A stretch of 64,000 nt of DNA from Candidatus Palauibacter sp. (GCF_965221685.1 NZ_OZ244907.1), one strand, 5' to 3'; counted from the stretch's first letter, positions 1 through 64,000 are shown. Made by a program: numbers and translations. Notes: generated from the sequence alone by a model not told the origin.

Positions 1-104
1 GAAAGGGTCGAGGCCCCGGCGAGCATCGCCGCGGCCAGGAAGGTCCCGGCCAGGAAGGTCCCGGCCGCGAAGATCCGTCGCCGGCTTGATCCTGAATATC
101 GCAT
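1..104 (-). CDS. N-terminal fragment of an exported protein with a twin-arginine (Tat) signal peptide; the 3' end lies beyond the window start
   Basis: ATG at 104..102 with an AGGAA Shine-Dalgarno 6 nt upstream. Translation is MRYSGSSRRRIFAAGTFLAGTFLAAAMLAGAS, an S-R-R-x-F-like Tat motif followed by a hydrophobic h-region. Not in the ORF track because it is truncated by the window edge. Confidence 0.45.
   Translation of the reverse strand, partial: MRYSGSSRRRIFAAGTFLAGTFLAAAMLAGASTL
33..62. repeat. Perfect 15-bp direct tandem duplication (ggccaggaaggtccc x2) inside the Tat signal coding region
   Basis: Positions 33-47 and 48-62 are identical. In frame, they encode GTFLA-GTFLA on the minus strand. 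Confidence 0.8.
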
Positions 105-212
105 GATCGTTCCTGCTCTCATATATCGTTGGCTGCGGCTTCCCACTGGGAGGCAGCGGGAATGCCCATCTGTTGATTAGAAAATATGCGATACCTGGCA
201 GGAGGGGGCCAG

Positions 213-2053
213 CTAGAGCCCCTTGAGCACTGCGGCGGCGCGATCAACCTCGTTTCCGGGCGTGCTGACGAGCGCGCCCGCCACATGAGGCCGGATCGCA
301 TCCAGCACCTCGCGAACCACGTCGACGCCCTCCTGCGCGGCCGCCTCGGCCCCGCGCTCCCGGGCCCGCGTCATTCGCTCCAGCACCTCGGGCGGCACAT
401 CGACTCCAGGCACCTCGTGCGCCAGGAACTCCGCGTTCTCCAGCGATAGCGGGGGCCAGAGCCCCACGAGGAGCGGCACCCCGAAGCCCTCGATCTCGCG
501 TACGAATGCGAGGAACTTCTCCGGGTCGAAGATGGGCTGCGTGACGGCGAAGTCCGCGCCCGCCTCGGCCTTCCAGGCGAAGCGGCGGACCTCTTCCTCC
601 CGGTCGACGGCGCCGGGATTCACGGCGACGCCCTTCACGAACGAGGTCGGGGCGCCGATCGAACTCCCCCCCGGATCGAGGCCGAGGTTGAGCTGCCGGA
701 CGATGTTCGTGAGTCCGATGCTGTCGATGTCGTACACGCCGCCCGTGTCGTAGGGGCCGCCGCGCGGGGGGTCGCCGGTGATGAGAAAGACGTTGCGGAG
801 GCCCGCCGCGGCAGCGCCGAGGAGGTCGCTCAGCATGCCGAGCATGTTGCGGTCGCGGCAGCTGTAGTGCGGGACGGCCTCCATGCCGAGTTCGCGCTCG
901 ATGACGATCGCGGCGGGGAGCGAGGCGATGCGGCTCCGGTGCGCCGGGCCATCGACGATGTGGACGGCGTGCACGCCGGCGTCGCGAAGCCGGGCGGCTC
1001 CCGCCACCAGTTCGCCCGGGTCCCACCCGTGCGGCGGCGTCAACTCCACCGCCCCGACGAACTCGCCGCGCGCGAGACGGCGTCCGAGTGCGGAGCGGTC
1101 CACGAGCGGCGGCGGCTCCGCCGCTCCGCGATCCCCCGCGTCGCTCGGGGAGGGGACGGCCACGCGAGCCGGCCCGGGGCCGTTCGTCCCGAGCAGCGTC
1201 GCCGTCAGGCGGGTGTGTTCGGGCGATGTGCCGCAGCACCCTCCCACGAAGCGGGCGCCCGTCTCCACCATGCGCCGGGCGTAGCGGGCCATGTATTCCG
1301 GACTCGCGAGGTAGATCTTCCGGTCCCCGATGTCGCGTGGCAGCCCCGCGTTGGGCGACGCCGACACCGGCCGCGACGTCGCCGCCACCATCCGCTCCAC
1401 GCCGACCAACATGGAGGAGGGGCCGACCGAACAGTTGAGGCCGATGACGTCCGCCCCGGCCCCTTCCAGCGCCGCCGCTGCGGCTTCGATCGTGGCACCG
1501 TACTCCGTGTGGCCCGCATCTCCGAAGGTCATCTGGGCGAAGGCCGGCACATCCCCGGCGACCTTCCGCACCGCCCGCACGGCCTGTAGCAGTTCGTCGA
1601 GATCGGAGAACGTCTCGAGCATGAAGCCGTTGACGCCGCCTTCCGCGAGCCCGGCGACCTGTCTCCCGAAGAGGTCGGTCGCCTCGTCCACCGACGTGGG
1701 ACCCCAGGGTTCGATGCGGATGCCGAGCGGCCCGATCGCCCCGAGCACTTCGGCGCGCTCTCCGGCCGCCTGCCGGGCCAGGCGCGCGGCCGCCACGTTG
1801 ATCTCGTGCACGGACGGCTCGAGACCGAACGGTTCGAGTTTGACGGGGTTCGCGCCGAAGGTGTTCGTCTCGATGAGCTGCGCCCCGGCGCGCACATAGT
1901 CGGCGTGGACGCCAAGGACGAGGTCGGGCTCCGAGAGGTTCAGTTCGTCGTAGCACTGGTTCACGAAGACGCCGCTCTCGTAGAGCACCGTCCCCATCGC
2001 GCCATCGATCACGTGGATCGCGCCTCCGTCGATCCACTCCCGCAGCCGACCGC

Positions 2054-2057
<4 letters not shown>
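213..2057 (-). CDS. Bifunctional homocysteine S-methyltransferase domain / 5,10-methylenetetrahydrofolate reductase (MetF-like) fusion
   Basis: The N-terminal half has a Hcy-binding (pterin-binding TIM barrel) signature (IDGAMGT, TNTFGAN). The C-terminal half is MTHFR-like ([10 protein letters not shown] ... ITGDPP ... FAVTQPIFD). The internal ATG at 2057 forms an ATGA overlap with the metH stop. The upstream extension to 2336 in the ORF track is Arg/Pro-rich junk. Confidence 0.8.
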
Positions 2058-5818
<3,761 letters not shown>

Positions 5819-5830
5819 GACGTTCACCCC

Positions 5831-5866
5831 AAAAAAAAGCCCGGCCGCCAAAGAATCGCGCCCGGG
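5831..5866 (-). promoter_or_regulatory. Terminator-like hairpin plus U8 tract in the metH 5' leader (candidate attenuator or riboswitch expression platform)
   Basis: On the minus strand: CCCGGGCGC-(9-nt loop)-GCGGCCGGG, a 9-bp GC stem with one central mismatch. It is followed by C plus eight U (A-run at 5831-5838 on the plus strand), and ends 12 nt before the metH GTG. No upstream gene on this strand exists to be terminated; the next gene upstream (6026..) is divergent. Confidence 0.4.
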
Positions 5867-6025
5867 GCGTGGCTCTTTAGCGATTGTTTTACGTGGCTGC
5901 AATCCGCCTCAAATCACCACGTCCGGATTCCCCCGGCGAACCTGAAACTAGCGCTCTCGCGGCGCCGACGAAACTTGGATCGGACTCCATTAAACGATGT
6001 CGCGGGAAGATGTGTCTGGCCTTAC

Positions 6026-8824
6026 ATGCAAAACTGGCGTCTGGCGAGCCGCGCGGTGCTCCTCTCCGCGGCTCTGGCGATAAACGGGGTGGGGTGGGGG
6101 CTTCACGGGCAGCAGGAGGGGCTCTCACCGCCCGAAGGACCCGAAGCGACCGTCTTCCGGGGAGGCGTGTATCCGGCGGCCGTGGACGCGGTGCGTCGCG
6201 AGGGAGCGCTCTCGATCGACGGCCGACTCGACGATCCGGCCTGGCAGCCGGCCCCCATCATCACCGACTTCGTCCAGGGCGTTCCTCTGGAGGGAGCGGA
6301 ACCGTCCGAGCCCACCGAGGTCCGGGTCGTGTTCGACGACGGCGCGATCTACGTCGCCGCCCGCATGTACGAGAGCGACCCGAGCGTGATCCGGGCGCGT
6401 CTCACCCGTCGGGATGAACGGGGTTCCTTCGATTCCTTCAAGCTCTCCCTCGATCCGAACCGGGACGGGCTGACCGGCTACGAGTTCGAGGTCAGCGCCG
6501 CCGGCGCCGAGACGGACCGGTACCTGTTCGGCGATACCCAGGAAGACGTGAACTGGGACGCGATCTGGGACTCCGCGGTGCAGGTCGACGAGCGGGGGTG
6601 GACGGTGGAGATGCGGATTCCGCTCTCCCAGATCCGCTACGAGGCCCGCCCCGGCATGCAGACGTGGGGCATCAACTTCGAGCGGCGGCGTCTCGAGACG
6701 AACGAGACGGACTATTTCGCTCTGCAGTCGCGCACGGCCCGGGGGCGCGTGAGCCAGTTCGGCACGATCGACGGGCTCCAACTCGCGAGCGCGAGCCGCA
6801 GGTTCGAGGTTCGGCCCTTCGCCGTGTCCCAGTACCACACCGCCCCCGCGACACCGGGGAATCCGCTGTTCGACGGCACGGAGATGGAACCTCGTGGCGG
6901 TCTCGACATGAGCATGGGGATCGGCTCCGCCTTCAGCCTCGATGCGACCATCTACCCCGACTTCGGGCAGGTGGAGGTGGACCCCGAGGTCATCAACCTC
7001 ACGGCGTTCGAGACCTTCTTCCCGGAGAAACGTCCCTTCTTCGTGCGCGACGCGCAGATCTTCACCTTCGCGGGCTCGCGCGGCGGCCGCATGGGCGGCG
7101 GGAAGGCGCTCTTCTTCAGCCGGCGGATCGGGCGGGAGCCGCGGGGATCCGGGCCTTACGAGGCGGACTTCCACGACCAGCCGCACCAGACGTCGATCCT
7201 GGGGGCGGCAAAGCTCACGGGCAGAACCCGGAGCGGCCTCTCGGTAGGCGCCCTGGCGGCGGTCACCGGACAGGAGATGGGGCAGGCGTTTTTCGCCCAG
7301 GATGATTCCCTGGGAAGGTTCGTCGCCGAGCCCCAGGCTGAGCATGCGGTCGTTCGGCTGCAGCAGGACTTTCGCGGGGGCGCGAGCAAGATCGGCGTCA
7401 TCGGGACCGGACTCAAACGGGAACTCCCGGGCGATGAATCGTTCGATTTCCTCCCCTCGGAGGCGTTCAGTTTCGGGCTCGACTTCGAACATCAGTGGGG
7501 CGGGGCCCGCGGTCGAGATTTTCGCCTGTGGGGCTTCTATTCGGGCAGTCTCGTCCAGGGTTCGAGCGAGGCGCTCACGCGGCTTCAGCGGAATCCGACC
7601 CACTACTTCCAGCGCCCCGACGCGACGTACCTGGCGGTCGACTCCACCGCCACGTCCATGTTCGGGAGCGACTGGCGGGTACAGCTCGAGAAGGAGGGCG
7701 AGCACTGGACCTGGGGTACTTGGGCAGGCCAGCAGACACCCGGCTTCGAGGTCAACGACTTCGGTTTCCTCACCACCGGCGAGCGGCTCGATGTGGGAGC
7801 CCGCATCGGATACCGGGAGATCAGGCCGGGCAACCTGTTCCGCAACTACAACATAAGCCTCTTCACCTACCACAACTTCCGCCATTCGCTGCTGGAGAAG
7901 ACGTGGGGCCCGGACCACTTCCAGCGATCCTACGACACGGGCGCGGCGTGGATGAGCGGGAGGTTCACCTTCCTGAACAACTGGGCCTTCAACCTCAACT
8001 TCTCGTATTCGCCCGAGTCCCAGTCGGACACGCAGACCCGCGGCGGTCCGCTCATGGCCGAACCGGCGGAGTTCAACGTGCGCGTGGACGCGAACACGGA
8101 CCGGAGCCGGTCGTTCCACGTGTCCCCGCGTTTCTCGTACCGCGTGGCGGCGCACGGCCGGGGACACGATTTCAATACGGGCCTGAACATCTCCTACCGG
8201 CCGCTTCCGAACTGGCGGTTTTCGCTGAGCCCGAACTACACGGACAGGCGGGATGCGGCGCAGTACGTGACGCGGACGAGCACCCTCGACTACCTGCCGA
8301 CCTACGGGACGCGATACCTGTTCGGAGACCTCCAGCGGACGGGCTTCTCGATGGAAACCCGGCTGAACGTGTCCTTCACGCCCGACATCAGCCTCCAGCT
8401 CTATGCGCAGCCGCTCCTCACCGCGGGTGACTATCTCGGCTATCGACAGCTGGAGGCTCCCGGATCGTTCGACTTCGTCGAATACGCCGAGGGGCGGGCC
8501 TACCGCTTCAACGGCGTCGTCACCGGCTGCACGGACGGGACGACATGCGCCTTCGACGGCTCGCGCTACTTCGACTTCGACGGCGACGGCACGCTGGACT
8601 ACTCCACCCGGGACCGCGACTTCAACATCCGTTCGCTGCGGGGCAACGCGGTGTTCCGCTGGGAGTACCGCCCGGGTTCCGAGCTCTTCCTCGTCTGGCA
8701 GCACGCGCGCCGCGAGAGCGTCCTGCTCGGCAATTTCGACCTCAATCGAGACGTGGAGGGGTTGTTCCTCGCGCCGGCCGAGAACGTCTTCATCGTGAAG
8801 GTGAGTCACTACCTCTCCATCTGA
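6026..8824 (+). CDS. DUF5916-family protein with an N-terminal carbohydrate-binding (CBM9-like) domain; probable outer-membrane/secreted
   Basis: ATG 6026 with a hydrophobic signal (MQNWRLASRAVLLSAALAING). N-terminal region is CBM9-like (IDGRLDDPAWQPA ... FGDTQEDVNWDAIWDS). The C-terminal half has amphipathic beta-strand periodicity with aromatic residues. Boundaries confirmed by codon arithmetic against the ORF track. The 2049-aa ORF 2675..8824 is this gene fused to an antisense shadow of metH. Confidence 0.6.
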   Translation: MQNWRLASRAVLLSAALAINGVGWGLHGQQEGLSPPEGPEATVFRGGVYPAAVDAVRREGALSIDGRLDDPAWQPAPIITDFVQGVPLEGAEPSEPTEVRVVFDDGAIYVAARMYESDPSVIRARLTRRDERGSFDSFKLSLDPNRDGLTGYEFEVSAAGAETDRYLFGDTQEDVNWDAIWDSAVQVDERGWTVEMRIPLSQIRYEARPGMQTWGINFERRRLETNETDYFALQSRTARGRVSQFGTIDGLQLASASRRFEVRPFAVSQYHTAPATPGNPLFDGTEMEPRGGLDMSMGIGSAFSLDATIYPDFGQVEVDPEVINLTAFETFFPEKRPFFVRDAQIFTFAGSRGGRMGGGKALFFSRRIGREPRGSGPYEADFHDQPHQTSILGAAKLTGRTRSGLSVGALAAVTGQEMGQAFFAQDDSLGRFVAEPQAEHAVVRLQQDFRGGASKIGVIGTGLKRELPGDESFDFLPSEAFSFGLDFEHQWGGARGRDFRLWGFYSGSLVQGSSEALTRLQRNPTHYFQRPDATYLAVDSTATSMFGSDWRVQLEKEGEHWTWGTWAGQQTPGFEVNDFGFLTTGERLDVGARIGYREIRPGNLFRNYNISLFTYHNFRHSLLEKTWGPDHFQRSYDTGAAWMSGRFTFLNNWAFNLNFSYSPESQSDTQTRGGPLMAEPAEFNVRVDANTDRSRSFHVSPRFSYRVAAHGRGHDFNTGLNISYRPLPNWRFSLSPNYTDRRDAAQYVTRTSTLDYLPTYGTRYLFGDLQRTGFSMETRLNVSFTPDISLQLYAQPLLTAGDYLGYRQLEAPGSFDFVEYAEGRAYRFNGVVTGCTDGTTCAFDGSRYFDFDGDGTLDYSTRDRDFNIRSLRGNAVFRWEYRPGSELFLVWQHARRESVLLGNFDLNRDVEGLFLAPAENVFIVKVSHYLSI

Positions 8825-9000
8825 CCTGCCCCGCCGAGCCCGGATTCTGGCGCGACCCGTGTGGCAACGGCTAACGTCCCGCCAGCTGACCGGGTTTTTC
8901 CGCGGCTGGTGGACCCCGACCGTACGGGGCGCCCGCGCCGACGCCGGATCGGGCCCGGGCGATCGATTGCGGAGCGACCCACCCCACGGAGACGAACGCC

Positions 9001-10157
9001 TTGCCGACGAGTCCTCTGTGCCTGACGGACGTCACGCTGAGGGAGATCGAACTCCCGCTCCGTGAGCGGTTCATCATCTCGTCCGGATGGGTCGAGAACC
9101 GCCGGATCCTTCTCCTCGAACTCCGCGACGAGAGCGGGCCACGGCCTGGTCGGAGTGCGTGTGCGGGGAGGAGCCGAACTACTCCCCCGAGACCGTGGAC
9201 ACGGCGCGGCTGGCGTTGCGGCGATGGCTGCTGCCGCGGGTGCTGGGGCGGGAACTCGAGGGTCCGGAGGCGGTCAGGCCCCTTCTGGACGAGGGCGTTC
9301 AGGGTCACCCGATGGCCAAGGCAGCGATCGAGATGGGCATCTGGGGCCTGAGCGCCGAAGTCGGGGGCGTCTCGCTGTCGGAACTCGTCGGAGGGACCCG
9401 GGACCGGGTGGCGACGGGCATCTCGCTCGGCCTCCAGCCTTCACCGGCCGCGCTCGTCGAGAAGGCGCGGCAGGCGGTCGACCAGGGCTACGGGAAGGTC
9501 AAGCTCAAGATCAGCCCGGAGAAGGACATCGAGTACGTCGCGGCGGTGCGCGAGGCGCTGGGCCCCGACCGTGAACTCGCCGTCGACGCGAACGCCGCGT
9601 ACACGCTGGACGACACGGACCGCCTGGCGGAACTCGACGCGTTCGGCCTGATCATGATCGAGCAGCCGCTGGCGGCCGGCGACCTCGTGCGCCATGCCCG
9701 TCTCCAGGAGCGGCTCGCCACCCCCGTCTGCCTCGACGAGTCGATCGTGGACCCGGCGTCGTGCGAGGACATGCTGGCGCTCGGCAGCGGGCGGATCGTG
9801 AACATCAAGCCGGGCCGCGTCGGCGGGTTCCGGAACTCCCGGGAGATCCACGACATCTCGGCACGGGCCGGGGTTCCGGTCTGGTGCGGGGGGATGCTCG
9901 AGAGCGGGATCGGGCGCGCCTACAACGTCGCGCTGGCTTCGATGCCCAACTTCCGGCTTCCGGGCGATCTGTCGCCGAGCGCCCGCTACTGGGAACGCGA
10001 CATCGTCACCCCGGAGTGGACGATGAGCGCGGATGGCTTCGTGACCGTGCCGCGCGACCGGCCCGGGATCGGCGTCGAGGTGGACATGAAACGCGTGGAA
10101 GCGCTGACGCGACGGAGCGAGACGATCGCCGCCACCGGCGTCCGCGTTCCGGCGTGA
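9001..10157 (+). pseudogene. Enolase-superfamily o-succinylbenzoate synthase / N-succinylamino-acid racemase-like gene interrupted by an apparent 1-nt frameshift (or sequencing error) near 9136-9140
   Basis: N-terminal 46 aa lie in frame 1 (…DVTLREIELPLRERFIISSGWVENRRILLLELRDESG). The rest lies in frame 0 (ATAWSECVCGEEPNYSPETV ... KVKLKISP ... DANAAYT ... MIEQPL ... D-x-S ... NIKPGRVGG), a typical MR/MLE/OSBS metal-binding core. The junction is in a GCGGGCC run. Start codon uncertain (TTG 9001). Confidence 0.55.
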
Positions 10158-10966
10158 TGGAGTTTCGCGCGCTCGAGACGCTCGATGAGTGGCGTGCGTG
10201 CGTGCGGCTCCAGGAGACGACGTGGGGGGAGGGCTTCTCCGACATCGTTCCCGCCTCCGTCCTCCAGGTCTCGCAGAAGATCGGCGGCTTTGCGGGCGGG
10301 GCGTTCGAGGACGGACGCATGATCGGCTTCGTCTATTCCCTGCTTGGGCGGTTCGAAGGTGTCGCCTCTCACTGGTCGCACATGCTGGCCGTCGAGCCGT
10401 CCGCGCGCGGGCGGGGCCTGGGCCGCGACCTGAAGCTCTTTCAGCGGGAGTCTGTCCGGTCCGGCGGCATCCGCACCATCTTCTGGACGTACGACCCAAT
10501 GGTCGCGCGCAACGCACACTTGAACCTGAACCGGCTCGGCGCGACGGTGCTTCGCTACGCGCCGAACATGTACGGCGCCGATACGGGGAGCCCCTTGCAC
10601 GCGGGGGGGGAAACCGACCGGTTCATCGTGCGCTGGGATCTTGAGGGCCCGGAGACGCGCCGGGCCCTCGACGACGGATCCCGGCGGTCGGCCCGGCGGC
10701 TCCACGTGCCGCTTCCGGATCCGGCCTGCGTCGTGCCCCGGCCGGGAGAAGGCGGCGCGGCGGATGTCGGACTGCCCGGCGGCGACGAGGTCTTCGTCGA
10801 GGTTCCGGCGGATGTCGAATCGCTGCCACCCGACGGGTCGCTCGTGCGGTGGCGCGAAACGGTGCGGGACGCGTTCCTGGCCTATCTCAGGAGGGGCTAT
10901 GCGGTGGAGAGCCTTGTCAGAAATCCCTCGGCGGACCGGTGTTTCTATGTCCTGCGCCGCAGTTGA
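10157..10966 (+). CDS. Hypothetical protein, possibly a GNAT-like acyltransferase, translationally coupled to the OSBS/NSAR-like gene
   Basis: ATG 10157 overlaps the upstream TGA (TGATG). Mixed alpha/beta protein with a central motif SHWSHMLAVEPSARGRGLGRDLK. The GNAT assignment is by weak motif resemblance only. Confidence 0.4.
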   Translation: MEFRALETLDEWRACVRLQETTWGEGFSDIVPASVLQVSQKIGGFAGGAFEDGRMIGFVYSLLGRFEGVASHWSHMLAVEPSARGRGLGRDLKLFQRESVRSGGIRTIFWTYDPMVARNAHLNLNRLGATVLRYAPNMYGADTGSPLHAGGETDRFIVRWDLEGPETRRALDDGSRRSARRLHVPLPDPACVVPRPGEGGAADVGLPGGDEVFVEVPADVESLPPDGSLVRWRETVRDAFLAYLRRGYAVESLVRNPSADRCFYVLRRS

Positions 10967-11003
10967 TCACGTGAACCCGCCGGTCGCGACGGCCCGCGGC
11001 CGG

Positions 11004-13097
11004 ATGTGGACGGCCGGCATCCTGGGGCTCCTCGCTCCTCTCGTTCCGTCCGCTGCTTCGGCCCAGAGCCCGTATTCCGTCGAGGACATCCTCTCCGCGC
11101 CCTTCGCCACGGATCTCACCGCCGCACCCGTCGGGGCCGCTTTCGCCTGGGTCCGGTACGACCGGGGCGTCCGCAACCTCTGGGTCGCCGAGGGCCCGGA
11201 GTACGTGGGTCGCCGGCTCACGGACTGGACCGAGGACGACGGTCAGGATCTGTCCCAGCTCCGGTTCACGCCCGACGGGCGTCAGCTCATCTTCGTGCGC
11301 GGAGGCGGGCCGAACCGGTCCGGTGAGATCCCGAACCCGCGCTCCGATCCCGAACCGGCGACTCAGATGGTGTGGGTGGCGGGGCTCGACGGAACCTCGC
11401 GGCCGCTCGCCGAAGGGAGTGCTCCGGCGATCGCGCCGGACGGACGCACGCTCGCGTTCGTCAACCGCGGCCAGATCTTCACGCTCACGCTCGATGGCTC
11501 GGCGCCGCCCGGCCCACTCCTTCGCATCCGCGGGAGCGCGAGTTCGCTGGCCTGGTCCCCCGACGGCGGCCGGCTGGCCTTCGTCAGCAACCGCGGAGAT
11601 CATGCGTTCGTCGGCATCTTTTCGCTGGACGACCGGTCGGTCCGCTACCTGGATCCGAGCCTGGATCGCGACGGCAGCCCCACGTGGGCGCCGGACGGCT
11701 CGGCCATCGCGTTCATCCGCGTCCCGAACGAGGGGGCGCAGCTGCCCTTCTCGCCGCTCCGCAGCGCCTTGCCCTGGTCGATCCGGATGGCGGATCCCGC
11801 CACGGGCGAGGCACGCGCGGTGTGGAAGGCTCCGCCCGGGCGAGGGAGCGCCTTTCAGGCCATGACCGGCCCCTCCCTGATCTGGCTCGCCTCCGACCGG
11901 CTCGTCTTCCCCTGGGAACGGGAGGGCTGGCACCAGCTCTACTCCGTGCCGGTCGCAGGCGGCGAGGCGACGCACCTCACGCCGGGCGAGTTCGAGGTCG
12001 AATCCGTGCTCCCTTCGCCGGACGGAGAGTCCGTCTACTACGCCTCCAACGCGGGCGACATCGACCGCCGCCACGTGTGGCGGGTGACCGCCGAAGGTCC
12101 GCCTGAAGCGCTGACATCGGGAGACGGCATCGAGTGGAACCCCGCCGTCACGCCCGACGGCGTCCTCGCGTTCCTCGCCGCCGACGGCCGGACCCCGGCC
12201 CACGCCGAGGTGGCTGCGGGCGGAGCGCGGCGTCCCTTCGTCGACGGATTCATGCCGGATGCCTTCCCCTTCGAGAGCCTCGTGGAGCCACGGCAGGTGA
12301 CCTTCGAGTCCGAGGACGGAATTCTGATCCACGGACAACTCTTTCTCCCGCCCGTGTCGGTGGAGGGCGGGCGGCACCCGGCCGCGATCTTCTTTCACGG
12401 CGGGTCGAGGCGGCAGATGCTCCTCGGCTGGCACTACATGCGCTACTACCACAACGCGTACGCGCTGAACCAGTACCTGGCGAGCCGGGGCTACGTCGTC
12501 CTCTCGGTGAACTATCGCAGCGGCACCGGCTACGGGCTCGAGTTCAGGGAGGCGCTGAATTACGGCGCCCGCGGTGCGAGTGAATACCGCGACGTCGTCG
12601 CGGCGGCACGCTTCCTCGGGGAACGGGATGATGTGGACGCGACGCGGGTCGGGCTCTGGGGCGGCTCCTACGGCGGCTACCTCACGGCCCTCGGCCTCGC
12701 GCGGAACTCCGATCTCTTCGCCGCCGGCGTCGACATCCACGGCGTGCACGACTGGAACATGGTCATCCGCAACTTCGTGCCGTCCTACCAGCCGGAGACG
12801 CGCGAGGCCTTCGCCCGGCTCGCGTTCGAATCCTCGCCGATGGCGTGGATCGACGGCTGGCGCTCCCCCGTGCTTCTCATCCACGGCGACGACGACCGCA
12901 ACGTGCCGTTCTCGGAATCCGTCGACCTCATCGAGTCGCTGCGGAGGCGCGGCGTCGAGGTCGAGCAACTCGTCTTCCCGGACGAGGTCCACGGCTTCCT
13001 CCTGCACCGGAACTGGGTCACCGCCTTCGAGCGATCCGCCGAATTCATGGATGCACACCTGCAGGAGACCCCGGCCACGGGAGGCGCGAAACCGTGA
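11004..13097 (+). CDS. S9-family serine peptidase (prolyl oligopeptidase / acylaminoacyl-peptidase type) with N-terminal beta-propeller; secreted
   Basis: Signal peptide MWTAGILGLLAPLVPSAASAQ. TolB/WD40-like repeats (RFTPDGRQLIF, SLAWSPDGGRLAF, SPTWAPDGSAIAF). C-terminal alpha/beta hydrolase with GGSYGGY nucleophile elbow plus the Asp/His region. Confidence 0.8.
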   Translation: MWTAGILGLLAPLVPSAASAQSPYSVEDILSAPFATDLTAAPVGAAFAWVRYDRGVRNLWVAEGPEYVGRRLTDWTEDDGQDLSQLRFTPDGRQLIFVRGGGPNRSGEIPNPRSDPEPATQMVWVAGLDGTSRPLAEGSAPAIAPDGRTLAFVNRGQIFTLTLDGSAPPGPLLRIRGSASSLAWSPDGGRLAFVSNRGDHAFVGIFSLDDRSVRYLDPSLDRDGSPTWAPDGSAIAFIRVPNEGAQLPFSPLRSALPWSIRMADPATGEARAVWKAPPGRGSAFQAMTGPSLIWLASDRLVFPWEREGWHQLYSVPVAGGEATHLTPGEFEVESVLPSPDGESVYYASNAGDIDRRHVWRVTAEGPPEALTSGDGIEWNPAVTPDGVLAFLAADGRTPAHAEVAAGGARRPFVDGFMPDAFPFESLVEPRQVTFESEDGILIHGQLFLPPVSVEGGRHPAAIFFHGGSRRQMLLGWHYMRYYHNAYALNQYLASRGYVVLSVNYRSGTGYGLEFREALNYGARGASEYRDVVAAARFLGERDDVDATRVGLWGGSYGGYLTALGLARNSDLFAAGVDIHGVHDWNMVIRNFVPSYQPETREAFARLAFESSPMAWIDGWRSPVLLIHGDDDRNVPFSESVDLIESLRRRGVEVEQLVFPDEVHGFLLHRNWVTAFERSAEFMDAHLQETPATGGAKP

Positions 13098-13873
13098 CCG
13101 CCCGCGCCGCGGGACAGCTTGCGCTCGTCACGGGAGCGAGTTCGGGAATCGGCGAGGCCATCGCCCGCCGCCTCGCCGATGACGGCGCCAACCTCGTGCT
13201 CTGGGCTCGCAGGGCGGAGCGACTCACTCGCCTCGCGGAGGCGATCACGGCGCAGAGCGGGGTCACCGTGGACATCGGCGTCGTCGATATCCGCGACCGC
13301 GACGCGGTGCGGGAGGAGGCGGAGCGGCTCGGCGCCGCACGCGGCGTCCCCGACATCCTTGTCAACAACGCGGGCCTCGCCGGCGGCATGGCGCTCGTCC
13401 ACGACGCCGATGTCGACGACTGGGACCGGATGATCGACACGAACGTGAAGGGACTGCTCTACGTGACGCGCGCATTCCTCCCCGCCATGGTCGAGCGCGA
13501 TTCGGGTCAGGTCGTCAACATCGGCAGTATCACCGGTCGACAGGTCTATCCCGGCGGGAGCGTGTACGCCGCCACGAAGTACGCGGTGCAGGCGATCACG
13601 GAGGGGACGAACCTCGATGTCCTCGGCACCGGCGTCCGCGTGTCGGGCATCCATCCGGGTCTCGTCGAAACGGAGTTCGCGCTCGTGCGCTTCAAGGGCG
13701 ACGAGGATCGCGCGCGAGCCACCTACGAGGGGGTGAAGCCCCTCAGCGGGGCGGACGTCGCCGAGGTCGTGTCCTACGTCGTGAACGCCCCGCCCCACAT
13801 CAACCTGGCCGACGTCGTCGTGTTCGGGCCAAGCCAGGGGAGCGTACACCACTTCCACCGCGACGGGGGCTGA
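13094..13873 (+). CDS. SDR-family short-chain dehydrogenase/reductase
   Basis: TGASSGIGEA Rossmann motif, NNAG, and the catalytic S...YxxxK (SVYAATKYAV). GTG 13094 forms a GTGA overlap with the peptidase stop. Confidence 0.85.
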   Translation: MTARAAGQLALVTGASSGIGEAIARRLADDGANLVLWARRAERLTRLAEAITAQSGVTVDIGVVDIRDRDAVREEAERLGAARGVPDILVNNAGLAGGMALVHDADVDDWDRMIDTNVKGLLYVTRAFLPAMVERDSGQVVNIGSITGRQVYPGGSVYAATKYAVQAITEGTNLDVLGTGVRVSGIHPGLVETEFALVRFKGDEDRARATYEGVKPLSGADVAEVVSYVVNAPPHINLADVVVFGPSQGSVHHFHRDGG

Positions 13874-13896
13874 ACCTCCACCCCTCTTGCATCGTT

Positions 13897-13928
13897 CCGA
13901 TATATCGGGTACTATTTCGATATATCGA
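13897..13928. promoter_or_regulatory. Two perfect 12-bp palindromes (CCGATATATCGG and TCGATATATCGA), 20 bp centre-to-centre, in the PadR promoter region; putative autoregulatory operator pair
   Basis: Read directly at 13897-13908 and 13917-13928, 27-58 bp upstream of the PadR ATG (13955). They flank a TACTAT -10-like hexamer. This is an AT-rich island in a ~70% GC genome. Confidence 0.55.
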
Positions 13929-13954
13929 GACCGGTCGGAAGCGGGGGAGGTTGG

Positions 13955-14533
13955 ATGTTCACGAGCAAGGATGGATTCGGCGCCTGGGCAAACTGTAGCG
14001 GCCCGGGCGTTTTTCGTTTCGGCGGGGGACTCGCGGGCACTCGGCGCGTGGTTCGGAAGGGGGAGTTGAAGTTCGTCCTCCTCCGCCTCCTCTCCGACGA
14101 ACCCATGCATGGCTACGAACTGATGCGGCGGCTGGAAGAGGAGTCCGGCGGCCTCTACACGCCGAGTCCGGGCTCCGTCTACCCTACCCTGCAGCTGCTC
14201 GAGGATCAGGGGTACGTGTCCTCGACACAGGAAGACGGGAAGCGCGTCTACCGGCTGACGGCCGCGGGCCGCGACTTCCTCCAGGAGCACCGCTCCCGCA
14301 CCCGCGACATCTTCGGCCGCTTCGTCAACATGGGAGAGCGCTTTACCGGGTCCGCGATGCGCGACGTGACGCGCTCGTTCATTCACCTCGCCCAGGTGAG
14401 CTTCGAGCGCGCGACGGGCGGACAGGGTGATCCCGAGACGCTTGCAAGAGTGAAGTCGATCCTGGACCGCGCGGCGCGCGAGATCGAGAGCGCGTGGCCG
14501 GAGCCCGGGACCGCAGCCTCGCGGGAGGGTTGA
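13955..14533 (+). CDS. PadR-family transcriptional regulator
   Basis: Winged-HTH PadR signature (KFVLLRLLSDEPMHGYELMRRLEEESGGLYTPSPGSVYPTLQLLEDQGYV). GGGGGAGG SD before ATG 13955. Confidence 0.85.
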   Translation: MFTSKDGFGAWANCSGPGVFRFGGGLAGTRRVVRKGELKFVLLRLLSDEPMHGYELMRRLEEESGGLYTPSPGSVYPTLQLLEDQGYVSSTQEDGKRVYRLTAAGRDFLQEHRSRTRDIFGRFVNMGERFTGSAMRDVTRSFIHLAQVSFERATGGQGDPETLARVKSILDRAAREIESAWPEPGTAASREG

Positions 14534-14536
14534 GCG

Positions 14537-15034
14537 ATGTTCGAGATCGTCTTCCTGGGAGGCATCGCCGCCGTGATCTACCGGAAACGCGTGCGCGCGG
14601 GCGACTGGAGTCGGGGCGACTTCCACCGCGTCCTCGTCGCCGTGGGTCGCGCGGTGAGCCGTGCGGTGGCGACCGTGTCGAAGTCCTGGCCCGGCCTCCT
14701 GCGACAGTGCGCGGCCGATGTGAAGAGCCTTGCGGGCGACGTGACGGGCGTCGTCCGGGTCGGGACCCGGAAACCCCGCGCCCGCCGGATCCGGCACTCT
14801 CGCGTCAAGGTGCCCGCGGCGGACGTCGCCGCGACGAGCGAAGCCTTGACGAGAGCGGAGAGCCGGATCTTCTCCCGACTCCAGCGCCGCTACGTCGCCG
14901 GCAGGATCAGCTTCTCCGAGTACGTGGAGGGCGTACGGCGTCTTCGAAGAGAAGGCGCCGCGCTTCAGGGCCTGGGCGGCACGGCCCCGCCGCGCGCGGA
15001 CGGCGAGGCCGGGAGGCTGGCGGCGGAGCGCTGA
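14537..15034 (+). CDS. Hypothetical membrane-anchored protein with SHOCT-like C-terminal motif, co-operonic with PadR
   Basis: Begins 3 nt after the PadR stop. N-terminal TM helix (MFEIVFLGGIAAVIY). C-terminal RLQRRYVAGRISFSEYVEGVRRLRREG resembles the SHOCT short C-terminal domain. Confidence 0.4.
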   Translation: MFEIVFLGGIAAVIYRKRVRAGDWSRGDFHRVLVAVGRAVSRAVATVSKSWPGLLRQCAADVKSLAGDVTGVVRVGTRKPRARRIRHSRVKVPAADVAATSEALTRAESRIFSRLQRRYVAGRISFSEYVEGVRRLRREGAALQGLGGTAPPRADGEAGRLAAER

Positions 15035-15048
15035 CCGCCCCCAGCAGC

Positions 15049-16740
15049 CTAGCGGTGCCGCTCCCAGGGGCTGCGGGTGAAGTAGGACTCCGTCATCTCC
15101 TTGATCTGAGGCGCGAGGAAGATCAGCGCGATCAGGTTCGGGATGATGACGATGGCCAGGAAGATGTCCCCCAGCGACCACACCACGGCGAGCGGCAGCA
15201 CGGCCCCGACGAAGTGCATCGCGACGAACACGAGCTTGTACGGGATGATCGCACTCGGCCCGAAGAGGTAGTTCGCGCAGCGGTCCCCGTAGTAACTCCA
15301 TGAGATCGCGGTCGAGATCGCGAACAGGAAGACCGAGAAGATCACGATGTAGTGACCCCAGTCGCCGAGCGGCGACAGGCCGCGCTGGAAGCCCATCTGC
15401 GTGAGGGGCGCGCCGGTCTCGTAGGCCTGCCCGTAGAGGACGGCCAACTCCCGTCCGTCGTCGGCGATCGCGACGGACCGCGCCGGGTCGACGGCCCCGC
15501 TGAACGGCTGCGTCTGCGCCTCGTCCTCGAACAGCTGCGGCACGGAGACCTCGTGCCACGCGAGGTGGGGCTCGCTCGTCACGCCCGGCCGCCCGATCGT
15601 ATAGCGGATCGTTCCCGTGGGCTCCGTGGGCACGGAGCTTCCGCCCTCGTCGAGCACCACGTAGCTGATGTCCCCGCCTTCCAGTTGGATCGCGGTCGGG
15701 ATCTGCGAGTTCCACGCGCCCGTCATGATGATGACCAGCGCCGTCATCGTGACGATGACGATCGTATCGATGAACGGTTCGAGCAGCGCGACGACGCCCT
15801 CGGAGACCGGTTCGTCCGTCTTCGCCGCCGCGTGCGCGATCGGCGCGGACCCCTGCCCCGCCTCGTTCGAGAACAGTCCGCGCCGCACGCCCCACATGAG
15901 CGTGACGAGGAAGGCGCCAACCCCGGTGCCCGCCACGCCGGCGGTCGGGTTGAAGGCCTCGCGGAAGATGAGCGCGAAGGTCGCCGGCACCTCGCCGAGG
16001 TTCAGGATGATGATGATCATGGCGGCGGTCACGTAGACGATCGCCATGAACGGAGCGAGGATGCTCGTCACGCGGCCGATGCGCTTGATGCCGCCCAGGA
16101 TCACCAGGGCGACGATCGTCGAGGTCGTGAGACCGGTGATCCATGTGGCGATCCCGAACTCGGCGAGCATCGCGTCCGCGACCGTATTGGCCTGGTTCGC
16201 GTTCCCCGTCATGAACGCCGTCATCCCCAGCATGACGGCGAAGAACGCCGCCACGGGCTTCCAGCGCGGCCCGAGCCCCTTCTCGATGTAGTACATCGGT
16301 CCGCCCGACACCTTCCCGCTGTATTTCGCGGACGACTCGTCGACTTCGCGGTACTTCTGCGCCAGCGTGACTTCGCTGTACTTCGTCGCCATGCCGAGGA
16401 AGGCGGTCATCCACATCCAGAAGAGCGCCCCCGGACCCCCGAGGTGGATGGCGATCGCGGCGCCGGCGATGTTCCCGATGCCCACCGTGGCGCTGAGCGC
16501 GGTGGTCAGCGCCTGAAAATGCGACACGTCGCCCGGATCGTTCGGGTCGTCGTATCGACCCGTGGCCACGGCGACGCCGTGCGCGAACTTGCGGATCTGC
16601 GGCAGGCCGAGCCGGAGGGTGAGATAGGTCCCGATCCCGAGGAGGAGCAGGACCTGAAGCGTCAGGCGCTCTCCCCCGATCGTGATCCCGAACTGCGCGA
16701 CGTTCCGGTCGAGCCAGTCTACGATTGTGGCGAAGTCCAT
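15049..16740 (-). CDS. AGCS-family sodium:alanine (amino-acid) symporter
   Basis: Multi-TM protein with typical AGCS blocks (SATVGIGNIAGAA, GGPGALFWMW, SNEAGQGSAPIAHAAA). Confidence 0.85.
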   Translation of the reverse strand: MDFATIVDWLDRNVAQFGITIGGERLTLQVLLLLGIGTYLTLRLGLPQIRKFAHGVAVATGRYDDPNDPGDVSHFQALTTALSATVGIGNIAGAAIAIHLGGPGALFWMWMTAFLGMATKYSEVTLAQKYREVDESSAKYSGKVSGGPMYYIEKGLGPRWKPVAAFFAVMLGMTAFMTGNANQANTVADAMLAEFGIATWITGLTTSTIVALVILGGIKRIGRVTSILAPFMAIVYVTAAMIIIILNLGEVPATFALIFREAFNPTAGVAGTGVGAFLVTLMWGVRRGLFSNEAGQGSAPIAHAAAKTDEPVSEGVVALLEPFIDTIVIVTMTALVIIMTGAWNSQIPTAIQLEGGDISYVVLDEGGSSVPTEPTGTIRYTIGRPGVTSEPHLAWHEVSVPQLFEDEAQTQPFSGAVDPARSVAIADDGRELAVLYGQAYETGAPLTQMGFQRGLSPLGDWGHYIVIFSVFLFAISTAISWSYYGDRCANYLFGPSAIIPYKLVFVAMHFVGAVLPLAVVWSLGDIFLAIVIIPNLIALIFLAPQIKEMTESYFTRSPWERHR

Positions 16741-16880
16741 GCGTTGTCCCCGTTAGCGACGAGTGTGCGGGAGGAGCGCTGAGTTTGGCCCCGCGCCGCT
16801 GAGGCTGCAACGGTTGGGCGATGCGGCGTGGACCGGCGGGGTCGCGGAAGGAGACGACGGCGGGGTGTGTCGCGCACGTC

Positions 16881-16890
16881 ACGGTACCGT
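16881..16890. promoter_or_regulatory. 10-bp perfect palindrome ACGGTACCGT in the divergent AGCS / glgP-like intergenic region
   Basis: Read in sequence. Position confirmed by codon arithmetic against an overlapping ORF-track entry. Confidence 0.3.
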
Positions 16891-16985
16891 AACTTCGTTC
16901 GCGCTCCGGCTCCGCCGGCGCCCCGCCGCACCCCAACCCCGGCCGTGACGAGCACCCCCGCGGAAGCAAGGAGACAAAGAGGAAC

Positions 16986-19184
16986 GTGGGTCCAGACAAC
17001 CGAATCCCCCACCGCATCGGGCGGCTGTGGGAACTCGCGAACGACCTCTCGTGGACGTGGAACCCGGAGGCCCCGGCCCTCTTCCGGGCCATCGATCCGC
17101 CGCTGTGGCGCCGCACGCGGCACAACCCCGTGGCGCTGTTGCGGACCGTCGGAGGCGAGCGCCTGCGCAGCCTGGCCGAGGATCCCGTCTTCCTCCGGAG
17201 ATACGACGCGGCGCTGGACGTCCGGCGTGACGCCGTGGTCGTCGGTCACGCGCCTGAAGCGGGGACAGCCGGGCACGCCGACAACATCCGGGCGGACGCC
17301 ACCCCGACCTGGTTCGACGAGCGCTATCCCGCGCTCCGCGACCTCCCGGTGGCGTACTTCTGCGCGGAATTCGCGTTGCACGAGTCCATCCCCATCTACT
17401 CCGGGGGACTCGGCGTGCTCGCGGGCGACCATCTCAAGGCGGCGTCGGAACTGGGGGTCCCCCTTGTCGGCGTCGGGCTGATGTACGCGCACGGCTACTT
17501 CGACCAGACGCTGGGGTCGGACGGCTGGCAGGAGGATGCGGACGACCCGCTCGACCCCGACCTGACCCCGCTGGAGCGGTTGCGGGGCGTGGACGGCGTC
17601 CCCTGGCTCGCTTCGATCCGCGGCGGGGGACGCCGCATCCATATCGGGGCGTGGAGGCTGCGCGTCGGGCGCGTCTCGCTGTACCTCCTCGACACGGATC
17701 TCGAGGAGAACGATCCCGCCGACCGGGGCCTCTCCCACCAACTCTACGCGGGCGGCGCGGATCACCGGCTGCGGCAGGAAGCGATCCTCGGCGTCGGCGG
17801 CGTGCGCGTGCTCGCTGCGCTCGGGATCGAGCCCGGGGCGTGGCACGCGAACGAGGGACACGCGGCGTTCATGATGGTGGAGCGCGTGCGCTGGCTGATG
17901 CGGGACGGCCGGTCCTTCGAGGACGCGGTGTCCCGGGTCCGGGCTTCGACCGTTTTCACGACGCATACGCCCGTATCTGCGGGTCACGACGTGTTCTCTC
18001 ACGCGCAGATGCGCGATTGGATCGGCGAGACGTTCTGGGAAGAGATCCCTCACCGCGAGGAGTTGCTGGCACTCGGTCTCCATCCGGACGACGAGGCGCA
18101 GGACCGGTTCCACATGACGGCGGCGGCGATCCGGCTGTCGCGACGCGTCAACGGCGTCTCCGCCAGGCACGGGCGCGTGACCCGGGAAATCTGGCGCGGC
18201 CTCTGGGGGGACCGTGCGGCCGGAGAGGTACCGATCCGGCACGTGACGAACGGGGTCCACCTCGCCACGTGGATGAGCGATGACATCGCCGGGCTTCTGG
18301 ACGAGTGGCTGCCCGCCGGGTGGCGATGCACGGGCGACGAAGCGATGTGGCGCGCGGTGCGCGACGTGCCGGCGCAGGCGCTGTGGCGCGTGCGGCGCCG
18401 GCTGAAGCTCCGGCTCCTCGACCTGATGCGCGACGAGGCCAGGCGCCGGTGGCCCGGCCATTGGCCGGAGTCGGCCCACCTCGCCGGAGCCGGCACGCTG
18501 ATGAGCCCCGAGCCGCTCACGATCGGATTCGCGCGGCGCTTCGCGACCTACAAGCGCGCGGACCTCATCTTCCGCGACCGTGAACGCCTGCTGGCGCTGC
18601 TCTCGGACCCCGCCCGCCCCGTGCAGTTGATCTTCGCCGGCAAGGCGCACCCGCGGGACGACGACGGCAAGCGCGTCCTCCAGCGCGTGTACGAGCATAC
18701 GCGCGATCCGGAGTTCGAGGGGAGAATCGCCTTTCTCGAGAACTACGGACTCCATGCGGCGCACGGTCTCGTCGAGGGCGTGGACCTGTGGCTCAACCTC
18801 CCCCGGGTCCCGCTGGAGGCGAGCGGGACGAGCGGGATGAAGGCCGCCCTCAACGGCGTCCCCCAGCTCGCGACCGCAGACGGCTGGTGGGAGGAGGGTT
18901 TCGAGGGCGACAACGGGTGGATCATCCCGCTCGCCCCCGCGACGGCGAGCGAGAAGGAGGTGGACGAGCACGACGCCGGACAGCTCTTCCGGCTCCTGGA
19001 GGAGGAGGTCATCCCCCTCTACTACGATCGGCCCGGCGCCGGGGCCGCGGACGACGCCCCGGCAAGCTGGCTCGCGCCCGCCCGGCGCGCGATCGAGGTG
19101 GCCGGCGCGCGATTCACGGCGGGCCGCATGGTGCGGGACTACGCGCGGGACTACTACGTCCCGTCGCTGCGCGGCGACGACTGA
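16986..19184 (+). CDS. glgP: Alpha-glucan phosphorylase (GT35, GlgP-like, DUF3417-type N-terminus)
   Basis: WTWNPEA ... YFCAEFALHESIPIYSGGLGVLAGDHLK ... pyridoxal-phosphate phosphorylase core. GTG start. Confidence 0.85.
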   Translation: MGPDNRIPHRIGRLWELANDLSWTWNPEAPALFRAIDPPLWRRTRHNPVALLRTVGGERLRSLAEDPVFLRRYDAALDVRRDAVVVGHAPEAGTAGHADNIRADATPTWFDERYPALRDLPVAYFCAEFALHESIPIYSGGLGVLAGDHLKAASELGVPLVGVGLMYAHGYFDQTLGSDGWQEDADDPLDPDLTPLERLRGVDGVPWLASIRGGGRRIHIGAWRLRVGRVSLYLLDTDLEENDPADRGLSHQLYAGGADHRLRQEAILGVGGVRVLAALGIEPGAWHANEGHAAFMMVERVRWLMRDGRSFEDAVSRVRASTVFTTHTPVSAGHDVFSHAQMRDWIGETFWEEIPHREELLALGLHPDDEAQDRFHMTAAAIRLSRRVNGVSARHGRVTREIWRGLWGDRAAGEVPIRHVTNGVHLATWMSDDIAGLLDEWLPAGWRCTGDEAMWRAVRDVPAQALWRVRRRLKLRLLDLMRDEARRRWPGHWPESAHLAGAGTLMSPEPLTIGFARRFATYKRADLIFRDRERLLALLSDPARPVQLIFAGKAHPRDDDGKRVLQRVYEHTRDPEFEGRIAFLENYGLHAAHGLVEGVDLWLNLPRVPLEASGTSGMKAALNGVPQLATADGWWEEGFEGDNGWIIPLAPATASEKEVDEHDAGQLFRLLEEEVIPLYYDRPGAGAADDAPASWLAPARRAIEVAGARFTAGRMVRDYARDYYVPSLRGDD

Positions 19185-19240
19185 TCGCGAAGCCCGGTGG
19201 CCGGCCCCCTCGATCCCAGCGGGGCTCTTGCCACGGGCCG

Positions 19241-19993
19241 CTAGGGGGGCGGAAGCAGCTCGTCGAGGTAGCGGAGGAGCATGTTGCGCCACGTGGGCCA
19301 GTCGTGGTGCCACTCCTCGCCCCAGTCGTCCATCCGGTTCGGCACGCCCTTTTGCCCCAGGAGCGAGGCCGCGCGCCAGGACTCGCCGATATCCTCCGCC
19401 CGCCCGCTCCCGGAGGCGAGGAGGACGAAACGCCGACGCAGCCGGTCGAGCGTCTCGCCCTCGAGTTGCGGCAGATGGTGCACGGGCGAGGCTCGGTAGA
19501 AGTCGCCCGTCGCTCTCGCCTCGACGCCGGCGTCGTCTTTCAAAAAGCGCTGGAGATCGTAGGTGCCGCTCATGCACACGGCATGCGAGAAGGCATCGGG
19601 GAACCGGCACAGCGCGGCGAGCGCGTTGAACGCTCCGATGGAGGAGCCTCCGACGATGACCTCGATCCCCGGATCGTTGCAGTCCTCCCGGATCATGGGG
19701 ACGAACTCGCGGTAGACGAACTCCTGAAACCGGTTCAGGACGGCCATGCGGTGTTCGGGGGTCCCCTCGCGTCCGAGCATGACGCGGCCCGCCACGCTGT
19801 CGCACGAATAGACCTTGATCCGGCCGGCCGTCAGGTAGTCCGCCACCGTGTCGATGACGAGAAAGCGCTCGATCTCCTCCGCATCTCCTCCGGCGGTGGG
19901 AAACATGAGGAAGGGCACGCCGACCTCGCCCCACCGCGCGACGTTGACCTCCTGTCCGAGACGATGCGACCACCAGCTGGCATTGAGTTTCAT
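19241..19993 (-). CDS. Esterase-family alpha/beta hydrolase (PF00756-like)
   Basis: GGSSIGAF nucleophile elbow and overall esterase-D/FrmB-like layout. ATG 19993 overlaps the stop of the upstream ATP-grasp gene (ATGA). The ORF-track N-terminal extension to 20488 is spurious. Confidence 0.6.
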   Translation of the reverse strand: MKLNASWWSHRLGQEVNVARWGEVGVPFLMFPTAGGDAEEIERFLVIDTVADYLTAGRIKVYSCDSVAGRVMLGREGTPEHRMAVLNRFQEFVYREFVPMIREDCNDPGIEVIVGGSSIGAFNALAALCRFPDAFSHAVCMSGTYDLQRFLKDDAGVEARATGDFYRASPVHHLPQLEGETLDRLRRRFVLLASGSGRAEDIGESWRAASLLGQKGVPNRMDDWGEEWHHDWPTWRNMLLRYLDELLPPP

Positions 19994-21267
19994 GAGGCGA
20001 GAATCGGCACGGCGCCGGGGGGTTCCTCCCGGCGGGCCGCCTGTATGCGGTCGAAGAAGAGGGCGGTGAACTCCTCGATCTCGTGATCGGGGTAGAGCGA
20101 GGCCACCTTCTTGCGCACCGCCTCGTGAGCCGCCTCGCTGCCGAAGAACTCGTCGGCCACCTCGTCCAGCTCCGGGAGGTGCGTCTCGCAGAACTCCACG
20201 AAGCGGTCGGTCTCGAACCTGGCCTCCGCGATCCCGGCGCAGGCTCGAACCCTCTCGCCGACCGACATCCCCGGACGGCAGGCATCGAGGAACGGCTGCC
20301 AATCGAGGTTGATGCGCATCCTGCGCCGGGTCGCCGCGCAGAAGAGGGACCAGCGGAGATTCGCCTTGATGAGCCACGGGAAGTGGTAGTGGAGCGAGGT
20401 GACCTGCGAATCCGGACAGGGGTTCGCGAAGTCGATCGGCATCCACCGTCCACCGCTGCGAAGCACCTCGCACGAGTTGAAGTCCCACCCGAAGAAGGCG
20501 TTGATCGTGAGCGTCGTGTCGCGGATCGCGCCGGCGTCCGTGGGCTCGAGGTGATCGCGCGCGACGGTGTAGCGGTCGTGCGCCGGGGCGCCGGGGTCGT
20601 AGAGCACGGCCCGCGTCTGGGGTCCCAGCCCGATGCAGCGGACGAAACGGTCGTGCTCCACCCCCTGCTGGAGGTGCATGACGAACTTGCCGCTCTCGTC
20701 GTAGGCGGCGCCGAGCGCCTCGTCGTCACCGATCCGCGACACGCCGCGCCAGCCACCGCCGTCGTAGGGCTTCATGAACACGGGATAGCCCAGGTTTCGC
20801 GCCACGGCGGGCAGGTCGAAGAGCCGCGCGTAGCGTTTCAGGGTGACCGCCAGATCGTCCTGCGGATCGTAGGACTTGGGCGGGATGAGCCACGTCCGCG
20901 GAACGGGGAGGCCCAGCCTCATCATCGCGCAGTAGGTGGAGTGCTTCTCCATCGACTGGACGCTCCACGGACTGTTGAACACGTAGAGCCCGTCCATGAT
21001 CACCGACTTCTTGATCCACTCCCGCGTCGGGAAAAACCAGTGCGTGAGGCGGTCGATGACGACGTCGTACTTCCCCTTCTGCTGCAGGTCGAAGGGCTCG
21101 ATCGTGACGTCCTCGATATGGAACCGGATCGTACCGTCGGACGAGGGGATCCGGGGGTTCATCCGTTCGAGGATCTCGCGGTAGGCGATGGGCCAGCAGA
21201 GGTCCGCCCCGAGCGAGAGGCCGATGCGGCGCGTGACCCCGCCCGCGGACGTCGACGGAGCCGTCAC
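19990..21267 (-). CDS. Divergent ATP-grasp-fold protein (ATP-grasp B)
   Basis: NSPW...KHSTYCAMMRLGLPVPRTWLIP ... YPVFMKPYDGGGWRGV ... resembles ATP-grasp B-loop and P-loop-like elements, but is unrelated in order to the three paralogs A/C/D. The family is not pinned down. GTG 21267 forms a GTGA overlap with the upstream esterase stop. Confidence 0.5.
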   Translation of the reverse strand: MTAPSTSAGGVTRRIGLSLGADLCWPIAYREILERMNPRIPSSDGTIRFHIEDVTIEPFDLQQKGKYDVVIDRLTHWFFPTREWIKKSVIMDGLYVFNSPWSVQSMEKHSTYCAMMRLGLPVPRTWLIPPKSYDPQDDLAVTLKRYARLFDLPAVARNLGYPVFMKPYDGGGWRGVSRIGDDEALGAAYDESGKFVMHLQQGVEHDRFVRCIGLGPQTRAVLYDPGAPAHDRYTVARDHLEPTDAGAIRDTTLTINAFFGWDFNSCEVLRSGGRWMPIDFANPCPDSQVTSLHYHFPWLIKANLRWSLFCAATRRRMRINLDWQPFLDACRPGMSVGERVRACAGIAEARFETDRFVEFCETHLPELDEVADEFFGSEAAHEAVRKKVASLYPDHEIEEFTALFFDRIQAARREEPPGAVPILAS

Positions 21268-22460
21268 TCGTAGACCATCCAGAGCGGGCCCGGGAAGAGC
21301 CACGACAGGCCCTCGCGCAGGCGGTCGCGCCAGTTCTCCCAGTTGTGGCCGTCGCGCGACTCGACGAAGCGCACGTCCGCGCCGCCGCGACGGAGAGCGT
21401 GTATCAGGGCTCGGTTCTCCGAGACCAGCGGTTCGTAGACGCCCACGGAGACGAACGCCTTCTCCGCGATGGCGGTCGGCTCGGCCCGGTACGCGTTCAT
21501 CATGTCGACGATGCGGTCGAAGACGGGGCCGCTCTCGTTGTCGCCGATATCCGTGAAGAGGAACGAGCCCGACTGGAGCAGGATACGGCCGAAGCGGCCG
21601 GGGTATTCGAGCGCGGCGTGGAAGGATGCGACGGCGCCCAGACTCGCGCCCATGAGGCCGCGCGACTCCGGATCCGGGAGCAGCGGATAGTCGCGTTCGA
21701 GACGCGGGAGCAACTCTTCGGCGACGAACCGGGCGTGCGCCGGATCGGCCGAGTATTCCGACATCCGATCGCCCGGGTGCAGAAGGGCGACGATCATCCG
21801 GGGGACCTCGAAGCGGTCGATCAGTCGGTCGAGCACGTGCTTCAGGCCGGCGTACTCGACGTAGTCCCCGCCGTCGTGCACGATCAGCAGCGGGTAGCGC
21901 CGGTTGGCGCGGAACTCCGCCGGACGGTACACCGTCACGTGACGGGCGGATTCGAGCGCCCTGCTCTCGACCGCGAGTTCGTCCATTTCGCCGGGCCGGA
22001 CCTCCTCGCTCTCACGGGCCCAGTCGGGGATCTCGTAGCCCCGTGCCTGCACGACCGAGTTCGCGCCGAACGGGTCGCGGGCGCGTTGGGGGTTCAGCGG
22101 ATCCTCGATCCATTCGGCGCGGCCGCGGGAGAGCACCTCGATCTTGTACTCCACCCGGGACTCGTCGGGGAGTTCGAGGGTGTAGCACCAGAGATCGGTT
22201 CCGTCCAGGCGGCGGAAGGGTGCCGAGGTCTGGAGTCCGTGCACCCAGTGTCGCAGGCGCACGGCGTCGGCGTGGCCCCGGTACACGAAGGTGTAGAGTG
22301 GCGGCTCGGCGAGGGGGAACTCGTTCGCATCGACGAACGCGTCGACCGCATCCGCCGCACCGAGACCCGAGACGAGCTGTTTCTCGAGCGCCGCGATCGC
22401 GGGCGAACGCGGCATCGACAGGTCGTACCCGTGTTCCCGGGCGCCGGCGTCGAATCGCAT
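21264..22460 (-). CDS. Esterase-family alpha/beta hydrolase with N-terminal E-set/CBM48-like beta-sandwich (enterochelin-esterase-like architecture)
   Basis: N-terminal domain: PLYTFVYRGHADAVRLRHWVHGLQTSAPFRRLDGTDLWCYTLELPDESRVEYKIEV, the pattern of CBM48/AMPK-beta-GBD and the Fes N-domain. C-terminal domain: LLIVHDGGDY ... GASLGAVASF nucleophile elbow ... DGHNWENW. Confidence 0.6.
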   Translation of the reverse strand: MRFDAGAREHGYDLSMPRSPAIAALEKQLVSGLGAADAVDAFVDANEFPLAEPPLYTFVYRGHADAVRLRHWVHGLQTSAPFRRLDGTDLWCYTLELPDESRVEYKIEVLSRGRAEWIEDPLNPQRARDPFGANSVVQARGYEIPDWARESEEVRPGEMDELAVESRALESARHVTVYRPAEFRANRRYPLLIVHDGGDYVEYAGLKHVLDRLIDRFEVPRMIVALLHPGDRMSEYSADPAHARFVAEELLPRLERDYPLLPDPESRGLMGASLGAVASFHAALEYPGRFGRILLQSGSFLFTDIGDNESGPVFDRIVDMMNAYRAEPTAIAEKAFVSVGVYEPLVSENRALIHALRRGGADVRFVESRDGHNWENWRDRLREGLSWLFPGPLWMVYE

Positions 22461-22468
22461 GGGCCGGA

Positions 22469-23464
22469 CTACGCCGCCGCGCGGAAGAGGACCCGGCGGC
22501 CCGTCAGATCGAGGCGCTCGACGCCGTCCACGCCGCTCCAGCCGTCGCCGGCCCGGTCGATGCGGCGGCCCGGGTCGAGGAGGACGCAGGAGGCCGGGGC
22601 GAAGCGGGCTGCGAGCCGTGCCCCCCGCGTCCGGTCGTCCAGCGCCAGGCGGGCCGAGGCGTGGGGAAGCGCGACGATCCCCTGGGCGATCCCGAGTCCC
22701 GCATCGAACACCTCGGGGTTCCCCTCCCCCCAGGGTGGCCGATCGTGAAAGAGGACGATGCGCTCCGTCAGCGCCATCGCGCCCGCCGAGCGGGCGATCA
22801 CGGTGCGCCCTTCGAGGAGTTCCCGTCCGCCGAAGAGGCGAAGCCGGCTGAGCAGATTCGAGACGTGCCCGCCCTCGACGACGACCAACTCGACCCCCTC
22901 GAGGCGCGCGTCCACCTCCCGTCGCTGCGACCGCACGGCATCGCGCTCATCCGGCGCCATGCGCTCTTCGAACTCCGAGCGAAGCTCGACCACGCGGTCC
23001 AGATGGCGGGCATCGAGGCAGCGAATCGCTTCGAGAGCCTCCTCCCGCTCGGCGGCGAGCACCGTCTCGTCTCCCCGCAGCCCGGTCAACTGCCGATGGG
23101 CGTCGATGAGACCGTGGAGCCGCAGGTTGTAGGCGCGGCGCAGCGCCCTGAGCCGGTTCCGGCTCTCCAGGTGCGCACGCGCGAGTTCCGCGTCCGCCTC
23201 GGCGATCCGGTCGGAGCGCCGATAGAGTTCGAGATCCACGACGCGATCCGCCAGGCGGGGATGGATGAGTCCTTCGTTCGCCTCCCGGTCCCGCCATCCG
23301 GCGGTGATGGCCGCGATCCGCGCGCCCGGCGACAGCGCGCCTCCGGCCTCCAGTTCCCGCACCACGTCGATGAGCGCAAGGTCGCCCCCTCGCGGACCCA
23401 GGAGGACGAGCCGGGACGGGGACCCGGCGTTGTCATTGACCCGACGCCTTCTCGACACCCTCAT
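22469..23464 (-). CDS. Peptidase S51-family (cyanophycinase / peptidase E family) serine hydrolase with N-terminal coiled-coil-like extension
   Basis: C-terminal class-I-glutamine-amidotransferase-like fold with VIARSAGAMAL (GxSAG serine motif of S51) and downstream His/Glu-containing blocks. The N-terminal ~150 aa are Arg/Glu/Ala-rich heptad-like. ATG 23464 forms an ATGA overlap with the upstream ATP-grasp stop. Confidence 0.55.
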   Translation of the reverse strand: MRVSRRRRVNDNAGSPSRLVLLGPRGGDLALIDVVRELEAGGALSPGARIAAITAGWRDREANEGLIHPRLADRVVDLELYRRSDRIAEADAELARAHLESRNRLRALRRAYNLRLHGLIDAHRQLTGLRGDETVLAAEREEALEAIRCLDARHLDRVVELRSEFEERMAPDERDAVRSQRREVDARLEGVELVVVEGGHVSNLLSRLRLFGGRELLEGRTVIARSAGAMALTERIVLFHDRPPWGEGNPEVFDAGLGIAQGIVALPHASARLALDDRTRGARLAARFAPASCVLLDPGRRIDRAGDGWSGVDGVERLDLTGRRVLFRAAA

Positions 23465-24684
23465 GCGGCGCGCACTCTCACCCAGCGTCCGACCGCGTCG
23501 AGCATTTCGCGCAGTTCGTCGTAGTCCGGGTGCCGCAGACGTAGCCAGGCGTTCGCCATGTATCCGGCCTCCACCGGCTGGGTGGGCGTACCGGGCGGCG
23601 GCAGGTGCGTGTCGATGATCCACTCCCCGAAGCGGGCTTCCACCTCGTCCAGACCCTCATACCCCGCGATCCGCCCATCGTTTTCGGGCCGCAGCGTCAC
23701 GATCCCCGCGGAGTACCGGCGCGACGCGTCCCGCAGTTTCCGGCCATGCACGATGCAGGCCGCCCACTCGCGGTACACATCCAGTTCGTTCGCCGCGCCG
23801 TAGAGGTCCCAGGCCCGGACGCCGGGCGGACGGCAACCGATCTCGGAGAATCTGAGTCCCTTCTCTCCGAAGAACCATTCCATGTGGGTGGCGGAGGTCC
23901 CGATCTCGAGCGCATCGATGACCCGCTGCCCCAGGTCCCGGACCTCCGCGTAGGCGTGAGCGGCGTCGATCCGGTTCGTGGCGATGAACTGGGGCGACAC
24001 CTCCCGCGTCCGCATCGCCTCGAGCACGTTCGGGTAGTAGTGGGTCATGAAATCGTGGACGATCACGCCGTCCACCGTCAGCGTGTCGTAGAAGGCCTCG
24101 TGTCCGTCCACGAACTCCTCGACGGCGACTTCGGCGCCATGCCCGACGCCGAGGCGCGGGAGCAGAGCCACAAGCTGCGCCTCATCGTCGACGCGATACG
24201 TGCCCGAGGCGCCCGCCCCGGCGCGAGGCTTGATGATGAGCGGATAACCGATCCTCCGGCCGAAACCGGCGATCTCCTCGGCGTCGCCTCCCCCCATGGA
24301 TTGAGCGGTCGCGATCCCCGCAGCGCGAAGGGCGTCCTTCATTGCCGGCTTGTCGCGGCACAGGTGCGCGGTCCTCACCGAGGTCCCGGCCAGTCCGGCG
24401 GCTTCCCGCACGCGGGCGACCGGAAGGATGTGGGCTTCCACCGTGGCCTCGAGGCGATCCACGGGTTGCCGCCGGTGGATCTCGTGAAGGGCGTGCGCGA
24501 GCGCGCCCTCGTCGCACACGGAGCCGACCTGCTCGTAGCAGGTGAGCCACCGGTGCAGATCCGGGCCGAGCGCCTCCACCGGGGCTTCGCCCACCGCCGA
24601 CACGTCCGCGCCGATCTCGTGCAGACCGCGCACGAAGTCCTTCTGGTTTCCGGGAAACAGGGGTTCAACGAATACGACGTGCAT
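23461..24684 (-). CDS. ATP-grasp ligase, L-amino-acid-ligase-like (paralog A)
   Basis: 407 aa from ATG 24684, homologous position to paralogs C and D. Motifs CRDKPAMKDALRAAGI, GYPLIIKP, VAVEEFVDGHE, THMEWF, EIGCRPPG. These resemble BacD/YwfE-type Lal (ARDKNKMRDAF ... THTE ... ESAARFAGW). Confidence 0.7.
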   Translation of the reverse strand: MHVVFVEPLFPGNQKDFVRGLHEIGADVSAVGEAPVEALGPDLHRWLTCYEQVGSVCDEGALAHALHEIHRRQPVDRLEATVEAHILPVARVREAAGLAGTSVRTAHLCRDKPAMKDALRAAGIATAQSMGGGDAEEIAGFGRRIGYPLIIKPRAGAGASGTYRVDDEAQLVALLPRLGVGHGAEVAVEEFVDGHEAFYDTLTVDGVIVHDFMTHYYPNVLEAMRTREVSPQFIATNRIDAAHAYAEVRDLGQRVIDALEIGTSATHMEWFFGEKGLRFSEIGCRPPGVRAWDLYGAANELDVYREWAACIVHGRKLRDASRRYSAGIVTLRPENDGRIAGYEGLDEVEARFGEWIIDTHLPPPGTPTQPVEAGYMANAWLRLRHPDYDELREMLDAVGRWVRVRAA

Positions 24685-24808
24685 TGCTTCGCCAACGACT
24701 CGTGGGAAAAACTTCACTTTGAGGGCCCGACATAGTACAGTCCCTGCTCTCAAACGCCAGCCCGTCCGGCGGCGGCCGTCCGGCCCGCCGCGGGAACCCG
24801 GAAGATCC
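24685..24808. promoter_or_regulatory. Shared 124-bp divergent promoter region between ATP-grasp paralogs A (minus) and C (plus), with an AT-rich core GGGAAAAACTTCACTTTGAGGG
   Basis: The only intergenic space inside the cluster larger than 20 bp. No ORF with a start and stop fits. The frame contiguous with C has no ATG. Confidence 0.4.
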
Positions 24809-26032
24809 ATGCTCAACGTCGCCTTCGTCGCCCCGTTCTATCTCCCTACCACGCTGCGCTTTCTGGAGGCCGCCGCGGGGCTCGCCGACGTGCGCCTCGG
24901 GGTCGTGACGCAGGAACCGCTCGAACGAACGCCGGCCGCCCTCCGGCAGCGGATCGCGGCGCACGTCCGGGTCGAGGACGCGCTGTCGGCGGAGGGCATC
25001 CACGTCGGGCTGCGCCGGCTCTCTGCCGACCTCGGCGGGATCGACCGTCTGCTGGGCGCGCTGGAGGAGCTTCAGGTACCGCTCGGGGAGCTGCGTGACG
25101 CCCTGGGGTTCGCCGGGATGGGTGGGGCCGCCGCGCGCAATTTCCGCGACAAGTCCCTGATGAAGGACGTGCTCCGGGCACACGGCCTGCCCTGTGCCCG
25201 CCACGCGCTGGTCCGCGATGAGGACGAGGCAACGGCCTTCTCGGATGCGACGGGCTTCCCCCTCATCGTGAAGCCGCCGGCCGGTTCCGGCGCCCGCGGC
25301 ACCTTCCGCGTCGAAACGTCGGCGCAGTTGCGCACGGCGATCGCGATGTCGCGGCCGAGCGGCGAGCGGCCGACGCTCGTCGAGGAGTTCGTCGTGGGCG
25401 AGGAACACTCCTTCGACGCGGTCTCGATCGGCGGGCGCCTCGTCTGGCATTCGATCAACCACTACCTGCCTTCCCCGCTCGAGGTGCTGCGCGAGCCGTG
25501 GATCCAGTGGTGCGTCCTCCTCCCGCGGGAGGTCGATTCGCCCCGGTACGAGGAGATCCGGCGCGTTGCCGGACCCGCGCTCGATGCGCTCGGGATGGAG
25601 ACGGGGTTGAGCCACATGGAGTGGTTCCGGCGGCCCGACGGTTCGGTGGCGATCTCCGAAGTCGGGGCCCGCCCCCCTGGAGCCCAGTTCGTCACACTGA
25701 TCTCGCAGGCGCACGACTTCGACCTCTACCGTGCCTGGGCCCACCTCCTGGTCTTCGACGAGTTCGATCCCCCGCCGCGCCCCTATGCGGCCGGCGCGGC
25801 CTATCTCCGGGGACAGGGGCGGGGCCCCGTGCGACGGGTGGCCGGCATCGAGGAGATCGCGAACGACCTCGGGCCGCTCTGCGTCGAGTGGCGCCTCCCT
25901 CGGGCGGGACAGGCGCAGAGCGCGTCGTACGAGGGAGAGGGCTACATCATCGTCCGCCATCCGCGCACCGAGGTCGTCGAGGAGGCGCTGGGGCGGATCA
26001 TCACCCGCGTACGGGTGGAACTCGCCAAGTAA
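24809..26032 (+). CDS. ATP-grasp ligase, L-amino-acid-ligase-like (paralog C)
   Basis: 407 aa from ATG 24809. FRDKSLMKDVLRAHGLP, GFPLIVKPPAGSGARG, LVEEFVVGEEHS, SHMEWF, EVGARPPG. Confidence 0.7.
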   Translation: MLNVAFVAPFYLPTTLRFLEAAAGLADVRLGVVTQEPLERTPAALRQRIAAHVRVEDALSAEGIHVGLRRLSADLGGIDRLLGALEELQVPLGELRDALGFAGMGGAAARNFRDKSLMKDVLRAHGLPCARHALVRDEDEATAFSDATGFPLIVKPPAGSGARGTFRVETSAQLRTAIAMSRPSGERPTLVEEFVVGEEHSFDAVSIGGRLVWHSINHYLPSPLEVLREPWIQWCVLLPREVDSPRYEEIRRVAGPALDALGMETGLSHMEWFRRPDGSVAISEVGARPPGAQFVTLISQAHDFDLYRAWAHLLVFDEFDPPPRPYAAGAAYLRGQGRGPVRRVAGIEEIANDLGPLCVEWRLPRAGQAQSASYEGEGYIIVRHPRTEVVEEALGRIITRVRVELAK

Positions 26033-26052
26033 CGAAACCATTCAACGGAACC

Positions 26053-27270
26053 ATGAACGTACTGATGATTTCGCCGGGTTACCCGGCCGAGATGACGTAT
26101 TTCACACGGGGGCTCGCGGAGGTGGGCGCGAACGTCATCGGCCTGGGCGATCAGCCCGGGTCGGCGCTGCCCGAGGTCGCCCGGACGAGCGTTTCCACGC
26201 ACCTGCAGGTGAGGTCGCTGGCGGATGAGGCGGACGTGATGCGGCAGGTCGCCGCGCTCGCCGAGAGCACCCGCATCGACCGCGTGGAGTGTCTCTGGGA
26301 GCCCTTCATGATCCTCGCGGCGCGGCTGCGGGAGATGCTGGAGCTGCCCGGGCCGACCGTCGCGCAGACGCTCCCCTTCCGCGACAAGGAAGTGATGAAG
26401 GACGTCCTCGACAGCGCGGGGATCCGGACGCCCCGCCACGGGAGGGCCACGAGCAGCGCCGAGTGCCGCGAGGTTGCGGAGCACGTCGGCTTCCCGCTCA
26501 TCGTGAAGCCCGTCGACGGGGCCGGCTCGGCCGACACGCACCGGGTCGATTCGGCGCGGGAGCTGGAGCGGATCCTTCCGGCTCTCCGGCACGTTCCGCA
26601 GGTCACGGTGGAGGAGTTCATCGAGGGCGAGGACATGACCTTCGACACGGTCACGGTCGGGGGTGTCGTCGCGCACTACAACATCTGCCGCTACTGGCCC
26701 CGTGCGCTCGAGTCGAAGACGCACGAGTGGCTCAGCCCCATCACCTATGCGCTGCGCGACGTGGAGGCGGATGATGTCGCCGCCGGACGCGAGATGGGGT
26801 TCGCCGTGCTCGCCGCGCTCGGATTCGAGACCGGCTACACGCACATGGAGTGGTACCGGACGGCGGACGGGGAGGCCGTGTTCGGCGAAATCGCCGCGAG
26901 GCCCCCCGGCGTGCGGACGGTCGACCTCATCAACTTTGCGAGCGACATCGACACCTATCGCGGGTGGGCCGAGGGCGTCGTGCACGCGAAGTGGTCGCAG
27001 CCGGTGGAACGGAAGTACAACGCCTGCTGGATCGTCAAGCGGGCGCGCGGGCAGGGCCGGATCCAGCGCATCGAGGGGCTCGGCCCCCTGCTGCAGGAGT
27101 ACGGCGAGCGTGTGTGCAGCCTCGATCTGCTCCCGGTCGGGTCGCCACGGCGGAACTGGCAGGCCACGCTCGTCTCCGACGGGATGATCTTCCTCCGGCA
27201 CCCCGACCTCGGGGCGCTGGAGACGATCGCCGGCGAGTTCGCGACGCGGCTGCAACTCTACGCGGCCTGA
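26053..27270 (+). CDS. ATP-grasp ligase, L-amino-acid-ligase-like (paralog D)
   Basis: 405 aa from ATG 26053, 20 bp after C. FRDKEVMKDVLDSAGIRTP, GFPLIVKPVDGAGS, TVEEFIEGED, THMEWY, EIAARPPG. Confidence 0.7.
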   Translation: MNVLMISPGYPAEMTYFTRGLAEVGANVIGLGDQPGSALPEVARTSVSTHLQVRSLADEADVMRQVAALAESTRIDRVECLWEPFMILAARLREMLELPGPTVAQTLPFRDKEVMKDVLDSAGIRTPRHGRATSSAECREVAEHVGFPLIVKPVDGAGSADTHRVDSARELERILPALRHVPQVTVEEFIEGEDMTFDTVTVGGVVAHYNICRYWPRALESKTHEWLSPITYALRDVEADDVAAGREMGFAVLAALGFETGYTHMEWYRTADGEAVFGEIAARPPGVRTVDLINFASDIDTYRGWAEGVVHAKWSQPVERKYNACWIVKRARGQGRIQRIEGLGPLLQEYGERVCSLDLLPVGSPRRNWQATLVSDGMIFLRHPDLGALETIAGEFATRLQLYAA

Positions 27271-29279
27271 CCCCCCTTGCCCGACTCTTCCGAGCGCGTG
27301 AGCACGAGAAAACCCAGCGGCGGGAGATCGAGCGCGAGCGAGGCGGGGCGTCCGTGGCGGGAGACCTCCTCCGCGCAAGCCGGAGACGCGGTGCGTCCGC
27401 TCCCCCCGAAATCCGGGTCGCCGCTGTCCAGCAGGACGCGGTACGGCCCGGCTTCGGGCAGGGCGACCCGATACCGCGGCCATGCGGTCGCGGAGAAGTT
27501 CGCGACGACGACGACCGCTCCCTCCCACTCCGGCCGCCAACGCACGTAGCTCAGTACGCTGTGCGACGCGTCGTGCACGTCCAGCCACTCGAACCCTTCC
27601 GGCCTGTGGTCGAAGGCGTGCAGCGCCGGTTCGCTCGCGTAGAGACGGTTCAGCGCGCGCACCCAGCGCCGGAGCCCGCGGTGCGCCCGGTGCGTCGGGT
27701 TCGCTGACGCATCCGGAAGACCCCAGTCCAGCTCACCATCCTCGTCCCATTCCCGCCGCTCCCCGATCTCCCCTCCCATGAAGAGCAGCTTGGCGCCGGG
27801 GTGCGTCCACATGTAGCCGAGGAGGAGGCGGAGGCCGGCGAACTTCTCGTCGTCCGTCCCCGGCATCTTTTCAACGAGAGAACACTTGAGGTGAACAACT
27901 TCATCATGCGACAAGGGAAGTAGATACCGTTCCGAATGCGCATAGTGAAGCGAGAACGTCAGGTGGCGGTGCAGGCGCGGCCGCCGCTTCGGTGGCGCGG
28001 CGAGGACCCGGAGCGTGTCGTTCATCCATCCCATGTTCCACTTGAAGTCGAACCCGAGCCCTCCCTCGTCCACCGGCGCCGTCACCCCCGGCCACGCGCT
28101 GCTCTCCTCCGCGAACAGGAGAACGCCCGGAAGGTCGCGGTGGACCATCTCCGAGAGTCCTTTCAGGAAGGCGATCGCGCCGAGGTTCTCCCGTCCCCCG
28201 AGTTCGTTCGGCTCCCACTCTCCCTCATCCCGTGAATAGTCGAGGTGGAGCATCGACGCCACCGCATCGACGCGCAGGCCGTCCACGTGGTAGTGCTCGA
28301 TCCAGTAGCGCGCGCTCGAGAGGAGGAAGGAGACGACCTCGGGGCGGTTGAAATCGAAGGCGAGCGTGCCCCAGTCCGGATGAACGGCCCGCGATTCTTC
28401 TCCCATCTCGTAGAGGGGAGCGCCGTCGAACGTGCGCAGGCCGTGGAGGTCGGGGCCGAAGTGGCCGGGCACCCAGTCGAGCACGACGCCCAGCCCCAGG
28501 CGGTGGGCCTCGTCCACGAAATGTGCGAAGTCCTCCGGCGGTCCGTAGCGGGAGGTGGGGGCGAAGTACCCGACGGTCTGATATCCCCAACTCCCGTCAT
28601 ACGGATGTTCCATGACGGGGAGGAGTTCGATGTGCGTGAAACCCAGGTCGGCCACGTAGGGCAGCAGCTCCCGGGCGAGCGCGCGGTACCCCAGCCACGA
28701 GCCGTCGGCGTTCCGGCGCCAGGAACCGGGGTGGACCTCGTAGATGGAGACGGGGACTCCGGGAGTCGCGCGTTCCGGCCGGGTCTCGACCCACGCCGCA
28801 TCCGTCCAGCCGTGGGGGGCGGTCGACACGACTCGCGACGCGGTGCCCGGCCTGACTTCGGCGGCGCGCCCGAGCGGATCGGCCTTGTCGACCGCAAGGG
28901 GGAGCCCGCCCGGGGCGCCGTCCGTCCCGGAGCGCACCCGGAACTTGTACAGCTCTCCGGGTCCGACGCCGGGGACGAAGCGCTCCCACACGCCGGCATC
29001 TCCCACCTGAGACATGGGATGCGCCTCCCCCTCCCACTCGTTGAACGAGCCCACGACGCTGACCCAATGGGCGCGCGGGGCCCACACGGCGAACCGCGTA
29101 CCCGACTCCCCACCGCGCTCGCACGGGTGCGCACCGAGGAGATCATGCAGCGCCGACTCCCGTCCCGCGTGGAACGCCTCGAAGTCGGACGCCTTCAGAG
29201 GGAACGAAGGATCGCGTGCCGGGGTTTGGAGAGGTCCGGGCGGGCCGCTAGATTTTTCCTGTTCGATCTGCCACCTCAT
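27258..29279 (-). CDS. glgB: 1,4-alpha-glucan branching enzyme GlgB (GH13)
   Basis: N-terminal CBM48 (RFAVWAPRAHWVSVVGSFNEWEG ... LYKFRV) and GH13 catalytic blocks (GFTHIELLPV, VVLDWVPGHF, GLRVDAV, LFAEESSAWPGVT, FSLHYAHSE). Start at ATG 29279 (MRWQIEQ...) by alignment with GlgB N-termini. Confidence 0.9.
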   Translation of the reverse strand: MRWQIEQEKSSGPPGPLQTPARDPSFPLKASDFEAFHAGRESALHDLLGAHPCERGGESGTRFAVWAPRAHWVSVVGSFNEWEGEAHPMSQVGDAGVWERFVPGVGPGELYKFRVRSGTDGAPGGLPLAVDKADPLGRAAEVRPGTASRVVSTAPHGWTDAAWVETRPERATPGVPVSIYEVHPGSWRRNADGSWLGYRALARELLPYVADLGFTHIELLPVMEHPYDGSWGYQTVGYFAPTSRYGPPEDFAHFVDEAHRLGLGVVLDWVPGHFGPDLHGLRTFDGAPLYEMGEESRAVHPDWGTLAFDFNRPEVVSFLLSSARYWIEHYHVDGLRVDAVASMLHLDYSRDEGEWEPNELGGRENLGAIAFLKGLSEMVHRDLPGVLLFAEESSAWPGVTAPVDEGGLGFDFKWNMGWMNDTLRVLAAPPKRRPRLHRHLTFSLHYAHSERYLLPLSHDEVVHLKCSLVEKMPGTDDEKFAGLRLLLGYMWTHPGAKLLFMGGEIGERREWDEDGELDWGLPDASANPTHRAHRGLRRWVRALNRLYASEPALHAFDHRPEGFEWLDVHDASHSVLSYVRWRPEWEGAVVVVANFSATAWPRYRVALPEAGPYRVLLDSGDPDFGGSGRTASPACAEEVSRHGRPASLALDLPPLGFLVLTRSEESGKGGQAA

Positions 29280-29290
29280 CGCGGCGCGTC

Positions 29291-29305
29291 CGTCCGGACC
29301 GGACG
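29291..29305. promoter_or_regulatory. Inverted repeat CGTCCGG-A-CCGGACG in the 67-bp divergent glgB / glgA intergenic region
   Basis: Perfect 7-bp arms with a 1-nt spacer. Confidence 0.3.
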
Positions 29306-29346
29306 CCGTCCCTTGCAGCCACACATTCGCCACTTCGCGACGAAGT

Positions 29347-30867
29347 ATGAGCCGCATGCCCGCAATCGCCAAGCCAGCGCCGACACGACCGGCGGCGGGG
29401 GTCAAGCCCCCGGAGGAGCTTGCCGTCGTGCATCTCGTCGCGGAGTACTGGCCGTACGCCCGCACCGGCGGTCTCGCGGAGGCGGTGCGCGGCATCGCCA
29501 CCTTCCAGGCGGCCCAGGGGACCCCCGTCACGGTGTTCATGCCGCTCTACCGGTCGGTGCGCGAGGCTTTCCCCGACCTGGAGCCGATCACGGACAGCTT
29601 CCGCGTGCGCGTGGGGCGTCTGGTCGAGGAAGTCCGGATTCTCCAGCATCCCGGCCCGCGCCGGAACCCGCGCGTGCTCTTCGTCGATCATCCCGGGTGC
29701 TTCGACCGGGACGGGATCTACGGGGAGGGCGGGGCGGACTACACGGACAATCCGCTGCGCTTCGCGCTCTACAACCTCGCGGCGCTCCAGATTCTGCCGG
29801 AACTCGCCAACGTGCCCGTCGTCGTGCACGCGCACGACTGGCATGCGGCCCTCGCCCCCGTCTTCCTGCGCACGCGGTTCGCGGGACGCGAGGCGCACGA
29901 CCGCATGGCGGCCGTCCTCTCCATTCACAACGCCGGCTACCAGGGACTTCAGGGACCCGGCGTGCTCGGAGAGATCGGGCTTCCGCGCGAACTGTTCCAC
30001 TGGCGGCTCATGGAGTTCCACGGCCACCTGAACCTCCTCAAGGGGGGGCTCGTGTTCGCCGACTACGCGACGACCGTGAGTCCCACGCACGCACACGAGC
30101 TTCGCACGGCCACCGGCGGCTTCGGTCTTCACGGCTCTTTCATCGAGATGGGCGACCGCTTCCTCGGAATCCTGAACGGAGTCGATCTGGAAGTCTGGGA
30201 CCCCGAGACGGACGAGGAGATCGCCGCAACATTCTCGAGCGCGGAGCTGGCCGGGAAAGCGGTGTGCAAGCGGGCGCTGCAGCGGGAATACTCCCTGGCC
30301 GAGGCGCCACGCGAACCGTTGTACGGGATGACCGCGCGACTCGTCGGGCAGAAGGGGCTCGACCTCCTCATCGACGGCGGGCCGCTGGAGCGGGCCGAAG
30401 GGCAGTTCATCTTCCTCGGCCAGGGCGAGGAGCGGTACGAGACGGCGCTGCGCGAGTTGGCCGGACGGTATCCCGACCGGATCGCCGTGGACACCGGGTT
30501 CACCGAACCCAAGGAGCACCGGCTCCTGGCGGGAATCGACCTCCTCCTGATGCCGTCGCTCTACGAACCGTGCGGTCTCACGCAGATGCGGGCGCAGCTT
30601 TACGGCGTCCTCCCGGTCGCCCGGCGCGTCGGGGGGCTGGCCGACACCATCGAAGACCAGGTCACGGGCTTCCTGTTCGACGGATACACGTCGGAGGATC
30701 TCGAGGTCGCGCTCGGGCGGGCCGCCACGCTCTATGCGGGGGGGCCGGAGGCGTGGAACGAGCACGTGGTCCAGGCGATGACCCGCGACTTCGGCTGGGC
30801 GAGCAGCGCGGACCGCTATCTGGACGTTTACCGGCGGGCGCTCGCCGCGCACGCCCCGGGCGACTGA
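29347..30867 (+). CDS. glgA: Glycogen synthase GlgA (GT5)
   Basis: VVHLVAEYWPYARTGGLAEAV (KTGGL motif), HAHDWH, and C-terminal GT-B blocks (PLYGMTARLVGQKGLDL ... EPCGLTQMRAQLYG). ATG 29347. Confidence 0.85.
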   Translation: MSRMPAIAKPAPTRPAAGVKPPEELAVVHLVAEYWPYARTGGLAEAVRGIATFQAAQGTPVTVFMPLYRSVREAFPDLEPITDSFRVRVGRLVEEVRILQHPGPRRNPRVLFVDHPGCFDRDGIYGEGGADYTDNPLRFALYNLAALQILPELANVPVVVHAHDWHAALAPVFLRTRFAGREAHDRMAAVLSIHNAGYQGLQGPGVLGEIGLPRELFHWRLMEFHGHLNLLKGGLVFADYATTVSPTHAHELRTATGGFGLHGSFIEMGDRFLGILNGVDLEVWDPETDEEIAATFSSAELAGKAVCKRALQREYSLAEAPREPLYGMTARLVGQKGLDLLIDGGPLERAEGQFIFLGQGEERYETALRELAGRYPDRIAVDTGFTEPKEHRLLAGIDLLLMPSLYEPCGLTQMRAQLYGVLPVARRVGGLADTIEDQVTGFLFDGYTSEDLEVALGRAATLYAGGPEAWNEHVVQAMTRDFGWASSADRYLDVYRRALAAHAPGD

Positions 30868-30881
30868 ACCCCTCCTCGACC

Positions 30882-32294
30882 GTGGGTCGCGCCACGGTTG
30901 TCCTCCACGGCCATTTCTACCAGCCGCCGCGGGAGGACCCGTGGACGGACCGGGTCCGTCGCGAGCCGAGTGCGGCTCCGTTCGAGAACTGGAACGAACG
31001 AATCGCGTCGGAATGCTACGAACCTCTGGCGCGGGCGGGGGCGTTCGACTGGCTGAGCTTCGACCTCGGCCCGACGCTCGCGCGCTGGCTCGAGGGGGAG
31101 CACCCCGACATCCACGAGCGCTTCGTCGGCGGGGACCGGGCGAGCCGCGATCGGCTGGGGCACGGCAACGCGGTCGCGCAGCCTTACCACCACATCATCC
31201 TTCCGCTCGCCTCCCGCCACGAGAAGGAAACGGAGGTGCGCTGGGGTCTCCGGGACTTCGAGCGGCGCTTCGGGCGGTGCGCCGAGGGCATGTGGCTCCC
31301 GGAGACGGCCGTCGACATGGCCACGCTCGAAGTGCTGGCGGCGGAGGGCGTGGCCTTCACGATCCTGGCCCCGCACCAGGTCGCGGACGCCCCGGACGGA
31401 GGCATCGGGCGGGTCCGCCTCGGTGAGGGCCGGGAGATCGCGGTCTTCATCTACGACGGCGAGCTCTCGCACGGCGTGGCGTTCGGGGCTCTGCTCGACG
31501 GCCGCGACGCGTGGTTCGAGGCGCTGCGGTCGGCCGCGGGCCGCGGGGTTCCCCTCGTGGCGCTGGCGACGGATGGCGAGACGTTCGGACACCACCACGG
31601 GGGCGCTGACCGCGCGCTAATGCAGGTGATCTCCCGCGCCCGCCGGAGCGGAGACGTGAAGATCGGGAACTTCGCCTCGGCGCTCGCGGCCGCGGGCGAA
31701 GTGCCGTTCGTGACTCTGAAGGAGCCCACTTCCTGGAGCTGCGCACATGGCGTGGAGCGCTGGCGCTCGGCGTGCGGGTGCCGGATGGCGCCTCACCTGG
31801 ATTCACAGCAGCACTGGCGGAGGCCGCTTCGCGAGGCGTTCGAGACGCTCGCCGCGAGCCTGGACGAGGCTTTCGCGATCCTCGCGCCGGGCCGGTTGTC
31901 GGAGCCCCGGCAGGCGCTGGCCGCCCTGGGAGGCGCCCTCGGCGACCCTGCGGGGCTGGAGGGTTTTGCGGCCCGGGTCGCCCGCGAAGGCCGCCGGGAC
32001 GACGTGTTGTCCCTCCTCGAACTCGCCCGCGACCGGGCGGCGATGTTCACCTCATGCGCCTGGTTCTTTGACGATGTGGCGGGGATCGAGGCCACGCAGG
32101 TGCTCGCCTACGCCGCGCACGCCATCGACCGCCTGCGTCGGCTCTCACCGGAGCGCGCGGAGGCATCGGAGGCCGCCTTCATCGCGGATCTCGCGAAGGC
32201 CCCGGCCAATGACGCCGATCTCGCGAACGCCGCGGTCGCGTACGAGCGCGCGTTCAGATCGGGGGCCGGCGTCCGCATCCCGGCGGACGCGTGA
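30882..32294 (+). CDS. GH57-related protein (DUF3536-type)
   Basis: N-terminus VVLHGHFYQPPREDPW and GH57-like catalytic region (MWLPETAV ... ATDGETFGHHH). GTG 30882 start; no ATG nearby. Confidence 0.6.
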   Translation: MGRATVVLHGHFYQPPREDPWTDRVRREPSAAPFENWNERIASECYEPLARAGAFDWLSFDLGPTLARWLEGEHPDIHERFVGGDRASRDRLGHGNAVAQPYHHIILPLASRHEKETEVRWGLRDFERRFGRCAEGMWLPETAVDMATLEVLAAEGVAFTILAPHQVADAPDGGIGRVRLGEGREIAVFIYDGELSHGVAFGALLDGRDAWFEALRSAAGRGVPLVALATDGETFGHHHGGADRALMQVISRARRSGDVKIGNFASALAAAGEVPFVTLKEPTSWSCAHGVERWRSACGCRMAPHLDSQQHWRRPLREAFETLAASLDEAFAILAPGRLSEPRQALAALGGALGDPAGLEGFAARVAREGRRDDVLSLLELARDRAAMFTSCAWFFDDVAGIEATQVLAYAAHAIDRLRRLSPERAEASEAAFIADLAKAPANDADLANAAVAYERAFRSGAGVRIPADA

Positions 32295-34282
32295 GTCGAG
32301 GCTCGCTCCGTTTTGCGTTCGCGATTCACCTTCACCAGCCGGTGGGGAACTTCGACCATGTGTTCGAGGACCACCTGACGGGGGTGTACCGGCCCCTCCT
32401 CGATGCGCTCCACGCACACGGCACATACCCGATCACGCTCCACGTCTCGGGTCCCCTCCTCGACTGGCTCGAGCGCCACGCGCCCGACTTCCTCGACGAT
32501 CTCGGGGCACGGGCCGGGCGCGGCCAGATCGAGTTCCTCGCCTCCGGACGCTACGAGCCCATCCTCGCGGCGCTCCCGGCGGCGGACCGAGTGGAGCAGA
32601 TCGAATGGATGCGGACGGATCTCCGCAGCCGGTTCGGCGTCGAGGCTACCGGCCTCTGGCTCACGGAACGCGTCTGGGAACCCGATCTCGCTGCCGATCT
32701 GGCACGCGCGGGCATCGAACACACGCTCCTCGATGACCGTCACTTCCTCGCCTGCGGACTCGAGCGCGAGGAGCTGGACGGCGTCTTCACGACGGAGAGC
32801 GGCGGGAAGCGGATCCGCCTCCTTCCGATCGACGAACGGCTTCGGTACCTGATCCCTTTCCGGCCCGCGAACGAGATCGTGGAGTTCTTCGGCGACGAGC
32901 GTCGGGCAGGTCGCGGTCAACTCGTGCTCGGCGACGACGGCGAGAAATTCGGCGGCTGGCCGGACACCCGCGAGTGGGTGCACGGCGGCTGGCTGGACGC
33001 GTTCCTCGATGCGCTGAACGCGGGGCGCGAGCGGGGTGAGCTGGAGTTGGTCACGACCCGCGAGGCAGCCTCCGGACCGAACCGCGGGCTCGTCTATCCC
33101 GCGACGGGCGCATACCGCGAGATGGAGGAATGGACCCTCCCCCGATCCGCCGCGCGGCGCCTGGCGCGGCTTGTCGTCACGGCACCCGGCCGAGACGGCG
33201 ACGATCCGCTGATGCGCGGCGGACACTGGAAGGGTTTCCTGCGTCGATACCCCGAGTCGAACCGCATGCACAAGACGGCGCTCCGGCTCTCCGCGACATG
33301 CCGGGACCGCGGCAACCCCGCCGCGGCCCGCCGCGCCATCGCGCGGGCACAGTGCAACGATGCGTATTGGCACGGAGTCTTCGGCGGGGTCTACCTTCCA
33401 CACCTGCGCCGGGCGATCTGGCGCGAACTCGCCGCGGCCGAGGAGCGGCTGCGCGAGGGAGAAGGCATCGCGTTCGAGATTCTCGACTTCGATTTGGACG
33501 GCCATGACGAGATCTGGATCCATTCGGCCCGGAGTTCCGTCGTGATCAGCCCCGCACGCGGGGGCGCGGCCGAGATTCTCACGGTCTTCCGGGACGGCGT
33601 GAACTACGTCGACGTCCTCTCCCGCCGCCTCGAGGCTTACCACCGGGACCCCTCGGAGTCCGGCGCGACGCATGTGAGAGACGGAGGGGCGACCCCCGGG
33701 GCGCGAACCCGGAGCGACGGCGTCGCCTCGGTCCACGACCGGGAATCCGAAGCCCCGGCCGCCCCCGCTCCGGACGGCGCCCCTCTGGCCTTGCTGCAGG
33801 AGATCGCCCTCGAACCGCCCGGCAGCCCGGGAATACCGGAACGGTCCATCGTCGTGGATTGGCGGACGCACCCGTTCCGGCTCGCCCGCGTGCCGAATCT
33901 GGAGCCCGGCTCCGCGTCCGGCCGGATCCGTCTCCACCTCGAGTCCGAACCGGGTCTCCCCCGCCTCGAGAAGACGCTCGACGTTCACGTCGATGGGAGG
34001 ATCGAGGCGACGCTGGACTGGAGCGCGGCCGAGATCCCCGCGGACAGCCGGATCGTCACCCGGCTGCCGCTCGCGCACCCCATGAGGATCGAGACCATGG
34101 CGTCCGGGGGCGCACCGAGGGAGTCGCGCACGCGGATCGTCACGCTGGCCAGGTCCGAACGGGGCTTCGAGGAGATCGACCAGGGGGACCTCGTCGAACT
34201 CGCGTGGCCTGCGGAGGTCCGGAGGGCGCATGTCAGCCTGGCGCCGGACGTCGGCCCCGGTGGGGCCGGAGGTCCGGAATGA
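32291..34282 (+). CDS. GH57-family 4-alpha-glucanotransferase / alpha-amylase-like protein
   Basis: FAIHLHQPVGNF ... GQIEFLASGRYEPIL ... WLTERVWEP ... GDDGEKFGGWP. GTGA overlap with the upstream gene. Confidence 0.7.
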   Translation: MSRGSLRFAFAIHLHQPVGNFDHVFEDHLTGVYRPLLDALHAHGTYPITLHVSGPLLDWLERHAPDFLDDLGARAGRGQIEFLASGRYEPILAALPAADRVEQIEWMRTDLRSRFGVEATGLWLTERVWEPDLAADLARAGIEHTLLDDRHFLACGLEREELDGVFTTESGGKRIRLLPIDERLRYLIPFRPANEIVEFFGDERRAGRGQLVLGDDGEKFGGWPDTREWVHGGWLDAFLDALNAGRERGELELVTTREAASGPNRGLVYPATGAYREMEEWTLPRSAARRLARLVVTAPGRDGDDPLMRGGHWKGFLRRYPESNRMHKTALRLSATCRDRGNPAAARRAIARAQCNDAYWHGVFGGVYLPHLRRAIWRELAAAEERLREGEGIAFEILDFDLDGHDEIWIHSARSSVVISPARGGAAEILTVFRDGVNYVDVLSRRLEAYHRDPSESGATHVRDGGATPGARTRSDGVASVHDRESEAPAAPAPDGAPLALLQEIALEPPGSPGIPERSIVVDWRTHPFRLARVPNLEPGSASGRIRLHLESEPGLPRLEKTLDVHVDGRIEATLDWSAAEIPADSRIVTRLPLAHPMRIETMASGGAPRESRTRIVTLARSERGFEEIDQGDLVELAWPAEVRRAHVSLAPDVGPGGAGGPE

Positions 34283-35664
34283 ACCGGCGGCGACGGAGCG
34301 ATCCGCGGCGGTTCGTCCTCCTGGCCGTCCTGGCCGCCGCCTGCGGAGAAGCCGAGACCGTGGCGCCGGCCGAGACGGGACCGGCATCCATCGTCGTCCT
34401 TGCGGGCGCGGATCAGCGCGGAGTTCCCGCGCGCCCCCCGGCCGAGGCCATCACCGTTCGGGTTCTCGACGCCGAGGGACGTCCGGTCGGCGGCAGCACC
34501 GTCACCTTCCAGCCGGAGCCCGGTCACGGAAGCGCGGATCCGGCTTCGACCGTCGCGGACGCCGGCGGCGAGGCGGCGACGACGTGGACGCTCGGGGCCA
34601 CTCCGGGGCCCCAGCGCCTCGCGGTTGCGGCCGGTCGGGCCGGCGCCACGGTTCGCGCCGAGGCGATCGATCTCGATGCCGAACTCGATGCGCTGTTCGC
34701 TCCCCCGTCGGCGGCGGAGATCGAAGCCGTGCGAGTCGACTGGGCGCAACGTGACATATCAGCGGCCGAGGTCTCGGTCGAACTGACCGAGGAGATGGCG
34801 TTCGGCGAGTCGACCGCTACGCTGCGAATCGTCTCCCACGTCGTGGCGGGCGCCCGCCACTTCGGCGCCATCATCGTGCCGGACGGCGCGGCGCCCGAAA
34901 CGCTGCCGCTCCTGATGTACTCTCACGGCGGCGATGGCGGGGTATCGGTCGACGACATCGAGATCGTGGCGCTGGCCCTCGGGGAGCGGAGCCGTCGCTT
35001 CGTATACGTGATCCCGTCGTTCCGCAGCGAACCGCTGCGATACGAGGGCCGGAGCTGGGTGTCGGAGGGTCCCTCGGGTCACTGGGACTACGACGTCGAC
35101 GATGCGCTGGCGCTCGCGAATGTCGCGTTCGAGACGACGCCGGAAGCCAGGCCCGACGCCATCCACATTATCGGCGGCAGTCGGGGGGCCGGCGTCGCCC
35201 TGCTCGCGGGAGCGCGCGACGAGCGGGTGGAGCGGATCGTGGCGTTCTTCGGGCCGACGGACTTCTTCGATGACTGGATCAGGGTCATCGCCTGGAAGAC
35301 CGCGCTCGACGGCCCCTGGGATCTGCCCGGGCTCATCCACCTCGACTCCACCGTCGTGCAGCCGCTGGTCCGGGGCACGCTCTCCTCCTCCGAGGCGCGT
35401 CTCGAGCTCGTGCGCCGATCCGCCGTCCTCTTCGCCGCCGACCTTCCCGCCGTCCAGGTGCATCACGGCACCGCGGACTTCGTCGTGCCCGTGAGCCAGG
35501 CGGAGTCGCTGATGCGAACGATGGCGGCTCTCGGCCGCACGCCTCCCGACTTCGAGGCGTTCCTCTACGAGGGAGGCGGGCACGATTTCCTCGCCCTGCC
35601 CGGAGCCATTCCCCGGGCGGTCGAGTTCATGTCGGAGGCACTGCAGCCGAAAGGAAACCCGTAA
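34279..35664 (+). CDS. Lipoprotein with Ig-like N-terminal domain and alpha/beta-hydrolase (S9/dienelactone-hydrolase-like) C-terminal domain
   Basis: Lipobox LAAAC after MNRRRRSDPRRFVLLAV. Ig-like beta-rich region. IIGGSRGAGV nucleophile elbow and a late HHGTADFVVP His block. ATGA overlap with the upstream GH57 gene. Confidence 0.6.
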   Translation: MNRRRRSDPRRFVLLAVLAAACGEAETVAPAETGPASIVVLAGADQRGVPARPPAEAITVRVLDAEGRPVGGSTVTFQPEPGHGSADPASTVADAGGEAATTWTLGATPGPQRLAVAAGRAGATVRAEAIDLDAELDALFAPPSAAEIEAVRVDWAQRDISAAEVSVELTEEMAFGESTATLRIVSHVVAGARHFGAIIVPDGAAPETLPLLMYSHGGDGGVSVDDIEIVALALGERSRRFVYVIPSFRSEPLRYEGRSWVSEGPSGHWDYDVDDALALANVAFETTPEARPDAIHIIGGSRGAGVALLAGARDERVERIVAFFGPTDFFDDWIRVIAWKTALDGPWDLPGLIHLDSTVVQPLVRGTLSSSEARLELVRRSAVLFAADLPAVQVHHGTADFVVPVSQAESLMRTMAALGRTPPDFEAFLYEGGGHDFLALPGAIPRAVEFMSEALQPKGNP

Positions 35665-35666
35665 GG

Positions 35667-36164
35667 ATGAGAACCCGGATCGCCCACACCATCGAGATCT
35701 TCGAAGCCGCGCGTAAACCTCTGTTCACCGTGCTCGACGGGATCTCGCGCGAGGATCTCGACTGGCAGCCCGCGGAAGGGATGCGCGGGATCGGGAAGAT
35801 CTGCCGCCACATGTACCGCGTGGACGTCTGGTTCCTGAAACAACTCGGCATCACGCCCGTGATCGCAGAAGATGGTCCGGGTCCGGCCAAGGAGATCGCG
35901 GCGCGCATGAAAACGATTCAGGGTCAGATCGTATCCGAAGTGGACGCGTGCGGGAGCGACGCGGATCTCGTCGCCGAGCGTACCTCTCCGGATGGAAAGA
36001 TGACCCTCAGGCTGGGGGCAACCGTCATCCATATCGCGCAGCATTATCTGTACCACCTCGCGCAGATCACGTACCTGCGCCGCATCCGCGACCCGGAGTG
36101 GTCCGCGCCGCTGGACGAGTGGGAGACCGCCACCCACATCATCGAGGACCGGATTCTGGAATAG
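35667..36164 (+). CDS. DinB/YfiT-like (DinB_2) four-helix-bundle metal-dependent hydrolase family protein
   Basis: Conserved His pattern (CRHMYRVDVWFL ... HIAQHYLYHLAQI), 165 aa. Confidence 0.65.
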   Translation: MRTRIAHTIEIFEAARKPLFTVLDGISREDLDWQPAEGMRGIGKICRHMYRVDVWFLKQLGITPVIAEDGPGPAKEIAARMKTIQGQIVSEVDACGSDADLVAERTSPDGKMTLRLGATVIHIAQHYLYHLAQITYLRRIRDPEWSAPLDEWETATHIIEDRILE

Positions 36165-36203
36165 CCGGGACCCGATCCACCGACCCCGAACGGGGAGGCC
36201 GGG

Positions 36204-37109
36204 ATGTCCGTCATACCACAGAGACCCCTGGGGTTCGGCGAGATACTGGATGGCGCCATCCAGTTCTACCGACGCGACTTCGGACTCTACTTCCTCATCG
36301 CCCTCGTGGGCGCCCTCCCGGGGTACGCCATGCTGCTCGCCCTCGGGACGCCCGGCACGGGCCTCGACCCCTCGGGCGCGCCGGCGGTCGGCGAACTCGG
36401 ATTCGACATGGCGATCGTGTTCCCGGCGGCGGCCCTCTCGTGGGTGGGGACGCTCGCGGTCGCCGTCGCCATGGCCGCCCGTCTGGAGGGGGGTTCGGCT
36501 TCGCTCGAGAGCGCGTACCGCGGAGCGCTCCGCCCCTTCCCGAGCGCGGCCGGCGGGCACCTGCTCGCCCTGCTGATCGCGGTCATCGCGGGTCTGGTCA
36601 TCATGGTCCCGGTCATGGTCGCGGGTGCCGCCGCGATCGCGACCCTGGACAGTTTCATCGCGGGGATGACCGTCTTCGGGCTCACGGGCCTCGCGGCCGC
36701 GCTCGTCGTACTGGCGATCTGGTTCCGCACCTCGTTCGCGGTCTTCCCGGCCGTGCTCCTGGAGGGGCGTAACGCCGCGGAGGCGGTGCGCCGCTCGCTC
36801 AAGCTCGGGAAGGGGGCCTGGCTACGGATCCTCGGGGTCATGCTCGTCGCCTCCATCATCCGCGATGGTCCCTCCTTCGGCATCTTCGCGCTCTTCGGAG
36901 GGTTCGAGATGTTCACGTCGCCCACGACGGCGGGCACGCTGAGTCCCGGTCTTCAGGCCGTACAGAACACCCTGAACCTGCTGATCGGATCGTTCACCAA
37001 ACCTTTCCTCGTGGCGACCGTGTTTCTCCTCTATCACGATCGGCGGGTGCGTCTGGAAGCCGCTGACCTGGAGACGGCCGCGGCGGCGATGGCAACGGAC
37101 GAAGGGTGA
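36204..37109 (+). CDS. Multi-pass membrane protein, first gene of the DUF4129/DUF4350/MoxR/DUF58 module
   Basis: 6-7 hydrophobic helices. GGGAGG SD before ATG 36204. Confidence 0.55.
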   Translation: MSVIPQRPLGFGEILDGAIQFYRRDFGLYFLIALVGALPGYAMLLALGTPGTGLDPSGAPAVGELGFDMAIVFPAAALSWVGTLAVAVAMAARLEGGSASLESAYRGALRPFPSAAGGHLLALLIAVIAGLVIMVPVMVAGAAAIATLDSFIAGMTVFGLTGLAAALVVLAIWFRTSFAVFPAVLLEGRNAAEAVRRSLKLGKGAWLRILGVMLVASIIRDGPSFGIFALFGGFEMFTSPTTAGTLSPGLQAVQNTLNLLIGSFTKPFLVATVFLLYHDRRVRLEAADLETAAAAMATDEG

Positions 37110-37798
37110 CTCGACTCGCCGATCGTGCGGTCCTTCCAGCCGGGCAGGAGCCGTCGCCCGCCGGCGAACCCCTCCCTTTGCCGGACGAGATGTCCGCTGC
37201 GTGGCGGGAGATCCTCGCCGATCCCGAGTTCGTCTCCCCTCTCCTTCCGGCGCGACGGCGGATCTTCGAATGGATCGCCAATACGCTCTCCGACGCGTGG
37301 GATTGGCTGCGGCGATTCCTGTTCGAAGAGGGCGGCGGGCTCATGGAGGTGATGGCCGTCCTCGTGGTCCTGGCCGCGCTCGTCGCGCTGGGGGCGGTGG
37401 CCCTGCGTCACGGGCCGCGGTGGGTGCACAGGGTGCGGGGGACGGGGGACGAGGGGCCGGAGGACGACGGCGCGCCCGTTTCGGCGCGCGAATGGTTGGT
37501 CCTTGCCCGGACGCGCGCGGGTGAGGGAGAGTACCGACCTGCGGCGAGCGCGATGTATCAGGGTTTCCTCCTCACCCTCGACAGAAAGGGCTCGGTGGCG
37601 TTTCACCCGTCGAAGACGCCCGGCGACTACGCCCTCGAGATGGAAACCAGCGCCGGCCGCAACTTCATCCGTCATTTCCAGGGATTTTCCTTCGGTCAGG
37701 AGACGCCCACCCCCGCCGGCTATGCGGCCCTGGAGGATCTCGCGCGTGACGCGGGGTGTCCGACACCCGCATCCAGCGAGGAGGCCGAGTCATCGTGA
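37106..37798 (+). CDS. DUF4129 domain protein
   Basis: One TM helix, then REWLVLARTRAGEGEYRPAASAMYQGFLLTLDRKG...FHPSKTPGDYA, the DUF4129 signature. GTGA overlap upstream. Confidence 0.6.
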   Translation: MTRLADRAVLPAGQEPSPAGEPLPLPDEMSAAWREILADPEFVSPLLPARRRIFEWIANTLSDAWDWLRRFLFEEGGGLMEVMAVLVVLAALVALGAVALRHGPRWVHRVRGTGDEGPEDDGAPVSAREWLVLARTRAGEGEYRPAASAMYQGFLLTLDRKGSVAFHPSKTPGDYALEMETSAGRNFIRHFQGFSFGQETPTPAGYAALEDLARDAGCPTPASSEEAESS

Positions 37799-39009
37799 GC
37801 GGAGTCCGCAGGTTCAGGACGTTCGCGTGGATCGGGGCGATCGCGCTGGGGGCGGGACTCGCCGCGTACCTCGCCCGCCCCGCGGGACGCACGGCGCTCG
37901 ACGTGAAGCGGAGTTCCTTCCGGACGACGCCGGACGGAGTGGCCGCGTTCGACCGGGGGCTCGAACGATTCGGCCGCCCGACCGCGCCCCGCTTCACACC
38001 GCTGGCCGATGCCGATCCGGTTCCGGGGGCGCTCGTGCTGCTCTCGCCCGCCGTCGTCCCGAGCCCGGTGGAGGTACACGCTCTCCTGGAGCGGGTGCGC
38101 CGCGGCGGCACCCTCGTCTACGCGCCGCGACTGTCTCCGGCGATCGCAAGCACGCTACGGATCACGCCGCTGATGGATTCCCTGGGCATCGCGTTCCGCG
38201 TGCCCCGGCCCGGCGACCTGGAAGATCCGGAGTGGGCGGCCCACTCGCTGACTGACGGCCTGCCGGAGCCGGCGGCTCCGCGCCGCGCGCTCCGCCGCAT
38301 GACGTCCCGTGAACTCGGCGAGCGATCCGTTCCTCCCGTGCAATTGCTGCTCACGGTGGGGAGAGATCCGGACCGGAGATGGACGGGCGCCGGGCTCATG
38401 CCCTTCGGGGAGGGGCACATGATCGTCCTCAGCGATGCCGAGCCGCTCTCGAACGGCCGCATCGCCGACGATCCCCTGGCATTCGTCGTCATGCGGGCCG
38501 TGCTCACGCACACGACGCCGGCCGACACGATCTTCTTCGCCGAGTTCCACCAGGGCATCCGTGGCTACGAGAGCACGGCGCGGCGCTGGGCGGGCTTCGT
38601 CTTCGGCACGGCGCGGGGGCAGACTCTCCTCCAACTCCTCCTCGCCGCGTTTCTCGCGCTCGCGTGCGCAGGGCTGCGCTTCGGCACTCCGACGACGGCC
38701 GCGGCGCCGCGGGACCTCGAGCGAAGGTCTCCGCTCGAACACGTCTCGGCCCTCGGCGACCTGTACGAGAAGGCGCGAGCCCGGCGGACCGCCGCCCTCC
38801 TCCTCCTGGCGCGACTGGCCCGGAGCGTTCGGCGCCCTCCACCGAGGGACGTTGCCGAGGCCCGGGCTCTGATCCGCGAGCTGCAGGCCCGGCGGGGAGA
38901 GCAGCCCGCTCTGGCCCGGATCCAACGCGGCTTGCGCGCCGAACCGGTGGACCTGACGATGGTCGCCGCCGGAATCGACGACCACCTCGGACGAAGGGCG
39001 AAGTCATGA
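37795..39009 (+). CDS. DUF4350 domain protein (membrane-anchored)
   Basis: N-terminal TM helix, periplasmic domain, second TM helix ([17 protein letters not shown]), C-terminal helical tail. Genomic position between DUF4129 and MoxR. GTGA overlap upstream. Confidence 0.55.
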
Positions 39010-39953
39010 CGACGCACGACGCGGCGCTGCGTCTGCTGGGCGACATCGAGAAGGTGATCCTGGGCCAGGAGACCGTCCTCCGACAGCTGATGATCACCCT
39101 CCTCGCCCGTGGCCATGCTCTGCTCGAGGGCGTGCCGGGGACGGCCAAGACGCTCTCCGTCCGTGCCCTCGGCCGCGGGCTTGGGCTCGACTTCGGCCGC
39201 GTCCAGTTCACCCCCGATCTCATGCCCACGGATCTCGTCGGCGTGAGCGTGCTGGACGAGACCCAGCGGAACTTCCGCTACCGGCCCGGTCCCGTGTTCA
39301 CCGACCTCCTCCTGGCCGATGAGATCAACCGCGCGCCGCCCAAGACCCAGGCGGCGCTGCTGGAGGCGATGGAGGAGCGCCAGGTCACCGTCGACGGCGC
39401 CACGCGGGCCCTGCCCGCGCCGTTCACGGTCTTCGCGACCCAGAATCCGGTCGAATACGAGGGGACCTATCCGCTCCCGGAGGCGCAGGTCGACCGCTTC
39501 CTGATGAAGATCGTGATCGACTATCCGCCGGAGGAGGCGGAGCGGGCGATTCTCGACCGCCACGAGGGGGGGTTCCGGGCGGACGACGAGACGACGTATC
39601 CGATGGGCAAGCCGCTGACGCGCGAGGCGCTCCTTGCGGCGCGGGACGCGGTGGACGGCGTTCACATGGACGAGAGGGTCCGGCGCTATGTAACCGGGAT
39701 CGTGCGGGCGACCCGGGACGACCAGGCCTTCGCGCTGGGGGCGAGCCCCCGCGCGGGCGTGGCCCTCTTCCAGGCCGCGAGAGCAGAGGCGTTTCTGCAC
39801 GGCCGGGACTTTGTGACGCCGGACGACGTGAAGTCGCTCTCGTTCCCCGTGCTGCGGCATCGCGTCGTGTTGACCGCCGAGGCGGAGGTCGAAGGACGTT
39901 CTTCGGACGACGAACTGCGGGCGCTCCTCGAGACGCTGGAGGCGCCCCGATAA
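39006..39953 (+). CDS. MoxR-family AAA+ ATPase
   Basis: Walker A GVPGTAKT, Walker [11 protein letters not shown], sensor/arginine finger and C-terminal lid ([17 protein letters not shown]). ATGA overlap with DUF4350. Confidence 0.9.
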
Positions 39954-39964
39954 TCCGCGTCGCG

Positions 39965-41272
39965 GTGGTCCCCGGCGGGCGGACCCTGTGGCTGCTGGGG
40001 CTGACCTCGTTCGTCTTCCTGTTTTCGGCGGCGGGCGCCCTGGCGGCGGACGCCGTCATCCTCCTCCTGGCCTGGATCGACGGTCGGCGGACGCGGCCTC
40101 CGTCGGTCTCCCGCACGGTGCCGCGCATCGCCGCGCTCGGCGAGATCACAGAGGTCGGCCTCGACGTGGTCAACCCGACGAACCGGCGGCTCTCCGTCCT
40201 CCTCACCGACGACCTCGATCCCTCCCTCCGCCGGGTCCCCGGGCGCGACGGGAACGAAGCGTGGGAGAGGGGCGTGCGGCTGGAGATCCCCCCCGCTTCC
40301 GTCGTGCACACCCGCTACAGGATGCGGCCGCGCACGCGCGGATTCCTCGCCATGGGCGCGACTCACCTGCGCACCCGCTCGCCGTGGGGGTTCGCGTGGC
40401 GGCGTTCCACCGTGGACGCGGCGCACACGCTGCAGGTGCAACCCGGGATCCGGAGCCTGTTGCGGGACCGCAGCGGCCACGCGCTCCGGCGCGGCCTCCG
40501 CACGGCCGGCTCTCGCCGCAGCCGGCAGTGGGGCGACGGCCGCGAGTTCGAAAGTCTGCGCGACTACGCCGAGGGGGATGACCCCCGCATCGTCGACTGG
40601 AAGGCGTCGGCGAGACGCCAGCGCTTCGTCGTCCGCAACTACGAAGCGGAACGCAGCCAGAACGTCGTCCTCGCGATCGACGCGGGCCGCCACATGCGCG
40701 AGCGGCTGGGCGATCGGGAACGGGTGGATTTTGCCCTGGCGGCGGGCATGATGCTCGCCAACCGCGCGCAGAGCTTCGGGGACCACGTCGGAACCGTGGT
40801 GTTCGACGACGAGATCCGGCATCTGTCGCCGCCCCGTCGATCCGATCCGGCGGCGCTCGCCCGGATCTTCGCCGGCGTGGAGACCCGGCCGGTCGAGCCC
40901 AACTACCCGCTCGCGCTCGCTACGTTGAGCCGGACGTTCCGGAAGCGGTCGCTCGTCATCCTCTTCTGCGACGTGATCGACGAGGCCGTCTCGAAGGCGC
41001 TCGTGACCTCGCTGGCCCGGATCGGGCGGGCACACCTCCCGCTGGCCGTCGCCATCCGCAACCCGGCCCTCGAGGTGGCCGCGACGCAGCCCGCCGCGGA
41101 TGAGGCCGCGGTCTTTCATCGCGCCGCCGCGGAGGAACTCGTGCAGTCGCGCGCCACGACGCTTCAGGTCATGCGCCAGTCGGGAATCCTCGTCGTGGAC
41201 ACCCCGCCCGGCGACGCGCTCGTGCGCACGCTGGACAAGTACGTCGAGATCAAGGAGCGGGGACTGCTCTGA
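39965..41272 (+). CDS. DUF58 (vWA-like) domain protein, MoxR partner
   Basis: N-terminal TM helices, then GDGREFESLRDYAEGDDPRIVDWKASAR and VLAIDAGRHM (vWA/MIDAS-like). Confidence 0.75.
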   Translation: MVPGGRTLWLLGLTSFVFLFSAAGALAADAVILLLAWIDGRRTRPPSVSRTVPRIAALGEITEVGLDVVNPTNRRLSVLLTDDLDPSLRRVPGRDGNEAWERGVRLEIPPASVVHTRYRMRPRTRGFLAMGATHLRTRSPWGFAWRRSTVDAAHTLQVQPGIRSLLRDRSGHALRRGLRTAGSRRSRQWGDGREFESLRDYAEGDDPRIVDWKASARRQRFVVRNYEAERSQNVVLAIDAGRHMRERLGDRERVDFALAAGMMLANRAQSFGDHVGTVVFDDEIRHLSPPRRSDPAALARIFAGVETRPVEPNYPLALATLSRTFRKRSLVILFCDVIDEAVSKALVTSLARIGRAHLPLAVAIRNPALEVAATQPAADEAAVFHRAAAEELVQSRATTLQVMRQSGILVVDTPPGDALVRTLDKYVEIKERGLL

Positions 41273-43010
41273 CCTTTCCGCGGCGGGCGTCGTCGGAACC
41301 CCGCCCGGCGAGACCGAAGTACGCCGTGAGCAGGAGCGCGGTGGCGCCGCCGAAGGCGAATTTCGCCGTCGCCGGAAGTCCGGAGGGGGAATAGAACCCC
41401 TCCACGAGACCCGCCACGATCAGCAGGAGCACGGCCCCGCCGACGAGCGAGAGGAAGGCGCGGCCCCGCTCCCTCAACGCTTCGCGACGGGTGCGCCGTC
41501 CGGGTACGAGCAGCGCCGAGCCGAGCCCCAGCCCCGCCCCGCCGGCCAGGCAGATGGCGGTGAGTTCCATGACGCCGTGCGGGAAAACGAAAGCGAGAAT
41601 CACGCCGAGAACGCCGTTGTTCGCATACAGCCCGAACGCGGCCCCCAGCAGGACGCCGTTGAAGATGAGGATCAGCACCGTGCCCGCGCCGGCGAGCAAC
41701 CCGGCCGCGAAAGCGACGAAACTCACCTGCACGTTGTTCGTCACGATCGCCGAGGAGAAGGCCGGCCGCTCGGCGCCGTCCACAGCGATGTAGGAAGCGT
41801 TGATGTCCCCGCGGGCGGTGTTCTCGGCTCTCGCCAGCATCCCCGCCGGCATGATCGCACGCGCACGCGCCGGACTCTCCCGGACCGCTGCGTACGAGGC
41901 CAGCATGGGACCGAAGAGAAGCAGAGCCGCCAGGAGCACCGGCCAGCGATGGCGCCGCACCGCCCGCGGCAGTTCGCGGCCGATCCAGCGGCCGAGGGGG
42001 ACCGCCGCCCTTCCCTTTGCACGGTACAGGAGGTTGTGGCCGGCCCCCGCCCACCGTTCCACCGCCTCCAGCAGCCCCGGTGAGGCGCCGTAGGTTCGCG
42101 CGCGCGCCAGGTCCGCCGTCACGCCGCGGTAGAGGCGCCCGAACGCGCGCACCTCCGCCTCGCTGAACCGGTCCAGCCCGGCCGCGCGCCCCTTCTCCAC
42201 GAGGTCCGTGTAGGCGCCCCACGCCTCGCGCCGCTCGCGCGCCATCGTCGCGGCCTGGAGGCTCGGCCCGCCCTGGCGCGCCGCATGCCTTGGAGCCTCT
42301 TCCTCGTGCAGGCGAACGAGGTGCGTGTCGGGAGCCGCCTCGGGGTCCAGACTGCCCCGGCCCGCCGCCGGTCGCACCGCATCCCGGACCGAGGCGGCGA
42401 CGCGGCTCCGGACGTCCGGCTCCAGTTCCTCCCGGCGGGCGACGTAACCCGCCAGCAGCGCGAACTGCTCGGCGGAGAGGCGCGGGCGCCCCGCTCGGCC
42501 GGCCGTCCGCGGTTCGTCCCCGAACAGCTCACCGCCCCCCGTGTCCCGGACGACGATCGTGCCGGCGACCAGGTCTCCGAGGCGCTGCGCCCGGCGGTTG
42601 AACAGGATCGACGCGGCCCCGGCCATCCCCGTCAGCGCCGGCTGCAGATCCACGATCCGGATCAGGTTGCGGAGCACGGCCCCCTGGAAGGAGAGCGGCT
42701 CCCCGCCGTCGTGCAGCACTCGCAGCCCCACCGCGCGTTTCCCCGGCGTGCGCCCGTCCCACACCGCTTCAAAGAAGAGGAAATACCCCCACACGGCGAA
42801 GAAGCCGACGATGTAGAGCACGGCCTGCCCCAACCCGCCCGTGTACCGGAAGACGAGCGCCACGAGCAGAATCGCGGCCACGATGATGGCCAGATCGAGG
42901 GCGAGGGCGGCCGCGCGCGAACCCAGATCCGCGAGCTGGTACTCGAGTTTGACGTGCTCCGGCGTCTCCAGCGCGATCCGGCGGTGCAGCCCCGCCCTCG
43001 TGTCGGCCAT
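41250..43010 (-). CDS. Fusion protein: N-terminal RDD-family membrane domain plus C-terminal stage II sporulation protein M (SpoIIM/DUF95)-like membrane domain
   Basis: Single uninterrupted 586-aa ORF. Residues 1-150 have the RDD architecture (…RAAALALDLAIIVAAILLVALVF ... GKRAVGLRV ... RLGDLVAGTIVV). Residues ~260-586 have SpoIIM-like topology (LYRAKGRAAVPLGRWIGRELP, 5-6 TM helices). Converges on DUF58 with a 23-bp overlap. Confidence 0.65.
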   Translation of the reverse strand: MADTRAGLHRRIALETPEHVKLEYQLADLGSRAAALALDLAIIVAAILLVALVFRYTGGLGQAVLYIVGFFAVWGYFLFFEAVWDGRTPGKRAVGLRVLHDGGEPLSFQGAVLRNLIRIVDLQPALTGMAGAASILFNRRAQRLGDLVAGTIVVRDTGGGELFGDEPRTAGRAGRPRLSAEQFALLAGYVARREELEPDVRSRVAASVRDAVRPAAGRGSLDPEAAPDTHLVRLHEEEAPRHAARQGGPSLQAATMARERREAWGAYTDLVEKGRAAGLDRFSEAEVRAFGRLYRGVTADLARARTYGASPGLLEAVERWAGAGHNLLYRAKGRAAVPLGRWIGRELPRAVRRHRWPVLLAALLLFGPMLASYAAVRESPARARAIMPAGMLARAENTARGDINASYIAVDGAERPAFSSAIVTNNVQVSFVAFAAGLLAGAGTVLILIFNGVLLGAAFGLYANNGVLGVILAFVFPHGVMELTAICLAGGAGLGLGSALLVPGRRTRREALRERGRAFLSLVGGAVLLLIVAGLVEGFYSPSGLPATAKFAFGGATALLLTAYFGLAGRGSDDARRGKVRAVPAP

Positions 43011-43056
43011 CAGCCAAGGCTATCCGCAGATCCCCCGTGCGCAAGCCGTCGCCGTG

Positions 43057-43890
43057 CTAGAGGTCCCGGCGGCGGAACAGGATGAAGGCGATGCCGACGA
43101 GGAGCGCCGTCCAGGCGGCGGCGGCGGCGAGGTGCCACGTGAGATCTAGCGGCGGGGAAGGCGTCCGGCCCGCCGCTTCGACGGCGGCGGCGTAGCGCTC
43201 GTAGGCCGGCGCGTCGTAGTTGCGGAACTCCAGGAGCGGGAAGCCGTTCGTGAACGGCAGGTACTCGAGCCAGCCGGCCTGGTCCGGAAGGAAACGGCGG
43301 ACGAGCGCGGGCAGCATCCCGGACTCGATCGGGCCGATCCAGAGGAACCATACGGCCAGCGCGGCTCCGGTCCGACGGATGACGAGCGACAGCAGGAACG
43401 CGAGCGCGGCCACGCTCAGAAACGCCAGCCCGAGCCCTCCGGCCGCCTGAAGGACGGACAGCGGCACGAGCGACCCCTCGGCGGCGGCGAAGTCGGTCCG
43501 AATCAGCGCAAGCAGCGTCGGGATCGCCACGTGGACGCCGATGAAGGCGAGCCCCACGACGGGCAGCAGGAGCGACTTGCCCCAGAACCACTGGGACTTG
43601 GAGAGGCCGTCGATCACGTTCTGCCGCGCGGTCCGCCAGCCGAACTCCGTCGCGGACAGCAACACGAGCGTGAGAGCGGCGAAGATCACGACCATGGTGG
43701 ATTCGTCCCCGAACACGGCGGTCCAGATGTCGGGGAGCCGGAAGCCCTCGCTGCGCTCGAGGAACGGCTGGCCGTGGTTCATGAGCGTGAAGAACGCGTA
43801 GAAGCCGAGGGCGACCCAGAAGGCGACCCGCTTCCTCGCCTTGAACCACTCGTTGCGCAGCAGCACGCCGAACGCCCGCGCGCCCTTCAT
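43057..43890 (-). CDS. ABC-2-type transporter permease
   Basis: 6 TM helices. ATGA overlap with the ATPase gene upstream. Confidence 0.6.
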   Translation of the reverse strand: MKGARAFGVLLRNEWFKARKRVAFWVALGFYAFFTLMNHGQPFLERSEGFRLPDIWTAVFGDESTMVVIFAALTLVLLSATEFGWRTARQNVIDGLSKSQWFWGKSLLLPVVGLAFIGVHVAIPTLLALIRTDFAAAEGSLVPLSVLQAAGGLGLAFLSVAALAFLLSLVIRRTGAALAVWFLWIGPIESGMLPALVRRFLPDQAGWLEYLPFTNGFPLLEFRNYDAPAYERYAAAVEAAGRTPSPPLDLTWHLAAAAAWTALLVGIAFILFRRRDL

Positions 43891-44822
43891 TGGATCTCTC
43901 CGAATCCCTCGGGCGTGCCCGTGATCTCCATGAAGGCGTCCTCCAGCGATTGCCGTTCCAGCGACAGGTGTGAGGCGTAGATCCCGCGCCCGGCGAGGAA
44001 GCGGTTCAGTTCGGAGAGCCCGGCGCCTCCGACCTGCACCAGGACGCGGTCGTCCTCGACCCGCGCATGGCCCGCGCCCTCGAACTCCGACACGGCCTGC
44101 CGAAGCGCCTCGATGTCCCCGTCGGCGGCCACCGCGGCCACCGTTCGGGCGGAGGTGAGTTCGTCCACGCTCCCCTCGCGGACGAGACGGCCGGTCTCGA
44201 TGATCGCGACGTGCGTGCAGGTGCGCTCGACCTCGTGCAGCATGTGGCTCGAAAGGAAGATCGTCTTCCCGCGGCTGGCGAGTTCGCGAATGATGTCGCG
44301 GATCTCCCGCTGCCCCGCCGGATCGAGCCCGTTGGCCGGTTCATCGAGGATGATGAGTTCCGGATCGCCGATCATCGTCGCCGCCAGGGCGAGTCGCTGC
44401 TTCATGCCCAGCGAGCACGCCTTGAACTTCGTCTTCCGGCGCGAGGTCAGGCCCACGATTTCGAGCACCTCGGCGATGTCCGCCTCGTCGCTCCCCTTCA
44501 CCCGGGCCACAACCCGCAGGTTGTCCCGGCAACTCAGGTAGGGGTAGAAGTTGGGATACTCGAGCGTGGCGCCGATCCGCTGGCGCGCGGCGTGCAGCTC
44601 GCCGGGCGTTTCCCCGCCGAACAGTCGGAAGGAACCGCCCGTCGGGTTGATGATCCCGAGGAGCATCCCGATCGTCGTCGTTTTGCCGCTTCCGTTCGGC
44701 CCCAGGAAACCGTACACCTGCTCGGCTTCCACCTGGACGGAAAGCTCGTCCACGGCTAGCGTCCCTGCTCCGCGCAACGCCGCGTATCGCTTGGACAGTC
44801 CTTCGGTCTCGATGATCGTCAT
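43887..44822 (-). CDS. ABC transporter ATP-binding protein
   Basis: Walker A GPNGSGKTT, signature LSLGMKQRL, Walker B LIILDEP, H-loop. Confidence 0.9.
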   Translation of the reverse strand: MTIIETEGLSKRYAALRGAGTLAVDELSVQVEAEQVYGFLGPNGSGKTTTIGMLLGIINPTGGSFRLFGGETPGELHAARQRIGATLEYPNFYPYLSCRDNLRVVARVKGSDEADIAEVLEIVGLTSRRKTKFKACSLGMKQRLALAATMIGDPELIILDEPANGLDPAGQREIRDIIRELASRGKTIFLSSHMLHEVERTCTHVAIIETGRLVREGSVDELTSARTVAAVAADGDIEALRQAVSEFEGAGHARVEDDRVLVQVGGAGLSELNRFLAGRGIYASHLSLERQSLEDAFMEITGTPEGFGEIQ

Positions 44823-45109
44823 GTGAGGTCCCGTGGCGTTTCACCGCCGGTGTGCTCTTCCAGTTGCCGCCGGAACAGTTCCGCCTCCGCGAGCTGATCC
44901 AGGAGTTCGCCCCGCTCCCGGCTCTCCCCCTCAAGCTGTTCGATCCGCTCCGTCAGCCGAGCGATCCTCTCGCGGTCCCGCTTCATCGGCCCCAGAGCTT
45001 CCGCCAGGTCCCGCACCAGCGGCCGCAGGGCGAAGTGCGTCGCCATCGCGAGGACCGGGATGCCGATCGTGAAGAAGATCGCAACGACGGCGATGATCAT
45101 GTCTTCCAT
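44819..45109 (-). CDS. Small membrane protein with coiled-coil tail, PspB-like; first gene of the ABC-2 exporter operon
   Basis: 96 aa: a TM helix (IIAVVAIFFTIGIPVLAMA), then RDRERIARLTERIEQLEGESRERGELL. ATGA overlap with the ATPase. Confidence 0.4.
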   Translation of the reverse strand: MEDMIIAVVAIFFTIGIPVLAMATHFALRPLVRDLAEALGPMKRDRERIARLTERIEQLEGESRERGELLDQLAEAELFRRQLEEHTGGETPRDLT

Positions 45110-45220
45110 ATCTCACCCCTGCGCATGCGCTTCATGCGGCATAAGAACGGAAGGCGTGGCGCGGGGGTTTCGCGAGGGCGGGAGCCCCCCTGGCTGGAGC
45201 GGCAGCGCCAGCAGTGCGTG

Positions 45221-47284
45221 CTAGCGGGGAGGCCGGCGGCCGAGAATGCCCCGGCCCCACACGTTGTTCCCGCGGTTCACGTCCGGCAGCACGCCGTCCG
45301 GGTCGATCTGGACGTTGCGCACGAACCCGCCGGACACGTTCAGCACGTAGGTGCCGTCCGCCTCCCACGCCTCCACCGGAACCTCGTGTCGCTGCTCTTC
45401 CCCGTCCTGGTAGAGGATCCGCACCTCGAGCGGCATCGGGATGCCTCCACGATTCTCGAACACGACCCGCGTCGTATCCCCCAGGCGCGTCACGGAGGCG
45501 ATCGCCTGGTCGAGGATCGCGTCCTCGTAGATCCAGCCCCTGAAGAACCAGTCGAGATCCTGCCCCGACACGTCCTCCATCGTGCGGATGAAATCGGCGG
45601 GTTGCGGGTGCTTGTACGCCCAGCGCCGGATGTATTCCCGGAAGCCCTCGTCGAACGTTTCGGGCCCGAGCACCTCCTCGCGCAGGAGGACGAGCACCGC
45701 GGCCGGCTTGTTGTAGGCGAGAACCCCGATGTCCGTTTCCGGAATGCTGTCGGCCGGCGTGTACACGGCGTGGCTCGGGAGGCGCGTGTCCGTCGCGATC
45801 TGGGCCGGGGACATGAGTTGGCCCAGGATCGGCTCCCCGCCCGCGAATTCGATGCCCGAATAGTAGTTGATGAAGGTGTTGAACCCCTCATCCATCCACG
45901 CGTACCGCCGCTCGTCCGACCCCACGATCATCGGGAACCACGTATGCCCGATCTCGTGGTCCGTGACGGAGAAGAGGAAGGCGCCGCGGGACCGCCAGGA
46001 ACAGAAGACGATCATGGGATATTCCATCCCGAGCGCGAGGCCGGCCACATTGATGGCGACGGGATACGGATAGCGAAGCCACTGTTCCGAATAGTACCGG
46101 ACACTGTGGCGGAGATACTCCGTGGAGCGCTCCCAGCCGCTGGATCCGGGTCGGCCGAGGCTCTCCTCGGGGTAGACGGACATGATGAGGACGTCCTCCC
46201 AGCCGGCGGCGTCCCAGACGAAGCGGTCGGATGCGGCCCACGCGAAGTCGCGCACGTTCTCCGCGCGGAAGCGCCATATGAGCGGGGTCTCGCCGGGGGG
46301 CCGCGTGTGATCCGCGCCGGCTTCGTCCGGCCCAATGATGTAGACCGTCTCCTCGGAGAGGCGCGCCTCCGCGAGCCGTTCGCGCTGCATCGGCGTGAGG
46401 ACCTGCTCGGGATTGAGGAGTTCTCCCGTGGCGACGACGACGAAGTCCCGCGGGACGGTGAGTTCGACGTCGAAATCGCCGTACTCCAGGTACCACTCGC
46501 CCTGCCCCAGGAAGGGGGACTGGTTCCACCCGTTGACGTCGTCGTACGTGAAGACGCGCGGATACCACTGCGCGAGCTGATAGATGATCCCGCCCCGGAT
46601 GTCGAGTTGCCCCATGCGGTCGCCGCCCGTCTCCGGGATCTCGAAGGCGAAATCGATCTCGACTTCCACCTGGCTTCCGCCGGGAGGGAGGGGTTCGCCG
46701 AGGAGGATCTCCATCATCGTGTCCTCGGTCCGGTACTCGGGGACCGTCATCTCGCCCTCGAGGTCGGCGCGCACACCCGAGATCACGAAACCGCCGTCCC
46801 TGAAGAAACCGCCGTGGCGGACATCCCCGCCGAGTTCCTCCGCTCTCTGCGCCCCGTAGCTGGTTTCCCGGAAGAGATTCTGGTCGAGCTGCACCCAGAG
46901 ACTCGTGAGGGAATCGGGACTGTTGTTCGTGTAGGTGATGCGTTCCGTGCCCTCGATGCGACCGTCGTCGAGCGTGGCCCGGATGTGGTAGTCGGCCCGC
47001 TGCTGCCAGTAGGCTTCGCCGGGGGCGCCGGCGCCATCCCGAAACTCGTCGGGCTCGGGGAGGTCGAGGGGCGCGAAGGCGCCCGCCGGATCGAAGATCC
47101 TGCGCAGGGAATCGCGGCGCGCGAGTTCGGCCGCCTCCGCCGCCTCCCGTTCTTCCCGTTCCTCTTCCTGCGCCGCCAGCCCGCCGTACGGTAACGGATG
47201 GAACAGCTGCGGCAGAACCGGCGTGAGTACCGCGAGCAGCATCACGACGGAAAACGTGCGTCCCCCCCGGACAATCGCCCTCAT
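45221..47284 (-). CDS. M1-family zinc metallopeptidase (aminopeptidase N-like), secreted
   Basis: Signal peptide, then the HEIGHTWF ... WMDEGF gluzincin motif (HExxH-18-E). Confidence 0.85.
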   Translation of the reverse strand: MRAIVRGGRTFSVVMLLAVLTPVLPQLFHPLPYGGLAAQEEEREEREAAEAAELARRDSLRRIFDPAGAFAPLDLPEPDEFRDGAGAPGEAYWQQRADYHIRATLDDGRIEGTERITYTNNSPDSLTSLWVQLDQNLFRETSYGAQRAEELGGDVRHGGFFRDGGFVISGVRADLEGEMTVPEYRTEDTMMEILLGEPLPPGGSQVEVEIDFAFEIPETGGDRMGQLDIRGGIIYQLAQWYPRVFTYDDVNGWNQSPFLGQGEWYLEYGDFDVELTVPRDFVVVATGELLNPEQVLTPMQRERLAEARLSEETVYIIGPDEAGADHTRPPGETPLIWRFRAENVRDFAWAASDRFVWDAAGWEDVLIMSVYPEESLGRPGSSGWERSTEYLRHSVRYYSEQWLRYPYPVAINVAGLALGMEYPMIVFCSWRSRGAFLFSVTDHEIGHTWFPMIVGSDERRYAWMDEGFNTFINYYSGIEFAGGEPILGQLMSPAQIATDTRLPSHAVYTPADSIPETDIGVLAYNKPAAVLVLLREEVLGPETFDEGFREYIRRWAYKHPQPADFIRTMEDVSGQDLDWFFRGWIYEDAILDQAIASVTRLGDTTRVVFENRGGIPMPLEVRILYQDGEEQRHEVPVEAWEADGTYVLNVSGGFVRNVQIDPDGVLPDVNRGNNVWGRGILGRRPPR

Positions 47285-47336
47285 CGAATCTCCCGGTTCC
47301 GTGCTGCGTCCATCACCACGTTCATTGTCCGTTCGT

Positions 47337-48596
47337 TCACGCGATCCTCATTGGCTGCCGCCGCCCGTAGGAAAGGGTACGCCAGAGCCACTCCAGGGGT
47401 CCGAAGCGGAACCGCGCGAGCCACCACGGCGACCATGCCAACTGGAGCGCCCAGATCGCCACCACGATGCCGACGCACCCCGCGCCCCCCACCCGCTCGA
47501 ACAGGCCCAACCCGTGGCCATAGAAGACGAGCGAGCACAGCACGCTCTGTGCAAGGTAGTTCGTGAACGCCATGCGACCGACGGCCGCCAGGCGCAGCCG
47601 AACCCGAGCCAGCCGCCCGGTTCGAGCCAGGAGCATCACCAACCCCACGTAGCCCAGAAAGACACCGACGGAGCCGACGTAGTTGAAGAGGGTCCCCCCC
47701 AACTTCGACTGCTCCCACGCGAACCCGCTCTCCACGTTGTACCAGACGCCGGCGGCGGCGAGCGGCAGGCCCGACCCCAGCCCCCAGAGGGCGAGCCGAC
47801 GGTAGAACGAGGCCGGCCACGTCGCCGAGAGCACCCCCAGCCTGTAAAGGGCCATCCCCACGAGCATGAGTCCCCCCGCCCGCCACAGGAGGTAGCCCGC
47901 GAAAGCGACGGTCTCGACGAGGAAGGCGTAGTAGGCCCGGATCTGCATCTGCTGCGCCCAGCCCCCACGCATGGCTTCGATCTCCGCGCCCGTCTCCGCG
48001 GCCGAGGGCGCCCACTGCGCGGCGACCTCCGCCCGCTCCCCGGCCGGCCAGTACGGAATCGACCAGTCGGCGAAACCCATGACGAGTACGACGATCCCGA
48101 CCGCACACCCGCCGGCCCACAGCAGGCGGCGGGGCGCCCAGTCGCGGAACCCGTACAGGATGAAACCGCAGAGGGCGTAGGGGACGAGGATGTCGCCGTG
48201 CCAGATCCCGTAGGCGTGAAGGAGTCCGATCACGAGGAGCCAGAACTGGCGGCGATAGTGCAACCGGCCTCCGGGGATACCGCGACGGTCCATGCGCTCG
48301 CTCATCATCGCGATCCCCGCGCCGAACAACAGGGAGAAGATCGAAATGAACTTCGTGTCCGCGAAGACGTTGACCGCGGCCCAGATCCAGAAGTCGGTGC
48401 CTCCGAGGCCTCCTCCCGGAGCGGAGGACGGGTTCCGGTACGCCGAGGAGACCCAGGCGAAGCTCCAGATGTTGACGATGAGGATGCCCAGCACGGCGAG
48501 GCCGCGGAGGCTGTCGATCGCGTGGATCCGCCCGGATTCCGACACCGGCGCGGCGACCCGCGGGGAGGATCGCGTTTGGGGCGGCGTTTCGGACAT
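47337..48596 (-). CDS. DUF418 (YeiB-like) membrane protein
   Basis: Multi-TM protein ending FRFGPLEWLWRTLSYG, the DUF418 C-terminal motif. Confidence 0.7.
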   Translation of the reverse strand: MSETPPQTRSSPRVAAPVSESGRIHAIDSLRGLAVLGILIVNIWSFAWVSSAYRNPSSAPGGGLGGTDFWIWAAVNVFADTKFISIFSLLFGAGIAMMSERMDRRGIPGGRLHYRRQFWLLVIGLLHAYGIWHGDILVPYALCGFILYGFRDWAPRRLLWAGGCAVGIVVLVMGFADWSIPYWPAGERAEVAAQWAPSAAETGAEIEAMRGGWAQQMQIRAYYAFLVETVAFAGYLLWRAGGLMLVGMALYRLGVLSATWPASFYRRLALWGLGSGLPLAAAGVWYNVESGFAWEQSKLGGTLFNYVGSVGVFLGYVGLVMLLARTGRLARVRLRLAAVGRMAFTNYLAQSVLCSLVFYGHGLGLFERVGGAGCVGIVVAIWALQLAWSPWWLARFRFGPLEWLWRTLSYGRRQPMRIA

Positions 48597-48676
48597 CGGG
48601 CACCTGTTCGTAATGTTGGATCATCTGTCCCACGCGGGAGCGCAGCGCAGCTTCAAGATAAGCGAGAGGTGTCGAC

Positions 48677-50863
48677 ATGTCCGGGTCCCAGAGCCTTGTC
48701 TCCCCATCCCTTCCCCTTCGAACGCCGGCGCCGGGATCGAGATGTCTCGCGCTCGCCGCCATCCTGTTCTTTCCCCTGGCCGTCCAGGCTCAGGCGGATG
48801 CCGCGCCGGCCGAGGCCGGGTGGACGCCCGCGCTGAGCATGCAGTATCGCGGGGTCTCCGGGACCGCGATCTCCCCCGACGGCTCCCGCATCGCCTTCGT
48901 CGTGCGCGAGCCGCTGATGGAAGGACCGCAGTCGGAGTATCTGAGTCACATCTGGATGACGGACGCGGACGGGATGGGGACCGCGCAGTGGACGCGCGGA
49001 GAGGCGTCGGCGGGGTCCCCGCAGTTCTCTCCCGACGGCGCCTGGTTGAGCTTCACATCCGGCCGAGAGGGAGAGGGCGAGGCGGGCAGCCAGGTGTGGG
49101 CGCTGCCGATGGCGGGCGGCGAGGCACGGCAGCTCACGAAGGCGGAGGGGTCGGTGGGAGGATACCGGTGGTCGCCCGACGGGACGCGGATCGCCTTCCT
49201 CATGCGCGATCCGCAGACCGCGGAGGAGAAGAAGGCGCGCGAGGAGAAGCGGGACGTCATCCTCGTCGACCGCGACTACAAGTTCTCTCACCTGTACGTC
49301 GTCGCGATCGACGCCGGGGCGGACGAGCCGGCCACGCCGGTGCGGCTCACGGCGGGGGACTTCCACATCACCGGCTTCAGCTGGGCGCCGGACGGGGAGC
49401 GGATCGTGTTCGCGCACCAGGCCGATCCTCGCATCAACACGGGGCGGCTGAGCGGCGACCTCTCGACAACGACGGTCCCGGACGCCCCGGCGATCGGCGA
49501 GATCCTGGCGGCGCGAGCATCAGCGGGCGACGAGGAGGACGACTCCGCCGAGGGCGCGGACACCGATCCGGCCACCGTTGGAGAGGTCGCGCTCCTCGTG
49601 GGCGGGGCGGGAATCGAGCGGAGCCCGCACTGGTCGCCCGACGGGGCTTCGATCGCCTACGTGTCGACCGGCGATCAGCCGGAGCCGATCGGGCTCGGCG
49701 ACGTGTACGTCATGCCGGCCGCGGGAGGCGAGGCGAGGCGGCTCGACACACCGAACCGCAGCGCGTCCGTGCTCGGCTGGTCCGGGGATTCCTCCGAACT
49801 GCTCCTGCTCGAATCGCTCGGTACGCGCCGGCACATGCTGGCCGTCCCCGTCGATGGCGGCGAACTGCGCTTCATCTCCTACGGGGACGGCCTGGTCGGC
49901 TCGGTCGCGCTCACGGACGACGCGAGCCGCATGGCCTTCACCTGGCAAACCCCCGATGAGCCGTGGGACGTCTTCGTCTCGCCCACGAACGGGTACGCGC
50001 CGACGCAGGTCACCGACCTTCACGCCGGCGTGGCGCGCCCGGAGATGGGGCGCACGCAACTCGTCTCCTGGACCTCGACGGAAGGGTTCGAGATCGAGGG
50101 CCTCCTCACGTATCCCGTCGGCTACGAGGAGGGCGAGCGCGTGCCGCTCATCCTGAACGTGCACGGCGGGCCGGCGGGCGTCTTCAGCCAGGGCTTCACG
50201 GGCAGCGCGTCCGCGTACATGCTCCAATACTTCGCCCAGGAGGGCTTCGCGATCCTGCGCCCGAACCCGCGCGGCTCCACCGGCTACGGGAAGGATTTTC
50301 GCTACGCGAACTTCCAGGACTGGGGCTACGGCGACTTCCGCGACCTCATGTCGGGCGTCGACCACGTGATCGGGATGGGCGTGGCGGACCCGGATCGCCT
50401 CCTCCTCATGGGCTGGAGCTACGGCGGCTACATGACCTCGTGGGCCGTCACCCAGACGGACCGTTTCGTGGCGGCGAGCATGGGGGCCGGCCTCCCGAAC
50501 CTGATCTCGATGACGACGACGACGGACATCCAGGACTACCTCGTGGGCCATATGGGGGTCGAGTTCTGGGAGGACTACGAGCGCTACGAGCGGCACTCGG
50601 CCATGTACCACATCGCGAACGTCGTCACGCCGACGCAGGTGATCCACGGAGCGCAGGACCTGAGGGTGCCGTTCACGCAGGGGCAGGAGTTCTACCGCGC
50701 GCTCGACCGGCGCGGCGTGCCCACGGAGATGGTCGTGTACCCGCGCACGCCGCACGGGCCGCGCGAGCCGAAGTTCGTCATGGACGTGTCGGAGCGGATC
50801 CTGACCTGGTTCCGGAAGCACCTGGGATCGGAGGCGGTCGCGGCTGAGGATGTGAGCCGCTGA
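48677..50863 (+). CDS. S9-family serine peptidase (prolyl oligopeptidase family) with beta-propeller, secreted
   Basis: Signal peptide. Propeller repeats (SPDGSRIAF, SPDGAWLSF, SPDGTRIAF). GWSYGGYMT nucleophile elbow; DLRVP...H catalytic region. Confidence 0.85.
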   Translation: MSGSQSLVSPSLPLRTPAPGSRCLALAAILFFPLAVQAQADAAPAEAGWTPALSMQYRGVSGTAISPDGSRIAFVVREPLMEGPQSEYLSHIWMTDADGMGTAQWTRGEASAGSPQFSPDGAWLSFTSGREGEGEAGSQVWALPMAGGEARQLTKAEGSVGGYRWSPDGTRIAFLMRDPQTAEEKKAREEKRDVILVDRDYKFSHLYVVAIDAGADEPATPVRLTAGDFHITGFSWAPDGERIVFAHQADPRINTGRLSGDLSTTTVPDAPAIGEILAARASAGDEEDDSAEGADTDPATVGEVALLVGGAGIERSPHWSPDGASIAYVSTGDQPEPIGLGDVYVMPAAGGEARRLDTPNRSASVLGWSGDSSELLLLESLGTRRHMLAVPVDGGELRFISYGDGLVGSVALTDDASRMAFTWQTPDEPWDVFVSPTNGYAPTQVTDLHAGVARPEMGRTQLVSWTSTEGFEIEGLLTYPVGYEEGERVPLILNVHGGPAGVFSQGFTGSASAYMLQYFAQEGFAILRPNPRGSTGYGKDFRYANFQDWGYGDFRDLMSGVDHVIGMGVADPDRLLLMGWSYGGYMTSWAVTQTDRFVAASMGAGLPNLISMTTTTDIQDYLVGHMGVEFWEDYERYERHSAMYHIANVVTPTQVIHGAQDLRVPFTQGQEFYRALDRRGVPTEMVVYPRTPHGPREPKFVMDVSERILTWFRKHLGSEAVAAEDVSR

Positions 50864-52065
50864 GCCGCCGGAGCCGCCCGAGTTTCACGCGGGAGGCGGC
50901 CAACCGACTGTGGCTGCACCGGCAGGGGTTCGACAGGCCCCGCGGGTCGACCCCGCTCGACGCCGCGGCCTTCGTCGGCCACCTGGAGCGGACGGGCGCC
51001 CTCCAACTCGACAGCGTCAACGTCGTGGACCGGGCCCATTACCTGACCCTGTGGAGCCGGTTCGGTTCATACGACCGCGCGGACGTGGACCGATGGGTGT
51101 ACGGGGACCGCCTCGCCTACGAGTACTGGGGGCACGAAGCCTCGATCCTTCCCATCTCCCACCTCCCTCTGGGACGGCGGCGCATGCGACGCTTTCCTCC
51201 CGAGAGCTGGTCGGGACGCGCGTGGTGGGACCGATACGCGACCTCCACGGCGTCGAAGCGGCGGGTGCTGCGGCGGCTGCGCACCGAAGGACCTCTGGAG
51301 AGCGTCGACTTCCAGCCGCAGCCGGCCGACCGCGGGGAAAAGACCGACTCGCTCGGGTGGCGTCTGAAGGAGGACAAGCGCTCGCTCAAGCTGCTGTGGC
51401 ACGACGGACGCGTCGCGGTGACGGGGCGGCGTCACTTCCGCTGCGTCTACGACCTGGCGGAACGGGTCTACCCCGACGGCCCCGCCGCGACGCTCGCCGA
51501 GTACCACGACAGCTGGCTTCTCATCGCGCTTTCGGGCTGCGGTATCGCCCCCGAGCGGCACCTCGTCAACTACTTCACCGGACCGGAACTCAACGCCGCG
51601 GAGCGGCGCCGAACCATCGCCCGCAACCTGCGGGAGAAGCGGATCGTCAAGGTCGAGGTCGAGGGGCTGCGGGGGCCGTGCTACGCCCTGCCCGAACACC
51701 TGGACGGCATCGACAAGCTCCCGGAGCCCGCCGGGACGACGCTCATCTGCCCCTTCGATTCGCTGCTCTGGCAGCGGAAACGCGCCGCCGAATTCCTGGA
51801 TTTCAGCTACACCGTAGAGATCTACGTCCCGGCCGCGAAGCGAAAGTACGGCTACTACGTCCTGCCCATCCTGCACGAGGGCCGCCTCGTGGGCCGGCTC
51901 GACCCGAAACTCCACCGCGACCGCGGCGTGCTCGAAATCCGGGCGCTGCACTTCGAACCGGACTTCGCCCCGACCGCGCGCTTCGAGGCCGGACTGAACG
52001 CTGCCGTCGCGGACCTCGCCGGTTTCCTGGGTGCGACCGACATCACCATGCCGTCGAGCGGCTGA
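50860..52065 (+). CDS. YcaQ/AlkZ-like winged-helix DNA-binding protein (DUF1006 family)
   Basis: The conserved N-terminus (FTREAANRLWLHRQGF ... LERTGALQLDSVNVVDRAHYL) lies upstream of the ORF-track GTG at 51025, in the same frame. That frame opens after a TGA at 50845 and contains no ATG/GTG before 51025. The only candidate start is CTG 50860, which would form a CTGA overlap with the peptidase stop. The exact start is uncertain. Confidence 0.55.
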   Translation: MSRRSRPSFTREAANRLWLHRQGFDRPRGSTPLDAAAFVGHLERTGALQLDSVNVVDRAHYLTLWSRFGSYDRADVDRWVYGDRLAYEYWGHEASILPISHLPLGRRRMRRFPPESWSGRAWWDRYATSTASKRRVLRRLRTEGPLESVDFQPQPADRGEKTDSLGWRLKEDKRSLKLLWHDGRVAVTGRRHFRCVYDLAERVYPDGPAATLAEYHDSWLLIALSGCGIAPERHLVNYFTGPELNAAERRRTIARNLREKRIVKVEVEGLRGPCYALPEHLDGIDKLPEPAGTTLICPFDSLLWQRKRAAEFLDFSYTVEIYVPAAKRKYGYYVLPILHEGRLVGRLDPKLHRDRGVLEIRALHFEPDFAPTARFEAGLNAAVADLAGFLGATDITMPSSG

Positions 52066-52153
52066 GCGGCGCCTCGCGGGGGCATGGGTATGGACCGGCA
52101 GGACCGCCGGGACGTACCGTTGGGAAGGTTCTCGCGAACTTCGGAGGTTCACG

Positions 52154-53233
52154 ATGAAACGCCTGTTCCGGCCCCGCCCCGCATACTTTCCAGCGGTCAT
52201 CGTTCCGGGCCTGCTCGCCCTCGCACTCTCCCCCGCCATCGCCGTCGCGGCGCAGGAGGGGAAGCTGCGGATCGTCCAGACGAACTCGGCGGGGGACAAC
52301 GTCCACATCATCGATCCGGCCACGAACGAGGTCGTGCAGGTGATCGACGGGATTCCGAAGGCGCACGGGGTCGCCGCTGCTCCGGACGGGAGCGCGCTCT
52401 ACTTCAGCAACGAGATCGCCCGCACGCTGGAGACCGTCCCGACGGACGTCATGGAGGTCACGGAGCGGATCCCGTTGTCGGGGCGGCCGCACAACGTCGC
52501 GATCAGCAACGACGGCACGAAGGTGTACGTCGCGATCATCCAGGACTGCAGCTGCGTCGACATCGTGGACCTGGCGAAGGGCGAGGTCGTGAAATCGATC
52601 CCCACGCGGGGGACCGTGCACAACGTGTTCATGTCGCCGGACGGGCGGCACGTCGCGGCGGGGATGATCGGGGCGCGCACGCTGACGATCATCGACACGG
52701 CGATCGACGAGGCGATCTGGTCGCTCCACTTCAGCGGGCGCACAACCGGCGGGTATGCGGACGGGGGCGTGCGGCCGATGGCGTTCGAGACGCATCCCGA
52801 CGGATCCACGAAGCGTCTCTTCATACAGATCTCCAACTACCACGGTGTGTACGTAGTGGACTTCGAGCAGCGCAGGGTCGTGCAGAAGCTGGACATGCCC
52901 TCGCTGCCGATCTCGCGGGTGACGAACGACGCGCTGCAGGGGTCGCCGGGGCACGGCCTCGCGGTGTCCCCGGACGGACGGCAGCTCTGGTCGACGAGCA
53001 AGCCCAACGGGCACGTCTACGCTTGGTCGCTCCCGGAACTCGAGTATCTGGGCGGGGTCGAGGTCGGCCACATCCCCGACTGGCTCACGATGACCCCGGA
53101 CAGCCGGTATCTCTACGTGGCGAACGCGGGCTCGAACGACGTGTCGGTGGTGGACACGCAGGAGATGGTGGAGATCGCCCGCATCCCCGTCGGCCAGACG
53201 CCGAAGCGCAACAAGACCGTGGTGTTCCCGTGA
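52154..53233 (+). CDS. YVTN-family beta-propeller repeat protein, secreted
   Basis: Signal peptide MKRLFRPRPAYFPAVIVPGLLALALSPAIAVAAQ. Repeated ~40-aa units (PHNVAISNDGTKVYVA ..., GHGLAVSPDGRQLW ..., SRYLYVANAGSNDVSVVD). Confidence 0.7.
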   Translation: MKRLFRPRPAYFPAVIVPGLLALALSPAIAVAAQEGKLRIVQTNSAGDNVHIIDPATNEVVQVIDGIPKAHGVAAAPDGSALYFSNEIARTLETVPTDVMEVTERIPLSGRPHNVAISNDGTKVYVAIIQDCSCVDIVDLAKGEVVKSIPTRGTVHNVFMSPDGRHVAAGMIGARTLTIIDTAIDEAIWSLHFSGRTTGGYADGGVRPMAFETHPDGSTKRLFIQISNYHGVYVVDFEQRRVVQKLDMPSLPISRVTNDALQGSPGHGLAVSPDGRQLWSTSKPNGHVYAWSLPELEYLGGVEVGHIPDWLTMTPDSRYLYVANAGSNDVSVVDTQEMVEIARIPVGQTPKRNKTVVFP

Positions 53234-54117
53234 GCCGCGCGCGGCGACCTTCGCGCCGTCCCTTGGGCGCCCCGCGGCCGTCCACGGTTCTCGCGCTCGC
53301 GTTGCTGGCGCCGGCTTCCGGGACCAGCGGGGTCGTGGGCCAGGAACCCCTGAGTTTCGAGCGCTACCGCGAGACCATCGAACCCATCTTCCTCGCGGAC
53401 CGCGGCGGGTGGGGACCGGGGCGGGCGCCCTGCGTCACCTGCCACGCCGAGCAGGGCACACCGCTGCGGCTTCAGCGGCTTCGCGAGACGGCGGACGGCG
53501 ACGTGTACTGGTCGGAGGACGATTCCCGTCGGAACTTCGAGGTCGTGTCGCGTCTCGTCACGCCCGGCGACCCGGACCGCAGCCGGCTTCTGAGGAAGGC
53601 GCTCGTCGTGCCGGAGGGCGGCGCGGCCCTCCATGTGGGGGGGAAGTTTTTCGAGTCAAAGTCGGACCCGGAGTGGCAAGCGATGGCCGACTGGGTCGCG
53701 GCGGCCGATCCGGTGGAGCGCCCTGCCCCGCCGCGGCTCGACTTCGACTTCTTCCGCGACTGCGTCCAGAGGATGTACCTCGATAAGCGCCCGGGCGACG
53801 TGGAGTGCATCCACTGTCATGAGACGGGCGTGCGCGGCTTCGCGCGGCACATCCCGGAGGGGCGCGACTTCTGGAACGAGGAGGAATCGCGCGGCAACTT
53901 CGCGATCACCCGCCGCTACGTGGAGCCCGGCGAGCCGATGATGAGCCGGCTCCTCACGCACGCCCTCTCCCCCGCCGCGGGCGGCGACTACTTCCACGGT
54001 GGCCCCCGCCGCTGGGACTCGACGGATGACCCCGAATGGCAGATGCTCGCCGCCTGGGTGCGCGGCGAGACCCCCGAGTGCGTGGTCGGAGCGGAGGCTG
54101 ACGCCGGGGGTCGATGA
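53230..54117 (+). CDS. Di-haem c-type cytochrome-like protein (two PSCyt1-like repeats)
   Basis: Two CxxCH motifs (CVTCHAEQG, CIHCHETG), each followed by PG[DE]P..SRLL. Signal peptide. GTGA overlap upstream and ATGA overlap downstream. Confidence 0.65.
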   Translation: MSRARRPSRRPLGAPRPSTVLALALLAPASGTSGVVGQEPLSFERYRETIEPIFLADRGGWGPGRAPCVTCHAEQGTPLRLQRLRETADGDVYWSEDDSRRNFEVVSRLVTPGDPDRSRLLRKALVVPEGGAALHVGGKFFESKSDPEWQAMADWVAAADPVERPAPPRLDFDFFRDCVQRMYLDKRPGDVECIHCHETGVRGFARHIPEGRDFWNEEESRGNFAITRRYVEPGEPMMSRLLTHALSPAAGGDYFHGGPRRWDSTDDPEWQMLAAWVRGETPECVVGAEADAGGR

Positions 54118-55313
54118 CGAGACCGCTCGACATCGCCGTCATCGGGGGCGGGATCGTCGGGCTCGCCACAGCCGACGCCCTCCGCCGGACCCGGCCGGAC
54201 CTTTCCCTCACCGTGCTCGAGAAGGAGCCGGAGGTCGCGGCGCACCAGACGGGCCGCAACAGCGGCGTCATCCATGCCGGGCTGTACTACGCGCCCGGGT
54301 CGCTCAAGGCGCGGCTGTGCACCGAGGGCGCCGAGCAGCTGTTTCGCTACTGCGCCGAGCGAGGCATTCCGACCACGCGCACCGGCAAGATCGTCGTCGC
54401 TACATCGCGGGATCAGCTCACCTCCCTCGCCGAACTCGAGCGGCGCGGCACGGCGAACGGCGTCGCGATGCAGCGGATCGGCCCCGGCGGAATCGCGGAG
54501 ATCGAACCGCACGCGCGCGGCGTCGAGGCGCTCCACGTACCGGCCACCGGGGCGGTCGACTTCGGGGACGTGGCGCGAGCCTTCGCGGTGGATCTTTCCC
54601 GCGCGGGCCACCCCATCCGCACCGGCTTCGAGGTGCGGGAAGCCCGCCGCTCCGGCCACTGCACCGTGCTCGCCGGCCCCACGGGCGACATCCCGGCCAG
54701 AGTCGTCGTCAACTGCGCCGGGCTGCACGTCGACCGCGTGATGCGGACCCTCGGGCACGAGCCCGACCTCAAGGTTCTCCCCTTCCGGGGCGAGTACTGG
54801 GGCCTCTCCGAAGCCGCCGCCGGACTTGTGCGGGGCCACATCTACCCGGTTCCGGACCCCCGGCTCCCCCACCTCGGCGTCCACTTCACCCGGAACGTGG
54901 CCGGGCGCGTGGAACTCGGTCCGAACGCGGTGTGGGCCTGGGGCCGGGAGGCGTACGGCCGCCTCTCGGGACGCCTTCCCGACGCGCTGGAGGCGCTGAG
55001 CTACCGCGGTTTCAGACGCCTCGCGCAGACCCACTGGCGCACCGCCATGGAGGAGCAGTGGCGCTCGCTGGACCGGAGATCCGTCGTGCGGAAGGCACGC
55101 GCCATGCTGCCCGAACTCGAAGTGCGCGACCTCGAGAGTTGGCGCTCCGGCATCCGCGCACAGGCCGTGGACACGGATGGCGCCCTCGTCCACGACTTCG
55201 TGATTCGGGAGGGACCGGGCGTCGTGAACGTGCTCAACGCCCCCTCCCCCGCCGCGACCGCCTGCCTCGCGATCGGACACCACATCGCGAAGCGCGCCCT
55301 CCAGCAACTCTGA
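54114..55313 (+). CDS. lhgO: FAD-dependent L-2-hydroxyglutarate oxidase/dehydrogenase-like (LhgO family)
   Basis: DIAVIGGGIVGLATA dinucleotide-binding motif at the extreme N-terminus and LhgO-like length and blocks (GVIHAGLYY, RTGKIVVAT, VVNCAGL). Confidence 0.7.
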   Translation: MTRPLDIAVIGGGIVGLATADALRRTRPDLSLTVLEKEPEVAAHQTGRNSGVIHAGLYYAPGSLKARLCTEGAEQLFRYCAERGIPTTRTGKIVVATSRDQLTSLAELERRGTANGVAMQRIGPGGIAEIEPHARGVEALHVPATGAVDFGDVARAFAVDLSRAGHPIRTGFEVREARRSGHCTVLAGPTGDIPARVVVNCAGLHVDRVMRTLGHEPDLKVLPFRGEYWGLSEAAAGLVRGHIYPVPDPRLPHLGVHFTRNVAGRVELGPNAVWAWGREAYGRLSGRLPDALEALSYRGFRRLAQTHWRTAMEEQWRSLDRRSVVRKARAMLPELEVRDLESWRSGIRAQAVDTDGALVHDFVIREGPGVVNVLNAPSPAATACLAIGHHIAKRALQQL

Positions 55314-55483
55314 CCGGCCTCGACTGAACGTCCCCGATTGCCGGATCGGGCAGATCAGCGGTCGAATCGGACGGGATCGGGACGAACCAACCCTGCTCTT
55401 GACAGACCAGGAGGTGGTCGACGAAGCCCTCGTTCACGGCCGCGGATCGGTGCGGCGAGAGGGGTGGCGGTTCTCCCTCGCGG

Positions 55484-56269
55484 TCAGGACGCGTAGTCCT
55501 GGCCTTCGGCGTCGAGCACTTCCTTCATGCCCTCGAGATAGCCGGCCTCGCCCGTCGACTCGACGGACATGTCGGCGTTGTGCTGCGCCGCTTCGGCCGG
55601 GATCGGGCGGATCTTCCGGCCCGCCTGGAGCGCGAGCATCTCGTTCATGCAGGCGCGCTCGAGTTGGTAGAGCCACAGCATGGCCTTCTCGATGGTATCG
55701 CCGACCAGCAGCACGCCGTGGTTCGCGAGGAAGAGGACCCGCTTGTCGCCCAGCGCCTCGACCATGCGCTCGCCTTCGTCCGCCTCCGTGACGATCCCCT
55801 CGTACCCGAAGTACGCGCAGTTCCCGTAGAAGACCGCCGCGTTCTGGCTCCCGCGCTCGTCCAGCCGCCACCCGTCGATCGATGCGAGTGCCGTGCTGTA
55901 CGGAGCGTGGATGTGGAGCGCGCACATGATGTCGGGCCGCGCGCGCTGGACGGGCTCGTGAATCGCCCATGCGCTCACGTTCAGACGCCCTTCCCCGCCC
56001 ACGGGACGCCCGTCCGGGCCCACCTCCACGAGACTGCTGGCCGTGACGCGCGAGAAGTGCGTCTGCCCGGGCGAAATGAGCAGGTGGCCCGGCCTCCCCG
56101 GCACCTTGCAGCTCAGGTGGTTCCACGTCCCCTCGTGCATGTTTTCATGCACGATGATCCGGTGCACCGCCGCGAAGTCGACCCGCGCCCGCCGGATCGC
56201 GGCTTCGTCGATGCTTTCCCCGGCGGGGGACGGAGCGGGAGCGACTGCGGTCTCCAGCGTGCTCATCAT
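55484..56269 (-). CDS. Class II aldolase/adducin-family protein
   Basis: HIHAPY and HEN...H metal-binding pattern of class II aldolases. GGAGG SD before the tandem ATG ATG. Confidence 0.8.
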   Translation of the reverse strand: MMSTLETAVAPAPSPAGESIDEAAIRRARVDFAAVHRIIVHENMHEGTWNHLSCKVPGRPGHLLISPGQTHFSRVTASSLVEVGPDGRPVGGEGRLNVSAWAIHEPVQRARPDIMCALHIHAPYSTALASIDGWRLDERGSQNAAVFYGNCAYFGYEGIVTEADEGERMVEALGDKRVLFLANHGVLLVGDTIEKAMLWLYQLERACMNEMLALQAGRKIRPIPAEAAQHNADMSVESTGEAGYLEGMKEVLDAEGQDYAS

Positions 56270-56439
56270 CTGCCTCCTCGGAAGACGAACCCGGCTCTCC
56301 ACCCAAAGCTCACTCCCGATACGCGGACGATCAAGCGGGGCCTTTATTCCCTTCCGCAGGGTGTCATGATTCGGATCTCCCAGCCGTTCGACAGAGGAAG
56401 GATCTGCACGCACTGAACCTGCGCTGCACGAGCGACCAC

Positions 56440-57129
56440 ATGACGAACATTATCGCCGCACTCCTCGTCGCCTCTGCCGGCGCCCTCGACCCAACCGGGG
56501 CGGCGAGTTCATCGATCCCGTTCAAGTGTGCTCCACGCGTGGGCGGAGATCCCGGCATGCCGGAGACGGCCATCATCATCGATCACGAGCCGTTCGAGGG
56601 CGACGTGTCCTCGTGGTACAAGGACCATGAAGATGACGTGTACTGGGGGGAGATCGTGTGCTGGCGCTGGGTCGAGGAGCACCTGGGGATCACGATCCGT
56701 CAGGGGGCAACCTACGTCTTGACCCGGAAGTGGGTGGAAGACACGCGGCAGGCGGGCATCGCCAGCCTCGAAGCTCTGATCGCGGCGCAGAACCGGTATC
56801 ATCGCGCCCACGGGTCCTTCGCCGGCGACCTGCGCCTCCTGTCCGGCTTCGGGGCCTTCTCCAGCTACGGCCTCCCCGAGTACCTCCGGCTGGAGCTGCA
56901 ACGGACCGAAGACGGCTGGGGAGCGACGCTCGAGGCCAGCCAGAGCTGGTTGGCGGCGTTCCGATATTCGTCGCCGATACCTCCCTGTTATGCGTTCGTG
57001 GGCACTCCTCCCGCGGAATGGGACGACTGGAAGGGCACCGGAACCGAGAGCCCCGGCGATCCGATTGAAGGCCGGCCGGCCTGCGTCGACCGGTACGCCG
57101 AAGACGATGCCGGGAAAGAAGGAACCTGA
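56440..57129 (+). CDS. Hypothetical secreted protein
   Basis: Signal-like N-terminus (MTNIIAALLVASAGALDP). No recognisable domain. Confidence 0.4.
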   Translation: MTNIIAALLVASAGALDPTGAASSSIPFKCAPRVGGDPGMPETAIIIDHEPFEGDVSSWYKDHEDDVYWGEIVCWRWVEEHLGITIRQGATYVLTRKWVEDTRQAGIASLEALIAAQNRYHRAHGSFAGDLRLLSGFGAFSSYGLPEYLRLELQRTEDGWGATLEASQSWLAAFRYSSPIPPCYAFVGTPPAEWDDWKGTGTESPGDPIEGRPACVDRYAEDDAGKEGT

Positions 57130-57202
57130 CGCCCCTCCCGGTTCCCACGTCCCGGCTCAGCGATTACCATCCCGCGCTCACGAACCCTCGGGAGAAGCGC
57201 GC

Positions 57203-58228
57203 GTGCCCCCAGAATCCAAAGCTGCGTCCGAACCGCTCGACGTGATCGTCGTCGGGGCCGGCCCATGCGGGCTCGCCGTGGCGGTGGCCGTGAAGGAGTG
57301 CGGGCTGCGCTACGCGATCCTCGACCGGGGGTGCATCACCGAGTCGCTGACCCGTTACCCCTCCTACATGACGTTCTTCTCCACGGCGGAGCGGCTGGAG
57401 ATCGGGGACGTCCCCTTCACGATTCCGGAGCCGAAACCCACGCGGCGCGACGCCCTCGCCTACTACCGGCATGTCGTCGCCCACCACGGTATCGGGGTTC
57501 GCCAGTACGAGGAGGTGACGGGCATTGAGCGGGAGAACGACGTCTTCACCGTCCACACCCGCACCCGGGACGGACGGGAGGATTGTCTCGCCTCCCGGGC
57601 CGTGGTCGTCGCCACCGGCGGCTTCGGCGAGCCGAACCGGCTCGGATTCGAGGGGGAGGACCCGCACCGCCGCGTCATCCATTACTACAAGGAGCCCTTC
57701 CCCTTCTTCGACCAGGACGTGCTCGTCGTGGGAGGCGGAAACTCGGCGGTGGAAGCGGCGCTGGAGTTGTACCGCAACGGCGTGCGCGTCCGCATGGTGC
57801 ACTTCGCCGAAGCTCTGGACCGCGGCGTCAAGCCGTGGGTGCGCCCCGACATCGAGAACCGGATCGAGAGCGGAGAGATTCCGATGCACTGGGGGTCCCG
57901 CGTCGCCCGGCTGGGTACGGGGAGCGCGACGATCGTCGAGGAATCCACGGGGGCGGAGACCGAGGTCCCAAACGATTGGGTGCTCGCGATGACAGGCTGG
58001 CGACCGGACGCGGCGCTGCTCACGGGTCTAGGCGTCGAGACGGATCCGGACACGGGGATTCCTGCGCACGACCCGGAGACCATGGAGACGACGGTGCCGG
58101 GCGTCTACATCGCGGGCGTGATCGCCGCGGGCTTCAACGCCAACAAGATCTTCATCGAGAACGGCCGAGAGCACGGCGCCCTCATCGCTGCCCGCCTGGT
58201 CGCTCGCCTCGGAGCCGCCAGCCGCTGA
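57203..58228 (+). CDS. YpdA-like NAD(P)/FAD-dependent oxidoreductase (thioredoxin-reductase-like flavoprotein; putative bacillithiol-disulfide-reductase family)
   Basis: VIVVGAGPCGLA, VVATGG, VLVVGGGNSAVE: two dinucleotide-binding motifs spaced as in YpdA/TrxB-like proteins. GTG start. Confidence 0.65.
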   Translation: MPPESKAASEPLDVIVVGAGPCGLAVAVAVKECGLRYAILDRGCITESLTRYPSYMTFFSTAERLEIGDVPFTIPEPKPTRRDALAYYRHVVAHHGIGVRQYEEVTGIERENDVFTVHTRTRDGREDCLASRAVVVATGGFGEPNRLGFEGEDPHRRVIHYYKEPFPFFDQDVLVVGGGNSAVEAALELYRNGVRVRMVHFAEALDRGVKPWVRPDIENRIESGEIPMHWGSRVARLGTGSATIVEESTGAETEVPNDWVLAMTGWRPDAALLTGLGVETDPDTGIPAHDPETMETTVPGVYIAGVIAAGFNANKIFIENGREHGALIAARLVARLGAASR

Positions 58229-58241
58229 TCAGCGCCCGCGT

Positions 58242-59675
58242 TCAGCCTTCCGGCTTCAGGACGCTGATGATCGGCGCCACGGGCAGCGCGTCGAGGTCGA
58301 CCCGCTGCCCGTCCTTGATCACGGCGTGGATCGACCGGTAGTTGCGGGCCGCCTCCAGCGGATTCGCGTCCAGGATGACGAGGTCCGCGATCATCCCCGG
58401 CTGCAGCGAGCCGATCTCGTCGTCGAGTTCGTAGGCGCGCGCGATGTGGCTCGTGACGGAGCGCAGGATCTCCATCGGCTCCATTCCGAGTTCCTCGAGC
58501 GCGGCCAGGGCGTTGAAGTGGCCCTCGCCCAGCTTCGTCCGCTGATCCACGGTGTCCGAAGCGATCGTGGCGGACTCCGCAAGCAACACCGGATGCTTGA
58601 TGCCGGCATCCGTCGAGAGGAGCATCGAAACGCCGGCCTCGATCATCCGCGCCTGGTTTTCACGGCCGACGGTCATGTAGGGCGTGAGCGTCCCGTCCGG
58701 GTTGTGTTCCTGGAGCGCCTCCAGACGTCGCTGCGTGATCGGGAGCACCGAGACGGCGATATCCCGCTCGACGAGCTTCCGCATCGTTTCCATCGGAATC
58801 GGAACGACGGGACCGGAGATGTCGCCGTGCGTGATGATGTCGACCCCAGCCTCGATCGCCATGTCGAGGCTTTCGACGGACGTCGTGTGCGTCTGGACGG
58901 TCATGCCCGCCCGGTGCCCTTCCTCGACGATCGCGCGCTGCACGCGCTCGGAGAAGGAGATGAAGTACATCTCCACGTGGCTGCTCGACCCGTACTTGAG
59001 GAAGTCGACACCCGTCCCCGTGTATTCGCGGATCGCGGCGCGCACGGAATCCGGCGTCATCCACATGAGATCCCGTCCCGTCCCGTGCACCCACGCCTCG
59101 TTCGTCCGGTTCACGAAAGACTTGCTCACGTGGGCCGCCGCCGCCGCGCGGAAGTCGGCCGAGAGGGGCCCGTCGAAGCCGATGATGTTGCCGGCGAAGT
59201 AGATCCGGCTCCCGGGCGCCTCTCCCTCGTTGATCGTGTCGCGCGCCTTGGCCAGCGAGGCCAACGGTCCCCAGGTGTCGAAGACGGTCGTCTGCCCCGT
59301 CTTGAGCGCGAGTTGCGCGGCCTCCAGCACGATCTCGTGGTAACGGCCCTCGTACTTGATGAGGGTTTCGAGATCGAGGTTCAGGTAGAGGTGAACGTTC
59401 GCATCCATAAGCCCGGGAATGACGTACTTGCCCCGCGCATCGATGACGGACGTTCCCGCGGGAACATCGACGGCGCCGGCCGGACCCACCGCGGTGATCC
59501 GCCCATCCGTCATCAAGACGACGCCGTCTTCGAGCGGCGCCTCGGCCAGCGGATCGATAACGGTCGCCCCCGTGACCGCGAGCGTCTGCCCCACAGCGGC
59601 CGAGGGGTCTGCGCCCTCCGCGAGCGCCAGGGCAAGTGCCAGCAGTGCCAGGAGCCTTGCGAGCTTTCGGATCAT
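58242..59675 (-). CDS. Amidohydrolase-family metal-dependent hydrolase, secreted
   Basis: Signal peptide. NVHLY (HxH-like) start of the TIM barrel ... ITHGD ... STDAG. Confidence 0.75.
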   Translation of the reverse strand: MIRKLARLLALLALALALAEGADPSAAVGQTLAVTGATVIDPLAEAPLEDGVVLMTDGRITAVGPAGAVDVPAGTSVIDARGKYVIPGLMDANVHLYLNLDLETLIKYEGRYHEIVLEAAQLALKTGQTTVFDTWGPLASLAKARDTINEGEAPGSRIYFAGNIIGFDGPLSADFRAAAAAHVSKSFVNRTNEAWVHGTGRDLMWMTPDSVRAAIREYTGTGVDFLKYGSSSHVEMYFISFSERVQRAIVEEGHRAGMTVQTHTTSVESLDMAIEAGVDIITHGDISGPVVPIPMETMRKLVERDIAVSVLPITQRRLEALQEHNPDGTLTPYMTVGRENQARMIEAGVSMLLSTDAGIKHPVLLAESATIASDTVDQRTKLGEGHFNALAALEELGMEPMEILRSVTSHIARAYELDDEIGSLQPGMIADLVILDANPLEAARNYRSIHAVIKDGQRVDLDALPVAPIISVLKPEG

Positions 59676-59838
59676 CTGTCCCTCCCATACCTGCAGCGGA
59701 CGGTCCTCAGGCGGTGCTGAAGACTACACGGGAGATCTTCACGGAAGAAGGGACTCGGGGGGACGCTTGAATGTCGGCGATTCGAGACCGAGGATGGGGC
59801 GACGGCCGACAGCGACATCGATTACCGGAGGTCATGAG

Positions 59839-61218
59839 ATGAAGACAATCGCGAGCGTGGCGGCGATGGCGTTGACCCTTGGCGGGATGCCCGGGCTCTC
59901 GGTGACGCCGTTGAAGGCGCAGGCGCGGGACTACCGGCCGGAGCGGCCGTTCGGGACGCTTCGGGAGCAGGCGCGGACGCAGCAGGCGTGGCTGGCGGAA
60001 CGGCTCGAGACGAACCTGCCCATGCTGATGCGGAAGCACGGGGTGGACATGTGGGTCATCGCCATGCGGGAGTACAACGAGGATCCCGTCTTCCCCGCCC
60101 TCGTCTCCCCCACGACCTTCGCGGCCCGCCGCCGGACCATCTACATCTTCCACGACCGCGGGCCGGAAGCAGGCGTCGAGCGCCTGGCGCTGGGGGGCAG
60201 TTCGCAGGGAGGCGTGTACGAAGCCGTGCGCGCCACGGCCACCGCCCCTGACGGACGCCAGGCGGAACTGTGGGGCGCGGACCAGTGGGACCTCTTCGCC
60301 GACATGGTGCGCGAGCGCGACCCGCAGCGGATCGCCGTGAACATCTCGCACGACCACAACTTCGCTGACGGACTCTCGGCGGGAGAGTGGGAGCAGATGG
60401 AGACCGCCCTGGGCTCGAACCTCGCGGGCCGCGTCGTCCGTGAACCGCTGCTGGCGATCGAGTACCTCGCCATGCGCGTGCCCTCGATGGCGCCCGTCTA
60501 TCGCCGGATCCAGGCGGTGGTGCACGAGGTCATCGGCACGGCGTTCTCCGAAGTCGTCATCGTCCCCGGCCAGACCACGACCGCCGATGTCGTGTGGTGG
60601 ATGCGCCAGCGCGTGCACGACCTGGGGCTTGACTCCTGGTTCCAGCCCTCCGTGTCCGTGCAACGGCGCGGCGTCGACATGACCGGCGTGACGGCGCCGG
60701 TGATCGAGCGCGGCGACGTCCTCCACTGCGACTTCGGGCTCGTCGCGTACGGACTCGCGACCGACACGCAGCACATGGCCTACGTCCTCCGGGAAGGCGA
60801 GACGGACGCCCCCGCCGGCCTCCAACAGGCGCTGGCGAACTCGAACCGCCTCCAGGACATCCTCCTTGAGGAGACGAAGGTCGGCCGCACCGGCAACGAG
60901 ATCCTCGCCTCCGTCCTCGAGAAGATGCGGGCGGAGGGGCTGAACGGAACGATGTACACACACCCGATCGGGGACCACGGCCACGGCGCGGGCCCGCTGA
61001 TCGGACTATGGGATTACCAGACCGGGGTTCCCGGCCGGGGCGATCCTCCGGTGATCCCGGGCATGTGGTTCTCGACCGAACTCCAGGTGACGACGCCGGT
61101 GGCCGAATGGGACGGTCAGCCCGTGCGCATGGCGCAGGAGGAGGAAGCGGAGATCACGCTGGACGGCGAGATCCGCTGGATGCTCCGGCGGCAGACCGAA
61201 CTGCACCTGGTCCGCTAG
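59839..61218 (+). CDS. M24-family metallopeptidase (Xaa-Pro aminopeptidase/creatinase-like), secreted
   Basis: Signal peptide. Pita-bread fold metal ligands (HCDFGLV..D, HPIGDHGHG, E...E). Confidence 0.7.
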   Translation: MKTIASVAAMALTLGGMPGLSVTPLKAQARDYRPERPFGTLREQARTQQAWLAERLETNLPMLMRKHGVDMWVIAMREYNEDPVFPALVSPTTFAARRRTIYIFHDRGPEAGVERLALGGSSQGGVYEAVRATATAPDGRQAELWGADQWDLFADMVRERDPQRIAVNISHDHNFADGLSAGEWEQMETALGSNLAGRVVREPLLAIEYLAMRVPSMAPVYRRIQAVVHEVIGTAFSEVVIVPGQTTTADVVWWMRQRVHDLGLDSWFQPSVSVQRRGVDMTGVTAPVIERGDVLHCDFGLVAYGLATDTQHMAYVLREGETDAPAGLQQALANSNRLQDILLEETKVGRTGNEILASVLEKMRAEGLNGTMYTHPIGDHGHGAGPLIGLWDYQTGVPGRGDPPVIPGMWFSTELQVTTPVAEWDGQPVRMAQEEEAEITLDGEIRWMLRRQTELHLVR

Positions 61219-61272
61219 CGACGCGCGGGCGCGCGGCTCCGGATGTTCCCGCGGGAATGCCCCGAATTTGTA

Positions 61273-62508
61273 CTACTCGTGTCCCTGGTCCGTACCGATC
61301 ACGGACTCGGCCGCCAGCCTGGAGACTTCCGCGTCGGAGAGTTCGAGCACGTCGGTCAGGATCTGTCTCGTGTCGCGGCCCAGGGTCGGCGCGGGGTTCA
61401 GCGGGACGTCGGGGGCGTCTGAGGTGAGGAGCGGCGTGCGGACGAACTGGAGTTCGCCGAGTCCGTCGTAGTCCACGGTGACCCGCACCCCGCGCGCCTC
61501 GAGTTGTGGACACTCGAGCAGGTCGTCGGAGGTCTGCACGGGACCGGCGGGGACGCCCACCTCCTGGAGCCGCCGTACGGCCTCGTCGCGCGTCAGTTCG
61601 GCGAACACGGGCCGGACGACCTCGTCGAGGAGCGCCCTGTGCTCGGTGCGCAGGTCGGGGGAGGCCAGACGGGGGTCGTCCAGCAGGTCGGGGCGTTCCA
61701 GCATGCGGCAGAAGCGGCGCCACATGATGTCGTCCGGAATCGTGAAGGCCACATAACCGTCGCTCACGGGCATTGGCCCGCGCGGATAGAAGCCGGGCGG
61801 ATCCCCCCGCTTCGGCCTCGCCCCCGTGTTGGCCGAGAGCGAGACCATGCGCTCGTTCAGTGACAGCACGCCGTCGTACATCGCCGAATCCACGAACTGG
61901 CCCGTCCCCGTCACCGTGCGCCGGTAGAGGGCCATCGAGATGCCGTGCGCCGCGGCCATCCCGGCGTAGAGATCCGGCATCCCGTAGATCGAGGGGGACG
62001 GCGGCTTATCGGCGAAGCCGATCATGTGCATGACGCCGCCCATCGCCTCCGCCACGACGTCGAACGACGGCCAGCTCCCGTACGGCCCCTCCCGCCCCGG
62101 CAGCCGCCCGAAGCCCGACACCGCCGCGTAGATCAGTCCCGGGTTCAGTTCCGAGAGCGCCTCGTAGCCTAGACCCATCCGGTCGACGGACCCCGGCCGC
62201 AGGTTCTCGACCACGACATCGGACTTCGCCACCAGGGACCGGTAGAGGTCGCGCCCCTCATCGCTCTTGAGGTTGAGCGCGAGCGATTTCTTGTTCCGGT
62301 TGTAGGCCATGAACCCGACGCCCATGCGGACGCCGTTCCGCTCGACGAAAGGAGGGATGGAGCGGCGCGGATCCCCCGCGCCCGGACGCTCGATCTTGAT
62401 GACTTCGGCCCCCGCGTCGGCGAGCAGCAGCGAGCAGTAGGGGGCGGACATGTATTGCTCGAGCGCGACCACGCGCACGCCCGCCAGCGGCCGACCGGAG
62501 TCGGTCAT
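61273..62508 (-). CDS. CaiB/BaiF family III CoA-transferase
   Basis: GVRVVALEQYMSAPYCSLLLADAGAEVIKIERP ... typical family III signature and length. Confidence 0.85.
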   Translation of the reverse strand: MTDSGRPLAGVRVVALEQYMSAPYCSLLLADAGAEVIKIERPGAGDPRRSIPPFVERNGVRMGVGFMAYNRNKKSLALNLKSDEGRDLYRSLVAKSDVVVENLRPGSVDRMGLGYEALSELNPGLIYAAVSGFGRLPGREGPYGSWPSFDVVAEAMGGVMHMIGFADKPPSPSIYGMPDLYAGMAAAHGISMALYRRTVTGTGQFVDSAMYDGVLSLNERMVSLSANTGARPKRGDPPGFYPRGPMPVSDGYVAFTIPDDIMWRRFCRMLERPDLLDDPRLASPDLRTEHRALLDEVVRPVFAELTRDEAVRRLQEVGVPAGPVQTSDDLLECPQLEARGVRVTVDYDGLGELQFVRTPLLTSDAPDVPLNPAPTLGRDTRQILTDVLELSDAEVSRLAAESVIGTDQGHE

Positions 62509-62565
62509 GGGTGGATCTCCCGGGTTCGAGGGGTCAAGTCTGGGTCCGGCGAGCGGCCCGAGGGG

Positions 62566-64000
62566 TCAGCTCGTCGCCGCCACGGTGCGATACTTGTCGA
62601 ACCACGCCACGATGTTCGCGATCTTGGCCATGAGTTGGCTCGGGCGGCGGCTCATGTCGTGCGAGGCCCCCGGCAGCCGGATCACGGCCGTGTCGATCCC
62701 GCGCAGCTTCAGCGCGTGGAACATCTGGTACGACTCCGAGAGCGGCGTCCGCAGATCCTCCTCTCCCGTGATGATCATCGTGGGCGTCGTCACGTTCCCC
62801 ACCAGGGAAATCGGGGAAAATTCCCAGTACGCGTCCGGGTTCTCCCACGGAAGCCCCTCGTAGCGGCTGTGGTAGTAGCCGTACCAGTTGTCCGCGGTGA
62901 GCGTCTTGCTGATCCAGTTGACGACGGGTTTCTGGGACACCGCGGCGCGGAAGCGGTCCGTCTTGCCGACGATCCAGGCCGTCATGATGCCGCCGGCGCT
63001 CCCTCCGGTGACGAAGAGGTTGTCCTCGTCGATGTACCCGTGATCGATCACGGCATCGACCCCGGAGATGAGATCGTCGTAGTCCTGCCCCGGATAGTTG
63101 TGATAGAGGAGGTCCGCGAACTCCTCGCCGTAGCTCGTGCTCCCGCGGGGGTTCGCGTAGAGAACGACGTAGCCGGCCGCGGCGAGAAGCTGCATCTCGG
63201 CCGAGAAGCGGTCGCCGTAGTTCGAGACGGGTCCGCCGTGAATTTCGAGGATGAGGGGATAGCGCCGGTCCGGGTCGAAATCGGGCGGCTTCACGATCCA
63301 CCCCTGGACCGGACGCCCGTCGAACGAGGAATCCCACCAGATCTCCTCGACCTCGCCGAGCTGACGGTTCGCGAGCAGGTCCTCGTTGAGCGACGTGATG
63401 CGGCGCACATCTCCGCCTCTCGAGCCTACGGCGACCTCGCCCGGGGATTCGGGACGCGTCTGGTTGAGCGCGAAACTCCCGTCGTTGGCCACGCTGAAGG
63501 AGCCGCCGCCGTAGGGACGCCCGTAGGATGTGCCTCCCAGATCCTCCGCCAGCACTTCGAGATCGCCGGCGAGCGTGGCGAAGCCGACCTTCGAGTTCCC
63601 CTCGTCGTCGTACTGGAAGTAGATCCCGCTCCCGTCGGAAGCCCACGCCGGGTTGGACACGCTGCGGTCGAGATCGCCCGTGAGGACGCGCTGCCCGCTC
63701 CCATCCAGGTTCATCACCTGCAGCTGGCTCACCTGGTAGGTGCGCGTGCGGTCCTCGTAACCGACGAACGCGATCTGCCGTCCGTTGGGAGAGACGGCCG
63801 GACTCCGGTCGGGTCCGGGGCGGTCCGTGAGGGGGCGCACTTCCCCGGTGGCGACCGAGACGACGTAGAGTTCGGAGTTCCGGTAATCGTGGATCCAGTC
63901 CTCGTTCCGGTTCGACGAGAAGACGAGGTGCTGACCGTCGGGGGTCCAGGCGGCGGGGCTCTGGTGCTGGAAATCGCCCGACGTGACCTGCGTCGGTGTC
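62566..64000 (-). CDS. S9-family serine peptidase, partial (N-terminus beyond the window end)
   Basis: GGSAGGIMTAW nucleophile elbow plus propeller repeats. The reading frame stays open upstream of the ORF-track start (…VVSVATGEVRPLTDRP...) to position 64000. Confidence 0.8.
   Translation of the reverse strand, partial: TPTQVTSGDFQHQSPAAWTPDGQHLVFSSNRNEDWIHDYRNSELYVVSVATGEVRPLTDRPGPDRSPAVSPNGRQIAFVGYEDRTRTYQVSQLQVMNLDGSGQRVLTGDLDRSVSNPAWASDGSGIYFQYDDEGNSKVGFATLAGDLEVLAEDLGGTSYGRPYGGGSFSVANDGSFALNQTRPESPGEVAVGSRGGDVRRITSLNEDLLANRQLGEVEEIWWDSSFDGRPVQGWIVKPPDFDPDRRYPLILEIHGGPVSNYGDRFSAEMQLLAAAGYVVLYANPRGSTSYGEEFADLLYHNYPGQDYDDLISGVDAVIDHGYIDEDNLFVTGGSAGGIMTAWIVGKTDRFRAAVSQKPVVNWISKTLTADNWYGYYHSRYEGLPWENPDAYWEFSPISLVGNVTTPTMIITGEEDLRTPLSESYQMFHALKLRGIDTAVIRLPGASHDMSRRPSQLMAKIANIVAWFDKYRTVAATS

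Follow-up and report, generated by a model that had tools for sequence, protein, structure and literature searches.

The locus at positions 36204 to 43010 is a Gemmatimonadota (Candidatus Palauibacter-like) copy of a widespread, uncharacterised MoxR (MRP-type)/DUF58 membrane module, in which the RDD and SpoIIM-like proteins are joined in a single polypeptide. The fusion is the fixed, normal state across Gemmatimonadota, in almost every locus examined, and on comparative grounds it confirms that RDD and SpoIIM-like proteins work together; the notion that it is rare fails. The locus lies in the window, the 64-kb stretch of Candidatus Palauibacter (Gemmatimonadota) DNA that was analysed and to which the annotation of neighbouring genes applies, and has the following features:

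36204..37109, plus strand: G1, 301-aa polytopic membrane protein, DUF7847/GPDPase_memb-like
37106..37798, plus strand: G2, 230-aa single-TM protein with a C-terminal DUF4129 domain
37795..39009, plus strand: G3, 404-aa DUF4350 protein
39006..39953, plus strand: G4, 315-aa MoxR-family AAA+ ATPase
39965..41272, plus strand: G5, 435-aa DUF58 protein
41250..41272, no strand assigned: overlap of the G5 and G6 3' ends, 23 nt
41250..43010, minus strand: G6, 586-aa RDD–SpoIIM fusion protein with a putative DUF8413 region between the two domains
42561..42932, minus strand: RDD domain of G6 (aa 27-150; Pfam)
42261..42503, minus strand: helical, predicted cytoplasmic extension of G6 (aa 170-250)
41976..42254, minus strand: helical, predicted cytoplasmic domain of G6 (aa 253-345), with W264, R295 and Y329 conserved
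41385..41885, minus strand: SpoIIM/DUF95 membrane domain of G6 (aa 376-542; Pfam; model pLDDT 80-94)

The five plus-strand genes (36204-41272) encode, in order, the DUF7847-like membrane protein, DUF4129, DUF4350, MoxR AAA+ ATPase and DUF58 proteins, and overlap at three of their four junctions. GTGA overlaps join G1 to G2 (end at 37109, start at 37106) and G2 to G3 (end at 37798, GTG start at 37795), an ATGA overlap joins G3 to G4 (end at 39009, start at 39006), and an 11-nt gap separates G4 from G5 (end at 39953, start at 39965). The sequence-only reading had described five consecutive genes with GTGA, GTGA and ATGA junctions, assigned them to a membrane protein/DUF4129/DUF4350/MoxR/DUF58 module and had them converge on a 586-aa protein; all of this was borne out. 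G6 lies on the minus strand and its 3' end shares 23 nt with that of G5, where the codons for a conserved C-terminal I-K-E-R-G of G5 are antisense to the stop codon and 'PAP' tail of G6. The strand of G6 also carries, 46 nt upstream of it, genes for an ABC ATPase and an ABC-2 permease, which are kept only in close Palauibacter relatives.

Both domains of G6 scored well above their Pfam cutoffs in one uninterrupted ORF, in agreement with the proposed fusion. The N-terminal part covers positions 2-137 of the 137 of the RDD profile (PF06271; E 7.5e-20, 72.1 bits, cutoff 24.1), with near-invariant R32, D39, E81, K91, R114, D121, R143 and D146, of which R32, D39, R114, D121, R143 and D146 are at least 97% conserved among ~100 RDD-containing representatives. 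The Arg and the pair of Asp residues that mark the family, in TM helices or close to them, are thus present, and RDD proteins have been described as having a conserved intramembrane site that faces the cytoplasm (PMC12419801). That the C-terminal half is SpoIIM/DUF95-like, a point on which the earlier reading depended, was confirmed by a match to positions 17-163 of the 163 of the SpoIIM profile (PF01944; E 5.8e-35, 121.1 bits, cutoff 26.9). In this half N426, N451, H478, E482 and E537 are at least 96% conserved over 150 diverse representatives and sit in the predicted helices of the membrane domain or next to them. Such a placement suggests that these residues bind a ligand or ion or take part in catalysis, and that this half is no passive scaffold. 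Between the two domains, aa 170-250, which diverge fast, form the C-terminal end of the RDD protein in species with split genes, while aa 253-345 form the beginning of the SpoIIM-like protein of ~340 aa, placing the joint at about aa 250-253 (nt ~42252-42263). DUF8413 (PF28475) is presumed to be present in G6, going by the precomputed annotation of 83-94%-identical homologues and of P0006. The structure model of G6 was of moderate confidence (pLDDT 73.6, pTM 0.61); searches with G6 gave no PDB sequence match and no fold match, and Foldseek returned nothing resembling known intramembrane proteases.

The fusion is neither peculiar to this assembly nor a product of it. All of the 120 best homologues are fused proteins of 580-620 aa with the RDD, DUF8413 and SpoIIM domains, their named sources being Gemmatimonadota/Ca. 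Palauibacter, and the ORF is intact in ~50 independent Gemmatimonadota loci, including complete single-contig chromosomes of 3-5 Mb. The linker is also conserved at the protein level. No stop codon or frameshift splits the ORF, here or in dozens of independent assemblies; the lone exception among the assemblies examined is a Gemmatimonadaceae locus (L059) with the two halves in different frames. Nothing was found in favour of an assembly, frameshift or annotation artefact at the locus itself, and we give an artefact in the window practically no credence. The best 150 representatives of clusters at 50% identity include 94 fused proteins and 42 standalone ones of ~340 aa that match aa 253-586; the fused form also occurs in at least two phyla other than Gemmatimonadota, and databases already list the RDD–DUF8413–SpoIIM architecture, with DUF8413 a Pfam entry of its own for the middle region. 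The earlier reading, which had these two genes as usually separate neighbours of the module, is accurate for other lineages, but the rarity it implied is overstated for an architecture that is fixed throughout a phylum and recurs outside it.

A survey of split and fused arrangements, which the sequence-only reading had proposed, found fused genes in Gemmatimonadota and tandem or divergent split genes in other lineages. RDD and SpoIIM-like genes abut in tandem beside MoxR/DUF58 in Proteobacteria, Verrucomicrobiota and Planctomycetota, and are divergent neighbours beside MoxR/DUF58 in Chloroflexota, Melainabacteria and mycobacteria (Rv3695/Rv3694c); both kinds of split gene give bona fide RDD and SpoIIM Pfam matches. 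In a crude neighbour-joining (NJ) tree the Gemmatimonadota fused proteins form one clade, and those of Spirochaetaceae group with a tandem verrucomicrobial protein. The fusion is an old one, already fixed in the ancestor that Gemmatimonadota share, and Spirochaetaceae probably fused the two genes independently, the count of fusion events depending on a tree that was not bootstrapped. The joint lies on the cytoplasmic side, where the C-terminal tail of RDD runs into the helical domain with which the SpoIIM-like protein begins; the fusion would most simply have been derived from an abutting tandem arrangement of the kind seen in Proteobacteria and Verrucomicrobiota, in which several pairs are separated by nothing but an in-frame stop codon.

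The MoxR protein G4 matches AAA_3 (E 2e-62, 209 bits) and AAA_lid_2 (E 5e-24, 84 bits), has intact Walker A (GVPGTAKT) and Walker B (LLADE) motifs as read from the translation, and resembles PDB 2R44 (E 2.8e-78); a secondary match to the bpMoxR model (E 1.4e-10) scores far worse than AAA_3. MRP-type MoxR proteins are recognised by a neighbouring DUF58 gene, a criterion attributed to Snider and Houry as quoted in PMC12067865, and here the DUF58 gene begins 11 nt downstream. Its product, G5, matches DUF58 (E 1e-26, 94 bits), with VWA_2 exactly at the cutoff; from its N-terminus it has a TM hairpin, then a beta-sandwich of MG/Ig-like type and finally a domain of vWA fold. According to its AF2 model (pLDDT 78 overall, ~85-90 across aa 233-430), G5 carries the von Willebrand A (Rossmann-like alpha/beta) fold: Foldseek matched this domain to the Rpn10 vWA (TM-score 0.68, on target), vWF A1 (0.65) and CLCA1 VWA (0.62) domains with E ~1e-5 to 1e-6, and the beta-sandwich to complement MG domains (3e-7). 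The canonical MIDAS motif DxSxS is absent from the G5 vWA domain and replaced by D239-A-G-R-H-M, a D-x-G-R-x-M motif conserved in all 50 module loci inspected. Given the lack of the canonical MIDAS serines, the metal-dependent binding of classical vWA adaptors may not apply. The TM hairpin is followed by RRTR, which predicts a cytoplasmic location for both the beta-sandwich and the vWA domain.

The topologies of the module proteins were assigned by crude hydropathy and the positive-inside rule. G1 has ~6 hydrophobic segments and only sub-threshold matches to DUF7847 (E 1e-4) and GPDPase_memb; a DUF7847 match is recorded for its 89%-identical orthologue, and genes of this type belong to the module in Gemmatimonadota, Planctomycetota (L072), Verrucomicrobiia (L078) and Chloroflexota (L080), with mycobacterial Rv3689 as positional counterpart. 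The DUF4129 domain of G2 (26.6 bits, over the cutoff) is likely cytoplasmic, as an Arg-rich stretch follows the TM segment. G3 has a signal-anchor, a DUF4350 domain (E 4e-15) predicted to be periplasmic, a second TM segment and a basic C-terminal tail of ~105 aa. Its start at 37795 is preceded by GAGGAGG and supported by the annotation of an orthologue as 403 aa; an alternative GTG lies at 37756. DUF4350 has been described as a GldG-like, flavodoxin-fold extracytoplasmic domain (PMC5898192).

In other phyla the module comprises DUF7847-like, DUF4129, DUF4350, MoxR, DUF58, SpoIIM-like and RDD genes, and all seven families are contiguous in the window, the last two fused, as well as in Verrucomicrobiota, Chloroflexota, Planctomycetota, Gammaproteobacteria and, by the annotation in PMC8191103, mycobacteria. 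MoxR lies at most 5.3 kb away (median 1.5 kb) in 34 of the 38 loci with at least 5 kb of flanking sequence, and the linkage holds through tail-to-tail, head-to-head and wholly co-directional operon layouts. The other four (L012, L015, L065 and L074) have RDD/SpoIIM with no MoxR nearby, a point against the model given below, as the two can evidently be encoded away from the ATPase. Across phyla the set of genes does not vary and clusters largely vertically, a pattern that looks housekeeping rather than conflict-driven. The locus does not fit a MoxR–vWA–beta-propeller ternary conflict or other anti-phage system: it encodes no beta-propeller, sensor-filament, effector or signalling domains, and its six proteins gave 0 PADLOC matches, with the secondary bpMoxR match of G4 as the sole link. 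The locus had also been put forward as a good experimental entry point; this did not hold up, since its source is an uncultured, sponge-associated Candidatus Palauibacter relative and cultured carriers exist. These are mycobacteria and Terasakiispira for the split form and, probably, Gemmatimonas for the fused form.

The MoxR–DUF58 membrane module is among the most widely conserved bacterial operons lacking a known function, and is present in mycobacteria. A fusion fixed in one phylum, at least one further, probably independent fusion and tandem genes that abut translationally together provide strong comparative evidence that RDD and SpoIIM-like proteins act as one physical unit, so that the functional linkage deduced from the fusion by Rosetta-stone reasoning gains support from fused, tandem and divergent forms alike. 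The fusion also fixes the relative topology of the two halves, cytoplasmic C-terminus to cytoplasmic N-terminus, which constrains structural or biochemical models of RDD–SpoIIM. As the architecture was already catalogued and the fusion does not reveal the function, its value is confirmatory and organisational rather than one of discovery.

The combined results suggest a model in which RDD–SpoIIM would form a polytopic inner-membrane core with a strongly conserved polar cluster in each half. DUF4350 would supply a periplasmic GldG-like domain, and DUF4129, the DUF4350 tail and the G6 linker may together make up a cytoplasmic platform. The membrane-tethered vWA-fold DUF58 protein could then recruit a cytoplasmic MoxR hexamer, which would spend ATP to assemble, remodel or gate the RDD–SpoIIM complex, likely in cell-envelope biogenesis or division. 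For this biochemically uncharacterised module, the mechanism is deduced from domain architecture, rules of topology and comparison with other MoxR–vWA pairs. We consider the explanation as a whole, from module identity and an old fusion to remodelling by MoxR/DUF58, somewhat better than an even bet.

Other readings of the same gene set were weighed. An envelope-signal switch modelled on the Esr pathway of Actinobacteria and on MoxR–vWA ternary conflict systems, with MoxR–vWA as an ATP-dependent device for thresholding or signal transduction, DUF4350 as periplasmic sensor and RDD–SpoIIM as membrane effector (e.g., a gated channel or lipid-handling unit), seems unlikely to us. Actinobacterial MoxR–vWA pairs have been tied experimentally to threat sensing and signalling (bioRxiv 10.64898/2026.09.08.750141), DUF4350 is the one clear extracytoplasmic domain of the module, and G4 does match bpMoxR; however, AAA_3 far outscores that match, the locus contains no beta-propeller, kinase, phosphatase, FHA or toxin/effector genes, and PADLOC returned 0 matches for the six proteins. 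A novel secretion system with RDD–SpoIIM as membrane conduit, as predicted for the archaeal DUF4350–MoxR–vWA genes by Makarova, Galperin and Koonin in 2015 (PMC5898192), would fit the kinship of DUF4350 to GldG of the gliding/T9SS-associated ABC transporter and the ABC genes upstream of G6. We judge it quite improbable: those ABC genes are confined to close relatives, the bacterial module comes without cargo, S-layer or Ig-repeat surface proteins, and DUF58 is predicted to have its beta-sandwich and vWA domains in the cytoplasm here, whereas the archaeal proteins are assumed to be secreted.

The conserved polar residues of the SpoIIM half, together with the role proposed for DUF95 proteins in circular-bacteriocin maturation (PMC13463998), underlie a third alternative, in which SpoIIM/DUF95 is an intramembrane peptidase or transpeptidase that processes an envelope or membrane protein delivered or unfolded by MoxR/DUF58. 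DUF95 catalysis is, however, still a proposal, the locus shows no evident gene for a precursor peptide, no known intramembrane protease was matched by Foldseek and SpoIIM of B. subtilis is viewed as a scaffold (PMC5898192), and we find this alternative distinctly doubtful. RDD and SpoIIM/DUF95 may together constitute one intramembrane active machine rather than a scaffold, with the conserved polar residues of both halves as catalytic or translocation site for a lipid-linked or peptide envelope substrate, in a manner akin to the DUF95 cleavage/ligation proposal, and with its activity switched on or off by a MoxR–DUF58 motor through the MIDAS-less vWA domain; this we hold improbable. If true, the series of fused, tandem and divergent forms over at least eight phyla would represent a universal envelope enzyme system that is regulated by ATP and had so far gone unrecognised.

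The preferred reading, remodelling of an RDD–SpoIIM complex by MoxR/DUF58, can be set beside several known systems. Module-type SpoIIM proteins and B. subtilis SpoIIM of the DMP engulfment machinery belong to the same Pfam family, but the former have an additional ~95-aa cytoplasmic N-terminal domain (aa 253-345) and accompany MoxR/DUF58 rather than SpoIID/SpoIIP. To our knowledge, Gemmatimonadota include no endospore formers, and no SpoIID or SpoIIP was found among the annotated neighbours in the window. The SpoIIM name denotes family membership and not common function (PMC5898192). The DUF95 proteins of circular-bacteriocin clusters, compared here at the family level, are likewise polytopic members of this Pfam family and are thought to act on a membrane substrate; they are essential and implicated in leader cleavage, with cleavage plus circularisation proposed (PMC13463998), and their clusters contain a precursor peptide, an immunity protein and an ABC transporter but lack RDD, MoxR and DUF58. 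The RDD half of G6 is a full-length family match with the conserved Arg/Asp residues, and RDD domains are recurrently fused to other integral-membrane domains, e.g., VanZ–RDD (PMC12419801), where the partner is a lipocone VanZ domain rather than SpoIIM/DUF95.

With MRP ('MoxR proper') MoxR proteins (Snider and Houry; PDB 2R44), G4 shares the AAA_3 and AAA_lid_2 domains, the Walker motifs and a DUF58 neighbour. Classical MRP/Bat operons have extra vWA (BatA/B) and TPR proteins, whereas the module in the window has DUF4350, DUF4129, DUF7847-like and RDD/SpoIIM proteins instead, and DxGRxM rather than MIDAS in DUF58. The archaeal arCOG01314 (DUF4350)–MoxR–vWA system has in common the trio of DUF4350, MoxR and Ig-like-plus-vWA proteins; its neighbourhoods add S-layer and Ig-domain surface proteins and lack the RDD/SpoIIM/DUF4129 set. 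The prediction for DUF4350, MoxR and vWA was a complex for secretion or for membrane remodelling, and homologues of SpoIIM were recorded beside vWA and COG0714 ATPase genes (PMC5898192).

The mycobacterial locus Rv3689–Rv3695 (moxR2; MAB_0386c–MAB_0392c in M. abscessus) shares the membrane protein, DUF4350, MoxR, DUF58, SpoIIM-like and RDD families, as judged from the annotation tables in PMC8191103 and PMC8093794 and from analogous divergent loci (L065, L074-L080). As in the window, the SpoIIM-like gene of M. abscessus is apparently opposite in strand to DUF58, going by the 'c' suffixes of the locus tags. Rv3695 (RDD) and Rv3694c (SpoIIM-like) are separate genes on apparently opposite strands, in contrast to the single 586-aa ORF of G6. 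The mycobacterial counterparts of the module, Rv3689-Rv3695, are co-regulated as a block (PMC8191103), and Rv3694c and Rv3695 were both pulled down with the divisome-associated Rv0954 (PMC8093794).

The module lies in a window of ~70% G+C and consists of five plus-strand genes (G1–G5) converging on a single minus-strand gene (G6):

36204-37109, plus strand: G1, 301 aa, weak Pfam match to DUF7847/GPDPase_memb
37106-37798, plus strand: G2, 230 aa, Pfam DUF4129
37795-39009, plus strand: G3, 404 aa, Pfam DUF4350, alternative GTG start at 37756
39006-39953, plus strand: G4, 315 aa, Pfam AAA_3 and AAA_lid_2, i.e. MoxR
39965-41272, plus strand: G5, 435 aa, Pfam DUF58 and VWA_2
43010 to 41250, minus strand: G6, 586 aa, Pfam RDD (aa 27-150, E 7.5e-20) and SpoIIM (aa 376-542, E 5.8e-35)

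The G1–G5 junctions are, in order, GTGA, GTGA, ATGA and an 11-nt spacer, and the 3' ends of G5 and G6 overlap by 23 nt. ORF calling and Pfam reproduced all coordinates, junctions and domain calls of the sequence-only reading for these genes. NCBIfam has no names for the module's membrane proteins. A scan of the locus for sigma-70 promoters and terminators gave nothing above chance, and the operon boundaries are therefore based on gene spacing only. With no terminator between G5 and G6, their two transcription units must collide. Both flanks consist of ordinary genes, syntenic with those of a close Palauibacter relative (L001). Upstream (32291-36164, plus strand) are a GH57 alpha-amylase/glucanotransferase, a 461-aa protein with Ig-like and alpha/beta-hydrolase domains and a DinB-family protein, the last 40 nt from G1; on the other side (45221-48620, minus strand) are an M1 peptidase and a DUF418 membrane protein. 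Many long antisense ORFs around the module are high-GC artefacts.

A search of a 5.8-billion-protein collection with G6 returned 1027 hits. The best 120 of these homologues measure 516-622 aa, and all carry PF06271 (RDD), PF28475 and PF01944 (SpoIIM); PF28475 is DUF8413, a recent Pfam entry situated between the RDD and SpoIIM domains. The named sources among these 120 are Gemmatimonadota or Candidatus Palauibacter, a genus that NCBI taxonomy places in the Gemmatimonadota, order Ca. Palauibacterales, and the named homologues bear the NCBI label 'stage II sporulation protein M'. The exact G6 product has no database record, and a 91%-identical orthologue (P0006), whose 4.0-Mb contig is syntenic with the window, served instead. 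A genome scan seeded with a 15-sequence alignment, from which the taxonomy of relatives was taken, identified Ca. Palauibacter rhopaloidicola and Ca. P. ramosifaciens as the closest species representatives (89-90% identity). For ten distant fused representatives, cluster membership supplied a single name, Gemmatimonadales. Reading frames were checked directly in 80 species-representative loci, and all but one of the Gemmatimonadota loci holding both halves (the exception being L059) are read through by a single ORF, several of them on single-contig chromosomes of 3-5 Mb. Such intact ORFs in independent assemblies exclude an assembly artefact; the C-terminal half is SpoIIM-like by Pfam and the ORF is unsplit, as the sequence-only reading had held. 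In L059, a Gemmatimonadaceae MAG, the two halves lie in different frames (locus coordinates 9665-11922). In the tree it is placed within a group of fused relatives, and the split is either a MAG frameshift error or a secondary fission.

Among 1.84 billion representatives clustered at 50% identity, an exhaustive HMMER search matched 15,329 at E ≤ 1e-3, of which 675 reached E ≤ 1e-30, and the best 150 representatives were sorted by the presence of the four parts of G6. The RDD core and SpoIIM share a single chain (median ~600 aa) in 94 of the 150, and 42 are standalone ~340-aa proteins matching G6 aa 253-586. It follows that aa 253-345 are the native cytoplasmic N-terminus of the module-type SpoIIM-like protein, and aa 170-250 belong to the RDD protein as its C-terminal tail. 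The part-wise classification thereby places the fusion joint at ~aa 250-253 (nt ~42252-42263), bearing out the position guessed earlier (~42250-42400).

Outside the Gemmatimonadota, the fusion is found in a Planctomycetaceae locus (L051) and in Spirochaetaceae (L053/L054). Abutting tandem genes on the same strand and in the same frame, with nothing but a stop codon between them, occur in Verrucomicrobiota (L049, L070), a betaproteobacterium (L057) and Gammaproteobacteria (L062-L064, L067), and abutting tandem genes in differing frames in several Planctomycetota and in L081. The two genes are divergent in Chloroflexota (L065, L077, L080), Melainabacteria (L074), Vulcanimicrobiota (L076, L079) and Verrucomicrobiia (L078). 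Genuine RDD and SpoIIM domains were confirmed by Pfam in examples of the fused, tandem and divergent states. A split state is also annotated in M. chelonae, M. abscessus and M. tuberculosis, with MAB_0386c/Rv3695 as the RDD protein and MAB_0387/Rv3694c as the SpoIIM-like protein (PMC8191103, annotation tables); the locus-tag suffixes suggest that the mycobacterial genes are divergent. The view that RDD and SpoIIM-like genes are usually separate neighbours of the module thus holds outside the Gemmatimonadota, and the Rosetta-stone argument for their functional linkage is sound. When the SpoIIM halves are placed in a crude NJ tree, all Gemmatimonadota fusions form one clade with L051 as sister, and the Spirochaetaceae fusions cluster with a gene from a verrucomicrobial tandem. 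The branching suggests that one ancient fusion took place in the Gemmatimonadota and at least one more arose independently in another lineage, a count that is tentative because the tree carries no support values.

Linkage to the ATPase pair was counted in the 38 loci where RDD/SpoIIM is flanked by at least 5 kb on either side. MoxR was found within 5.3 kb in 34 (median 1.5 kb) and DUF58 in 33, and the linkage survives rearrangement of gene geometry. RDD/SpoIIM is tail-to-tail with DUF58 in the window, Longimicrobiales, Verrucomicrobiia and Vulcanimicrobiota; in many Gemmatimonadales it lies head-to-head with the operon's G1 end, and in Spirochaetaceae and the verrucomicrobial L049 it is part of a fully co-directional module. 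Two Longimicrobiales loci (L012, L015), one from Chloroflexia (L065) and one from Melainabacteria (L074) have RDD/SpoIIM, fused or split, with no MoxR/DUF58 nearby despite flanks of at least 5 kb, so the membrane core can have a separate location from MoxR/DUF58, or may work independently of them. Terasakiispira papahanaumokuakeensis (L067, 9974-16799), a cultured gammaproteobacterium, carries the whole set as one co-directional operon with overlapping junctions, in the order RDD, SpoIIM, a 525-aa protein with a C-terminal DUF4129, DUF4350, MoxR and DUF58. The DUF4129 match of the 525-aa protein is above cutoff (25.4 bits). The protein also appears to have a G1-like membrane part, but the resemblance is weak, aligning at the last-TM 'Y..RR..LE' motif only (E 0.003). 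If real, this protein would possibly be a second Rosetta-stone fusion (G1+G2) in the module.

The 23-nt overlap between DUF58 and the opposing RDD–SpoIIM or SpoIIM-like gene (window 41250-41272) has the same length in L001-L003, L006, L007, L010, L014, L023, L029, L035, L039, L060, L073 and L081, which span both Gemmatimonadota orders, Brocadiaceae and Verrucomicrobiota. The DUF58 C-terminus is conserved as E-[I/L]-K-x-R-G-x-L, and the overlap is constant because the antisense of the DUF58 NTC-AAG codons provides an in-frame TGA for the opposing gene. The C-terminal 'PAP' of G6 was rejected as a functional motif, because it arises as the antisense of K-E-R-G in the conserved C-terminus of DUF58.

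Two mutually overlapping genes (43057-44822, minus strand), for a 311-aa ABC ATPase and a 277-aa ABC-2-type permease, end 46 nt upstream of G6, and G6 may be co-transcribed with them given the shared strand and short distance. The adjacency is intriguing in that DUF4350 resembles GldG, an accessory protein of an ABC-2 transporter. The pair is kept beside G6 in close Palauibacter relatives only (L001-L003, L006); this pattern argues for coincidence, and the transporter was rejected as a module member. L001 (8644-10000) and L002 (8836-10000) carry a 1.2-1.4 kb insertion between permease and fusion gene, which is lacking in the window (43011-43056) and L003; in L001 it contains two called ORFs (81 and 340 aa) without Pfam hits.

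The AF2 model of G6 is all-helical (pLDDT 73.6, pTM 0.61; SpoIIM part 80-94), with six helices forming the SpoIIM domain and a helical linker (aa 180-350) between it and the RDD membrane domain. Across 150 diverse representatives, R32, D39, E81, K91, R114, D121, R143 and D146 in the RDD half and N426, N451, H478, E482 and E537 in the SpoIIM half are ≥92-100% conserved, a polar pattern of the kind expected for a binding or catalytic site rather than a passive scaffold. PDB sequence and Foldseek searches with G6 gave nothing significant (best E 0.12, TM ~0.1): it has no solved relative, and no known transporter or intramembrane protease resembled it. In G4 both Walker motifs are intact (A, GVPGTAKT; B, LLADE), and the protein matches the MoxR crystal structure 2R44 (E 3e-78, PDB sequence search); DUF58 and DUF4350 had no PDB sequence matches. 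The G5 model (mean pLDDT 78) combines a TM hairpin at the N-terminus with a beta-sandwich similar to complement MG domains and TRAP-beta (E ~1e-6 to 1e-7) and a vWA fold that matches the Rpn10 vWA, vWF A1 and CLCA1 VWA domains (TM-scores on target 0.62-0.68). In place of the metal-binding MIDAS motif DxSxS of canonical vWA domains, it has D-x-G-R-x-M (window 40664-40681, aa 234-239 region), invariant across the 50 module loci inspected. DUF58 is most conserved in the signature WG.GREFESLRDY..GDD.R.IDWKASAR (aa ~188-217), which falls within a stretch that AlphaFold leaves disordered (aa 167-229, pLDDT <50) and may be an interaction motif that folds only upon a partner. Basic residues after the TM hairpin suggest that the soluble domains of G5 are cytoplasmic and could meet MoxR. 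In G3, a signal-anchor and a second TM flank the predicted periplasmic DUF4350 domain, and a basic tail follows; DUF4350 is described as GldG-like with a flavodoxin fold (PMC5898192); G2 has a single TM, an Arg-rich stretch and DUF4129.

MoxR–vWA pairs such as RavA–ViaA, NorQ–NorD and CbbQ–CbbO are ATP-driven remodellers or maturases of specific partner complexes. Based on this behaviour and the anatomy of G2–G6, the best-supported model, in which every step is inferred, is that RDD–SpoIIM would form the base of an inner-membrane complex with DUF4350 as its periplasmic arm and a cytoplasmic platform, which MoxR may assemble, remodel or gate via DUF58. In mycobacteria, Rv3694c and Rv3695 were both recovered with the divisome-associated Rv0954 (PMC8093794) and the whole locus is co-regulated as a block (PMC8191103), which suggests a module role in the envelope or division.

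A signalling switch resembling the MoxR–vWA Esr/ternary systems is unlikely, as sensor, kinase, FHA and effector genes are absent at the locus and PADLOC was empty; a defence system was rejected on the same PADLOC result. A novel secretion system is likewise unlikely, given that cargo and surface-protein genes are missing and the adjacent ABC transporter is conserved in close relatives only. An intramembrane peptidase or transpeptidase activity, as proposed for DUF95 in circular-bacteriocin maturation (PMC13463998), would fit the conserved His/Glu/Asn residues of the SpoIIM half, but the locus has no precursor gene and the structure searches lent the activity no support; we regard it as similarly improbable.

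The fused architecture is already present in sequence databases in hundreds of copies and with its own DUF entry, and full-text literature searches found no paper discussing it. The fusion would not surprise a specialist; its value lies in the clean comparative support it gives for RDD and SpoIIM-like proteins forming one unit with a fixed relative topology. As the host organism is uncultured, the locus is not the practical entry point for study that had been proposed. G6 belongs to both the RDD and SpoIIM/DUF95 families. Nevertheless, it should not be equated with sporulation SpoIIM, since module-type proteins have an extra N-terminal domain and different partners, and Gemmatimonadota are not known to sporulate. 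The locus belongs to the MRP-type MoxR/DUF58 operon family and is a further instance of a known but uncharacterised kind, the seven-family module (DUF7847-like, DUF4129, DUF4350, MoxR, DUF58, SpoIIM-like and RDD) whose best-known example is Rv3689-Rv3695 of mycobacteria.
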